Assembly (NCBI RefSeq): GCF_963921235.1
Contig: NC_086097.1
Coordinates: 162,938,001-163,002,000 of the forward strand
Reading direction: 5' to 3'
DNA: 64,000 nucleotides
DNA from: Mobula hypostoma
Lineage: Eukaryota
In this document: one piece after another, positions 1-64,000 of the stretch
How the letters are laid out: the number at the start of each line of letters is the position of its first letter
Numbering within the stretch: the first letter of the stretch is position 1
Notes under the pieces: model-generated
The model's input: the letters and a program-made list of their open reading frames with translations, nothing else
What the model was told of the DNA's origin: nothing
The model's database searches: none
Program-made: the position numbers and the translations under genes

Positions 1-744
1 GTCATACATCTAATATGCAGGAAAAAAACCAAATCATATCAACAATAAAAGCAAGCAAATAACATTCAGACATGAAGTTCACAAAAGTGACTCTACAGCC
101 ACGAAGCCAGTCACAGCAGGTCCAGGAGTCCATTTGTTGCAGGCCACAGCTTCAATTCAGCGCAGGGATAAGTAAACCTCATGGAGCAATGAGCTGAACA
201 TCTCCTCCGGCCCTGACACCCCGACCTTTGCAATCAGGCCCGGCACTTAAAATGGCCAAACAGCGGGTCTTTCCTTGCTCTCAGACCTGGACCTGCCACT
301 TCGATAAACTCTCATTCGATGTATTCAGCTCAGTTTGATGTATGCATTTGTTATGAAATATCAACGCCACCAAAGGTTTCGAACTGGCCATTTGTCCTGG
401 CCAAAATGGTAGAATTAGTGAACATTGTTATTATTTTACAACAAGTCCAACACTGTGATCTGCAAGCAGTGGTAATTGCTGCTCCCTTGGTCTTATTCAA
501 GTCATGCAATTCGAATTTCAAATCCTTTCTCTGTGACTTTTGATCCAGCTGTTGGAATGACAAATTAATGTTTAATTGATTCTCTTCCTTGGTGACACAG
601 AGGGAAGAAAGAGTTCCAGATGATGCACATAATCACCTTTTTTATAAAGACATGTGATGCTTCTACTTTTCTAAGAACAATAATCACCTTGGCAAAAACC
701 ATTAAATCCCCACACTTATAATCGACTCTGGCTCCACTGCTCAC

Positions 745-872
745 CTGCTTTGCTGGAGTCCATTGCCGTAGGAAGCCTTAACCAGGAGGTATTCAATGTT
801 GCTGAGCACAGACATGAAGTCAGTGCGTGAGACATGTTTGTCAGATGATGAATTGAAATATTTCCATTCATG
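745..872 (-). CDS. LAMA1: LAMA1 exon (about 27), 128 nt
   Basis: tggcag|CAT...AG|gtgag; HEWKYFNSSSDKHVSRTDFMSVLSNIEYLLVKASYGNGLQQS. Confidence 0.94.
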
Positions 873-3800
873 CTGCCAAAATAAAAAAGAGATTGCAGTT
901 GATCAAAACTGTTAGCAAAAGGGAACTGGGTAGTGTTTAGCTGGTTGCATTTTGGTTTGTGAGGCAGGTGGTTCAAATAGCTGAGTTCTGGTGATACATT
1001 GATGTAGCTCTTCGAGGTGCAACCTCAAAGCACCTGAAAACAGTGTTCAATCCTGACCTCAAGTGCCAACTGTGTGGAGTTTCCATGTTCTCCCTATGAC
1101 CACAAGTCTCCTCTGGATGAGCCAGCTTCCTCTCACATTGCAAAGACTTGCGGGTTTGCAAGTTAATTGGCTTTGGCTGACGGAAAATTGCCCTGGTATG
1201 AGGTAGTCAATGAGAATGTGGGGACTCGAGAAATCTTGGTTGATGACACAAAGATCATCAGAGCTTCTGTCATTCAGATGAAGGCAGAATCCAAGTCTCA
1301 TCTGTCCTCTGAGGTGGAGAAAAGACCCAGAGCACTCTTTCAATAAAAGGCAAGCAATGGATACCTCATAACCTGGCCATTTCATATCGCTCAGTTAACA
1401 CCACTAAAATACCGATACTATCATGCTGCTGTTGGTGAGAGTTTGCCACGTGCAAATTAGCTGAACGTTAGAACTGAGGCGGTACAACACAAAGCAACTT
1501 GGGATGTTCAGATAGGGATGTGATTGGTGCTACTTAAATACAATATTAAGCATGATCCAACCAATTTCTGAAGAGCTTTAATTTGAAAGAGGCAGCCTAT
1601 ATTTTTGAAGATTGCCCTGTTGGGATCATCTTTGACCCACTGACTTCACCTATTTTCAGGAGCTTGACGTTTTTGAAAACTGCCTTATAAAGCTGAGTTT
1701 TACATTTCTTGCTTTGGGCAAGGTGGTGGAAGGAGGGGTGGGGAGATATCATGCACCTCATGGTTTTCCTCACCATTATAACAGTGCCATCATGGCAACC
1801 CCAATCAAAGGTTATTTCTCATTCAAATTGAAGGCCAAACATGTCATAATTCAGAAGAGTGAGGGGGAGGGGATCTCATTGAAATCTATCCAATGGTGTA
1901 AGGCCATAAATAGAGTTGATTTGTAGAGGATGTTTCCCATGGTGAGGAAGTCTAAGACCATAGGACACAGCCTCAAAATAGAGAGGTGTCCAGTTAGAAT
2001 GGCTATGAGGATGAATTTCTTTACCCAGAGAGTGGTGAATCTGTGGAATTCGTTGCCACAGGTGCCTGTGGAGGCGAAGTCGTTGGGTATATTTACGGCA
2101 GAGGTTGATAGATTCTTGATTAGTCAGGGCATGAAGGGAAATGAAGAGAAGATAGGAGATTGGAGCTGAGAGGGAAATGGATCAGCCGTGATGAAATGGT
2201 GGAGCAGACTCGATGGACCAAATGGCCTAATTTCTGCTCCTGTATCTTATGGTCTTATAATTCCTCAGTGCCTTTGCCAGTTCATTATGCTTGTATCTGA
2301 GCCTACAAAGATTGTGTCAGCAGCCAGTTTTACTCTAAGCAAAATGCTGTTCACATCCTGGTCAAATGTATGTTTACATTTTCAAACTGTAGAACACAGC
2401 TGGGCTAACCGCTTTTCTCCACAGTTCAGGGTTCGTGACTTTGAACCTCTGTGACACCAGAGCTAACTTTGTCCAAGTGTAGATCCATCTTCACATATTT
2501 CTGGAAAGCACAACATGGCTCACTACTAAGTGCATCAAGCACGATTTTTGTACAGCCTGTATTTTTGAAGGCTGTTCTGTTTGGATCATCTTTATTTCAT
2601 CAGCTTCTTTCAGATTCAGTTTCACAGTCTTTTCACAGGTCTGGTACACTTCTTGTTTTCAGCAGGTAGAGGAAAGCTTTTATTAAAAATCAGGTTTCTT
2701 ATCTTTGGTGACACAAACTTAAAAAAATGTTGGGCTACAAACAACTTGGGTATCCCCATAAAACATTTCCAGGACACATTCTGTCACATGGAGGTTATCA
2801 GCAAACAAAAGATAAATTCAAGGATCTATACAGGGCCTCTGTGAAAAGTCAAAGTTACCTACTGATTCCAGGAAATCTCTGGCCCTTATTTGCTCAGAGT
2901 AGAGAAGCACTGGTAGTGAAATTGAGATCCTTGAGGCCAAGCATGAGAAGCAAACAGCTCTGTGTAAGTGGTACAATGGGCACATCACTTCACAGATCAC
3001 CCCGACCCGCCTCCACCTACACCATCCATGGATGAGTCTGAGGTTCCCACAATGGAATATTAAAACCTTTGCCCCTGCCCTGCTGAAAACAAGAAATGCA
3101 CCACACCTGGTAAAAGATGGTTTTCAAAAAGACGTATTAAGCTCCTGAATCTGAATGAAGCTAGTGGAACAAAGATGGTCCAAATAGGAAAAATTTCAAA
3201 GTACAAGCTGTCTCTTTTGAATAAAAGCTCTTCAGCAATTAGCAAAATCATGCTTAGCGTTCAAAGCATTGCATTCAAAAGCACCATTCACATCCTGATC
3301 AGAACATTCAAATTGTTTCATGGCAATGACTGTATGCTATATCATTCTCCTTGTAGCGTACAGCTAACTTGGACACAGCAGCATGATAGTATTCTGAGTT
3401 TAGTACTGTTAACTGAAGTATAGGTAGTAGCCAGGCTAACAGGGACTCCATTACTCTGTTTTGAATTTAAATTGGAATTGGTATTAAATTGATTTATTAC
3501 TGTCACAGCTACTGAAATTGAAAAGACTGTTTTGCATACTGTTTATACAGTTCAGGTAATTACAGAGTATATTAAGGTAAAACAAGAACGATGCAGATTT
3601 AAGTGTAATAGCTACAGAGGAAGTGCAGTGCAGGTAAACAATAAAATGCAGGATCATATCGAAGTAGGGAACTCCTTAACAGTGAGATAGAAACTGTCCC
3701 TGAGCCTGGTGATACAGTACGTGCTTTCATGCTTTTATGTCTTCTGCCTGTTGGAAGAAGGAAATGAGAATGTCCAGGGTCTTTGATTACGCTGGCTGCT

Positions 3801-6800
3801 TTACTGATGCAAAGTACAGATGGAGTCCATAGTACGGAGGTTGGTTCCTGTGATGTGCTGAGCTGTGTCCATAACTCTCTGCAGTTTTTTGTAGTCATGT
3901 GCAGAGCAGTTGTTAAACCTAGCCATTAACCATCCACAGGTAACGCTTTCTATGGTGCAATGATAAAATTAGCAAGGGTTGTCCAGGACAAGCAACATTT
4001 CTTTAGCCTTCTGAGGAAAAAGCATTGATGAAGTTTACTGGCCTTGGCATCTACGTGGTTGGATCAGGACAGGCAATGAATGAGTGCTCAGGGCCTTTGC
4101 CCATCTCAGAGGGCAGATGAGGTTTCAGAATATGCCTTCATCTGAAGGACAGGAGCTCTGACAAACTTTATGCCAGCAATCTTGAGTCCCCACATTCTCA
4201 TCAGCTTTTTCATTCTACTCCACACTATGGTCAATTAACCAACCTGAAAACCCACAAAATTGATTTGGAAGCAAGTCTTTAAAAAAAAACACAACTTACT
4301 TCAGGCAGATAACAAGATGAAGAGAAAAACAGTATGGTAAAAAAGATTCAACATTGCTTTATTCACACGAAAGTTCCTATTTCTTTAATGAGCAGCGTCT
4401 TGCGATCTGGGTCCATTGACTTTATTAGACTCAATAGTAAAATTCCTCATGCCCTGTAATTAATAGAGTGTTGAAATAAGTGTTCACAGATCAACACTTC
4501 AACACTTGGGAGAATCTTCTTTCAGTAATTAATTTCTGTATTGTGCAGTTTTTTTTAGAATAAATGGGCTTATAAATTCTTAATGTGACTGTTAATTTTA
4601 CTACATTTCAAATCTTTGATGTAGCTCAAGTGTTCCGCAGAGAAAAACTGCAGCATTCAATCCAATGAACTATGGTAAAGGAGAGTGTAAGAGCATAACA
4701 GTTCCTCGCTCACTGATCTGTGGATCCAAATGGCCTTTCTCGCTGAGGGAGTAATTGTTTTACATCGCAACTGAGGTATGTACTGCTTCTTCACAGCTTT
4801 GACTTGATGGTCACTATCCACTTCAGAATTGAATACAGTTCAACTTCATTTTATCGGAGCCTGAGAGAAGAAATATGCACTTTTCAAAAGTTTGGAAGGT
4901 TTTTTTTTGGTCAGAAAATAAAATGTATTCGGCAACTTGACAGAAGCTATAGGTCCAAAAGCAAAAGTGATCATCTCTGGTTATAGCGATGTGGTGCATG
5001 TATGTTGTTTAATATAATCCAAAATCTATCAAGAACAGAAGCAAGGACAATATTCACTGGGCCAGCCCGTGAGCACTTCCAAGCTAAAAGAATGAGGAGC
5101 TAGCAGAAAGGTGGCAGCTCCAACTAAAGTCTAGGATATTAAAACACTGAGCTGAGTTCAGCAAGTATATACTCCCTTTAAACACTTGAACATTTGATCA
5201 GTCATCCAAAGTGACTGAACGGGTCAAATTAAGGTAGTGTTACACTGCTTTCTGAAATGTCTGCTATATGAATTTCACACTTCCATTTAGATGTCTAAAA
5301 TAAGTGTAGATCAATAACACTACTAGTTCACCATCTTGTTTTTATGGACTTCTACTCCAACAGCAAAATACCACAAACAACAGGAATTCTGCAGATGCTG
5401 GAAATTCAAGCAACACACATCAAAGTTGCTGGTGAACTTTGATGTGTGTAGCAAAATACCACAGTGGCTGCAGGGGTCACAAAATAATGCAGAAGAAAAG
5501 CCCTCAGCCTAAAAAGCAAGCTTCTGTTCTTTTTTCCGCACAGATGCTGTGTGACCACCTGAGATCTTCCAGCATTTTATGTTTTAATTGCAGTTTAGTT
5601 TTTGGTAGCTCTCCATTTTTAGATGTTAAGAATCAAAGTCATAGAGGCTTTGAGCCCACTGTGTCCATACTAACAACTCATTTACAATAATCTCATTATT
5701 ATCTCTCACGTTCCATCAACTCTCTACAGATCCTACCACTCACTTAGACACTGGGGCAATTTATAGCAGCCACTGAATGTACCAATTGTCTTATCTTTGG
5801 GATACTGAAGGAAGCTGAAGCACCAGGAGGAATCCAACACTGTCACAAGGAAAGCATGCAAATTCCACACAGACAGCACTGGAGGTTAGGACTGAACCTG
5901 GGTGTCTGGTGCTGTGAGGCAGCAGTTCCACTGGTTGCCACGTACATTCCTTCTTTGTAGCGCTGGATAAATGCCATCTACCTAGCCCGAGGGAAGCACC
6001 CTGTGCACAGCAGCAGCTGCGCAATTTTGTGACGCAAGGGTTTGTTGAGAATGAGGACGTGAAAGATCCTGAAATGAGAAGTGGGACTTTCAACAGCAGA
6101 GGGAGCAGTGGCTTTGGATTAAGTAACATTTGCAATGAAGGCTTTGGTGTTCACATCATGGGACCAGAGTACGAAGTACAGCACTACGAAGAAGTGGGAG
6201 TTGCAGTTCCACTGCACAATGGAATGGAAGGAATTCTCTCTACTAGTCCTGATGAAGGGTGTTGGCCTGAAACTTTGACTGTTTTGTTTCCTTCCATGGA
6301 AGCTGCCTGACCTACTGAACTCTCCCAGCATTTTGTGGGTGTTCTCTCTCTCTCTCTCTCCCCTAGCATTGAACAGAAGGCTCCTGACCTGAAAGCATAG
6401 GAACATTTCAAGCCTGCCAATACAGGCAAGAGCCATTACTGGGATTTGGCAGCTTAAAAGAGGAGGAAAAGAAAAAACAAGCTATTAGTTTATAGTCAGA
6501 AAGCCCTGAGGTACAAAGCTTTTGCTAAATTACACTAAGTTACATCTGCCAGTGACCTTCATGCTTGAGATGCAATGGGCCAATTCTATCAGTACAAATT
6601 TAAAATGTACGTAAGTGCATTTAATGTTAGAAACTGACCTGAAACCAGAAGAGTCGCCTGAGGACAATAGAATACAGAATAGATGAATGGAATATCAGGA
6701 ATGGTTCCCAGTAATTTGGATTGGTCCGTAAATCAGCCCAGAACCACCACAAATATTAAACCTTAAACATTCAAAACTTAATAAACTGAACAATTTTGTG

Positions 6801-9800
6801 AGTGAGATTTTTAGTACACTCAGTTACAATCTCATTATTTATGCTCCCTTTTAAAGTTGCTATTGAAAGTGTATTGGAAAAAGTGATAAAATTTTATGAG
6901 CTTTGTGATTGGTTGAACTTCTCCTTTAAGAAATTTGCAGATTTCAAGTAAATTTTGAAACAGAATGATTAGATCCTTCTATTAGCCAGCCAGGCAGAAG
7001 CTGTTTTAATTGAATTTCAGTCTCAAAGACAAAATTTGCATTTTCATCAATCACATGAAAACAATTTGCATTAGGATGGGGAAGGTGGCAAAGCAGAAAT
7101 TACAATGTGAGACTGAAGCATATTCTTTGAGCTGAGTGTGTGAAGGTCAACAGGAAGATAAACAATTGTCAGCAGAACAATCGTAAATTGGGACAAATTT
7201 CTTTACAAATAAGGTTATTAAAAATATGAGATGCTTCACTATAATGCAGGGCTGAGTTAATGATCATTGCATCCCTTGAGGTTAAACCAATAAAACAGAT
7301 AAAGCGATAGAAAATATAGTGATGGATAGAGAGGATCATGAGATCAGTTTTGGATTGTCATAGATAGATATGGCACAGGCCGTTTGGCTTGCCAAGTCTG
7401 TGCTGGCCCAGTTTCTCTAAAATTACATTAATCCAGGTGTTGTTAATCTCCCTACAGATTTTACTACTCGTCTCACATTAAAGAGATGTGCATGATAATT
7501 CTTTAACACGAAGAGTGGTAGGTGGCCGCAATGTGCTGCCAGTGGTAGTGGTGGAAGCAGACGTGACAAGTGGCATTAAAAGGACACGTAGGTAGACCAG
7601 ATACGATCATGAGCAGGTAGGTAGGATTAGTTTAATTTGGCCTCATGGTCAGCTCAGACACAGCAGGCTGAAAGGCCTGCTCCTCTGTTGCACTGTGGCT
7701 GGTTAACCTGCATGTTTGCATGTCTCTGGGATAAGGAAGCACCTGGAGGAGACCCAAACGGTCACTGGGAGGACATGTAAAGTACGCATAGATTGCACCA
7801 GAAGTTAGGATGAAATCCAGGTCTCTGGTGTTGTGCAGGAGCGACTCTGCCAGCTCTGACGTCCTTTATTTTGTCAAAAGGAAATGCCAACACAAGAAAT
7901 AAGGGGGACTGAAAAGGACTGGGACAGGGATAAAAAACCAGCTAACCTTATGTTTCATGATGTTATATACTACCTGAGGTTTAGCTTCACTATAGTTAAT
8001 GGAAGCAGGGATCAGCAGGGTTTATAATCTGGTGACAAAGGTGCTCCATAATATTTCGCATCTCCACTTCTCATTTATCCCTAATAAAATGCTTCCTTTT
8101 GCTGTGCTGATCCCTACAGAATGGCTTCTATCACTTAAGGAATATTAAAAATCAGCTTTTGATGGCTTGAATATTAAAAAGATGGTGGCAGAGTGGCTGT
8201 GCTGTTGCATAAATAATCTTCAAGTAAAATATTGCAGATGCTGGAAGTGTAAAATAACACTGAAAAACTTTGGAAATACACAGTAGATAAGGCAATATTT
8301 GTCAACCTGAAATATTAACTCTGGTCCTTTCTCTGAAGATGCTGCCTGGATTGCTCAACTTGTCCAGCATTGCCTATTTTACTTTTGTCATCCTGAGGTG
8401 AAATGGCCAGAGATACAAGTTCAAATCTCATTTTTGAATTCAATTTACAAATTAAATAATCTGGTATAATAACAAAGTACATTGATATTGGCCACATGAC
8501 TGGATTATTGCAAAAACCCAATGTGTTCTCCAGTGCCCTTTGGGGGGCGGGGGGGTGGTGGAAGAGGGTTGGAATGTGGTGTCTTTAACATGAGATTTCA
8601 GACCTACAACATGGGTGACTTTCAAGAGCTTCTTCAAAAGACAAGGCAGCCTGGGGAGTTCAAGGGCAATTGGGAATGTTCACAATCTCATAAAGAAACA
8701 AGAAAAATCTTTCGATTAGTTTTGATTTACCAAATGGTACCCTGATTTGCACCAACTGAACACTCGTGATGTTACCAGATAACTTCTAATCGTCTTATCT
8801 GAAATGATAGCAGATTTACCTCAGTCAAGTCTATGTCATGGCGGCTTAGCTGTCCATTGGTATGAGTGGAAATGTTCCTGTAAATTGCCATTTTACTGCC
8901 GTAGCCTCCTTTCAGGATGATTTGTGGTTCTGGGTTCAAGTTAACAGAGCTATCTTGAGCATAATAGGCGAAGGCATATCTTAGCTTCCCTCCATAAGCC
9001 AATAGCTGCAGAAAGAAGATTATGCACATCAAAGACTTGGGTAGGCTAGGCTTGCAGGATTATAACAGTGACCAATGTATAGGTTTTGAACATATACAGA
9101 CTAAGCATTGAGCCAGTCACCCAACACTGACGAACTATAAATGCAAATGGGCAGGAGAGAGGCAAATTCAATGTAAACATTAATAACTTACATTTATGTA
9201 GCACTTTTAATGAAGCAGGAATGTCCCAAGTCATTTTACTGGAGGATTATTAAACTAAGAAATGATTCCAAGCCACATATGGAAATATTAAGATATAAGA
9301 AAGATAACTTAAGGCTTGGTCAAACATGTGGGCTTTAAGGAGCATCTTTTCTATACTGGGTCAATCAGAATGGAAGACAGAATTCTAGAGCTAAGGGCTT
9401 ATCAGCTGAAAGCACCAACAGGGTACAGAAAATTATGAAGAGCAGAGATATGTAGAAAGTGTTTAAACATGAGGGCATAGGTTTAGTGTTAGGGGTAAGA
9501 GGTGTGGAGGGGGTTGGAACATGAAAGCACTGCCTGAGTACGTGGTGGAGGGAGTTGTTCTCACAACATTTAATAGGCATCTGAATCACCAAAGCTGAGA
9601 AGGCTACAGTCCAAGTGCTGGTGAAAGAGGTGAGTCAAGATGGATATTTGACAGTCAACATGAATATAGAGAGCTGTGTGGTTTATTTTTGTCCAGTATA
9701 ACCCAATGACTTGCGCAGAACAATTAAAATCATTAATAAGAAACTGCAAGAGCAGGAAAGTGTGAGATTTGCTCTAATTAAAGAAGTGGTGATGCAAATT

Positions 9801-10783
9801 TAAATGGTTAAAAATTAAGGGACAGTGAAGATCAGAGATAACATACTGCCACTGGGTTTGAAAAACAAGACCAATGAGTTGCTGACCTTCCCTCTATGAA
9901 GAGCTAGGCTGAAGCTCTCCTACAGTTTCACAAAACTATGGTTCACCATATCTGGATTTCAATGCAATTCTGAGCATGGCTCATTACAAAGGATAGGAAG
10001 GAGGGAAACGTACATTCACTGGAATGTTATCTGGGCTCAAAGTGTTATAATCAGGCTTGCATTTTCTCAGCATAGATGATTAAAGTTCACAGAACTCAGA
10101 AAGGAACTGATAAGACAGATGGGAGGATTTTTTTTCCCCACTAGCAGGGGTTACAACCTGGGGAACATAATCTTACAATTGAGGCTTTATTCAAGAATAA
10201 TGCTCAAAATTATTTATTTAAACACAGTGGAACTCTCTTATGACAAAAGGCAGAAGACTGTAGCTCTGTTAACCAATTTAAGTCTGAAATCAAAAGATTT
10301 GAGAAGAGATTGTTCAAGAGGTAGAAAGGCAGAAAGGGAACTCTGGAGCTCAGAGCTTGTGCAGTGGAACACATGGCCTCCAACACTGTAGTGACTAAGC
10401 TCAGGATTGATGAAGTCCATAACTGGTGACACACAATGCAAGTGCTTCATAGAGAAACTGCTGTTATTTGCTAAATGCTTTACTGATTTACTAACTTACA
10501 ATTTGCACCACAATTGATACCAAACAATGCTCATCTTTGGATTACATGCATCTATACTTCTCACCTTGTCTCCTGTGAACTGGGTTGGTAGTGCCCAGTA
10601 ATATGGTTCTCTATGGAGGTGCTTCTGTACCAGTGCAGCATCCAGCAAGATATCTGGAGGCTGAGAGAAGATGCCCTCTGTGGTTCCAGTCAGGTTACCT
10701 TGACTGACAACATGCAGTATCACTTGTTGAGGCATTAGAGTCAGCTGTACAGATATACAAAGGTACGTACATTCATGAACATT

Positions 10784-10835
<52 letters not shown>

Positions 10836-11187
10836 CGTATATATATATATATATATAGATAGACAGAGAGAGAGAGAGAGAGAGAGCATTGTTATCTGAT
10901 GCTGAACATAACTATAATAATTATTTTAATTTTTTGCACACCTCAAGTTCTAGTATGGTTCAATGTATTTTTCAAAAACCATTACCACATCTGCACATAG
11001 AATTGATGAATAAATTTATTCGCTACAATCGTAAATGGTACTTGACTGGCAACAGTAATATCATTTACTTAATCTAATTTGTCAGTATCCTATTCAGCAC
11101 AGTTAGCTTTTGTGAATTAAGCAACTTGTTCCAAAATTCAGGTATGTTCCTACCAAATAAGTGTAAATTTTATTTATATATATATAT

Positions 11188-11224
<37 letters not shown>

Positions 11225-14200
11225 TGTATATATATACAAATGTACATATCTCTGCTCTTCAGATATACATATATACACAAATGTAAAGTGTGAATGTTGT
11301 TAAATTTCTATTCTACTTCAATACAAGAGTTGAAATACATAGCGCACCATTGTGCAAAGCTGAAATATCTCATACTTCTCCAGCATCTTTGAGTCTTATC
11401 AATAAAACCCAGTAATATTCTTGAATGAGATTCCATTACTTTTCTGTTCAGTCCAATTAATTCATAAATGCTGATAAACTACATTTATATTTACAGCCAG
11501 CGTTTTATCCATTTAAACACTTTGCAGAAACCTCTTTGAAAATTGTTTCTTTCACAACTGCCACAATGCACTGGTCTGTCAGCGAGCATAATCAAAGACC
11601 TCACTCACCCCAGAGGTTTTCTCTTCCCTTTTCCGATTGGGCAGAAGATTCAAAAGCCTGAAAGCAGTGACCACCAGGCTCAAGGACAGTTTCTATCCTG
11701 CCGTCTTTATGCTCTTGCACTTTGTCTTCCTGCACTGTACTTACTCTGCACCTTTTACAGACTATTCTGCATTGCTATTCTTTTACCTTGCTCTACCTCA
11801 ATGCACTGAGTAAATACTTCAGATGTAAGAACAGGGTGCAGTGCAAGACAACTTTTCACTGCATCTTGGTACATATGACAATAATAAACCAATACCAATA
11901 CATTAGGAATGTGTGCTTACAGGAACTCTGACCAGTCCTTGGAGTTCTGAGCAGGAAATGGATACACCAGAGCAGTAACAGGGACTACAGCCTTCTGGGT
12001 TGTGGAGACTGAGAGCAAATGATCCAGCCTTGCATTCATTGCAACGAACACCAGAAACACCTTCCTGAAATAAGGGTTTACACAACATTCAGCACTACAG
12101 ATCAAAGTGGGCTTTTTTTCCAAAACACTGTAGAATTTTTATTTAATATTCTGCTCCATTTGTTTTAAAAAAACTGTGACATTTAGTTGGAAAAAAAACA
12201 GATTAAGAGGGTGGAAAAGGGCAGAGGAGAATTGTACGGACTGTAAAATAAATAACATAATTAATTCCATGCTTAGGTGAAGGGATGAAATAACAAAGGG
12301 GTAGCGAAGAAGGAAAATGCCAGTATATGGCAGCTGGGACCGTTTATTCTGTGAGATTCTATATAATTCTATAAACTATAAATTCTTCAGATAATAATAA
12401 TGCTTAATAATACATGATCCTTTTTACACATGGTATTAATGCAGGAAAGAGGGAGGTACTATCAGACAATGTAGACAAAGCAGTCTGTAGAAAATCTCCG
12501 AAAACAAAAGGTTTAATTTAAAAACTAAGTTTCCTAAAACAGAAGTAATGATCTTCAAATTTCTATATTATGAATACATCAAATTGATGATTCCATGCCA
12601 GCACTTGTTGCCATGGATATATCCATGTGTCTAAGGTGTATAGCAATAGGTCAACCTATTACCCTCCTTTTTTTTCATCTGGTTGAATGGGAGATGGACC
12701 TATCATTAGCAGAAACAAGGTAGAAGTTAGGACTTTAAACCTGTGGTTTTCTACACTACAGTGTTGTAGGTAGACCTTGCCATAACACAGCTTTTTTTGT
12801 ACAATGGCAAGTACTAAATGTTATACATCAGCTTCCTTCTAACCTGAATTTTCTACCATCTTGGAGGCCTACTACCACACAGGGAAAAGCATAAAGATGT
12901 GAAGTCAATTCATTGCAAAACAGAGCTGCAGAATGCACATATGGCTGAAGGCAAGTCACTTGCCATCGGTTCTGAGCGTAGACATAAAGAAGGCAAGAAA
13001 AATTCAACTCCAGCAACACATAAAGAGCTAGAATAACTCACTGAATCAGACAACACCTATGGGGGAGACGGACAGTCGACGTTTCTGGGTATGAAATGTT
13101 GACTATCCATTTTCCGCCACAGATGCTGCCTGACCTACTGAGTTGTTCTTGTACTTTGTGCTGCTCCAGTTTTCCGTATTTGCAGTCACTTGTGTCTCCA
13201 ACAAAGGAACTGTGCAGAGAGGTACAACAGAGAGAGGATAAAGTTGCAAGTTCTCATTAGGTATCAGAGTTATGTAAATGATAATGTACCTTACAGGGAC
13301 AGACCCCAGTGTGTTCCTCACAACTGCAAACTCCTTGTGCCAGATCACATTTCTCAGACCTGGTACCTCTGGGATCGCACTTACAGGCGATACATTGGGG
13401 ATAATCCCTGTATCCAAAGGCACACTCGCGGCATTTTTCTCCACTGAATCCTTGTTTACAAAGGCAGTGTCCATCCGTCACATTGCACCCAACTCCTACA
13501 GAACCAATGACGCTACAGTTGCAGGGCTAAAAATGAAAAGCAAACAGATAATTGCCATTTCGGCACGGACTAGAAGGGCCGAGATGTCCAGTTTCCATGC
13601 TGTAATTGTTATATGGTTTATAAATGAGTTTCCACTGCATTCGTATAAAATAAATGGAAGAATGGCAGGAAAATACACTAGCAGCAACATCTAGATTCTC
13701 TAGCTACACAATCTTGTTGAGTTATTTATGGACAGGTTAAACATACAAACTAGTATTTGGGTGATCGGCAGGCAGGATTTACCAGCTGCTGTGGGGCTGC
13801 AGGCATGGTCTGCCAGGTGGGAGGAGGGCAATTCTGTGTAGACTCCACCCCTCAGGCCATATTGATCAGAGACTGGCTTGAGTTATGCAGAGCTGGGAGT
13901 GATGAGCAGCAGACTCAATTCTGTGTAGCCTCCACCCCTCAAGCCATATTAATCAGGGTCTGGATTGAGTTATGCAGAGCTGGGAGCATCGAGCAGCAGA
14001 CTCGCCAGCGAGGCTCGCTGGTGGCTGATCTTCCCACTCCTGCTCACTCTCCTGTCATGCTGTTTCTGGATCCCCTCTTACACTTTGTCTGCTCTTTTCT
14101 AACTGAAGAGCAGTTTGGATGATAAGTACTTCTCAGGAGTGAAACCCTGTCATACTGGGAACTTCTTGTAGTTGCATCTGTGGCTACTCCAGAAGTTGTT

Positions 14201-17200
14201 GCCAGATATTTCCCCATTATAACAACCAGTGCTAACATCGCCATGTTTGCTTATGACTAATTCTTGACTTGTGAATTGTTAACTTTCTGTTTTTTTCTTT
14301 ATGGCATTTAACGTGTCAGCAATGAGTGTGTGGTCTGTAATGTTGTAAACCTATCGCCATCTCACACTCAAACATTAATTTTTTATGCTTCTACCAAATT
14401 CTTAGAACAGTAGGTCCATGGGGTTATTACAAAGTGGAATAACATTGGTTAATAATCATGTTAAACACAAAGGAATATCTAATATAGCAAATCCCTGGAT
14501 TTTAGGCTCTTCAAAGAAAATTAAAATGTAGGGAGAAGAAGCTTGCAATTTGTGTCATATTTGTCCACTTCTCACAGGACTAATTCCACTCTTCCTAATT
14601 CCAGGTGTGGAGACAAGTGCAAAGATCAAACTGAGGTCATTCTCCTGACTGCAGTGCTCTGTCACCCTGAGTTACAAACTCTCCACCAACAGCATGCTGA
14701 GTAGTTAGTTTTAAAGGGATCAGGAATTAGAAATAAATATGAGTTAGAAGCACAAACACGAGGAAATCTGCAGATGCTGGAAATTCAAGCAACACACATA
14801 AAAATTGCTGGTGAACGCAGCAGGCCAGGCAGCATCTATAGGAAGAGGTGCAGTCGACGTTTCAGGCCGAGACCCTTCGCCAGGACTTTGTTATTACCAA
14901 AGATTAAAAATGGACTAACATTACAATCCAAAGAAGAGCAACTGGTACTATTGATGAAAACAACAAAAACTGCAGCAACATCATGTGGCTGAATGCAAAG
15001 CATTCTCCCAGCAGTGGGCGCCGCTGGGGCCCAAGGGCATTGTGGATGGAAATGACCATGTTCTAAATTGAAACTGTAAATAAATAATAAAGGACTATAC
15101 TATTGCTATAATATGATTTTTTGTAGTTACCGAGTGAACCTCCTTTGGAAAAGGGGGATAAAAGCATTCTCATTACTATACCTTGCATCCAGTCCCAGGG
15201 TCATGACCCCAGTAGTTGGCTTCACAACGATCACATTTCTCTCCCTGTGTGTGTGGTGGGCAGATACACTGTCCAGTTTCTTCTGCACAATTGTTTTGAG
15301 TGTGGGCACAGTCACAAGCTGCATAGGAAATACATGGAAAGAGCTTTTTTCTTCAGATTTACCAAGAAGATTTGTTAAACATATTATACTTCAAAATTTA
15401 GCATTAAGTACTGTGTGACTAATTTTTGTCCATGTTAATACTCTGTGCTGTTTGAATTGAGGACCATTTGTTGATACACAACATTATTTTGTGTTTAATA
15501 TATCCACATCAAGTTCTTCTGTCTGAAACTGGCAAAGCAATTAGCCCATTTATTTGAAAAAAGTATTAACCAGTTTAATATTTTTTGTTAATACAGAGCA
15601 ATTTGATTAAAGTATGGCGAGCATTTGTACAACACTATTGTACAGTTAGCATTCATATATCTGATATCCAAAACTCTGTCGCCTGCATCATAGTTCATAC
15701 CTTGGTCTATTTACTAGTTACTCCTTGTTTGCTGTTCTGCAGGTGGTAATGGTTAAACATCAACATAATTTGAAAATTATATTGCTCTTAGTTTTAACTC
15801 CCTCTATAGCTCCATCTCTCAACATCTCTGTAATCTCCCTCTGGCCTATAGCTTTCAGTTTATGAGTATATCTCTACTTCTGGCCTCGAGAAAATATTTA
15901 AACACCAGCCAAGATCTTAAGCCTTGAATTTCTGCCTGAAGTTCTCTATTAAGGTGCGCCTTGAAACTCATCTTTCCATTATCTGCCTGCCCTCGCCATT
16001 CTTTTTGTGGCTGACTCAAAGTCATTTTACTTGATAATACTCCTCTGAAATAACGTGAGATACTTTGCACATTAAACCCATCATAGAAATAGGAAACTGT
16101 CAATGTTGTTTCAGGGTTTTCAAGAAAATTACTCAAGTTTCTCCACCGATGCCATGGTTAAGCAGCAAGTGGTTAAAATATTCCTAATGTGGCTTATTCA
16201 AAGATCTACACAGCTACAACATAATTCCCCAATGACTGTACTCAACGCCATGGCTGATGTAAGCAAACCTGCTGTGTGCCTTCTTTACTACGCTATTCAC
16301 TTGTGTTGCCACTTTAAGGGAGCCACAGACTTGGTTGTACCTTACGTCTCTCTGTTCTACGCTCCCCAGGGTCTTGCCATGGACAGTGGACGTCCTGTCC
16401 TGGTTTAACTTCTCAAAATGAATCTCTTCACCTTTGTTTTGGTAGAATTTTATTTGCTATTCCTTTTCCTTGTGATCTCTGTACACACTTCTCCTTTAGT
16501 GGGAAGTGGGGGTGGGACTTAGTCTATAGTACAATCCCATCAATGTCATGAATTAAGCCTTTCAGTGAAAAGAAAAACATACTGGATGAATAGTGGGTCA
16601 GGGAGCAACAAAGGAGGGAAATGGACAATCAACATTTTAGGCTGAGACCCGTCATCTAGACGTATCCATTTCCTTCTACAAATGCTAACTGACCCTGTGA
16701 AGGACTCCTGCAGTTTGCTTCTTTATTTCTGCAGATTCCAGCATCTTGCAGTTTCTGGCGACACCGATTGATCCTAGCCTTATGGTTGTGAAAGTCAGAT
16801 TCACATATTGAATATAGGAACATCAGGCTTGAACTTGATCTTCCATTCAACAAGACCATGACTGATGCTCTACTTCAAAAAAAGGGTGCCTAAGGGTTGC
16901 TCTGGACTCGATGAGCTGAAATGCTGGTTACGGTGTTGTATCGCTCAATGTATTCATTAATTGCAATAAGAATATCCATTTAAATTAATATATGTGTAGT
17001 AGCCTTCAGTTGAAATGAATAGTCAAAAGTGTTCACTTGCACCATGTACTTCCAAAAATAGTTCAAACACTCACGTGAACACCCACCGTCCTGGAATCCA
17101 TAAAAGCCATGCGCACAGTGGTCACACTTCTCTCCACTCACCCCTGGCACACAGTGACACTGCCCATCGTCACCACAGTCCTCAGAGATTGAGCCTAATC

Positions 17201-20200
17201 GGCTGCAGTTGCAGGGACTGCAGCCCAGTCCAGTGCTCAAGCCAAAATACCCATGCTGTTAGGCATAGTAAAAGTGTAGGTTAGGCATCAGTGCAGAGGC
17301 GAAAGCAATTTGAACAGTTTGCTAAAATACGCATTGTTCAGGCAAAGGAGCTAGCGGGTTTAGACTTGCAGGCAATAGTTGTTCCCTTTGTAAAGATCAT
17401 TGAAGTTAACATTCTTTTCGATAATTGACTTTGGAAAGTAATTTGTACATCACTCTTCAGGTTCTCTTTTTAGTACCAGGAGAAAAATCAGCTGATAAAA
17501 ACGGATCCCATATGATTCAGTAAAAAAAAATCAACATTGCTGCAATAGAAACTGCTTCCTGCTAACAATGACTGAATATACAGGGAATAATAAACACTGA
17601 TAATGGTCTTGTTACACACACAAAATGATGGAAAATTATAACATAATGTTTAAGGTTCATGGCATCATTGACATTTGCCGCATGAAGCATTCACAGCACT
17701 AATCGTGCCAGCAGTGACTGGAATCATTTAAAGCAGACTGCATTAGATGTCTTGCCCAGTAGCTCTGCATTTCCTTTGGCTTCAATTATTTCAATTCTCC
17801 TTCAGACACAGCATCCCATCATTCAACAACCCTCTGTGTAAATACATTTTATCCTCCGACCCTTTTTCCAAACTCTCTTCATCCTGATATTTAATTATTG
17901 ATGCTTCATTAAGGAATCTTTTGCTAAGGAAATTATCATTCCCTGTTTATCTTGTCAAAGTTCTTCATGAGGATAATAAAGTATATCTTCTTATCTAAGT
18001 GTTGGTATCTATAAAATTCCCCTCCAGAAACTCAAACTCACCAACTCCTTTACAACTAATATCTAAGTTTGACACAACAGCCTCAATATAGTCAAGAGAT
18101 GAAGCCAATGCCGTAAAAAGATCACGTGATTCTATCTGATTGCCTCTGACCTTTGTTTTTACTGCTTTGCTGCTGAAACCCTTGTCAGTGCAATTGTCAG
18201 CCCTACCCAAGTCTCTATAAGTATGGCAACTTCAGCCTTGGGGGGATTCATGTTTTTTGCAGTTCATTGAAAACTCTGCTCCTTCTGTCTCAATTTAACG
18301 AAAGTCCTGCTCACCCAGCAACCATGCCTTTGTGGACTTGCAGGCACAATCTGAACTCCACCAACAAAAGACATTTTGGCCAACTCATCTGTGTCAGCTT
18401 TTTAAGTTAAACCACTCGTACCCTTCTTTCTTTTTGCAGTTCTCTGCCTTATAAGTATGTACTTAATGTTTGTAACAGATTTTCTCGCCAAACCTGTTGG
18501 AATTCTTTAAGGAAATAACAGGCAGGATAGGCAGAGGAGAATTGTGGATGTTGCTTGTTTGAATTATCAGAAGGCCTTTGCACATGAGGCTGCTGAACAA
18601 GATAAGAGCCCATGGTATTACAGGTCAAATACTAACATTGATAGAAGATTGACTGAATGGCAGGACGCAAAGAGTGAGAATATAGCGGGCCTTTTCTGGT
18701 TGACTGACAGTGACTAGTGGTGTTCCACAGGGGTTGAATAGGATAGCTTCTTTGCACATTATATGTCAGCGATTTGGATGATGGAATTGATGGCTTTGTA
18801 GCCAGATTTATGGACGATACAAAGAAAGGCATAGGAGCAGGTAATGTGGAAGAAACAGAGTCCGCAAAAGAACTTGGACATTGGGAGAAAGGGCACTGAA
18901 GTGGCAAATAGAAAATAGTGTAGGGAAGTGGATGGTCAAGCATTTTGGGAGGAGTACAGACATAAACTATTCTCTAAACTGAGAGAAAATTCAAAAATCA
19001 GAGGTGCAAAGTGACTTGTGAGTCCATGTGCGGGATTTTCCAAAGGTTAACTTACAGCCTGAGTTGGTGGTAAGAAAGACAAATGCAATGTTAGCATTCA
19101 TTTTGAGAGCACTAGAATATAGGAGCAAGGATGCAATGTTGAGGCTTTACAAGGCATTGGTCAGACCTTACTGGAGTATTGTGGGCAGTTTTGGGCCCCT
19201 TATCTAAGAAAAGACGTACTGGCATTGGAGAAGATCCTGAGGAAGTTCATGAAAATGATTCCAGGAATAAAAGGATTATACATTAATGCATTTAATGACT
19301 CTGGGCCTGTACTCACTGGAGTTCAGAAAATTGAGGGGGAATCTGATTGAAAGCTATCAAATATTGGAAGGCCTAGAGAGAGTGGTTGTGAAGAGGATAC
19401 TTCCTATAGTGGGGGAAGCCTAGGACCAGAGGCAACACCCTCAGAATAGAGGAATGTCCATTTAAAACAGAGATGAGGAGGAGTTTCTTTAGCCAGAGGT
19501 TGGTGAATTTGTAGAATTCATTGTCATGGACAGCTATGGATATCAAGTCATTAAGTATAGTTAAAGCAGAGTTTGATAGGTCCCTGATTACAGTGTATCA
19601 AAGGGTACAGGCAGAAGGCAGAGATCGGGGATGAGCAGGATAATTAACGAGCCAGGAAACAGTCGAGGCCAGTTCATTGGCTATATTTAAGAGGGAGTTA
19701 GATATGGCCCTTGTGGCTAGGGGGATCAGAGGGTATGGAGGGAAGGCTGGTGCAGGGTTCTGAGTTGATGATCAGCCATGATCATAATAAGTAGCGGTGC
19801 AGGCTCGAAGGGCCGAATCGTCTACTCCTGCACCTATTTTCTATGTTTTCTATGTTTCTATGATGGAATGGTGGAACAGATTCAATGGGCTAAATGGTGT
19901 AAATGGTGAATTCTGCTCCTGTGTCTTATGGTAACATTTCAATACTAATACTAAGCAAATAGGCACTCATAGGAACATGTAGCCAAACATGTTGTCATAG
20001 ATACTCAATGGAACATGTAGCCAACCACTACAGGCAAACTTACATGTAATTAAATTTAAATGGTTGACAGACCAGATGTCTTTTTTTGGAAAAATCTGAA
20101 CATATTGTTCGCAGTTTGTAAATTGGATGATGTTTTTGAACTTCCATCATTAGTTCAACAAGCTACAAGTTAATGCACTGAATGACCTCAGCAAACTCAA

Positions 20201-23200
20201 TAAATAATGAACTCTGAAACTGCCCAGTGTAAATCGTAAGATATAGGAGCAGAATCAGGCCATTCATTTACTTTCCCTCTCAACCCCCTTCTCCCTGTAA
20301 CCTTTGAAGCCTGTACTAATCAAGAACCTATTAACATCCACTTTAAATATGCCCAATGACTTGACCTCCACAGCCGTCCGTAGCAATGAATTTCCACCTT
20401 GTACCTGAAGCAATTCCGCCACGTCCCTGTTCTAAAAGGACATCCTCCTATTCTTAAGCTGTGCCCTCTGGTCCTAGACTCTCCCACAAATGGAAGCAGC
20501 TGTCAAAGTCAATGTCAGCGTGGCTTCTGTAAAGGGAATTCCTGCCTGACAAATCTGCTAAGAGTTCTTTGAGGAAGTAACAAGCACGGTGGACAAAGGA
20601 GAGGAACTGGATTTCATTTCCTTGGATTTTCAGAAGGTATTTGATAAGGTGCCACACATGAGGCTGCTTAATGATATAAAATCCCATGACATTACAGGAA
20701 AGATACTGGCATGGATAGACAGACGGGCAGGAGGCAGTGAGTGGGAATAAAAGGAGCCTTTTCTGGTTGGCTGCCTGTGACTAGTGGTGTTCCTCGGGGG
20801 TCAGTATTGGGATCGCTACTTTTCACATTGTTTTCCAATGATCTGGATAATGGAATTGAAGGCTTTGTGGCAAAGTTTGCAGATGATATGAAGATAGGTG
20901 GAGGAGTAGGTAGTGCTGAGGAAGCAATGCGATTGCAGAAGGACTTACACTAATTGGAAGAATGGGCAAAGAAGTGGCAGATGGAATACAGTGTTGGGAA
21001 ATGGTAAAAGGAACAAAAGTGCAGACTATTATATAAATGGGAAGAAAATTCAAACATCAGAGGCACAAAGGGACTTAGGAGTCCTTGTGCAAGACTCCCA
21101 AAAGGTTAATTTACAGTTTGGATCTGTGGTAAAGAAGGCAAATGCAAAATTGGCATTAATTTCAAGGGGAGTAGAATATAAAAACAAGGAGATAATACAG
21201 GTGCTTTACAAGACACTAGTCAGGCCACACTTAAATGTTGTCAACAGTTCTGGGCCCCATGTCTTAGAAACGATATACAGGTGTCCCCTGCTTTTCGAAC
21301 ATTCGCTTTACGAAACCTCACTGTTACGAAAGACCTACATTAGTTCCCTGTTTTTGCTAACAGAAGGTGTTTTCACTGTTACGAAAAAAGCAGTGCGAGA
21401 TAAAAGGCAGCGCGCGAAAAAAGTAGCACGCGCCCCAAGCAGCTGCTCTCCCCCAGATTCAGAATGGCATTCTAGCTGGCAGTGCTTAAACACGTGCCTG
21501 TGAGGAGCCTTTAACAAGATGAGTTCTAAGGCATCGGAAAAGCCTAAAAGACCTCGTAAGGGTGTTACACTTAGTGTAAAACTAGACATAATTAAGCTTT
21601 TCGATAAGTAAGGACAAAGTGAGTTTGGCTTGTGGAAGTTGACGAAGATGATGCTGAAGAGGTTTTGGCATCCCATGACCAAGAACTGATAGATGAAGAG
21701 CTGAAGCAATTGGAAGAGGAAAGGATAACAATCGAAACCAAATGCAGTAGCGAACAGACCGAAGGTGACGTCGTCCAGGAACTGAACGTGAAGCAACTGC
21801 GTGAGATTTTCGCTGAAATGATTGCAGAAAAGTACGACTTTAATTTTGAAAGGGTACGTCGGTTTAGGGCATATTTGCAAGATGGTTTGAGTGCTTACAA
21901 AGAACTGTATGATAGAAAAATGCGCAAGCCTCAGCAGTCAAGCCAGCCTTCCACATCAGCCACAGCAGACAACGAACCTCGACCTTTGACATCGAGGCAG
22001 ACAGACATAGAAGAAGATGACCTGCCTCCCTGATGGAAACAGACGATGATGAGATGACACCCCAGTGTCCCACCATCCCAACCCCCAGGTCGCGGACAGA
22101 TACCGATTCATGGAGAATGCAGCGGTAGCCGGGAGGCACCCAACACATCTTTAAGAAAAAAGCCGAAATAAACAAACTAGTTAATTAGGTGCCGCCTGGC
22201 ACGTAAATGTCGGCCCAGATCAGAGGCAATTGCCCATTGCGTCGCCTCTGATCTGGGCGGACATTTACGTGCCACGCGGCACCTAATTAATTAGCTTGTT
22301 TATTTTGGCTTTTTTCTTAAAGATGTGCTGGGTGTATCCCGGCTACCGCTGTACCCCTGCCTGCTTCGCAGATCGGTATCGATTCGTTGCCCGGAGGGTG
22401 GAGGCCACTGCACCACCCCAACCTCTGACGACTCAGTCTAACACACCATCATCAGTGTGCTCGATGTCTTCCCGATTCCCGTAAGTGATACTACACTGTA
22501 CATACATTATTCCTACTTTATATAGGCTGTGTATTTTTATGTGTTATTTGGTATGATTTGGCAGCTCCATAGCTTAAAGATTACTGGAGAGCACTTGCGC
22601 CGTGCTTCTGCCGAGAGTGCTTGCGTGAGATTTTCGCTATGGAGAACAGTGCGGCAATGATTGTAGAGAAGTATTTCTACTTTATATAGGCTGTGTATTT
22701 ATCTTATCATTCCTGCTTTTACTATATGTTACTGTTATTTTAGGTCTTATGTGTTATTTGGCATGACTTGGTAGGTTATTTTTGGGCCTGTGAACGCTCA
22801 CAAATTTTTCCCATATAAGTAAATGGTAATTGCTTCTTCGCTTTACGACCTTCTGGCTTACGAACCGTTTCACAGGAACACTCCACCTTCGGATGGCGGG
22901 GGAAACCTGTATAGTCATTGGAGAGAGTCCAGAGGAAGTTCACAACGATGATTCCGGGAATGAAGGAGTTAACATATGAGGATTATTTGGCGCTTAGGCC
23001 TGTACTCACTGGAATTTAGAAGAATGCGAGGGGATCTCATTGAGACCTACTAAATGTTGAAAACGCTAGATAAGGTAAATGTGGAAAGGATGTTTTCTAT
23101 GGTGGAGGTATCCAGCACTAGAGGGCACAGCCTTAAAATTGAGGGGTGACCCTTTAGAACAGGGGTAAAGAAGAACTTTTTTTTAGTCAGTGGAATGCTC

Positions 23201-26200
23201 TGCCACAGACCGCTGTGGAGACAAATATCGTGGGCATACTTAAAGCGAAAATTGGTAAGTTTCCTGATGGTTCAGGGCATCAAAGGCCATCAGCCATGAT
23301 GGAATCATGGAGCAGACTCAATGTGCTGAATAGCCAAGTTTTTCTCCTATATCTTATGGTCTTATCTGCTCCATGTCCACTCTATCTATATAACACCTTT
23401 CAATATTCATTGGATCAATGAGATCCCTCTTCATTCTTCTAAACTCCAGTGATGGAGGTCGAGATAGTGAATAGATGATTTAGGAGATCAGGCATCAGGA
23501 AAGTAGAGTTGAAGTTAGACCAGCCATGTGTTTCCAGAACTGCCCTGCCTTCATATGGAAAAATATCACTTCCCTTGAGAATCATTGGCATTCGGTAACT
23601 GTAACTGGGAGCCCACCTTGCGGAAAACTGTCAAGTTATATTGTGTCCCATCAGCCCAAGTTGCAATTTTGCTTTTGAAGGTTTTTATATGTGAAATTTT
23701 TTTATTCACAAGATCAACCTTTGACAAGTTATTGGGAGGAGTAGCCCTTCACCCAACACTCATCCATCCTGACAAAGACCAAAAAAAAGCTAAGGCTAAA
23801 ACGCACAAACTCTCCTACTTTATACAATGTGGAAACAATTGCCATATGAGAATGATTGGCAAATACTATACTGGGCCTGACTAACTGCCATGTAAATATG
23901 ATGCTTTGCTTTCAGCTTCTGTGACATCTAAATTGTTCAATAAATTTATAACCAAGAAGCCTCTGTGAGCTATCGTTTGCTTTTCTTGAACTTGAATACT
24001 TCACATGAATAAAAGCCGTAGAATGAGGCATAATGAGTCTCACTTGAAGCCATATCAAAATGCCTAATTATTAAGTCAGATCAGTTCCCCTGTTAGAACT
24101 TTAAAAAGAAATACAAACCTAAATGGGCTGTTAAGATCTTTCAACAGATCTTCCAGGCTACAAAGTATAAAATGAATTAGGTGCTTTTGTTGTGATGTAA
24201 GGATTCAGTGATCTGCTTTTTATTTGAACAACAGAGGTATTATTTTGTGTTAAAAGTCTGGATTTAAACTTTGCATTCTGCCACCTAATAGAGTTAAAGG
24301 TTTGGTAAGTGTGAGTCTTGCACATTCCAGTTGTTGTTTAGTATGTGTGACTAAAGAGATACATAGGCTGATTTAAAGTACCCAGTTTTGTTAATTGGCA
24401 GATTTAAGGATTTTCTTTTCACCAAAGGGTTGTAATGATCTGGAACTCATTCACTGTGTGTAGGAGGCAGAAACTTCAACTGAATTCAAAATGTCCCTAG
24501 ACCAGCACTAACCACTGCACGTGACATTACCTTACAAGTTTGTGAAGCAAGTGATGGGAAATGAACTACCTACATACCCCCACATTTGGCTGGTGTGGAC
24601 AGGTTGAGGACATCCTCTGCTGCACATCTCTGTAATTTCTACATTAAACTCTGTGGGTAGAAGTTCGTTCTCAATTGCCTCTGCTAAACGTATTGTGTAT
24701 TGAACTTCGGTTCCATTGGTCAAGCATCGTGAAGCTGGGATAAACTTCCACACAGTTGTATTTCTATTTAATTATGACATGAATAATTGTTAACAGTAAA
24801 CGCTAATCCAATTATAAATACGCACCGTACACTTGTCACACTTCTGCCCCAGAACGTTGGACTTGCATTGGCAACGACCAGATGTGAAGTCACACACCTC
24901 ACTATACGAACCATTCATATTGCAGTCACAAGCTGAAATACAAAGGGTAAGTCTGTAACCTAGCGCCTGATCTGATCTCAGGAAAGAGTTTCTTTAGTTT
25001 GCTGCTTTCCCCTCCCTCTAAGTGTTGATTACTTCCTCTTCAGCCCTTCATCCCTCCCAGCTTCTTACTTCATTCCCACTCCCCCACTCACCAACCTTCC
25101 TCCTCACCTGGTCTCACCTATCACCTGACAGCTTGTACTCCTTCCCTCCCCCCACCTTTTTATTCTGCCTTCTGAGCTCTTGCTTTCCAGTCTTGGCCTG
25201 AATCTTTGACTGTGTATTCCCCTCCACAGTTGCTGGCTGTCTGGGTGACATCTTGCAGGGTGGGAGCCATTTGAAAACTAAAAGTTTTGCCGGGAGTGAG
25301 TCACTGTTTAAAGTACTGAGTGAACGAGTGACATCTTGGAGAGCGGGAACTATTGAAAATTGCAACGCGAGTCATTGTTTCAAGTAGTGAGGGTGAGAGC
25401 AACATCGTGCAGGGCTGGAGCCATTTGAAAACTGCAAGTCTCGTCGGGAGTGAATTATTGTTTAAACGGCGAGTGAAAAACCGACATCTTGCAGGGCAGG
25501 AGCCATTTGAAAAATACAAGTCTCATCAGGACTGAGAAAGGAGGTGTAAGAAGAGCGGCCATTTTTAGAGTAGAGCAGTGATATAGTGGTACAGCTTTGG
25601 CTCAAAAGGCTTAAGCAAGAGGTTCTAAATAAGCTACCAGAAAGTGTTTTATTCTGTTAGTATATAGCTAATGCACTGATAATGGGTCCAGAGTTATTTT
25701 CCTTATGTGAGATGTGAGACCTCCAGTCTCCGATAGCTACACGTGCACAAAGTGCACCGAGCTGCAGTGCCTTAAGAGATCATGTTTAGGAAGTGGAGCT
25801 GCAGCCTGATGACCTTCAGCTCATATGGGACAATGAGGAGGTGATAGATAGGAGCTACAGGGAGGTAAGAGACAGGTACAGGGATATGGAAAGGGAATAG
25901 GCAGCCAGTGCACAGTGCCCCACTGACATTCCCCTCAACAATAATACACCGCTTTGGATATTGTTGGGGGGGGGGAGGGATGACCTAGCGGGGAGAAGTT
26001 GCAGCAACCAGGTCTCTGGCAGTGAGTCTGGCTCTGTGGCTCAGAAGGGAAGGGAGAAGAGGAGTGCAGAAATAATAGGGGATTCCTCCACAGTCTGGGA
26101 AGCAGACAGACAATATTGTAGGTGTGATGAAGACACCCAGATGGTATGTTGCCTCCCAGGTGCCAGGGTCCTGAATGTTTTGTACCAGGTCCACAGCATT

Positions 26201-29200
26201 CTAAAGGGGGAGGGTAAACAGACAGAAGTCGTAGTACATAGAGGTACCAATGACGTAGGTAGGAAATTGGAGGATGTCCCGTAAAGAGGATGTAGAGAGT
26301 TAGACAGAAAACTGAAAAGCAGGTCCTCCAGAGTAGTAATCTTTGGATTGCTGCCTATGCCACATGCCAGTGAGGGTAGGAATAGAATAATTTGTCAGAT
26401 GAACGCATAGCTGAGCAACTGGTGCAGGGCACAGGGTTTCAAATTTATGGATCATTGGGATCTTTTCTGGGCAAGGTATGACCTGCACAAAAAGGATGGG
26501 TTACACCTGAACCTGAGGGGGACCAACAATGTTGTGGGCAGGTTTGCTAGGGCTGCTGGAGAGGGTTTAAACTCATTTGGCACGGGATAGGAACCAAAAT
26601 GATAGAGCTGAGGATGGGACAGTCCGCATACAAGTAGATACAGCATGTAGTGAGACTGTGAGGAAGGACATTCAGCTAATAGGGCAAAATTGCAAGCAGT
26701 GTAATATGAGGGCAAAATCGAAACGGGTGATGAACAAGGCTGAAGCTGTTATATTTGAATATATCCAATAAACATAATAAGGTAGATAATCTTGCAGCTC
26801 AGTTAGAGATTGGCTGGTATGACGTTGCGGGCATCACTGAGTCGTGGCTGAAAGATGATCATAGTTGGAACCTAAATCTCCAAGGATACACCTTGTATCA
26901 AAAGGACAGGCAGGTAGGCTGAGGAGATGGAGTTAAAAAAGGAATCCCTTCCTTAGAAAGAGGTGACATAGAATCAGAAAATGTAGAATCCTTGTGGGCA
27001 GAGTTAAGAAAGTGCAAGTTGTATAAAGCCCTCCAAATAATAGACAGGATGTGGGATACAAATTACAATGTGAGATAGAAAATGCACATCAATGTTATGA
27101 TAGTGACGGGGGATTTCAATATGCAGGTAGATTAAGAAAATCAGGTTGGTGCTGGATCCCAACAGAGGGAATTTGTAGAATGCCTATGAGATGGCTCTTA
27201 AGAGCAGCTTGTAGTTGAGTCCACTAGGGGAAAGGCAATTCTGGATTGGGTGTTGTGTACTGAACCAAATTTAATTAGAGAGCTGAAGGTAAAAGAACTC
27301 TTAGGAGGCAGTGACTATAATTATGTATACTGCGTATATAGTTGAGATGTATCAGTATTATAGTAGAGTAAAAGGAATTACAGAGGCATGAGAAGAGCTG
27401 GCCAAAATTGATTAGAAGGGGACACTAGCAGGATGACAGCAGAGTAGCAATGGCAGGAGTTTCAGGGGTCAACCTGGAGAGGTACCTCACATAGATGCAG
27501 AAGTATTCTAAAGGGAGAATGAGGCAACCATAGCCGACAAGGGAAGTGAAAGACAGCATAAATGCAAAACAGAGGGCATATATTACAGCAAAAATTAGTG
27601 GGAAGTTAGAGGGTTGGGAAGCTTTTCAAAACCAACAGAAGGCAATTAAAAAGCTATCAGGAAAGAAAAGATGAAATATGAAGGTAGGCTAGCCAATAAT
27701 ATAAAAGAGGATGCCAAAAGTTTTTCAAATATATAAAGAGTAAAAGAGAGTCACGAGTGGATATCGGACTGCTGGAAAATGACACTAGAGAAGTAATAAT
27801 GGGAGAACCAAAAAATGGAGGAGAAACTTTGTAAGTATTTTGCACCAGTCTTCACTATGAGAGGCACTAGCAGTATGCCAGAAATGTGAGAGTTTCAGGG
27901 GGCAGAAGTGAGTGCTATGGAGAAGATGAAAGGTCTGGAGCAGATGGACTACATCACAGGCTTCTAAAAGATGTAACTGAAGAGACTAAGGAGGTATTAA
28001 GATTCAAAGTACAAAGTTCCCTTTTACTTGTTTTTTTTGTGTGGTAGAAGGCACTTGGGGGGAGGGCTGATGTGCCTGTTCAATCTTGTTCATTTTTTTG
28101 TTGGGGGAGCGGGCATTTCGGGGGTTGATGATCGTGCTGTCTCTCTTTTCTTTCTTGGTTTCGTGGCTACCCTGAGAAGAACTTCAAGTTGTATAGTTTG
28201 AAAATAAATGAACCTTTGAACAGATTCAAAGGAGATTAGTAATGATCTTTAAAGAGCCACTAGATTCTGGAGTGATGCCGGAGGTCTGTAAAATTGAAAA
28301 TGTCACTGCACTCCTTAAGAAGGGAGGGAGGCAGAAGAAAGGAAATTAAGGGCCTGTGATGGGATGAGACCCAGGCTGAAGAGCAGGGAACCAGTCAATG
28401 CTTGGCTGCTAGAACGGACTTGGAGGTGATTCAAAGTGGCAGGACAGAGACGAGGCAGAGTTGAGGGAGTGGGGTCATGGCCTGAGAGTGAGGCAACAGG
28501 GAACATGCTGAACCCGGCCCACATCTGAGAGTGAGGATGACCTGAGGTTTGCCCGATTTAACCGCGGGGCTAGATTGGAAAGATCAGGGTGTTGGGGACG
28601 GAACCGAGTGATGGACTGGTGTTCAGCTCGCTGCTCCATGGGGTTTACTCATCTCTGCATTGAAATGAGGCCATGGCCTGCAACTGACTGGCCCTTGAAA
28701 CAGCTGTGACTGCCTTCTTGGCTGTGGACTTTCAGTCCTGAATGGCAATTGCTCACTTTTATTGTTTGCATGATTGTTTTTTTTCCTGCACATTGGATGT
28801 TTGACTGTCTTTTTTAATGGGTTCTATCAGGTGTCTTTGTTTTGTGGCTGCCTGTATGGAGACAAATCTCAAGGCTGCATAAGGTGTACCTCCTTCGTTA
28901 ATGAATGTCTTTTGTATTCTTACCAATGGTGATCCGCAGGGGTCAAATTTGGGACAGCATCCTTTCAAGTTATATATCAATGATTTCGGTGATGGAATTG
29001 ATGGCTTTGTGATGATATGTTTATAGGTAGAGCAGCAGGTAGTGTTGAGGAAGCAGGGAGTCTGCAGGAGAACTTGGGCAGATTGCAGGAAAACAGCCAA
29101 AGGAGTGACAGGTGGAATATAGTGTAGGGGATGTATAGTCATTCACTTTGGTCAACGGAATAAAGGCATGGATATTTTCTAAATCGGGGAGAAAATTCTA

Positions 29201-31786
29201 AAGTGCTAATTGGCTTGGGAGTCCTTGGCGCGATTCACTGAAGGTTAACTTGCAGGTTGAGTCGGCAGTAAGGAAGCCAAATGCAATGTTAGCATTCATT
29301 TTGAGAGGACTAGAATATAAAGGGAAGGATGTAATGCTGAGGCTTTAGAAGGCATTGGTGAGACAGCATTTGGAGTATTGGGTGTGCAGTATTAGCTCCC
29401 TTATCTAAGAAAAGGTGTGCTGGCATTGGAGAGAGTCCAAAGGAGGTTCACAAGAATGATTCCAGGAATCAAAGGTTTAACCTATGAGGACAGTTTGATG
29501 GCTCTGGGCCTGTACTCATTGGAGTTTAGAAGAATGAGGGGGATCTCACTGAAACCTATCAAATGTTGAAAGGTCTGATAGAGTGGAGGATGCTTCTTAT
29601 AGTGGTGAGTTTCAGATCAGAGAGCACAACCTCAGGCTAGAAAGAAGTCCACCTAGGACAGAGATAAGGAGGAATTTCTTCAGTAAGAGGGTAGTGAATC
29701 TGTGGAATTCATTGCCACGGTCAGCTGTGGAGACCAAGCCATTAAGTATATTTAAAATACAGGTTGATAGGTTCTTGATTAGTCAGTGTCAAAGGATACT
29801 GGGAGAAAGCAGGAAGATGGATTTCAAAGGGATAGTAAATCAGCCATGATGGAATGGTGGAGCAGAATTGATGGGCCAAATGGTCTAATACTGCTTGTAT
29901 GTATTATGGTCTTATGAACCGTATGAACTTGCAACTGCCACCATTTACTGCTGAAATCTGGAAATATACCCGGGCACAAGAGATTCTGCAGATGCTGGAA
30001 ATATTGAGCAACACACACAAAATGCTGGAGGAACTCAGCAAGATAGGCAGCATCAGGCAGGCCTGAAACTTTGACTGTTTATTCCCCTCTGTAAGTGCTG
30101 CCTGACTTGCAGAGTTTCTCCAGCATTCTGTGTTGCTCAAGATTTCCAGCATCTGCAGAATCTCCTGTTTATAGTTTGTTACTTTTGCCTGTAGATGGCA
30201 CTGCATGTCAACAGGCTATTTGAACAGGGACATTGACAAAATTTTTGTGGAGCATTCAATCCAATTTTATTCCTATAAATCCTCACAGATACATCAGTCT
30301 AACAGGCCACTGATTCTCTTCAGTCAGTACGCTTCTACAAGCTAGTTGTCAAATAGTCATTATTCCTCAGACAAAATGCTCTACACCTTGACAGCGAGTG
30401 AGTCTGGGCTTAGTATTTTGATTAGAGTCGGTCTAATGGTTTATCTTTCAATCTTCAAATCTGTTGAAAATGACAACTTTACCACATCCTCCTTTTTACC
30501 TCAGCACAGAAGATCTCTCCTAGAGCACCGACTGAACAAGATTAAGTTTTTAAATTTTTCCAAAACTATCCCATTCGCTACTGAATTCTATTTGAGAATG
30601 GTCTACAGATTTGTTTTGAAATAATTATTGCAGAGTGGAAATAGGAAAAAGAAGAAATGCAAGGCAGCCATTATAAAATGCTGAACAACCCTGTCTCTGT
30701 AATGGAAAATCAATGGATTTGAGTTGGCGTATGGTCTACTTTTCAGTACTTTCTTTCACACTGGATCAAATAAAATTGGAAAGTGGAGCCAAAACAAACT
30801 TGCACAAAGATTTGCCAGGAAGTGCAATGGATGTCATTTCACAGGTTGATGTAAGATTTGGCCAAGATCTTTGGTAGTCCTCCCAAACCCACAAACCTGA
30901 CTTCTATAACTGATGACAAGCTTCACTAGCACATAGAAATGTTCAGGTTCCTTTCCAACTCACAGACCATCATGACTTGGAATTCCACTACTAGAGCATC
31001 ACTGTTGTTTGGCCTTAATCCTGGATAGTTTCACTGAAAGGAGTCCCAAGTTCAATTAGAATTCAAGATGGCCATTGAGGCCCAAATGCAATACAAATAT
31101 TGGAACTCAGAACAGGAATCATAAAACACTACAGCACGGGAACAGGCCCTTTGGCCCATCTAGTCCATGCCGACCTGTTTATCTGCCTCACTACACTCCG
31201 AGTGAACAACTTCCCTTGACGTTCCCTTAAATATTTCACCTTTCACTCTAAAGTCGTCGAGCTTGTTGAGCTGGGAGCAGTTCAGCTGAACCTGAAACAC
31301 CACAAGAGCATTGCCAAAGAAAGGTCATTTCATGCATAGATATACAAGTGGGAGTTGAGTATTTTCAGAAAAGGCACTCAGCAACAATGTACAAGCTGCT
31401 CAGTTGCAAGCTCGCCTCCCACAGCTAGACATAAAATCCAGGCACTTTAATCAGTTAAGCAACATAAACGAAACCGGGTAATAGAGGAAGGAGGAAAGAG
31501 ATGGGAAAGTGCGCATAGGTTGAAGTAAGAGTAATGTACAGGATGTTAAACACAGGCCCAGACAGGCCAGCACAAATGGCTTGTTACTGGGCTGTAAAGT
31601 TCTGTATATATGTCAACCACAGGTAATGGATGGGGTGTTTTCACAGACAACCTGAATTTGATTTTGTCCTTAAGTTGGAAAATACATAAAAAGCACTCAA
31701 TATGGTAGCCATACCTCCATCGTGTTGTAGTGAATGGCATAAAACAGCACATATGTCTGATAAGAAAGAACGATTGCTAGAAGTGA

Positions 31787-31820
<34 letters not shown>

Positions 31821-34800
31821 AGAGAGACAGAGACAGAGAGAGAGAGAAAGAAATAAATAAGAGTTCTGCCATCCATAGGAACAAATGTAGGTAGGTACTC
31901 AGACTTTTCAATTTAATAATGAGAGCTTGTATTGGTGTCTGTAACTAGGAGACGGCTTGTAAATTGTGTACTACTAGATAGTTGTGCTAAAGCTAAGGTA
32001 CAAACTCCTTTATGGAATCAGTCTGCCAATTAGCTGAGGTGACAGATCATTGTGTAGATATCTCTATTGTTACTGGGCTGCACATTAAATGATAAATGAG
32101 GTTAGGCTACCAATGGGCATGAGGTAAATTATGTGATTTACTGTGCAATACCCTGTAGCTGCTGGAGTTGACGGCCGGGGGGGGGGAGGAATGTATATCC
32201 ATAAAGAGGGCTTTCTGCTTGTATTAAGGCAGATGATAATCTGGCTACGCTTTATTTTCATGCCACATTCAGTCAATGTATGCAATATGGTGAGCCTTCA
32301 CTCCTGGCCTACAGTGAACTCTGGAAAATGCTCTGATGAGTAAAATTGTGACTATCTGTTGCATTGGGGGCACTGTCAACATTGGCATGTCCCATGCATA
32401 GTTTTGTAGTCCCAGCTGGCCATAGCACATTCCCCTTCCCCTCTCCAAGAACCATGCAAGTGGCCAACTTAATTCAATTACTCACCAGTGAAATGACCCC
32501 AGGAAACTTCAACCCCCCTCTGCCATGTACCTATTACTGCCCTCCACCCTTGCACCATTGACCTTCGCTTCTGTTCTCTCTCACTCTTTCCCAAACTGGG
32601 TACCTGTTTTAAAATGGTTCAAGGATAATGGTTAATGAAAAGTCTAAGTTGACCTGTAGAAGGTCCAGAACCAATTGACTTGACTTACACTGATGGAATC
32701 AACACTTAACATGGTTGGGTTTCGCTGCTTTGGAAAAGCAGACACTACAAAGGACTGCAATTTGAAAATGCCAGGTAATCACAAGTGTACGTCTGTGAAT
32801 ATAGTCTCTGTTTTACTCTCTCCTCCAATGCCGCCTGACTGCGGTGTTTTTCTAACATTCTCCTACATACACCAGAATCTAATACCTGCTGTATTTCATT
32901 ATAGTTTGAACAAATTATCTGCTGGGTTCATGCTGAAGTTTAACTTCAACCATCAATAAAGTTAAGAATTAGCTGCTAGTGCAACCAATTTCCTGATATT
33001 TGGCTTCACTGAGGTCAAAGGGAATTCACCTGCAAATGCCTTGGTGATCAACGACAAGTATTTCCACTGCTGTTGTTTGTCTGGTCATGAACATTCTGCC
33101 CTCCTGCTTCCTTCAGTGTGAGTAGTTCACTACTCATTAACTTTGTTTCCTTTTGCAGTGACATTTTCGCTATATTGCTCCCAGCGTCCTCAATCCAACA
33201 ATTCTGTGGGAAGCCCCTCACCAGAAGCACTGTAGTAATTCAAAATGATAGTGCACCACCCTCTTCTGAGGGGCAAATATGGATGGGTGAGAAATGCTGG
33301 CCTTCCCTACGTTCACAAATATGAATAAAATAAAAACTTCCCCACTTCCTCTGGGAGGATATTCCATATAGCCACAATCCTTTGTGTGAAAAACTTGCCC
33401 CTCACATTTCCATTACATATTGCCCCTCTCCCCTTACACCTAAATTCTCTGGACTCGAGGCTCCTCTACCCTTGGCTACCTACACCACCCACGCCTCTCA
33501 CAGTCTTATAGACCTTTATAAAGTCACCCCTATTACAGTGTGAAATATCTTGTCAATCCAATCACTCCTTGGAAGTAAAGCCCTCCATCCAGGTGAAATG
33601 TTGGCAAGTCTCTTCTGCACTCATTCTAACACTACTTCCTCTCTTCTACAGTGTGGTGGCCAGGAGTGCACACAATAGTCCAAGTGTGACCTAACCAAAG
33701 TCTTGTACAGCAACTTATTTGTAAATTGTCCAATTTGTAATAAATTTACTGCCTGGTTAAGGCCTACATTTCGACATTTCTGTCTAAAACCAACCTGGGC
33801 TAATTTAAGCAACAATACCCTATCAGAAACAGACCCCCTCACTGAAGACCTGAAGTGGAACCCTTGGGTAGCTGGTTTTGATGCTCCACATGAATCTCCC
33901 ACCTAACGTTTGTAAATTGGATATTCCACATTTTCAATTGTGTGTAGCTGAACAGTTTTCAAGCTTCACATTAAAATTGAATGACTATTGAAACTCTTTG
34001 ATCCTTCTCTGTTCCATATCTTACTTTGTACTTACAGCTACAGTTCTTTGCAATCACTGCGTCTCCATAGTATCCGTCCGCACATCGCTCACACTGTGTG
34101 CCTGCGGTATTCCTGATACACCTCAGACATTCCCCTGTCAGGGGGTCACAATTTCCAGGATCGGAACGGTCAATGTTGTTGTTGCAGTCACATGGCTCAC
34201 AGGACAGCCCAGGTGTTGTTGGGTTTCCATAGTAACCATCAGCACACCTATGCAGAAGGATTCATCATTTAACATGATTCACCATGAATTTTCCTGGACC
34301 TTTTAGGAGCTAACTCCTCCTACATCGGCCAGCCTAAAGTTCTTCCATACACTGAAATGCTGAGTGTATTCATGTTAAAAAGTTTTGTCTAAAACGTACA
34401 AGTATTGCTTTTATTTGGACAGCTGTACTTGCTGCTATGAAATCACAAAAAGAATAGGAGTTTTGAAACTTAAGGAAACATCCAAAATTAGGTAGTTGAG
34501 CCAGAAGGATCTCATAATCACTTCATTTCTGCCTCTGTTGCCAAGTGATGTTTGGCTTAATGCTTTGTCCATGAACAGATATGAACAGGCCCTTCTCAGG
34601 GCCGTCTCTGACCAGGTGAGTGTATAATTCTATTACTTAATAGAGTGCTCACGAACAGTGATCACTTCTCTTAAAAGATGATGTGCAGATTTGTTTTTAG
34701 TAATGTAAAAGCGTGGATGAAGCTGTCTATCCCCAAATTACAAAAGCATTTCGATAAAATGGACATTTGTTTTCTGTGTGTTCCTCCTGCCTGAACAAAC

Positions 34801-37800
34801 AATTTCTTCGCAAAACTGAAATGGATGCAAATGCCAAAGCAGGTTACAGGTCAAATGTGGCCAGAGCATTGATGCTTTACTAACTCAAGAATTACCCCTC
34901 GACTACAGCTACTGGTATGATGTGTGTCATAGTACAGGACAGGTCAGGGTTTCTGATGTTCCATGAGGGCCTCAGCAGGAGTAGAACTAAGAACTAGCTA
35001 TGCTGTTTGTGATGCCTGCTATACATCCAATAAGGTGATGGCTAATTCCCTACACACTCACTCGATGCCCATAACCCATTTTCAGTAGATTGCAAAGGTT
35101 TGACAATCCTGACTTTGAACAGACTCAGCATCTGGATATCCCTATTCCTCCGTGGAAAAAAAATGTAAAATATTATAATTGTCTGTATGAAGAATATTTT
35201 CTTATTCTCAGTCCTAAAGTCTGATCTGTTATCTTGAAACTCTGTCTTCTGATAATAAGCTTGCCAGCAAGAGGAAACAGCGCCTCAGCATTTAGTTTGA
35301 GAACCTTTTATCTTGCAGGCTTCAGTGAGTTCACTTTCATCTTTCTGAACTCCACTGTCTACACACGTCTTACTCTATCTCTCTCTCCATCAGTCTTACT
35401 GGATCTCTCTCCAAAGGTCAATGCTTTCATTCCCGTGAACAAGGCAGTTGGGATATAGCCTTGTTTTCGTACAGAGACCAAATCTGGCCATGAGGTCCCA
35501 CTGAACTCCTCCTGCACAATCTCTGTATGACTTTGTTACTTCACCATTTCAGTTCATTACAATAAAGGTCCATGTCCTATTTCACTTTCTCCTTGTTTGG
35601 CACATGCAGCTTCTTCATTGTGTGAACACGGCACACTATTGAATACCAACATACAAAACTTTCCTATTATCTGAAATGTAAGGGCCAAGTACTTTCAGCC
35701 AACAGCAAGCTGTTCCTGTTCACTGCTGGCCCAATAAACATTGGCCTTTACTCTGTGCAGTGAAGAGATGCTAGGAAATGAAATTCAGGAGGAAAGACCA
35801 GCACCACTCCAAATAAATTTGTTTCATTGGGCAGTTGTACAGGATTCACCGACAAAACTGTAGAAAGTAATTTGGCAGTCAGCCAAAACACTCCTCCCAT
35901 CTTAGCCAGCTGTCAAGGATGTCACAAGCTATCAATTTTCTCAAATTGAGAAATATTCACAAATATTCCAAACCTGCTATTAAATTTATTTTTAAAATGA
36001 AGCATTTAAAACATTTTGAAAAAATAGTTGTAGAAATCTAATAGTTATTTGCTCTTCAAAGTGTTCAAATACACAAACATTTGAAAGAAGCTAACAATAT
36101 TGACATCAACTTTACTTCTTTACAATTATTCTACAGCAAAATTGTCCAAACATATTCCCTGACATAAGTGTTAGGAAGGTCCTTCAAGCTGGATGCAGTG
36201 TTGACATACAATATGTAAACAGCTCCCAGCATGTTCCAGACTCCCATATTCATGCATACATTTGCAGACTCCAGAATATGCTGGGGCCTCCATGGGAAGT
36301 TACTGTGATTACAAATGGAACTACCATTATTCCCTGAAAAATCTATCCCTTTTTTGACTTTGCATTCTTTCTACTAAAGTAATGAACTCATTATTTTGCA
36401 TATTGTGCTCTATCTGCTACGATCTTGCCCTTGTGCTTAACCTTTTTTTAATCACTGTGGAGCACTCATTGTTCCTTGCTGGCATTGACAGAATTGTTCC
36501 TTTCACTTCTTTCTCAGAGCTCCCGGCTCAGGCTTAATCTCACTTTTCGAAAATAGTCATTCACAAATCTTCACATTCCTACCTGTCACATCTGGATCCT
36601 GTGTAGGCTGGCTGGCACTGATCACAAATGAATTCTTCTGTTTTGTTTAAGTAGCAAGTGGGACTGAAACTGAAGAAATAATATGAACAACATTAGATTT
36701 GCTGCAGGTATCAAATCATCTGAGCACTCACTAGGCAGTTTCAACTATCTAAAAATTATGGTTCCTTTAGGTTGTCTGAGAAACAGAACGGAACAGCGGT
36801 TTAACTACAGACTTTTCACCTTTGATTCTAGATCAGTATGTTTCAAAACACTGGCTGAAAAATTCCGAATAAAGCAGGATTAAATTCTCATAAATCACTG
36901 GGTCACTGCATTGAGCAGTTCCTGTTTTGGCACTAAATTAATAACCTACTTCAGAGAGAGCAGAAAATAGAACTGGATCAGATGTAGGGACTCGGCCTGA
37001 AATGTTAACTGTTTATATTCTTCCATAGATGCTGCCTGACTCGCTGACTCACATATCCTATGCTGTTCCACATTCTAGCAACATAGGCCGTAGTCAAGGG
37101 AAATTCTTGCCTGACAAATCTATTGAAATCCTCTGAAGAAATAGCAAGCAGGATAGACAAAGGAGAATTGGTAGATACTACTAATTTGGAATTTCAGAAG
37201 GGCTTTGATAAGATACCATACATGAGGCTCCTAAGAGCCCATGGTATTACAGGAAAGATTCTAGCATGGATAAATTAGTTGCTGATTGACCCCTTTCTGA
37301 CTGACAGTGACCAGTGGTGTTCCCCAGGGGTCTGTGTTGGGACCATTTTTTTTTTACATTATATATCAATGATGGAATTGACGGTTCTGTTGCAATGTTT
37401 GTGAACGATACAAAGACAGGTGGAGTGGCAGGTCATTTTGAGGAAGTAGAGAGGCTACAGAAGAACTTAGAGTAGGAGAAAGCTCAAAGAAGTTACAGTA
37501 TCGTGAAGTGAACTTTGGTAGAAGAAATAAACTATTTACTAAATGGAAAAAAAATTCAAAACCCTGAGGTGCAAAGAGATTTGGAAGTCCTTGTGCAGGA
37601 TTCCCTAAAAGTTAATTTGCAGGTTGAGTCCGTGGTAAGGAAGGCAAATACAATGTTAGCATTCATTTCAAGAGGACGAGAATATAAAAGCAAGGATGTA
37701 ATGCTGAGACTTTATCAAGCGCTGGTGAGGTCTCATTTGGAGCCTTGTGAGCAGTTTTGGGCCTCTTATTTTAGAAAGGATGTGCTGATACTGGAGAGAG

Positions 37801-40800
37801 TTCAAAGGAGGATCACGAAAATGATTCAAGGGTTGAATGGTTTGTAATATAAAGAGTGTTTGATTGCTCTGGGCCTGTACTCACTGGAATTCAGAAGAAT
37901 GGGGAGTGATCTAATTGTAACCAATCGAATGGTGAAAGGCATTGCTAGAGTGGATGTTTCCCATGGTGGGAGAGTCTAGGACCAGCGGACGTAGCCTCAG
38001 AATATAGGGGTGTCCTTTAGAAAGGAGATGAGGAGGTATTTCTTTAGCCAGAGAGTGGTGAAACTGTGGAATTCACTGCGAAAGGTCGCTGTGGTGGCCA
38101 AGTCTTTATGTATATTTAAGGCAGGGATTGGGACTGAGAGGGAAAATGGATCAGCCATGAAATGGCAGAGCAGACTTGATGGGCCAAATGGCCTAATTCT
38201 GCTCTGATATGTTATGGTCCTAATTGGTCATTGTAAATAGTACTGTCATTAGGCTAGGGTTAAATTGAGAGAGGCTGGGCATAGCCACTCAAAGTGCCAG
38301 AGAAGCCTATTCGATGCTGTATCTCCATAAATAAAAGATTCTAAATAAATATTTTAAATTAGGACTTTATTTTTAATAAAAATGTGAATTCTACATGGTT
38401 AAAATATGTACATTAGTAGTATCCAATAAAAACTCAGACCTCTGCTGAAGTATTCAATCAGATGTGCTTTCATCACAGTGGATGTATTGAAAAGTGGACA
38501 ATGGTTAAGATGCATATTCAGCCAGTACACAGCATCATTGAAAAAAATATTTTACAGATGGTACACAGAATCATTAATTACAAATGACAAAATTAAAATG
38601 CAAAAGATGGTAAGTTTCAGTAATGGACTATATGGAATATTTACTGCCATAACCTTTATGAATTTCCTAGCACTCCTGGCCTTAGAATCCTAAAGTTGTA
38701 GTTCAAGTCCCACTCAAGCACAAAAATGTAGAATAACTCTGCAGCACAGTACTGAATACTGCACTGTTAGAGGTGCCCTTTTTGTTTTAAGCTACTTATA
38801 ACTTGAAGCACCTTCAATTACTCCAAAAGACTGAGGTTTGGTAAAATACTGAAAGGCTTTTATTCGCTGTACAATATGACCTCCACAGTGAGTGTCTGCC
38901 CTCGGACTGAGGGGGAGGGGCAAGGCGAACACCTTTATACAGGACTCTGTGGGAAGAGCCACAGGGGCAGTCAGCAGAGGGGAGTGTCTAGACAGGCAAC
39001 CGAGTTACAACATATATACATGGTTTACCACATTCACCTTTCCTTTTTTTTTAAAAAAGAGTCCCGCGGGGTGAAGTGACTGACAATATTTACAAGAAGT
39101 ATATTTACAGGTTAAGTCTATCAGGCGGTCGAGTCCGTCGCTGTGATCTACGTAGCACCGGCGGTGATTGCACCGGCGATGGCGGTTGTGTTGGCTCCGG
39201 CCTGACTTCAGGTGCCAGCACGTTAGGCGTCGGTAATCCCTCGTGCGTGTGCGTCGCGCCCGGTATGGGAGTGTCGTGTGGTGTCTGTATAGGGTTTGGG
39301 GTGCACGGTGTTTCGTAGGTACATACATTTGTGGGTACGGGGTCAATAGTCACCACGGAGTGTTCAGGGTAGGGGCCCGGAGCTCCTGCGGGCGCCAGGT
39401 CGCGGATGGAGACCGTGTCCTCCCGCCCATCAGGTAAAACCGCGTAGGCATACTGGTGGTTCGCATGAAGTAAGTGAACCCTCTCGACTATTGGGGAGTA
39501 TTTATTGCTCCTCGCATGTTTCCGGAGCAGCACTGGCCCCGGGGACATCAGCCAAGATGGTAGGGTGGTTCCAGTGGTCGATTTTCTGGGAAAAGAAAAG
39601 AGCCGCTCATGAGGGGTGGCATTGGTGGCTGTGCATAACAGGGAGCAGATGGAGTGGAGTGCCTCAGGAAGGACCTCCTGCCAGCGGGAGACCGGCAGTC
39701 CCTTTGACCTGAGGGCTAAGCGTGTGGTTCTCCAGACTGTGCCATTCTCCTTCTCTACCTGTCCATTCCCCCGGGGATTTAGCTCGTGGTCCTACTGGTT
39801 GCAATTCCCCTAGCCAGTAGGTATTGGCGCAGCTCGTCACTCATAAACAAGGACCCTCTGTCACTGTGGATATAGCATGGGTATCCGAACAGAGTGAAGA
39901 GCTTGCGCAGGGCTTTTATAACTGACGTGATAGTGGTGTCGGGGCAGGGGATGGCGAAGGGGAACCGCGAGTACTCGTCAATTACATTAAGAAAGTACAC
40001 ATTGCGGTCTATGGAGGGAAGGGGGCCCTTAAAGTCAACACTCAGTCGCTCAAAGGGGTGGATGGCCTTGATGAGTGGTGCCTTTTCGGGTCAGTAGAAG
40101 TGCAGTTTGCACTCTGCGCAGACTTGGCAGTCCCTGGTCATCATCCTGATCTCCTCAAGGGAGTAAGGCAGGTTCCAGGCTTTCGCGAAGTGGAAAAACC
40201 GGGTGACTCCCGGGTGGCAAAGGTCTACATGTAGGGCATATAGCCGGTCGATCTGTGCGCTGGCGCATGTTCCCTGAGATAGGGCATCGGAGGGCTCGTT
40301 GAGCTTCCCAGGCCTGTACATGATGTCATAGTTGTAGGTGGAGAGTTTGATTCTCCACCTCAGAATTTTATCATTTTTGATTTTGCTCCGCTGCTGACTA
40401 TTAAACATGAATGCGACTGAGCGCTGGTCAGTTAGCAGGGTGAACCTGTTGCCGGCAAGATAGTGCCTCCAGTGCCTTATAGCTTCCACTATGGCCTGGG
40501 CCTCTTTCTCTACCGCAGAGTGCCGAATTCCAGGGCCTTGAAGAGTACGGGAGAAGAACGCCACTGGTCTTCCTGCCTGGTTGAGGGTAGCAGCCAGCGC
40601 AAAGTCGGAGGCGTCACTCTCTACTTGGAAGGGAATGGACTCATCCACCGCATGCATTGCTGCTTTGGCAATGTCCCCTTTTATGCGGTTGAAGGCCGCA
40701 TGGGCCTCGGCAGAGAGGGGGAATGTGGTGAACTTGACCAGGGGGTGGGCCTTGTCTGCATAGTTAGAGACCCATTGGGCGTAATATGAAAAGAAGCCCA

Positions 40801-43800
40801 GGCACCTTTTGAGGGCTCTGAGAGTATTGGGAAGAGGGAGTTCCAACAAGGGGCGCATACGGTCGGGGTCAGGGCCAATGACTCCATTCTCCACGACACA
40901 CCCAAGGATAGCAAGTCGGGTGGAACCAAATACACACTTGTCCTTGTTATAGGTGAGGTTGAAAGATTTGGCCGCTTGGAGAAATTTTTGGAGGTTGTTG
41001 TCATGATCCTGCTGGTCGTGACCGCAGATGGTGATGTTATCCAGATATGGGAACGTGGCCTTCAGTTGGCACTGGTCCACCATCCGGTCCATTGCCCTCT
41101 GGAAGACAGATACACCATTCGTGACACCAAAGGGGACGCGCAGGAATTGATAAAGCCTGCCGTCTGCCTCGAAGGCAGTGTAAGGGCGGTCCTCCCAGCG
41201 GATGGGGAGCTGATGGTAAGCGGATTTTAGGTCTATGGTCGAGTACACCTTGTACTGTGCTATCTATTGACCTTATCTGCGATGTGGGGTAGAGGGTACG
41301 CGTCGAGCTGCGTGAACCTATTGATGGTCTGGCTATAGTCCACGACCATCCTATTCTTCTCTCTGTTCCGAACAACCACCACCTGCGCCCTCCAAGGACT
41401 TGTGCTTGTCTCAATGACCCCCTCCCTGAGCAGCCGCTGCACCTCCGACTTAATGAAGGCTCTGTTCCCCACGCTGTACCTCCTGCTTTTAGTTGCAACA
41501 GGTTTACAGTCGGGGGTCAGGTTGGCGAACAGCGGTGGGGGAGGGATCCTGAGGGTGGAGAGGCCGCAAGTGGTGTCGGTAGTGTGGCAGTTGGCATGAT
41601 GTTGGGTGGGATGCGCGGGTCGGTGTGTGTGTCTGGTCAGTAGCAGGGTACGTGACATACCTCTACAAAACAGGGGATTTATGACAGTAATTGGCAGGAG
41701 GGGCCCATCATACTTCATTGTCACGCTTTTCAGGTGGCTCTGGAAGTCCAACCCCAACAGCACAGGAGCACACAGTTGAGGCAAGACCAGTAACACAAAG
41801 TCCCGATATTCAGTGCCCTGCACCACTAGTGTCGCTACACAACCCCCCCCCCCCCGGGTGTCTGCTGTATGCGACCTGGAGGCCATGGTGACCCTCCGAC
41901 TTACCGGCCATATCATGAGTCCACAATGCTGCACCGTGGCCGGGTGGATAAAACTCTCCGTGCTGCCTGTGTCAAACAGGCAGCTTGTCCTGTGCCCCTC
42001 CACCAGGATGTCCATCATTGACCTTGCGAGCTGGTGGGGAGCGCTTTGGTCGAGGGTCACGGAAGCCAGGGTGGGGTCGCTGTCTTGGTCCGGCGTGGTG
42101 GGGTGCCCCGTGAGCACCCGTTGGTCGTAGGCGGTGGGAGGTGGCGCCGACCAAGATGGCCGCCCCCATGTCTCGCATGTGATGGTGGCGTGCAGGGAAG
42201 ATGGCGGCAGGCAAGATGGCGACCCCCACGTCTCGCACGCGGCGCTGCTCCATCCCGCTCACGGTTTTGACTTACAGGCCTTGGCGAAGTGGCCCTTCTT
42301 TCCGCAGCTGGAGCAGGTAGCTTGTCGGGCCGGGCAGCGTTTCCGGGGGTGCTTCTCGAGTCCGCAGAAGTAGCACTTTGCGGACTCACGACTGGTGGCA
42401 GCCAAGGTCGATTCGCTGGCGGGTTGCGGGGTCTGCGGCACCCACGAGGCCATCGGGGGATCGCGTGCCTGGAGAGCCTCGGAGTTATGCAGAGCGGCCT
42501 CCAACATATCAGCCAGCTCCATCGCCAAACTTAGGGTAAGATCGGCTTTTTCCAGCAGTCGCTGGCGCACGTACACTGACCTGGTCCCCGTGACGAAGGC
42601 GTCCCTCACTAGGAGTTCTGCATGCTGCACCGCCGTCAGCTCCTGGCAATTGCAGGCTCGCACGAGCGTCCGTAGGGCCTGTACGAACTCAGCACTCAAT
42701 TCCCCGGGGCATTGTTGCTGTGTCGCTAAACGGTGCCGAGCATAGACGCTGTTTATCGGCCGCAGGTATTGCCTTTTGAGTGCGTTCATTGCGCCGTCGT
42801 AGTTCGGCTGGTCTCTGATCAGCGAATAGACCCGTGGACTGACCCTGGAGAGGAGAACTCTGCGCTTCGCTACGGGGTCGGTCGCTTTGATCTCCTCTAG
42901 GTACGCTTTGAAGCAGGCCAGCCAGAGTTCAAAAGCGTTTCCAGCTTCAGGTGTTTGCGGATTGAGGTCTAATTTTTCTGGTCTCAGGGACTGTTCCACG
43001 TTTTAAAACGTACAGCAAATAAAATTGAAGCACCTTCAATTACTCCAAAAGACTAAGGTTTGGTAAAATACTGAAAGGCTTTTATTCGCTGTACAATACG
43101 ACCTCCACAGTGAGTGTCTGCCCCCGGACTGAGGGGGAGGGGCAAGGCGAACACTTTTATACAGGACTCTGTGGGAAGAGCCACAGGGGCAGTCAGCAGA
43201 GGGGTGTGTCCAGACAGGTAACCCAGTTACAACATATATACATGGTTTACCACATAACTGAGGACCCTTCTGTCCCCACAGTGTAACATGGTGCTCTAAC
43301 AACGCTCTTCTGGCCAATATTTGTACCCTACTGACTACTGGGTGCTTACAACAATGCAACATGCAAAGCCTTGCTGTTCACAAAGTAGCCACCACTACAA
43401 CAAACTACAGATGGCTTCTTTGCCTAGATTCTACAGCTCCTGTAAAATACATTCACAATACAAGTTGAGGTTGCACAGTCAGTCATCAGATACTTTGATG
43501 ATTGATAATGTGGCACGCCCAAAGGTTGTGCATAGCATAACAAACACCTTGCATCAGAACAATAGCAGGCTTACTTGTTAGAGGGAATGGTCAGTGGGCA
43601 GGCACAAGGTTTGCAGTCCTCTACAGTCCCTCTGCTGGGATCACCATATAAACCTGGGAAGCACTGATCACAGGCTGGCCCAGTTGTGTTATGTCGGCAG
43701 CCCTGGAAAGTACAGAGTTTCAGTAAAAATGCAAACAAAACTTCTGATGGTAACTATGTCTCCCTCCCTCCCCCTTGTTAAGCAGAACAACTTTTCACAG

Positions 43801-46800
43801 ATATTCAAATATTGGGCCTGATCTTCCATTGGCTTGAATTTAGTGGACGCCTGCCTCCACACCTCTGTGCTTGTGTGACCTTCTGCTTGTGGCAACATGG
43901 CATGACATTTGCAGTGGAGGAGCTGTCTTAGCACAGGTAACCTGGTGTGCTCAGAGAACGACTTTGACAATCAGTAAGGATCTGCGCAAAAACTAGTCTA
44001 CTGAGAGTGTTCTTCAAAGCTCGAAAATGTCAAGGTCATGTATTTAATAACACAAGGGCCTAGTTGAAAATAAAATGTCAGATGATTAAAAATATTAATT
44101 AGTTGAAGTATTGAATGTTTGAAATATTGAACACTACATGTCTTTTACATTTATAATACATATATACACACACACAAAAAAAATTAGAAATAATTAAATA
44201 TATTGAAGCTAGTTTAATGGGAAAAGAAACTTCCATTTCCTTTCCCCCTTCTAGCTGTCTCTCACTGAATGGGAATAATGTGTTTGCAGTAGAATGTGCA
44301 AACTTGCCAATCTGCGATTAGGGAAGCTTGTGAAAGTCCCCACTACCTCACTAGGCTCATAATTGTAGCCAGGAGGTCAAATGGTCTCCTCCTGGAGGAC
44401 GGTACTGCTGGGTTTTCAATAGGACAAAGGAGTTCCCTCCTGGTGTTTGTGCTGCTACAGGATGGAAATTCTGGGTAACTGTAATTCATAGAAAACAAAT
44501 AGACCAACACTGATTCTAAATCTAAATCTCCATCCCTTACAAATTGAATTATGTATCACAAATACATACAATGCAATAGAACGCGGGGACCATCTCCCAT
44601 TACTGGTGCAATTGTGATATAACATTATAGCATTGCCAACACACAGGAAATTGCACATCTCCACAAAAATTTCTGCTTTTACAGTTTCACCTGACCAATC
44701 GTACTTGAGATAACTTGCATTATCAAGAACTCACCAAGCAAGTACCATTAATGTCACATTCTGTAGCATGCCCGTTGCATTCACACTGTTGACAGATGCC
44801 GCCAAATAAGATTCCATCAACACGATAAAAGCCTGTGATGCAGGACTGTTGGAAACAATAATTAACTGCATAAAAATACACAGTACTGTGTTCCGGTTCA
44901 AGATGGTGCCAGTGAAGCTCGGCGACTTCTATCTGGTGACCAATGAAACAAAGAGAACAACTAAATACTTGGTTAATCACTCTTTTCCTGGCAAACGATC
45001 CTGTAACAAGCCTGTAACTTCCCTTTGGCCTTGGGAAGTAATTCGAGCGGCAGAACCAAGGCGAAGCACCTCTGATTTTTAAAATTTTCTCCCCATATAC
45101 AAAATAGTCCACGCATTTATTCCTTCTACCAAAGTGCATAGTAATGCACTTCATTGCATCATATTCCTTCTGTCACTTCTTTGCCCATTCCCCCAATCTG
45201 CCTGCCCTTCTACAGAACTGTACTTCAACATTTCCAGCCCTTCCACCCACCTTCATATCGCCTGCAAACCTGGCCACAAAGCCATCAATTCCTTTATCTA
45301 AATTGACATACAACATGAAAAGCAGTCCCGACACATACCCCTGCGGCACACCACTATTAACTGGCAGTCAACCAGAAAAGGCCTGCTTTAGTCCCATCCT
45401 TTGCCTCCTGCCAATCAGCCAATCTTCTATCCATTCTAGTAGCTTTCTCATACTACCATAGGCTCTTACTTTCTTAAGCAGGCTCATGTATGGCATCTTG
45501 TCAATGGCCTTCTCAAAATCCAAATAAATAGCATTCACTGACTCTCCTTTGTCTATCTTGCCTATTATCTCCTCAAAGACTTCCAACAGATTTGCCAGGC
45601 AAGATTTCTTCTTTTGAAAACCATGCTGGATTTGGCCTATTTTATCATGTGCCACAGGTACCCCAAAGCCACATCCTTAAAAGTCAACTCTAACATCTTC
45701 CCAAACACTGAAGTCAGGCTAACTGGCCTATAATTTCCTTTTTTCTGTAGCCTGCCTTTCTTGAAGAGTGGAGTGGCACTTGCAATTTTCTAGTCCTCAG
45801 CAACTGTGGCCAGGTTTGCAGATGATACGAAGATGGGTGGAAGGGCTGGAAATGTTGAAGTACAGTTCTGTAGAAGGACAGACAGATTGGGGGAATGGAC
45901 AAAGAAGAGGGAGTTAGATATGGCCCTTGTGGCTAAAGGGATCAGGGGGTACGGAGGGAAGGCTGGTACAGGGCTCTGAGTTGGATGATCAGCCATGATC
46001 ATACTGAATGGCGGTGCAGGCTCGAAGGGCCAAATGAACTACTCCTGCACCTATTTTCTATGTTTCTAACCTTTCCAGAACCTAGTGATCCTTGAAAGAT
46101 CATTACTAATACCTCCACAATCTCCTCATTTGAGTAGGACGTATGTCAAACTGGGATTCTGCCAGCCTGGTACATTATGAAATGGTCAAAAGAAAGGAGT
46201 TAATTTAGTCTCATGCTGTGAAGAGACAATAAACAGGACTTAAGTTTTACTATTCAAACAATTGCTTGAAGATTCTCTTTTAAAATATATACTTCAGAGT
46301 GAAATTTCTCCAAATAATGAAAAAAGTGTCCAAAAAAATACACCATTTGATAATGTTTCCAATAAGATTACTAACAGGCAAAATTCTCACCTTCAGGTGT
46401 ATGTGTATTAAGTCGCATGTGCCACAGGAGTCCATTGCATCTATTTTTCAACTAGGTTATTTAAGAAATGTAGCAATTACAAAACTAACTATTGATTTTC
46501 TTCAAATCAAAGATTCCTTCTAGCATCTTTTCCTAAGAGGTAAAGAGAAATTTATTCATAAACGTGAATTTAACTGAATTTAATCCCTGGCACTGATGGC
46601 TCTGGGAGTCTCCAGACAGGTGACACTACCATCAGCAACACCAGTTCCAATGACCCCGAGTGGATCCAGAACGTGGATTCTACCAACACCAATGCCAGTT
46701 TCTACAACCACAGACACTGTCAAACTGCTAACTGCACAGCCTCTAGCTCTGGCTCCAGCCTGGACCTTGACCGCCAGCAGCTCCAGGCAAAGGCTTTACT

Positions 46801-49800
46801 TGCTGCTGGGCCCTCTTCTTCCCTTCCCCCACCACTACTCTCCAGCCCCGTGTCTCTCAGGCCCCACCATCAGCTCTTGTGTCCTTGGAGCCTCCATCTT
46901 CCTCCCACCCTACTTTCATTGAACGCCCCAACCCTCCATTCTTCTCTGACACAATCAGTTCTTTCCCCTCTCTGATCCTAGATCTAATCCTTGGCATGTC
47001 TTAACCATTCCCTCCGACCTCCCCCTCCCTGAGGCAGAATGTTCTGTCCCCAGTACAGCCTCATCTTTGTCCCCCTTTGCCCGCACCTCAATGAGTTCCA
47101 CCCGCCACGATGTTGGGCTCTTCTTCTGTTGCCTCCGTCTCCGAGCCCACTTCTTTGACAAGGATTCCACACCTCACACTGGTGACCTCTTCTTCCACCT
47201 TCAACCCTCCTCCTATTCTTGGTCACCCCATTCTGGTTTTCTGCCTGCTCTGGATCTTTTCATCTCAAATTACCACCTCATCTTCAGCACTCCACTCTCC
47301 TCATTGAACCTTACCCTCTCTGAATGCATTACCCTCCACTCTCTCCAGACCAATTCCAACCCTACCATCAAACCCGCAGACAAAGCGGGGTGCTGTTGTA
47401 GTGTGGCGCACTGACTTCTACCTTGCTGAGGCCAGGCGGCAACTGTCAGCCACCTCCTCATACCTACCCCTTGAAGAGGACCTCACTCTGGACTATCAGA
47501 AAACTGTCTCCAACACTGGAGAACTCTCACCCACTGCCATCAAACTCATAGTTCCCTTACCCTGCACTGCTCACTCCTACCTCTTACCCAAGAACTACAA
47601 ACTGGACTGAGCAGAAAAGTGTATTGTCTCTGCTTCCTCTTGCCTCACTGAACTCATGTCCTCATACCTTGATTCCATTCTATCTCCCTTAGTTCAGTTC
47701 CTTCTCCACTACATCCGCCATACGGCTCAAGCCCTCAATCTCCTCCATAACATTAAATTTCCTTTCCATGACCGCCTCATTTTCACCAAGCATGTTCAGT
47801 CCCTATACCCCGCTTCCTTCTTGACAAAAGGACCAACTAGTTCTCCTCCTCCTTCTGGCAGAACTGGTCCTCCCCCTCAATAATTTTTTCTTCAGCTTTC
47901 TCCAAACTTTAGGGGTAGCTACAGGCACCCACATAGGCCCCACCTATGCCTCCCTCTTCATTGGCTAGATAGAACAATCCATGTTCCAAGCCTGCCCCGG
48001 TAATACTTCCCAGCTCTTCCTCTGCTACACTGATGACTGCATTGGTGCTGCTTCATGCACTTCTGCTGAACTTGTCAATTTTATTAACTTTGTCTCTAAC
48101 TTCCACCCTGCCCTTAAATTCACTTGTCTCTTACCTGACACCTCCCACCACTTCCTTGATCTCTCTGTCTCCATCTCTGGAGACAAGCTGTCAACCGACA
48201 TCTTTTATAAATCTACTTATTCCCATGGTTATCTAGACTATACCTCTTTCCACCCAATCTCCTGTGAAAATGCTATTCCCTTTCCTCAGTTTCTTTGCCT
48301 CTGTTCCCAGGATTCGGCTTTCCATTCCAGGACATCAGACAGCAGCTTGTGGTCGAGCCCACCAGGGGATCAGCTATTCTGGACTGGGTGCTGTGCAATG
48401 AACCAGAACTGATCGGAGACTTTAAAGTAAAAGAAGCCTTAGGGGCAAGGGATAATAATATGATAGAATTTACCCTGAAATTAGAAAAGGAGAAGTTAAA
48501 ATCAGATGTATCAGTATTACAGTGGAGTAAAGGAAATTACAGAGGCACGAGAGAGGTCTTGGACAGGATTGATTGGAAAAGAACACTGGATGGGATGATG
48601 GCAGAGCAGCAATGGGGTAGTTGGAAGCAAATGATAAAATAGATTGTTGTCAACATGGTTTCCTCAAGGGAAAATCTTGCCTGCGAAATCTGTTGGAATT
48701 CCTTGAAGAAAGATAGACAAAGGGGAATCACTTGATGTTGTGTGCTTGGATTTTCAAAAGGCCTTTGACGAGATGCCACACATGAGGCTGCTTGACAAGC
48801 TACGAGCCCATGGTATTACAGGAAAGGTTCTAGCATGGATAAAGCGGTGGTTGATTGGCAGAAGGCAAAGAGTGGGCATAAAGGGAGCTTTTCCTGGTTG
48901 GCTGCTGGTGGCTAGTGGTATTCCACAAGAGTCTGTTCTTTTTCTGGACCAATTCTTTTTATGTTATAGCTTAATGATTTGGATGACGGAATTAATGGCT
49001 TTATTGAAAAGTTTGCAGCTGATACAAAGATAGGTGGAGGGTCAGGTAGTTTTGAGGAAGTAGAGAGGCAACAGAAGGACTCAGACAGATTAGGAGAATA
49101 AGCAAAGCAGCAGCAAATGGAATACCATGTCGGGAAGTGTATGGTCATGCACTTTGGTAGAAGAAATGAAAAAGGTTGACTATTTTCCAAATGGAGAGAA
49201 GATGCAAAACTCTGAGGCACAAAGGGATTTGCAAGTCTTTGTGCAGGATTCCCGAAAGGCTAATTTGCAGTTTGAGTCTGTAGTGAGGAAGGCAAATGCA
49301 ATGTTATCATTCATTTCAAGAGGACTAGATTATAAAAGCAAGTATGTAATGTGAAGACTTTATAAAGCACCCGTGAGGCCTCACTCGGAGCATTGTGAAC
49401 AGTGTTGGGCGCTTTAGCTGAGAAAGCATGTGCTGAAACTGGAGAGGGTTCAAGGGAAGTTCAAAAAATGATTCCAGGATTGAATCACTTCTCAGATTAG
49501 AATGTTTGATGGCTGTAGGCCTGTATTTACTGGAATTTAGAAGAATGAGGGGTATTGAAACCTTTCGAATAGTGAAAGGCCTTAGTGGAGTTGATGTGGA
49601 GAGTATGTTTCCTATGATGGGAGTGTCTAAAATGGAAGACACATCCTCAAAATAGAAGGGCGTCCTTTTAGAATGGAAATGAAGAGGAATTTTTGTCTGA
49701 GAGTGGTGAATCTGTGGAATTCTTTGCCACAGGCAGCTGTGGAGGCCAAGTCTTTATGTATATTTAAGACAGAGGTTCATAGATTCTTGATTGGTCAGGA

Positions 49801-52800
49801 TCTTGGGACTGAGAGGAAAAAATGGATTGGCCATGATGAAATGGTGGAATAAACTCGATGGGCCAAATGGCCTACTTCTGCTCTGATAATAATAGTGAAG
49901 CCATTGGTTTTTGTTTTTTTTTATTGTCACATATATCAAGATAAAGTGAAAAATTTTGTTTTGCGTGTCATCTATAAAGATTATTTCAAAACACAAGTAC
50001 GTTGAGGTCGTACAAAGGAAACAGCAATAACAGTAAGCAGAATAGAGCATTACTGTTATTGTTAGAGAGCGTGCAGTGCAGGTAGGCAACAATGTGCAAG
50101 GGCCATTAAAAATATGCTGGCATTGAAGGCAGTTCATTCACTAGTCTAACACATAAAAAATATGAAAAGGTAAATAAATTTACAAACGTTGGGAAACCCA
50201 AAGTGGGCAACTGGATGGCAAGGAATTTTTATCTGGGAATTAATAAGCCATTACGTAGCTCACCATAAGTGGCATACAAAGCATGGAGATACAGAATGAT
50301 ACAGCCTGCAGGAGGATGCTCAAAAAATTATGCCCTGATTGCTTCTTTAATACAACACTCTAATTAATTAATCTCACTCCCCTATTCTTTTCCTTTTGCC
50401 CTGTAGACTTCTCCTTTTCCTGTACTTGCCTAATTCCTTTTCAAAGTTCTCACTAAATAAGATGCCACTACATTCTCAGACAGAAACTCCAGAACAGTCA
50501 GCCAGTTCCCTCAAAATCAAATAGCAAGGAAAACCAATCATTTGAAGAATATGGGATGAAACCAAGAAATATTTAGCAACATTTATGTTGAGAAAAACAG
50601 GACATCTATTATTTTCTTGGTTGAGCTAAGGGCTTTCTACTTTCTACTTGGGAAGGGAGGAAATCTTTGTACAACTGGGGATAAACTCTGAGGTTAAGCC
50701 AGCAGTGCAAGGCGAAAAGCTCTCTGAAATATAACAGGTACTGCTCCCTTCTAGTCCATTTCACTGTACTGTTTTAAAGATGCAGCTAAGGAATGAGAAT
50801 TTTCAGTGTTACCTCACAGGAAATGCCAGTGTAGCCCAGAGGACATTCACAGTGTTCAACATCCACTGCAGGAAGAACGTCGATGGCATTTGGGTTTGCT
50901 ACGTCCAAAGTGACAGAACTCAACCTGAAATGACAAAGATTGGCATAATTCTCACAACTAACTATATCAAACAGATAGAGCAGAGCATCTATGGGCACCT
51001 GTGTTTTGGAAGTCGGATTGAGTAACAGTTACAGTTTTATTAAAAGTTAGACGTTTAACCAACGATACAGCAGCAGCCATAACCACTCTTGCTAGCATTA
51101 ATTCTGTCAAATATTATTTTTTGACTGAGTTTCACAACTTCGCACAGTGGGATTTGAACTCATGATCTCTGGAACCCTGGTTAACTACTACAACTTCTAC
51201 ATTGCACAGAAGTATGTCTTAAGATACAATTGATAGTCTGAAGTAGTAAGGTTGTCAAAGTTCTGTAATTTGCACTTACCGGTTCCACAACAATTTGTTA
51301 AATAATACACATATCCTGAAAACTTTGCCTGGATTTTGGAAGTCATTGACTATTATTCCATTTGAATTATTTAACTAGACAGAACACATTTAAAATATTG
51401 AGATTTTTAAAGTAATTGAGGGAAGAAATTAATTAGTTCATGAGATAACAAGCAGTTAACATATTCATGGCAAAGCTTTGATGATCATTTTGCATTGACT
51501 AATTCATAAAACTGTCTCGATTGAATTCATCAGCAGGAGCACACCCCATGCCCACTGCTTTGCATCTTACTGAAGTAACATAAAATGTACAAGAGCATTC
51601 TGCCCAACATGTTTGTGCTAGCCAAAGAAGTGTTACCTGATTTAATCCCACATTAATCTTTGAGGTCCTCACTACTCTTTTGCTGTGAAACAAAACAGTT
51701 TAAAGATTTATTACAGCTTCTGAGAATCTCTTCATCTCTCTTTCTTTAAGATGCTTTTAATATCACTAAAACCTAATTGATTTAAAGAGTTTGCTCAATC
51801 AGAGCTCCACAAGGTTCATTCAAGATTATACCTCTTAAAAGAGAACCCAGTCAAATCAATTGCCTCTGCAGTGGAAGAAGCTATACCTGCTTCCCAGGCT
51901 ACCCCATTCACAAGTTTTGGTTGGGTAACTTACAACCCTATGATATGGACATTGAATTTTCCATTTTCAGATCAAACCACCCCCCCCCCACCCCCATGTT
52001 CAACTCCCATGCACATTCATCTATCCAGCTAGTTTTCTTCTCCCTTTGTTCACCTTTCCCATCCCTTTTTCCACCCTGTATATAACTGCTATAAGGGTAA
52101 AATGACACTAATAGCAGTTATATACAGGCCTCCAAACAGCAGCTGGGATGTAGACTACAAGTTGCAGCTGGAAATAGAAAAAGCATGTCAGAGGGAAAAT
52201 GTCAAGATAATTATGGGGGATTTTAGTATGAAAGTGGATTGGGAAAGTCAGGAAGGTAATGGATCTCAGGAGAGGGAGTTTGTAGAATGCCTACAGGATG
52301 ACTTTCTGGAGCAGTTTGTCCAGAAGCCCACCGGGGGACCGGCTGTTTTGGATTGGGTGCTGTGTAACGAACCTGAGGCGATTAGGGAGCTGGAGGTAAA
52401 GGAACCCCTTGGAAGTAGTGACCATAGTATGATTGAGTTCAGTTTCAAATTAGAAAAGGAGAAGCTGGTATCAGGTGTATCGATATTTCAGTGGAACAGG
52501 GGAAATTACAGTGGCATGAGAGAGGAACTGGCCCAAGTCGATTGGAAAAGTAAGCTAAATGGAGGGACGGTAGAGCAGAATTAGATGAAATTCCTACAAG
52601 AAATAAGGAAAATGCAGGAAAAATATATTCCAAGCAAAAAGGAAATCATGAATGGAAAAATGCCACAAATGTGGCTAACGAGAGAGGTTAAGGCAAAAAT
52701 AAAAGCAAATGAGATGGCGTACAAGGAAGCAAAAATTAGTGGGAAAAATGAGGACTGGAAGACTTTTAAAAACTTACAGAAGGAAACTAAGAAAGTCATT

Positions 52801-55800
52801 AGGAAAGAAAAGATGAATTATGAAAGGAAGTTGGTGATTAACATAAAAAAGGATACTAAGAGTTTTTTTAAATACATGAAAAGTAAAAGAGTGACAAGGG
52901 TAGATACGGGACCGATTGAAAGTGATGCTGGAGAAATTATAATGGACAGCAAAGAGATGGCGGAGGAACTGAATGAGTATTTTGCATCAGTCTTCACAGT
53001 GGAAGACATGAGCAATATACCTGATAGCCAGAGGTCTCAGGGAATAGAATTAGGTACAGTCAAGATTACTAGAGAGAAAGTGCTTGGGAAGCTAAGTGGA
53101 CTAAGAATAGATAAGTCTCCCGGTCCGGATGAGGTGCACCCAAGGGTTCTGAAGGAGGTGGCTTTGGAGATTGTGGAAGTATTGGAAATGATCTTCCAGG
53201 AATCAATAGACTCTGGCATGGTTCCGGAGGACTGGAAGGTCGCAAATGTAGTTCCACTATTTAAGAAAGGAAGCAGGCAGCAAAAAGAAAATTACAGACC
53301 TATTAGTCTGACATCGGTTGTTGGAAAGATATTGGACTCAATCCTCAAGGATGAGGTTATGAAATACCTCGAGGTGCATGACAAGATAGGCCGAAGCCAG
53401 CATGGTTTCATGAAGGGAAGATCCTGCCTCACCACTAAGATTGACAAGGGAGAGGCTGTGGATGTTGTGTATTTGGATGTTCAAAAGGCCTTCGATAAGG
53501 TGCCGCATATGATGCTGCTGAATAAGATGAGAGCCCAAGGAATTATAGGAAAGATATTGAAATGGGTGGAGCATTGGCTGATAGGCAGAAAGCAAAGGGT
53601 GGGAATAAAGAGATCCTATTCTGATTGGTTGCTGGTTACTAGTGGTGTTCCGCAGGGGTCGGTGTCGGGGCCGTTTCTTTTTATGATGTATATCGATGAT
53701 TTGGATTATGGATTAAATAGTTTTGTGGCTAAGTTTGCGGATGACACCAAGATAGGTGGAGGAGCAGGAAATGTTGAAGAAACGGAAAGGTTGCAGAGAG
53801 ACTTAGTCAGTTTAGGAGAGTGGGCACAGAAATGGCAGATGAGATACAACGTTGACAAATGTATGGTTGTACATTTTGGAAGAAATAATCGGGCAGATTA
53901 TTATTTAGATAGGGAGAAAATTCAAAAATTGGAAGTGCAAAGGGACTTGGGGGTCCTCGTGCAGGATACCCTAAAGGTTAACCACCAAGTTGGATTGGCG
54001 GTAAGGAAAGTGAATGCTATGTTGGCATTCATTTCAAGGGGAATAGTGTATAAGAGCAAGGAGATGTTGATGAGGCTCTGTGGGGCATTAGTGAGACCTC
54101 ATTTGGAATACTGTGTGCAGTTTTGGGCCCCCTATCTTAGAAAGGATGTACTAATGTTGGAGAGTTCAGAGAAGATTTACAAGGATGAATCCTGGAATGC
54201 AAGGGCTAACATATGAGGAACGTCTGTCGGCTCTTGGACTGTATTCATTAGAGTATAGAAGAATGAGAGGGGATCTCATAGAGACATTTCAAATGTTGAA
54301 AGGGTTGGACAGAGTAGATGTGGAAAGGTTGTTTCCCTTAGTGGGTGAGTCCAGGACAAGAGGCCATAGTCTTAGAATTAGAGGATACCCAGTTAAAACA
54401 GAGATGAGGAGAAATTTTTTTAGCCAGAGGGTCGTGGATTTGTGGAATTCATTGCCACATACAGCTGTGGAGGCCCGATCATTGAGGGTGTTTAAGGAGG
54501 AGATTGACAGGTATCTAATTAGTCAGGGTATCAAGGGATATGGGGAAAAAGCCGGAAATTGGAACTAGATGGGTGAATAGTTTAGCTCATGGGGGAGCTG
54601 CGGAGCAGACTCGATGGGCCGAATGGCCTACTTCTGCTCCTTTGTCTTGTGATCTTGTTCCATCTGCTATTATCCACCCTGCCCGATTCCAGCGCTGTCA
54701 TCTACCAGCCTCTATTCCACCCCTTGTACTGTCATATACTAATAGTATTTCCTCTTCCCTCCCAATGCTGACCTCAGTGACATACCCCTTTTGTCTCTAC
54801 AGATGCTGCCTGCTCTTCCAGCTTTATTTTTATATTTATGTTTTAGATTCCAGCATCTGCAATTTCTTTTACATTCATACCCAGGAGGTGATACTACCAA
54901 ATCTGCTGGTCGGTACAATTCAGTCCAACAAGCATAGCTTCTCATGGTTTTTTTAATGATTTAATTACTGCATTTTCTAATGACAGAGAAGGGAAACGCT
55001 TTAGTCCATGAAGCCGTTGCGGGCTTACAGAGCAATCTCATACCCACTAATTTCCTAAAACCTATTTTTCCCACATTCCCATCAGTTCCCTACCGCTCCC
55101 ACCACTCATTCCACTTACAAAGGGCAATTACTGTACCAATGTATACGTTTTTGGGAGTAGACAGGAGCACCTGGGGAAATACATGGTCACAGGGAGAATG
55201 TACAAACTCCATGGACTCTGTGTGATTCAGGATATGGATGGCAATATTATGGACGAGTTCTGTATTTAAGGCAAGTAGAAAGAAGAGGGATAAGCAAGGA
55301 ATGTTTAGGAATACTCAAGATTGGGGTGACCACAACAGGCAATCTGAGAAAGTTTAAACTGGAGTTCAGGGAATGCAGTGAAGATAAGAGTAGCGCACAC
55401 AAAATGCTGGTCAGGCAGCAGCTAAGTTCAAAATGAAAGAGTCGGCAATTTCAGGCCTAGACCCTTCAATCTGGTCCTGCTGGATTCCATGCAGGAAGAA
55501 TGTTCCTGATGGCTACAGAACCCAGAACCAGTGGTCACAATCTATGGATAATGAAAATGCCAGGTAAGAGTAAGGTGAAGAGAAACTTCTGCTCCTATAA
55601 TGTGGTGAACCTGTAGAATTCCCTACCACAGAAAGCAGTTGAATCCAAATCATTAAATATATTAAATAAGATATAGCTTTAAGGGACAGAAGGATCAAGA
55701 AAATGAGAAAAAGGCTGGAATAAGGTATTAATTTTGGAAGGTCAGCTATGATCATATTGAATAGCAAAGTAGGCTTAAAGGATTAAATAGTCTACCACAG

Positions 55801-58800
55801 CTTAACACATCATGGTAACCAGTCTGCCCTCTATGTACGCTGTTTACATTTCGCACTGCCCCTGTACAGCAGTCAGCATAAAGACCCCATCCACCTCAGA
55901 CATTCTTTTTCCCGCCTTTCTCATTAGGCAGAAAACACAAAACTCTGACAGCATGTACCACCAGGCCAAAGGATAGCTTCTACCCCGAGGTGCTTCTTCT
56001 TCTAGGTACATGTGACAACAATAAACCAATTCCAATTCCAAATTTCGATAACAACAGGAATTATACAGATGCTGGAAATTCAAGCAACATACATCAAAGT
56101 TGCTGGTGAACGCAGCAGGCCAAGCAGCATCTATAGGAAGAGGTGCAGTCGACGTTTCAGGCCGAGACTCTTCGTCAGGACTCATCGAAGGGTCCTGACG
56201 AAGGGTCTCGGCCTGAAACGTCGACTGCACCTCTTCCTATAGATGCTGCTTGGCCTGCTGCGTTCACCAGCAACTTTGATGTATGTTGTCCAAATTTCTA
56301 TGTCTGTTTTCTAAACAGAACAACTGCGTAGAACAACAAGCCCATCAGGCCTGCTCTACTTTAAATAAGATCAGGGCTGATCCCATCTTGGCTTCAAAGC
56401 CACTTTCCTGTTGTCATCCCATAATTGTCAAGTTAGAATTTAAATGTCAGATGTAATACTGAGTTGGCCACTTTAACTCATGTGTATTGGTCTTGTATAA
56501 AGCTAGATAGCTTTTGATAGTGTTTTAAAAACATCTCTCCAAGAGTTTTGGATTTGGATCTACAACCTCAGTTGCTTACGGCAATTTTTAGGATTATCCC
56601 ATCGGAAGCAGGAAATATTCCTGTTTCCGCTCAACATATGATAGCCTTTTCGACCTTACTGGCTAGGAGAGCCATTTTATTGGAGTGGAAGGATTCTAAT
56701 CCACCTACGGTCTTTTATTGGCTCTCCTCCATTATGTCCTGTTTAAGTTTAGAGAAAATAAGAAGTCGGACATTTGATACATCCTTTAAATTTGAACAAA
56801 TATGGTGACCTTTTATCCAATATTTTCATCTAATTTGATTTATTACTCTTTCAAGTGGATTTTTTGAGGTTTTAGATTTGATCAGAAAGTTTTTCTCTCC
56901 TCTTTTTTTGGTTGTATCCTCAAAATGGACTGCCCAGTCCCTTTCCTTTGTTTTGTTTGTTTTTTTTTATATAGTGTAGTGGGTTTTTCCCCCTCTCTAT
57001 TTAAAATCCATTTTTTTTCCTTTCTCCTTTTAACTGGTAAGAGGAGAATTGTTTTTTTTATTATATATTTTACACTTGTTTAACAATATCTATGATTTTG
57101 ACAGTGTCTATTTTAATTTTGGTTACCGATATATATATTCCAACAAATCCTCCTCTTGATTGTATTTGATTGTATCTATGCTTTTTTTAAATCAATAAAA
57201 AGATTAATAAAGAAAGAATTTAAATGTCAGCCTCAGCCTTGAACATATATAATGAATCCATCTCCACAGCTCATTGAAGTAGAAAATTCCAAAGACTTAC
57301 AACACTTGGAGAGAAGAAATTCCTCATCAATTCTATTTGCAACAGGCAACCCCCATTCTCAAACCATACCTGCTAGTATAAGATAGCCCCATGAGGGAAA
57401 TCAGTCTCTCGGCTTATACTCTTCAATTCCCTACATAAGCCAATTTCTTTCAATAAGAACACATCTGTTTTATCAGGCCTAATATCCTTTCAATTTAGAA
57501 AACAACCTCTGGTGAACTCCCACTGCACTGCTTCAATATGAGCCAATTTATCCTTAAATATAGGGACCAAAAGCAAATGCAGCAGTGCAGCTGTGGTCTC
57601 ACAAGGATTCTTTTAATCCAGTTGCATTAAAATTTCCCAACTCGATATTTGGACAAACAGCCTGACAGTTCAGAAGCAGATTGGGGGGGGGGGAATGAAG
57701 AAAATTATGGCATAGAGGACCATACAGGTATGTACCTGAAGACATGCCATTGCTGGTCATTTTCAGGCTATGATTACACAGGAGCAGAAGCAGACAACTA
57801 TGTTGAAGGAGAATACAGTGACTAAGCAAGTCAAAGACTGCAGATAGTTTGAGAAGGATAAATTAACTTGGACTCAATTACAAAGGATATAATTAATGAC
57901 ATTAGGAAAAACTGATTTGGTATTTTACTGGTCTCAACTTCTGGTTTTGCACCCTCATTGTTAGATATTCACAATGTGGAACATTGAGATTTTACGTTGA
58001 ACAGCATACTGGGCGGTGACTCCTAACACTCCATCCAAGAAAATGTGAGGTATAGAGCTGAACGTATAACACTGTAGCTCTTGAAAGAATTAAATCCACT
58101 TTTTGCACATGCTCACCTGTATTGAGCCTCTCTAGCGCTGTTATACTTGGCCCAGATCTGCAGCTGCGTCACATTTGCTAGAACAGTCATCAATCGATCT
58201 CGGTCTATTCCATTATTCGTGTTGAGGTCCACGAAGTTCTCAGGTAGCAAGCGAAGTGCGACTGATTGTTTGTTGTAAGGCTGGAGCAACAAGCCACCAG
58301 GCCCTGTGCTGAGAGCACGACCATTGCCCTGAGTGACCAGAATAGGCATTTGTCAGTTTTTAATGATTGACAGCATTTTCAGTGTCCTTTATTCAGAATA
58401 AAGTCATGATTAAGTGAATCATCACGCAATATAAATAAAGACATTGGAATGAGTGGTACTACATTTGTGTTAGAAATGTTTTAAAATCTAATATAAAAGA
58501 AAAATCTGGCACTTAGCACACAAGTTGCATAAAAATTGTGATTTTCCCTCTGTGTGCCTGATAAAGCAATGTACAGAATACCTCAACCAAGAGCAAAACA
58601 GTACAGTTCATGACATAAATCAGTGATACTAAACCTGATTCTGATTCCTTTTGAGACCCTTCTGAGACTGTCGCCGGCCATGCATCACCTGGGAACACAG
58701 CTATTCACACAGATGCAGGTATTAATGACCTTGTCCTCTGTGTGAAGACATTACCTTAACCAGGATGCTGAGTTGGTTATTCCTCTCAATACAGTCATGA

Positions 58801-61800
58801 AGAGATGAATTCCCACCAACTCAATTTGTGTGAACAAGATCAAATGGGTTTTTCACCACTGTGAGTCTCTGAATACAGTCTGGCACTGTGATAAATAAAA
58901 TCAGGAAGTTCCGGAAATACCCAAAAGGTCAGGCAGCTTCTGTGAAGAGAATGCTGCCAGCATGCTCTGTTTTTATTTCAAATTTCCACCATTTGCAATC
59001 TTCCAAATATGAGCTCCAAGACTGAGCCTGTTTGAAGTCCCCGTCACAGTAGATTTGGTGCCTTTTGTCTGCTTAGTGCTGCTTCCAAGTGCTGTCCAAG
59101 AACTGTTCCATCTGTGGACTGCTGGTAAGTGGTAAATGCCAGGACGCTTCCTTATCTAGACTAGATCTGGTGTCTGGAGACTTCCAGATGTGGAGACAGT
59201 GCTGGGGAACCTGTCCAGCCCACTCCAAATTGCATACGGCTGGTTGGTCTGTCATACCAGTCAGGCAGAACATCTCCAGGAAAAATAATAAGTCGTAATT
59301 TTATGGAAAGGTGGCATTCTGTGAGCACGGTTGCATCAGGTTGCTGCTTGAGTAGTCTGCGGGACAAAGCTCCTACTTTTGTCCCAGGTCACCAATGCTT
59401 ACCTCAGAGTGAGTGGATTCACATTTGCCCCGTCAGCATTCTGCACCTAGGTAAAGTCAATATAATGAAAATAATCTAATCCTGGCTCTTAAACCACAGA
59501 CCAAACTGCTTACGTAGTTAATAACACTGTAGCTCTTGATGAGGTTCTTCTCCTGTAATTACTCATGTAATCTAATCAAGCTCCATGTAATCTAATCAAG
59601 GTCTCAGTCGAATAAATCACAACAGGAAATAATATCAATGTTAGCAATTAATCCCAGAGGTTAGATTATAAATCTATAAGTGGCCACCGTTTGTGATACT
59701 TGCTAATTTTAGTTTTCATTTAGGTTTGTAGCCTCAACCTGCTCCAAATATTTGATACTAAGGCGTTATTTACTAAAATGACTTTTGGCATCAACAGAAG
59801 GGTTTTGATAAGATTCATCATAATGGAGTGTTCCAGGATTAAGCAGGTCTTTATTGTAAATCATTAGCTCTATGAATCATATGGGTTCATTTAAATCAAT
59901 ATAGTTTGGTACAGGTGGCCCCCGTTCTCCGAACGTTCGCTTTATGCCAGCTCGCTGTTACGAAAGACCTACATTAGTTACCTGTTTTCGCTAACTGAAG
60001 TGTAAGGCAATGGAAACTGAGATAAGCATTCCTGAAGGTTTCCTGTGGTTTTTTGAATCCTATGAACTTCTATGGTTCTACAAAGAAAATGTGAAAAGTG
60101 CAGAGATTTCCAGCATCACAGTTTGGTAATTGTTTCTGACATCCTTACCCGAATAATGACACCAATGTTGGAGGTTAGCTGACTACTAACACCTTCCACT
60201 GGAAAATCATTCACCAGAGTAAAGTTCAAGTATCCTCCAAATGCAGTAAGCTGGAAAAGAGATGAATGATATTCATTTATGAGGGCTTCTCCCATGCTTA
60301 GAAAATTCCCAGAAACATACCAATAATTAAAAAGATGTTGCCAGGATAAATTAGAAAACAGATTATTTGTGAACAAGAAATTGGCACCAGATTTTTAAGT
60401 GTTCTCTTTGAATTTATAAAGTTCTGATTTTTTTATAAGAGCTCACCAATGACCAGAAAATGCCATACGGCATTTTCCCTTTCCCACCATCGTTTATCTT
60501 CAAGAGGCAGTGCTTTAAGAAGGCGGCATCTTTCACTAAGGAGCCACACCATCTGGGACATGTCCTCTTCTTGTTAATCAAATGAGGGAGGAGGTACAAG
60601 AACCTGAAGACCCACTTCAAACAAACCTGAAATAGCCTCTTCCCTTTCACATTCAGGTGTCTGTACAATCCTTGAAATATCGTTATCCTTTTTCATAATT
60701 TTTTTAATATGATAGTAATGTTATGTCTTTGCACTGCACTGCTGCCACAAAACAACAATGATCTAGTGAAATAGTGGAAGAAGCTTGATAGTTACAATGG
60801 TCATCTTCTGAACTATGATTCCAAATAAACTGCTTCAAAATATTCATGTTAGTTATATTGAAAAAAATTCGTTCACTTTGTCTTCTCAGTCAATCTTTCT
60901 TCTTCATCCTGTTGCATCATTAATTGGAGTACAATTAAATTTCAATCAACATTTTTCACCTCCTACCACATTGGCTTAAAAGTTGCTGCCCATAAGGGTG
61001 TAAGAAATACAGGGGGGTAGTTCCTCTGATTCCTTGTTCATTCAATAAGCATGGCTGATATTCTACCTCAGCATAATTTTCCTTGGTAATCCAATACCTC
61101 TTGCTTTCTGTAACATTCAAAAATCTACTACAGTCTGCATTGAATATGGTCAGTGGCTATGAGCAGGGAATTGTACGATCCACTATCCTCTGGATGAACA
61201 ACTTCCCTCGCCCATTCTCCCAAATGGTTAACAATTTGAGATTGTGATCCCCGCTTCTGCCAGGTGAAATATTATCCCTGCACCTTCCCTGTGAAACCCC
61301 ATAGGAATTTTGTAGATTTGACTGAGGCCACCTCTGATTCTTCTGAAGTCCAGGGAGTTTTCATCCCACTCTGCATAACCTTTCCACATAAGCAAACCGG
61401 CATCCAAGGAGCTGACCTGTGAATTCTGATCGCACACTCTATATTGGAATGTCTGTGCGCAGCATTCCAGATAGTTTCACAAGAACTCTTTACAAATTCA
61501 GTGACACTTTCCTGCTATTCTTCAATCTAGCAATGAAGCCCAACATATACAGTCATTGAGTTATAGAGTAATACAGCATGGCAACAGGCCCCTTGGTCCT
61601 ACTTATCCATGCTGACCAGAAACCTCACCTAAGCAAGTCCAATTTGCCTGCATTTGGCCCATATCTCTCCGAACCATTCATATCCATTCATCTTCTAAAG
61701 GTTGTTATCATACCATTATTGTACATTTCATTTGCCTTTCCAATTGCTTTTAAGAATCAATACATTTAATATTCACGTACAAGGATACCCATGACTAACA

Positions 61801-62254
61801 CTTTTCATCTTCTCAACATTTAACAAATACTCTGATTTTCTATTGCTTTTACACATTTTTCTTTATTATTTGATATATATGCAAGTGAAGCATTTTTGTC
61901 TTAACTACAGTGGCTAATAATGCCTTTTCTACTGAATTTCATGCATAAATGGCCATCATCCCTTGTCTAAAAATGTCCCTAAAATTGTCAAGCAATTTAT
62001 TTTTCATTTTGTTAATAAGATTTTGTTGATCTTTTTTTCACAACTTCTTAGGTGTATAATCTCTGAATATCCTATTTCGAACTGGAGGGTTAGAAACAGA
62101 ACCATCCCATTACCTTATTACCCATGTAGGATTCTGGAGCTGTCCAGTGGTACAGAATTGGCTGGAGGTTTCTTGTTTCAGTATTGTTGATGAGAAGTTG
62201 CAGGCGGCCTATGTCATGAGGTTTACTCTCTTGCCATCCAGTAACATCCATGAT
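745..62254 (-). CDS. LAMA1: Laminin subunit alpha-1, internal part of a multi-exon gene (16 exons in window; both gene ends outside the window)
   Basis: Spliced translation gives L4a (LTAFGGYLNF...DRDRLMTVLANVT), 8-Cys LE repeats and L4b (LLAYGGKLRY...FMSVLSNIEYLLVKASYG). Motifs such as LTAFGG, YRVDGILFGGICQ and EPQIILKGG match LAMA1 as I recall it better than LAMA2. All introns are GT-AG with compatible phases. Confidence 0.93.
1265..1475 (+). mobile_element. DeuSINE-like fragment
   Basis: catctgtcctctgaggtgga...tggcca...gctgttggtgagagtttgccacgtgcaaattagctg resembles the Deu-domain consensus as I recall it; related pieces at about 4080-4160 and flanking the Gypsy element. Confidence 0.5.
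1858..2258 (+). mobile_element. CR1 3' end
   Basis: FFTQRVVNLWNSLP motif; TCTTATGGTCTTAT tail. Confidence 0.9.
3475..4075 (-). mobile_element. Rex1/Babar-like LINE 3' end
   Basis: KAASVIKDPGHSHFLLPTGRRHKSMKART resembles the Rex1/Babar C-terminal motif; short tandem tail near 3475. Confidence 0.65.
5376..5449. mobile_element. 74-bp PLE-derived fold-back micro-insertion
   Basis: 14-bp TSD AGCAAAATACCACA (5362-5375, 5450-5463); 15-bp perfect inverted arms 5413-5427 and 5435-5449; same family as 56047-56288. Confidence 0.85.
5790..5942 (-). mobile_element. tRNA-derived V-SINE-like element
   Basis: Minus strand B-box-like GGTTCAGTCC followed by TGTGTGGAATTTGCATG...CCCAAAGA; related copies near 1015-1200 (+), 7720-7855 (-), 55150-55225 (-). 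Confidence 0.65.
6240..6345 (+). mobile_element. PLE terminal-repeat fragment with degenerate hammerhead
   Basis: AGTC-CTGATGA-AGGGTGTTGGCCT-GAAAC-TTT-GACTG followed by the family's gctgcctgacc...ccagcattttgtg segment. Confidence 0.7.
8820..9005 (-). CDS. LAMA1: LAMA1 exon (about 26), 186 nt
   Basis: ctgcag|CTA...GAG|gtaaat; LLAYGGKLRYAFAYY...EPQIILKGG...HDIDLTE. Confidence 0.94.
10565..10744 (-). CDS. LAMA1: LAMA1 exon (about 25), start of L4b, 180 nt
   Basis: gtacag|CTG...AAG|gtgag; LTLMPQQVILHVVSQGNLTGTTEGIF...EPYYWALPTQFTGDK. Confidence 0.94.
10788..10886. repeat. Compound microsatellite (TG)n(TA)n(GA)n
   Basis: Directly visible. Confidence 0.95.
11175..11222. repeat. Compound microsatellite (TA)n(GA)n
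   Basis: Directly visible. Confidence 0.9.
11570..11900 (+). mobile_element. Rex1/Babar-like LINE 3' end, tail about 20 nt from a LAMA1 donor site
   Basis: ASIIKDLTHP motif; AATAAACCAATACCAATAC tail; similar copies near 55865-56035, 60510-60760 and 63670-63925. Confidence 0.6.
11921..12064 (-). CDS. LAMA1: LAMA1 exon (about 24), 144 nt
   Basis: tttcag|GAA...CCT|gtaag; EGVSGVRCNECKAGSFALSLHNPEGCSPCYCSGVSISCSELQGLVRVP. Confidence 0.94.
13290..13526 (-). CDS. LAMA1: LAMA1 exon (about 23), 237 nt
   Basis: ttttag|CCC...AAG|gtacat; PCNCSVIGS...CAFGYRDYPQCIACKCDPRGT...CEEHTGVCPCK. Confidence 0.95.
13829..14002. repeat. 87-bp tandem duplication (2 copies)
   Basis: CAATTCTGTGTAG...GAGCAGCAGACT at 13829-13915 and 13916-14002, about 90% identical. 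Confidence 0.9.
14752..14887 (-). mobile_element. PLE terminal-repeat fragment with mutated hammerhead core
   Basis: Nearly identical to 56050-56182; minus strand AGUC-CUGGCGA-...-GAAACGUC-GACUG (one core substitution). Confidence 0.8.
15182..15318 (-). CDS. LAMA1: LAMA1 exon (about 22), 137 nt
   Basis: atgcag|CT...AAG|gtatag; CDCAHTQNNCAEETGQCICPPHTQGEKCDRCEANYWGHDPGTGCK. Confidence 0.94.
17075..17255 (-). CDS. LAMA1: LAMA1 exon (about 21), 181 nt
   Basis: taacag|CAT...C|gtgag; HGYFGLSTGLGCSPCNCSRLGSISEDCGDDGQCHCVPGVSGEKCDHCAHGFYGFQDGGCS. Confidence 0.95.
18485..19933 (+). mobile_element. CR1 LINE 3' half (RT plus 3' UTR), decayed
   Basis: Collinear with 53420-54650; TCTTATGG tail; interrupted at about 19654-19862. 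Confidence 0.9.
19654..19862 (+). mobile_element. Short 3' fragment of a second CR1-type subfamily with (TTTCTATG)n tail, nested in a CR1
   Basis: Splits host GCC-ATGATGGAATGG; its 3' part is very similar to 45908-46067. Confidence 0.8.
20245..20490 (-). mobile_element. CR1 3' fragment, reverse orientation
   Basis: Reverse complement of CR1 ORF2 end and 3' UTR (gtgccctctggtcctagactctccc; ggagcagaatcaggccatt). Confidence 0.75.
21278..22909 (+). mobile_element. Tigger/pogo-like (Tc1/mariner superfamily) DNA transposon, internally deleted, nested in a CR1
   Basis: TA TSD (21276-21277, 22910-22911); imperfect TIRs CAGGTGTCCCCTGCTTTTCGAA vs CAGGTTTCCCCCGCCATCCGAA (17/22); ATG at 21519 gives MSSKASEKPKRPRKGVTLSVKLDIIK (CENP-B-type HTH start) followed directly by an acidic Tigger-like C-terminus (21632-22033); CR1 sequence rejoins across it. 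Confidence 0.9.
22120..22351. repeat. Long inverted repeat (108-bp arms, 16-nt loop) inside the Tigger-like element
   Basis: Arms 22120-22227 and 22244-22351, 8 mismatches, no indels. Confidence 0.95.
24826..24932 (-). CDS. LAMA1: LAMA1 exon (about 20), 107 nt
   Basis: tttcag|CT...ACG|gtgcgt; CDCNMNGSYSEVCDFTSGRCQCKSNVLGQKCDKCT. Confidence 0.92.
25000..25240 (+). mobile_element. PLE pyrimidine-rich 3' repeat fragment
   Basis: C/T-rich segment running into cagtcttg-gcctgaatctttgactg, i.e. the same terminal repeat with the hammerhead core deleted. Confidence 0.55.
28010..28221 (+). mobile_element. Short unclassified non-LTR 3'-UTR-like insertion inside the CR1
   Basis: Interrupts CR1 ORF2; flanked by AGATTCAAAG (28000-28009, 28222-28231); AATAAA near the end. 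Confidence 0.55.
28356..28918 (+). mobile_element. Unclassified repeat inserted into CR1 RT, with loss of host sequence
   Basis: Non-CR1 sequence between the NYRP-like and SGVPQGS-like segments; about 330 bp present in the 52-54 kb copy are missing here. Confidence 0.55.
29974..30170. mobile_element. Older palindromic PLE-derived element
   Basis: GAGATTCTGCAGATGCTGGAAAT...GAGCAACAC inverted against GTGTTGCTC...ATTTCCAGCATCTGCAGAATCTC. Confidence 0.75.
31787..31847. repeat. Imperfect (GA)n microsatellite
   Basis: Directly visible. Confidence 0.9.
34036..34247 (-). CDS. LAMA1: LAMA1 exon (about 19), 212 nt
   Basis: gcatag|G...T|gtaag; CADGYYGNPTTPGLSCEPCDCNNNIDRSDPGNCDPLTGECLRCIRNTAGTQCERCADGYYGDAVIAKNCS. 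Confidence 0.95.
36583..36669 (-). CDS. LAMA1: LAMA1 exon (about 18), 87 nt
   Basis: cttcag|T...AG|gtagg; FSPTCYLNKTEEFICDQCQPAYTGSRCD. Confidence 0.93.
37090..38222 (+). mobile_element. CR1 LINE 3' half, decayed
   Basis: ORF 37515-37847 (RDLEVLVQDSL...LVRSHLE) matches the CR1 ORF2 C-terminus; 3' UTR present. Confidence 0.9.
38804..39032 (-). repeat. 3' LTR of Gypsy element
   Basis: 221/229 identical to 43026-43254; preceded on minus strand by the PPT. Confidence 0.95.
39033..39050 (-). promoter_or_regulatory. Polypurine tract of Gypsy element
   Basis: Minus strand AAAAAAAGGAAAGGTGAA immediately before the TG of the 3' LTR. Confidence 0.85.
39105..42999 (-). pseudogene. Disrupted single-frame gag-pol polyprotein
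   Basis: Gag with two CX2CX4HX4C knuckles; protease LFDTGS; RT IDLKSAYHQ...PFG...YLDN; RNase H VESDAS...EKEA...TDQ; integrase HHCC plus VDF/SDRG/VEKEN. Lesions: GTG at the expected start, TGA at 42259-42261 and 40091-40093, 1-nt deletions near 41265 and 39780. Confidence 0.92.
43026..43254 (-). repeat. 5' LTR of Gypsy element
   Basis: Minus strand TGTGG...TTCA; TATAAAA at 43161-43155, initiator-like TCAGTCC near 43130, AATAAA at 43086-43081. Confidence 0.95.
43575..43702 (-). CDS. LAMA1: LAMA1 exon (about 17), 128 nt
   Basis: ttccag|GGC...AA|gtaag; GCRHNTTGPACDQCFPGLYGDPSRGTVEDCKPCACPLTIPSN. Confidence 0.94.
44735..44845 (-). CDS. LAMA1: LAMA1 exon (about 16), 111 nt
   Basis: caacag|TCC...TTG|gtgag; SCITGFYRVDGILFGGICQQCECNGHATECDINGTCL. 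Confidence 0.95.
45068..46127 (-). mobile_element. CR1 RT fragment, reverse orientation, with nested composite insertion at about 45805-46067
   Basis: ORF 45368-45655 (QHGF...SCLANL...YLDFEKA); host sequence rejoins around the insertion. Confidence 0.88.
46600..48338 (+). mobile_element. Penelope-like element (PLE) reverse transcriptase remnant, ending at a CR1
   Basis: Decayed PLE motifs: TIKPADK, YLAEARRQL, GTH-GPTYA, YTDD, NFHPALKFT, FLDLSV, IFYK, YLDYTS-HP; GIY-YIG part absent; left boundary approximate. Confidence 0.85.
48339..49888 (+). mobile_element. CR1 LINE, 5'-truncated and internally deleted
   Basis: EN end (EPTRGSAILDWVLCNEPE) joined near 48620 to the RT start, skipping about 0.8 kb relative to the 52-54 kb copy; 3' UTR present. 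Confidence 0.9.
50813..50924 (-). CDS. LAMA1: LAMA1 exon (about 15), 112 nt
   Basis: tttcag|G...GAG|gtaac; LSSVTLDVANPNAIDVLPAVDVEHCECPLGYTGISCE. Confidence 0.94.
52084..54658 (+). mobile_element. CR1 LINE, 5'-truncated; best preserved ORF2 in the window
   Basis: APE endonuclease C-half (YRPP, MGDF, LDWV, SDH), TAG at 52582-52584, then RT (KSPGPD, NYRPISLT, KAFD, GVPQGS, FADD); short in-frame deletion near 53430; frameshift near 54165; CR1 3' UTR ending TCTTGTGATCTTGT. Confidence 0.95.
56146..56183 (-). ncRNA. Putative minimal type I hammerhead ribozyme (mirror copy, sense to LAMA1)
   Basis: GAGUC-CUGACGA-AGA(gucucgg)CCU-GAAA-C-GUC-GACUG; one stem II mismatch. Confidence 0.6.
56190..56227 (+). 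ncRNA. Putative minimal type I hammerhead ribozyme
   Basis: GGGUC-CUGACGA-AGG(gucucgg)CCU-GAAA-C-GUC-GACUG: complete core, stem II, GUC site, stem I GGUC/GACU; stem III reduced to palindromic ACGU. Confidence 0.7.
56451..57214 (+). mobile_element. L1-clade LINE 3' fragment
   Basis: 16-bp TSD AGAATTTAAATGTCAG (56435-56450, 57215-57230); ORF2 C-terminal C...THVYWSC and ARRAILLEWK...PPT...W...LEK motifs; T-rich 3' UTR, AATAAA and A-rich tail. Confidence 0.88.
58117..58328 (-). CDS. LAMA1: LAMA1 exon (about 14), 212 nt
   Basis: actcag|GGC...AG|gtgagc; GNGRALST...DRDRLMTVLANVTQLQIWAKYNSAREAQYR. Confidence 0.94.
59020..59375 (-). mobile_element. Very decayed APE endonuclease fragment of a CR1/L2-type LINE
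   Basis: LSRRLLKQQPDATVLTECHL...FPG...DRPT resembles the N-terminal PD-x-x-LTE and DR blocks of LINE endonucleases. Confidence 0.5.
59912..60001 (+). mobile_element. Isolated left end of the same Tigger-like family
   Basis: TA|CAGGTGGCCCCCG...GTTACGAAAGACCTACATTAGTT...GCTAAC closely matches 21278-21367. Confidence 0.85.
60149..60250 (-). CDS. LAMA1: LAMA1 exon (about 13), 102 nt
   Basis: ttccag|CTT...CGG|gtaagg; LTAFGGYLNFTLVNDFPVEGVSSQLTSNIGVIIR. Confidence 0.93.
62114..62254 (-). CDS. LAMA1: LAMA1 exon (about exon 12), start of L4a domain, 141 nt
   Basis: ttcaaag|ATC...AAG|gtaatg; IMDVTGWQESKPHDIGRLQLLINNTETRNLQPILYHWTAPESYMGNK; not in ORF track, read manually. Confidence 0.85.
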
Positions 62255-64000
62255 CTTTGAAATAACAGTATTCTATTAATTTTAGATATCTACATGGTAT
62301 TTCTTTAATCAGTAGCATTCATCAATGGGTCAACAATTCCAGTGCATACAAAAGACATAGCAAATGATAATCATTAATGAATTAGAAGGATGGTCTTTAT
62401 TTGCAGAAAATTAGTAAATAAATACCTTACTAATTTGTTACTCATTAGAATAAATCAACTTCTATGTGCTTGAAAGGACAAGTGCTTAGAATGTTAGCAG
62501 CTTGATTCATACAGCTTTTTTGTACTGATTTGAAGCTGGAATTAAATCAATTTATTTTTACATGCTGTGCCAATTTTTAAACTACCTATTGGAGCAGAAA
62601 TTATAATTAATGGTTCTCTGCGCTCTGCTTCTTGGGATGGTTGATTATATTAAAAAAAAACATTTGTCTGCCAGGACACATATTTTCATCAACTTTGAAA
62701 AGAATTTTTGAGTATAGAAAGACAATTCTCCAGAAAACAAGGTGAATTTAGAGAAGTTGGTTGTGGTCAGTGGACCAATGTGGGAGAAACTGGTTGGAAG
62801 ACACCTGTTGCAAAATACAAACAGAGCCTTGTGGAATGTTGGGCTGAATTGCTGGAAACAGGCAAGGAAATTCTGCAGGCCCAAGGCAAGCAAGTGTTCT
62901 CAATAAAGACCCTCATAAAATCTGGAAACTTCTGCTGCTGTATTCACATTTTCAGGGATCATCTCTGCACTCATGATCACCATCTCCCTACCCACTGTAC
63001 CCCATCAAATAAACTCTGCTTCTATCGACTGCTTAATTCCTTAATCTTTTTTCTCCTCACTTCTGATATCCAGTGAGCTGCAGTGGATGTCTGCTTGATG
63101 CATTCAGTTCACTCTAGCACAAATTCTGCTGACAGTACATTCCACCTTCAAACAGCGGTCTATTTTCTCAGGCAATAACTGCACCAAAAGCTCAATATTA
63201 GATCATGACTGACTGTCTTGAAATTGAGAAATCAATATGGAAGGGGGTCAAAGATCAGAGAACTAAACACCACAAAGCATGCAAGATCTAAATCAGTTAT
63301 CTTCTTTAGATGTTACCAAAGAGAAATTTAAATATCAGCAGATTAGCAACATAGCAAACAGTAATAGGAGCAGGCCAGATGCTCCCTCAGCCTGTTTCCC
63401 CATTCAAAAGAATCATGACAGATCTAATCTTGGCTTCAACACTAATACTCTGCTCTCTCTACCTATAACCCTTTACCCTCTTGACTTTCAGAGTAATGGT
63501 AGGTGGCTGAGGAGTGTTCTAGTACAGAGAGACTCAGGAGTACAAGTATATAGTTTCTTAAAAGTGGTAATCACAGGTAGACAGAGTGATGCAGACCACA
63601 TTTGGTATACTAGCCATCATCAACCAAGACATTTGAGTATAGGACTTAGGATGTTACGTTGCAAATATTGCCACCAGGGAGGAGATACAGGAGCATGAAG
63701 ATGCACTCTCAATATTTTAGGAACAGCTTCTTCCCCTCTGCCATCAGATTTCCGAACAGCCCATGAACTCATGAACACTACCCCACAATTATTCTCTAAA
63801 CTTTTTACTTATTTTTAAAATTGTAACGTATGGTATTTTTTCCCATCTTGTAATATACTACTGTCACATAGACAACAATATTTTTGAAATAAGCCCGTTA
63901 TAATAAACCTGATTTTGATTCTGAAAGTAATGCATTTTCTAGTGAACGCAGTAGGTTTCAAGGGAAATAGAACCACGTGTTCTATCACTACCTCAGTATG

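Follow-up and report, generated by a model that had tools for sequence, protein, structure and literature searches.

A Gypsy retrotransposon of Mobula hypostoma, which belongs to a widespread animal lineage, carries a primer-binding site (PBS) that pairs with a segment of its own long terminal repeat (LTR), and we consider it likely that this segment primes reverse transcription. The pairing begins one base past the LTR end, and its two strands covary both within the genome and among related families. The initial annotation of this DNA had suggested a self-priming variant different from that of Tf1/sushi elements, a proposal that gained support since the pairing is conserved and covarying and a TGG is lacking.

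The element and its primer-binding site

The window, a stretch of 64,000 nucleotides, contains a Gypsy element of 4,451 bp (~4.45 kb) at 43254-38804 on the minus strand (Table 1). The protease-RT-RNase H-integrase order, the TG...CA LTRs, the target duplication and the polypurine tract agree with Ty3/gypsy. The 5' and 3' LTRs differ from each other at eight positions, and their borders were confirmed by four contig sets from sequencing runs. In this copy pol is disrupted by in-frame stops and a frame change, and no env was found in the element. Two zinc knuckles and the lack of a visible chromodomain had been noted earlier, and our gag reading and Pfam agree with both: no chromodomain was matched by Pfam in the window pieces or in five pol-bearing relatives (E 0.05). 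The chromodomain control L097 gave a Chromo match at E 2e-4, below the curated cut-off, and also carries SH3_Tf2-1.

Table 1 Features of the element in window coordinates
Feature	Position	Strand	Remarks
5-bp target duplication AGTTA	43259-43255 and 38803-38799		flanks both element ends
5' LTR	43026..43254	-	229 bp, TG...CA
TATA-like box TATAAAA	43155..43161	-	AATAAA in older subfamilies
Initiator-like TCAGT	43128..43132	-	predicted RNA start at A 43130, LTR position 125
PBS-pairing LTR segment	43080..43094	-	predicted self-primer 3' end; AATAAA at 43086-43081
Predicted cut site AAAA^GCC	43079..43080	-	LTR positions 175/176; inferred from geometry
Second stem GCCTTT/GAAGGT	43032..43079	-	starts immediately after the paired segment
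One-base spacer A, LTR end to PBS	43025..43025	-	
Primer-binding site, LTR-complementary, no TGG	43010..43024	-	
gag	42259..43002	-	begins a few bases past the PBS; two Zn knuckles at its end
pol: protease, RT (YLDN), RNase H, integrase	39105..42258	-	order from Pfam
Polypurine tract	39033..39055	-	
3' LTR	38804..39032	-	229 bp; AATAAA without partner, predicted open

As first described, the 15 nt at the PBS and the LTR segment form 14 Watson-Crick pairs plus a single G-U, and the segment proved identical in both LTRs. The best of 20,000 dinucleotide-shuffled LTRs matched the PBS at 13/15 positions and none at 14, and the folded leader had a z of −3.30, with 0/200 shuffles equally stable. The register supports priming because the pairing begins one base past the LTR end, where the primer must end. 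The TATA reported upstream was located at its given position as TATAAAA; in this TATA-like box, the young subfamily has TATAAA where the older ones have AATAAA (among L148-L192). The TCAGT motif was found in 13 of 15 rows compared. The segment had been placed about 35 nt past the predicted start; the TATA-like box, the initiator and three ends of the fold-back insertions described below would place the start about 36 nt upstream of it. A small hairpin (43119-43098) separates the predicted start from the paired segment; it contains a 10-nt palindrome in some older subfamilies (L178, L181) and is possibly a dimerisation site.

The RT active site (40970-40985, minus strand) reads YLDN/YMDN rather than YXDD in the window family and in many relatives, and other clade members retain YLDD. 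The second Asp of YXDD is normally required for RT catalysis; the YLDN-type family nevertheless has many young copies. A literature search for YLDN gave one, unrelated match. Elsewhere in the window, LINE/SINE-like repeats are dispersed around the element (37100-38210 and 48650-49890), and 52033-54216 on the plus strand is taken up by a disrupted LINE in which endonuclease and RT domains were recognised.

Conservation and covariation of the pairing

Within the genome, 66 copies were chosen by gag similarity and not by their PBS (67 loci, one duplicate removed). None of these sibling copies has a TGG-type PBS, one of three observations that the initial annotation had listed as counter-evidence and none of which was made here. 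The pairing is complete (15/15) in 27 copies and extends over at least 13/15 positions in 56, and three copies are damaged by deletion or replacement. The position of the single G-U pair in the window copy is occupied by a G-C pair in most siblings. In older subfamilies, whose LTRs are ~80% alike, compensatory changes occur on both sides of the pairing. Among 16 hand-chosen in-genome copies, 4/15 pairs were altered on both sides, giving 20 cells compared with 9.3 after shuffling and with at most 6 in slid controls; because the copies are related, this figure is no probability. The family is large, with 772 candidates for LTR plus leader and about 2,000 for gag. A search of the genome for further families of the clade returned only the window family and its older subfamilies.

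The proteins nearest to those of the element among named sequences came from rays and a shark (74-94%), followed by a cnidarian and two nematodes (57-62%). Scans yielded 80 metagenome and 7 genome-collection loci, of which 60 were counted as clade members; no relatives were found in the viral contigs scanned. The gag start lies inside the contig in 29 of the 60 clade loci, at the edge in 2, and is missing from 29. Where it lies inside the contig, the pairing is present in 26/29 loci, and the three loci without it all lack an LTR pair. Seven bacterial genome assemblies (L111-L117) carry the animal retrotransposon, most likely as host contamination.

One copy per family, the window family included, was compared across 17 families with the one-base spacer assumed as register. 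Watson-Crick pairing to the family's own LTR was found at 214 of 221 positions, with one G-U in addition. The variable pairs 5-13 matched the own LTR at 149/153 positions, compared with a cross-family mean of 4.8/9, and 0/100,000 permutations reached the observed total. These values include nine families in which the LTR end was set independently by LTR pairs and eight in which it was taken from the CA adjoining gag plus the pairing itself, which is partly circular. Conservation and covariation of the pairing, which had been proposed as a check, hold in both data sets. The helix comprises 10-19 bp and is located 20-55 nt from the LTR end; the PBS starts with TTTA or TTTT opposite an A in 15/17 families, the paired segment terminates in AATAAA or ATTAAA in 11/17, and a purine-C directly follows it in 13/17. 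A candidate second stem of 3-6 bp is present right behind the helix in most families. Two families, L061:3436 (basal in the tree) and L087:439, may have a two-base spacer and are without the purine-C behind the segment; the fold of L087 resembles the Tf1 pretzel more closely.

A control set consisted of 20 other Gypsy loci of the same genome. Our labels integrase-first, sushi-like and Mag-like are based on domain order, tree position and, for Mag, an RNase H motif that we presume to be diagnostic. The LTR end could be resolved in eight integrase-first loci, all of which had a G-rich site of TGG/TGT type and self-matches of 4-6 nt. A true LTR pair was present in 6/16 Mag-motif loci, all six of which had a TGG within a few bases and self-matches of 4-7 nt. 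The sushi-like loci L288 and L290 showed a 10-nt match to their own LTR about 285 nt upstream, 27-28 nt past a TATA-like box, and the other sushi-like copies with a resolved match reached 5-7 nt. The corresponding distance from the TATA-like box down to the paired segment is 67 nt in the window element instead of 27. As tRNA-type sites and self-matches separated in these controls, the method distinguishes tRNA-primed from self-primed families. Sushi-like chromoviruses with the classical self-priming layout (L287-L294) thus coexist with the window family in one genome.

Origin of the primer and fold-back insertions

Under the self-priming reading, the RNA would start near 43130, and its bases ~37-51 would fold onto the PBS, with the short second stem stacked beside the helix. 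Cleavage at AAAA^GCC would probably be carried out, as it is in Tf1, by the RNase H that the element encodes and would leave a ~51-nt capped primer. From this primer, RT would copy U5 and the rest of R before the usual jump to the 3' end. Plus-strand synthesis would then copy the attached primer, and the PBS would be rewritten from the LTR in every cycle, which would explain the near-perfect Watson-Crick pairing. The copied end may sometimes mis-anneal to an R copy, from which palindromic insertions with a U3 at either end would arise. A likely side benefit of the helix is that AAUAAA would be concealed at the 5' end and nowhere else. Of this scheme, the pairing, its register and its covariation were observed, and the remaining steps, including where the RNA starts and by which nuclease and at which position it is cut, are inferred.

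Fold-back insertions consisting of the LTR end, the PBS and then the inverted upstream LTR were found 67 times in the genome, 54 of them in the young family and 13 in the older one, whereas controls with the reversed pattern gave 0. Typical examples are palindromic insertions of ~405 bp with LTR, PBS and inverted U3-R, and therefore two U3 ends (L341, L343-L345, L352, L353, L356 and others). Among the young fold-backs, 40 reach the LTR start, eight continue into inverted internal sequence and six stop within the LTR. Twenty of the 40 full-length fold-backs have an exact 5-bp duplication, and five have one with a single mismatch. The fold-backs have the appearance of plus-strand strong-stop DNA whose synthesis extended over a primer reaching the RNA start. 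They would look no different had a second RNA been copied at its 5' end, and fold-backs running to the LTR start are expected from any primer of the same sequence. Through such insertions, replication intermediates can be studied with nothing more than a genome sequence.

The six interior stops of the young family are at LTR positions 126, 126, 124, 121, 15 and 13. The stop at position 121 (L355) was rejected as a start-site stop, as it reflects a SINE replacement; in the unrelated copies L175 and L396, an identical SINE-like piece has taken the place of part of the LTR. Three of the five remaining stops are within 4 nt of the predicted start (p about 0.002). They correspond to 43129-43131, and the start near 43130 that had been predicted in the initial annotation thus gains support. 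The first of these copies jumps to the protease region inside a complete insertion, the second jumps into gag, and the third consists of an isolated LTR-PBS-R piece, with its duplication preceded by three additional bases. Microhomologies of about 7 and 10 nt at two of the three could themselves set the position. In the older subfamily, 9/13 fold-backs reach the LTR start and four have scattered stops after 29, 33, 39 and 56 nt. None of the ten interior stops of both sets is located at 57-160 nt along the arm.

At the predicted cut, L388 has two junctions at LTR positions 175/176, the inverted U5 arms of L368 and L390 end at 176-172, and L349 has a junction at 172-178. In L357/L397, copying passes the predicted cut and extends to position ~162. 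A genome-wide tally of junctions at the cut gave three matches, of which none was a clean cut product: one was a mutated LTR, one a deletion and one a rearrangement. The cut is thus suggested by the junctions in the four copies.

The same LTR segment might also act as primer after being produced in another way, for example as a 3' R copy trimmed as far as the helix, as a short abortive transcript, by a cut in a second packaged RNA or by a host nuclease. All covariation data are compatible with such an origin, the paired segment is present at both RNA ends because it lies in R, and 40/54 young fold-backs run through U3, as a U3-joined primer would allow. We nevertheless regard this origin as unlikely: the interior stops are within R up to the predicted start and not in U3, and the junctions at 175/176 suggest a template starting at 176. 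The normal poly(A) site would be located downstream of AAUAAA, so that trimming would need an extra assumption. The idea of a host tRNA, half-tRNA or other small RNA as primer, with the LTR match as a by-product, draws on the half-tRNA priming known in Copia elements (PMC6317226) and on the limited coverage of our screen, in which the best match of the PBS to 23 host tRNA genes of three isotypes (Lys, Cys and Thr only) was 9-10/15. The PBS varies from family to family and among subfamilies in step with the LTR of each, which a shared host RNA cannot account for; it has no TGG, and a search of 42800-43400 against Rfam gave no match. A host-derived primer thus appears very improbable, the least probable of the explanations considered here.

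Alternatively, the helix might serve mainly to mask the poly(A) signal of the 5' LTR, much as the polyA hairpin does in HIV-1, with something else as primer. The predicted unpaired probability of AAUAAA is 0-0.01 in the 5' copy and 0.88-1.0 in the 3' copy, the segment ends in AATAAA/ATTAAA in 11/17 families, and the HIV-1 hairpin represses 5' polyadenylation (PMC2645353). Masking, as suggested earlier for the 5' LTR, is at most a second role of the helix, because 6/17 families keep the pairing without either hexamer in it; L031 and L034 have a hexamer beyond the helix, at a distance of 5 and 26 nt. Neither the single G-U per 221 pairs nor the fixed register at the LTR edge is required for masking, and masking alone would leave the element without a primer site. 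Masking as the main function is therefore improbable in our view, while it is a likely side role of the self-priming helix, as 11/17 families carry the hexamer there. If the poly(A) signal were instead the one at 43161, upstream of the segment, the segment would belong to U5; this model was rejected for the lineage in general, as only 1/12 other families examined had a hexamer upstream.

Relationship to known self-priming elements

Self-priming was shown experimentally for Tf1 and is regarded as a mark of the Tf1/sushi group. The arrangement in the window element would work like Tf1 self-priming, and the element is placed outside Tf1/sushi by its chromodomain status and its position in the tree. 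Tentatively, and with slightly less than even confidence, we propose that an animal-wide Gypsy lineage outside the chromoviruses evolved self-priming independently. In this lineage, a capped primer of ~50 nt would have the poly(A) signal as its 3' end; a single helix would mask premature polyadenylation, define the cut and rewrite the PBS in each cycle, with palindromic two-U3 mini-elements inserted by integrase as a by-product. If it does use an internal segment as primer, a deep animal lineage (sharks, rays, a cnidarian and nematodes) would represent another tRNA-free start to reverse transcription, and priming would be tied to poly(A) control. Self-priming predicts exact, mappable RNA ends at 43130 and 43079. 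PBS finders based on tRNAs would miss such elements. The literature searched, which included text of PMC3601003, PMC6934838, PMC5443660 and PMC2774666, contained no account of self-priming by animal elements outside the chromoviruses; Repbase and subscription journals, where one may exist, were outside the search.

Like the window lineage, Tf1, Tf2, Tj1 and Tf1/sushi elements share a PBS complementary to their own LTR, the lack of a tRNA site and, as predicted for the window lineage, stems beside the helix (PMC7175516, PMC10085805, PMC4600332), and in Tf1 an RNA cut by RNase H frees the self-primer (PMC7175516). The window lineage would differ in that its helix is located about 36 nt inside the predicted RNA, whereas the Tf1/sushi primer consists of the very first RNA bases. 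Moreover, its helix usually ends in a poly(A) hexamer, and it has neither a chromodomain nor a Tf2-type SH3 domain. The Tf1 pretzel contains three duplexes, compared with the helix and candidate second stem seen in most families of the window lineage. For the TAR lineage of plant Ty1/copia (Houba, Osr-1) and for Tcn1, self-priming was predicted from complementarity between LTR and PBS (PMC6317226), and the trick thus probably arose more than once. These elements belong to another superfamily or to a chromovirus clade, with plant hosts, and an overlap of self-priming with the poly(A) signal is not mentioned in the accessible part of that source (PMC6317226). Fungal GalEa Copia elements likewise lack a tRNA PBS and have a hairpin at the PBS position, but both hairpin arms are internal and no LTR complement was found there (PMC5445492).

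The partner strand in the window element is the PBS, which lies outside the LTR, and the helix can therefore form only at the 5' end. In HIV-1, the polyA hairpin is present at both RNA ends and a tRNA primes. Placement of AAUAAA within a helix at the 5' end is common to both elements (PMC2645353).

The clade formed one group with an SH-aLRT support of 100 in quick trees of 91, 45 and 29 rows based on RT and RNase H; the references were not curated, and the 29-row tree leaves out 16 long or redundant rows. It was set apart from the fungal-type rows, including L097. Motif searches for Cigr-1, Tor2, MolGy and PolGy in the searchable supplements to PMC6238403 and PMC8556966 gave nothing, and a search of the protein atlas returned no name for the clade. 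The initial annotation had considered the element Mag-like. Indeed, it shares with the Mag lineage a short element, short LTRs, animal hosts, and two zinc knuckles without a chromodomain, which we take to be a mark of Mag. In contrast to the window element, this genome's Mag-motif elements carry sites of the TGG type, and their RT identity to it is about 27%. A Mag-like identity could not be established, as the RT stands on a long branch of its own, and the grouping with the Mag-motif rows, which are stand-ins picked by motif, had a support of only 66. The RT phylogeny that had been proposed as a check was clear in one respect, as joining the clade to the sushi-like rows was rejected (p-AU 0.0026), and left the Mag grouping at this support. 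A position as sister to all chromoviruses was allowed (p-AU 0.21). Together with the support of 66, these tests make it plausible that self-priming arose here independently of Tf1/sushi.

Follow-up and report, generated by a model that had tools for sequence, protein, structure and literature searches.

Architecture of the locus

The window, by which we mean the whole 64,000-nt stretch of Mobula hypostoma contig NC_086097.1 analysed here, contains a palindromic insertion within an intron of a minus-strand laminin gene. The palindrome is almost certainly a truncated insertion of a Penelope-like element (PLE), and its arms are described below as parts of the 3' pseudo-LTR (pLTR) of such an element. 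The features of the locus are as follows.

50925..58116, minus strand: host intron of 7.2 kb in a laminin alpha-1/alpha-2-class gene; the exons on either side correspond to residues 352-410 and 410-449 of P0025, and the intron ends are GT and AG
56037..56046, plus strand: left target-site duplication, TCCAAATTTC; an older repeat has a short tandem tail that runs into the first bases of this duplication
56047..56049, no strand: GAT, 3 nt without match to the family end on comparison with the copies at 5376 and 14752; probably untemplated
56050..56084, minus strand: PLE 'tail' of 35 nt, the extreme 3' end of the element, on the long arm only (compare the 30-40 bp tail in PMC8557442 and PMC11167929)
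56085..56182, minus strand: long arm, 3' part of the pLTR, with its 5' end at AGTC, the first base of stem I
56147..56182, minus strand: minimal type I hammerhead in the same sense as the laminin pre-mRNA; its core is intact, and cleavage is predicted between 56151 and 56150
56183..56191, no strand: junction filler, CAT + CGAAGG, read from the sequence
56191..56226, plus strand: minimal type I hammerhead of the plus arm, with the consensus features in PMC4209133
56192..56288, plus strand: short arm, 3' part of the pLTR, without tail
56289..56298, plus strand: right target-site duplication

The 242-bp insert (56047-56288) was bounded by exact 10-bp direct repeats (56037-56046 and 56289-56298), a 10-mer that occurred twice in the window, and its two arms of 97 bp each (56085-56181 and 56192-56288) were identical at 96 of 97 positions, the sole difference lying at 56171; the coordinates and arm identity given in the first-pass annotation were thus confirmed. 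The 3' ends of the arms face outward, and the left arm is 35 nt longer than the right. The insert was predicted to fold with -216.6 kcal/mol (z = -29), and none of 200 shuffled sequences was equally stable. Between the arms, the filler together with the following GTC repeats CGAAGGGTC, positions 56186-56194 being the same as 56199-56207, which suggests a templated slip with GTC microhomology. On its left side the insert adjoins the tail of an older repeat (about 55950-56041), probably the 3' end of a LINE.

Regarding the host gene, an exon at 10.5 kb matched the laminin alpha-2 L4 domain (E 7e-10), and a Pfam search did not recover the laminin exons of the window. The earlier placement of the element in LAMA1 pre-mRNA therefore holds as far as an intron of a minus-strand laminin gene is concerned, the assignment standing at the level of the alpha-1/alpha-2 class and not of LAMA1 specifically.

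Hammerhead motifs in the arms

The pattern CTGAYGA..GAAAC was found three times in the window against 0.43 expected, and two of the three occurrences fell in the two arms. Manual parsing, guided by the features described in PMC4209133, gave for the plus arm a stem I of 4 bp (56191-56194 with 56223-56226), CUGACGA at 56195-56201, one extra unpaired A, a stem II (56203-56206 with 56211-56214) composed of G.U, G-C, G-C and U.G pairs under a 4-nt loop, and GAAA-C-GUC with a palindromic ACGU and without loop 3. This parse puts the predicted cut after 56222, exactly where it had been proposed. All of the type I features inspected, namely CUGANGA, GAAA, NUH, stems I and II and a palindromic vestigial stem III, were present in the plus arm. 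On the minus strand the core was likewise intact, but the change at 56171 introduced an A.C mismatch into stem II (+3.3 kcal/mol versus -2.0 kcal/mol in the plus arm), so that the earlier description of hammerheads on both arms stands for the cores and fails for the minus-strand stem II.

An Infernal- or RNAmotif-type search had been recommended as a check, and Rfam did not bear the motif out: the insert gave no match at the gathering score, hammerhead models were absent even at E<=10, and the matches obtained at this threshold (e.g. mir-3926) were set aside as hairpin-shaped chance matches. Across eight copies in the window, which are few and of mixed subfamilies, G5, G8 and AAA were invariant, and other core bases were mutated in old copies. 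Pattern scans of metagenomes, viral contigs and prokaryote genomes returned 0 matches; a second metagenome pattern hit 32 loci, none of which aligned beyond about 26 nt, and these were rejected as chance.

The locus shares with the minimal hammerheads of metazoan PLEs, as described by Cervera and de la Pena (2014, PMC4209133), the type I topology, an unpaired base after A9, a G at 10.1, the lack of loop 3, the palindromic 15.2-16.2 positions and a stem I of 4 bp. It differs from those described there in having G.U instead of G-C at 10.1-11.1 and a stem II of 4 bp, and in being known from sequence only. According to the same source, minimal hammerheads are inactive as monomers and of low activity as dimers, such ribozymes need a second copy, and dual motifs occur close by on opposite strands besides many single motifs from truncated PLEs; dimer cleavage is attributed to Lunse et al. 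in PMC6765202.

A Penelope-like origin and the putative parent element

The assignment to a PLE was made because the architecture of the locus equals the published signature of PLE insertions: inverted pLTRs with an inverted 5'-truncated partner, a 35-nt tail at one end only, and an exact 10-bp duplication. PLE insertions, according to Craig et al. (2021, PMC8557442), are often adjoined by a 5'-truncated copy in inverted orientation and carry a tail of 30-40 bp at one end, and Arkhipova et al. (2013, PMC3846280) ascribe target-site duplications of 8-10 bp to such units. The head-to-head inverted 5'-truncated copy, the one-end tail, the duplication of about 10 bp and the hammerhead within the pLTR are common to the locus and the endonuclease-bearing (EN+) PLE units in these two descriptions, whereas the locus lacks an ORF and is reduced to a pair of pLTR stubs, each ending at the 5' edge of the hammerhead. 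Both arms correspond to the 3' end, or pseudo-LTR, of one PLE family, which was inserted twice in head-to-head orientation. This signature, together with the features in PMC4209133, upholds the PLE origin, the minimal type I hammerhead and the inverted terminal arrangement that the first-pass annotation had put forward.

As for the parent element, a decayed reverse transcriptase (RT) at 46965-48346 retrieved 24 relatives, of which the named ones came from rays and sharks. The CX2-5CxxC linker, which by its definition in the literature precedes GIY-YIG and marks Neptune and Nematis PLEs, occurred in P0001, P0002, P0003, P0014 and others, and P0014 and P0017 matched GIY-YIG weakly. The C-terminus of P0017 back-translated to the hammerhead at 29 of 33 nt (best of 245,672 windows), as did that of P0004 at 22 of 24 nt (best of 327,302 windows); this link between ORF and pLTR relies on two gene models that read past the endonuclease, no full-length element carrying the exact pLTR having been seen at the DNA level. 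These sequence features suggest that the parent is likely a Neptune-type PLE, the choice of Neptune over Nematis being our inference, made without a tree. In the anole element Poseidon_Ac (Frangieh et al. 2024, PMC11167929), the hammerhead overlaps the ORF start, whereas the likely parent would combine the linker of the Neptune/Nematis type with a hammerhead after the ORF.

At the protein level, neither the arm nor 25010-25240 aligned significantly to the 24 RT relatives when compared with shuffles, and 25010-25190 may represent a UTR. Pfam did not recover the decayed RT of the window, and a literature search on shark and ray PLEs gave no relevant title among the 20 listed. The decayed RT is truncated by another repeat at 48341. 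P0002 and P0004 carry database names of kinase-domain and chitinase-domain isoforms, yet their sequences are PLE RTs, and they are probably mislabelled gene models.

Other copies of the family

A profile search of the window detected 19 arms at E<0.01 (10 of which had seeded the profile) at 14 loci, including six head-to-head pairs, and none in the reversed control. Short-read contigs matching an 851-bp stretch numbered 54,400, 33,729 and 14,293 in the DNA of three organisms, the depth lying overwhelmingly on the arms. The summed contig depth is not a copy number, and the family is clearly very large. Two copies in the window deserve separate description.

5362..5463, no strand: second young insertion of the same subfamily, with a 14-bp duplication, a tailed 62-nt arm and a 12-nt inverted tail-less arm, no hammerhead being left
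14752..14887, minus strand: single-arm copy running from the tail to AGTC, with a mutated core (CTGGCGA); no target duplication was found at this copy

The insertion at 5362-5463 starts at the same tail base as the palindrome, its short arm ends at most 2 nt from the same boundary, and its tail is 37 nt. The family is further represented by four older head-to-head pairs, at 8228-8371, 13008-13190, 16579-16755 and 29975-30169, the last of which retains the tail on both arms. In the old pairs at 8.2 kb and 16.6 kb neither arm contains the other, their boundaries being approximate. The hammerhead cores of the older copies have decayed.

The two variants shared by the arms, T56090 and A56123, made up 20% and 32% of the family depth in organism A (run X1); in organisms B and C the corresponding shares were 3% and 2-13%. 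Being not private to the locus, these variants mark a subfamily, and the earlier deduction that both arms derive from one template overreaches, a single molecule not being proven; rather, the shared variants suggest a young subfamily and a recent insertion, in support of the youth first proposed for it. No empty site turned up among the best 15 of 403 joints, a filtered set, and the contigs of organisms B and C stop short of the junction. Arm-to-arm junctions elsewhere accounted for 13 of the best 15 of 403 joints, and all of them differed from the junction at the locus. Likewise, the six pairs of the window and these 13 joints, which are the copies that the comparison covers, all differed, where a MITE or another palindrome moving as a unit would leave many copies of identical ends and centre. 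Since the junctions differ among copies, the palindrome likely arises anew with every insertion and is not itself the unit that is copied.

The stem I boundary

Five of the 19 window arms start at position 1-2 of the profile model, and only one has pyrimidine-rich sequence upstream. Among the 13 arm-to-arm joints, six go to 56192, a count biased by the reference, which ends at the 56192 base, and based on the best-supported 15 of 403 joints, with four of the six flagged 'between: not known'. In all 13, one arm starts within the first 15 nt (uniform null < 1e-6), and in a second joint table 5 of 12 rows go to 56192 with 1-4 intervening letters, all ending in A. Hundreds of contigs continue upstream of stem I with a pyrimidine-rich consensus (507 in X1). 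That arms often begin at the first base of stem I hints at a defined RNA or cDNA end, and the boundary could arise from a defined RNA end, from RT drop-off at the pyrimidine tract, or from a splice-site effect.

In the old copy at 25010-25251, a pyrimidine-rich stretch that ends in CCAG and resembles a 3' splice site lies ahead of the hammerhead position; for D. virilis, PMC4209133 maps the intron end to the 5' end of helix I. We also considered arms ending at the predicted cut, which two strong joints (56147 to 56192 and 56150 to 56197) would fit, yet a microhomology of 3-4 nt accounts for them as well, and they were given no weight.

Formation of the palindrome

The mechanism that we favour, with some reserve, is double priming. 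A GIY-YIG endonuclease would nick both target strands 10 nt apart, giving rise to the duplication, and each nicked strand would then prime cDNA synthesis on uncleaved element RNA, as extrapolated from a related PLE in vitro. Left priming would occur at the outer start and include the tail, and right priming 35 nt inside, perhaps aided by base pairing between the tail and the target overhang. Both cDNAs end at the base of stem I of the hammerhead, these end points being seen directly in the sequence, and their 3' ends would finally be joined via a short templated slip at the GTC/GAC microhomology, recopying CGAAGGGTC. Precedent comes from the anole PLE protein Poseidon_Ac (PMC11167929), for which cutting and extension of both strands, two RT starts that bracket and thereby define the tail, and the use of uncleaved RNA as template are described.

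Consistent with an aid from the overhang, the bottom strand of the right target duplication (56289-56298) can pair in register with the first 10 nt of the tail RNA through 6 Watson-Crick and 3 wobble pairs, a quality reached by 0.1% of the 127,980 10-mers of the window, in a single case spotted post hoc. At the 5.4-kb insertion the corresponding pairing covered only 3 + 2 of 10 positions, which 35% of random 10-mers equal.

A comparable process operates in L1 twin priming, where two target ends prime on the element RNA and produce an inversion joined by microhomology. Priming and microhomology are similar in the two cases; the L1 arms are not known to overlap, whereas those of the present locus overlap nearly fully. 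A search for literature linking Penelope with twin-priming found none.

The palindrome could instead have been made by fold-back, in which one cDNA snaps back at stem I, slips once to leave the filler, copies itself into the second arm and joins the target at the tail boundary. The locus itself fits this course and double priming equally: the short arm is contained in the long arm here and at 5.4 kb, the arms share their variants, the filler can be copied from the arm itself, and self-priming was proposed for palindromic PLE junctions in PMC3846280. Fold-back would, however, require a separate cause for stopping at the boundary of the tail, where RT starts in vitro according to PMC11167929, and it cannot yield the old pairs at 8.2 kb and 16.6 kb, in which neither arm contains the other. 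Because of these two pairs we prefer double priming and regard fold-back as the less probable course, with an appreciable share of the probability. Somewhat more doubtful still is a discrete uncleaved RNA of about 135 nt, with its 5' end at the first base of stem I, that would serve as the template of the family in the manner of a SINE-like PLE parasite and have the palindrome as one of its products. The arms (5 of 19) and joints (6 of 13) that start at the stem I boundary speak for such an RNA; longer copies are nonetheless common, as the upstream-running contigs indicate, RT drop-off at a U-rich tract or microhomology could give equal ends, and the joint rows are selected and subject to the reference-end bias.

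We consider it very improbable that the locus represents a self-propagating, non-autonomous palindromic element whose ribozyme is regulated by the antisense arm, as the first-pass annotation held. The insertion is young, with a clean duplication and both cores intact, and tandem non-autonomous PLE derivatives are described in bioRxiv 10.64898/2026.07.22.740005; these non-LTR retrozymes resemble the locus in being non-coding, PLE-derived and equipped with a type I hammerhead. In that description, however, retrozymes are direct tandem repeats with at least two hammerheads on the same strand, not inverted pairs, whereas the locus is an inverted pair with one hammerhead per strand. Moreover, no second copy of the junction occurred in the window or among the 13 joints (from the best 15 of 403), the antisense precedes the sense arm on both strands, the minus-strand stem II is broken, and the older cores have decayed; with junctions differing from copy to copy, the notion of a palindromic unit that propagates as such found no support. 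An assembly or fold-back sequencing artefact is hardly credible. None of the 32 contig pieces listed spans the spacer or the right junction, so that the check in short reads suggested earlier succeeded only for the left junction, which was bridged by a 77-nt short-read contig with 0 mismatches at flank-level depth (run X1, which may be the assembled sample). An artefact is made unlikely by this contig, by the exactness of the duplication and by old, diverged copies built in the same way, and family-typical ends, collinear intron flanks and the occurrence of the design in three organisms likewise argue against it.

If the uncleaved RNA of about 135 nt were the main template of this very large family, the RNA or cDNA end would be set by a hammerhead that is folded or protein-bound but does not cut, and the inner RT start would be chosen by the target overhang through its pairing with the tail; the countless stubs would then be a natural record of how the PLE inverted repeat and tail are formed. 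Young stubs with clean ends could serve to decide between double priming and self-priming as the origin of inverted pLTRs and tails. Regarding the role of the hammerhead in PLEs, both arms appear to have been copied through an uncut ribozyme, stopping at its outer edge and not at the cut site.

Transcription and the predicted fate of the ribozyme

Owing to the head-to-head order, transcription of either strand reaches the antisense arm before the sense arm. Folding of growing transcripts predicted that the core is paired once made, with a stem II probability below 1e-18 within the full element; the core would thus zip into the hairpin and never fold as a ribozyme. As the antisense arm comes first, the core is paired when made and each strand has one sense copy, the ribozyme is predicted to be permanently buried and not switchable, contrary to the antisense switch envisaged before. 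Within the laminin intron, the hairpin is predicted to be inert double-stranded RNA, and editing or small-RNA production from it is possible. PLE protein assists hammerhead cleavage in vitro, as reported in PMC11167929.

On the whole, the locus is quite probably a dead-end 3'-end (pseudo-LTR) stub of a Neptune-type PLE, probably generated from two RT starts, and it carries its hammerheads as passengers that are predicted to stay trapped in a hairpin of 97 bp. Taken alone it matters little, being one more intronic stub of an abundant retrotransposon.

In contigs elsewhere, joints from 56225 to 56192 (X9) and from 56227 to 56192 (X5) return from the hammerhead end to its start; such contigs may contain hammerheads in direct tandem, an arrangement that could give an active dimer.

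Neighbouring repeats

Several other repeats were observed in the window. An LTR retrotransposon occupies 38800-43255; its 234-bp repeats are 96% identical, and its RT/RNase H lies on the minus strand. A LINE with endonuclease and RT domains is present at 52033-54656. A 103-nt piece of a LINE is present in inverted orientation at 45176-45278 and 45805-45907 (93%), and an unrelated, MITE-like palindrome with 108-nt arms that are 93% complementary is found at 22120-22351.
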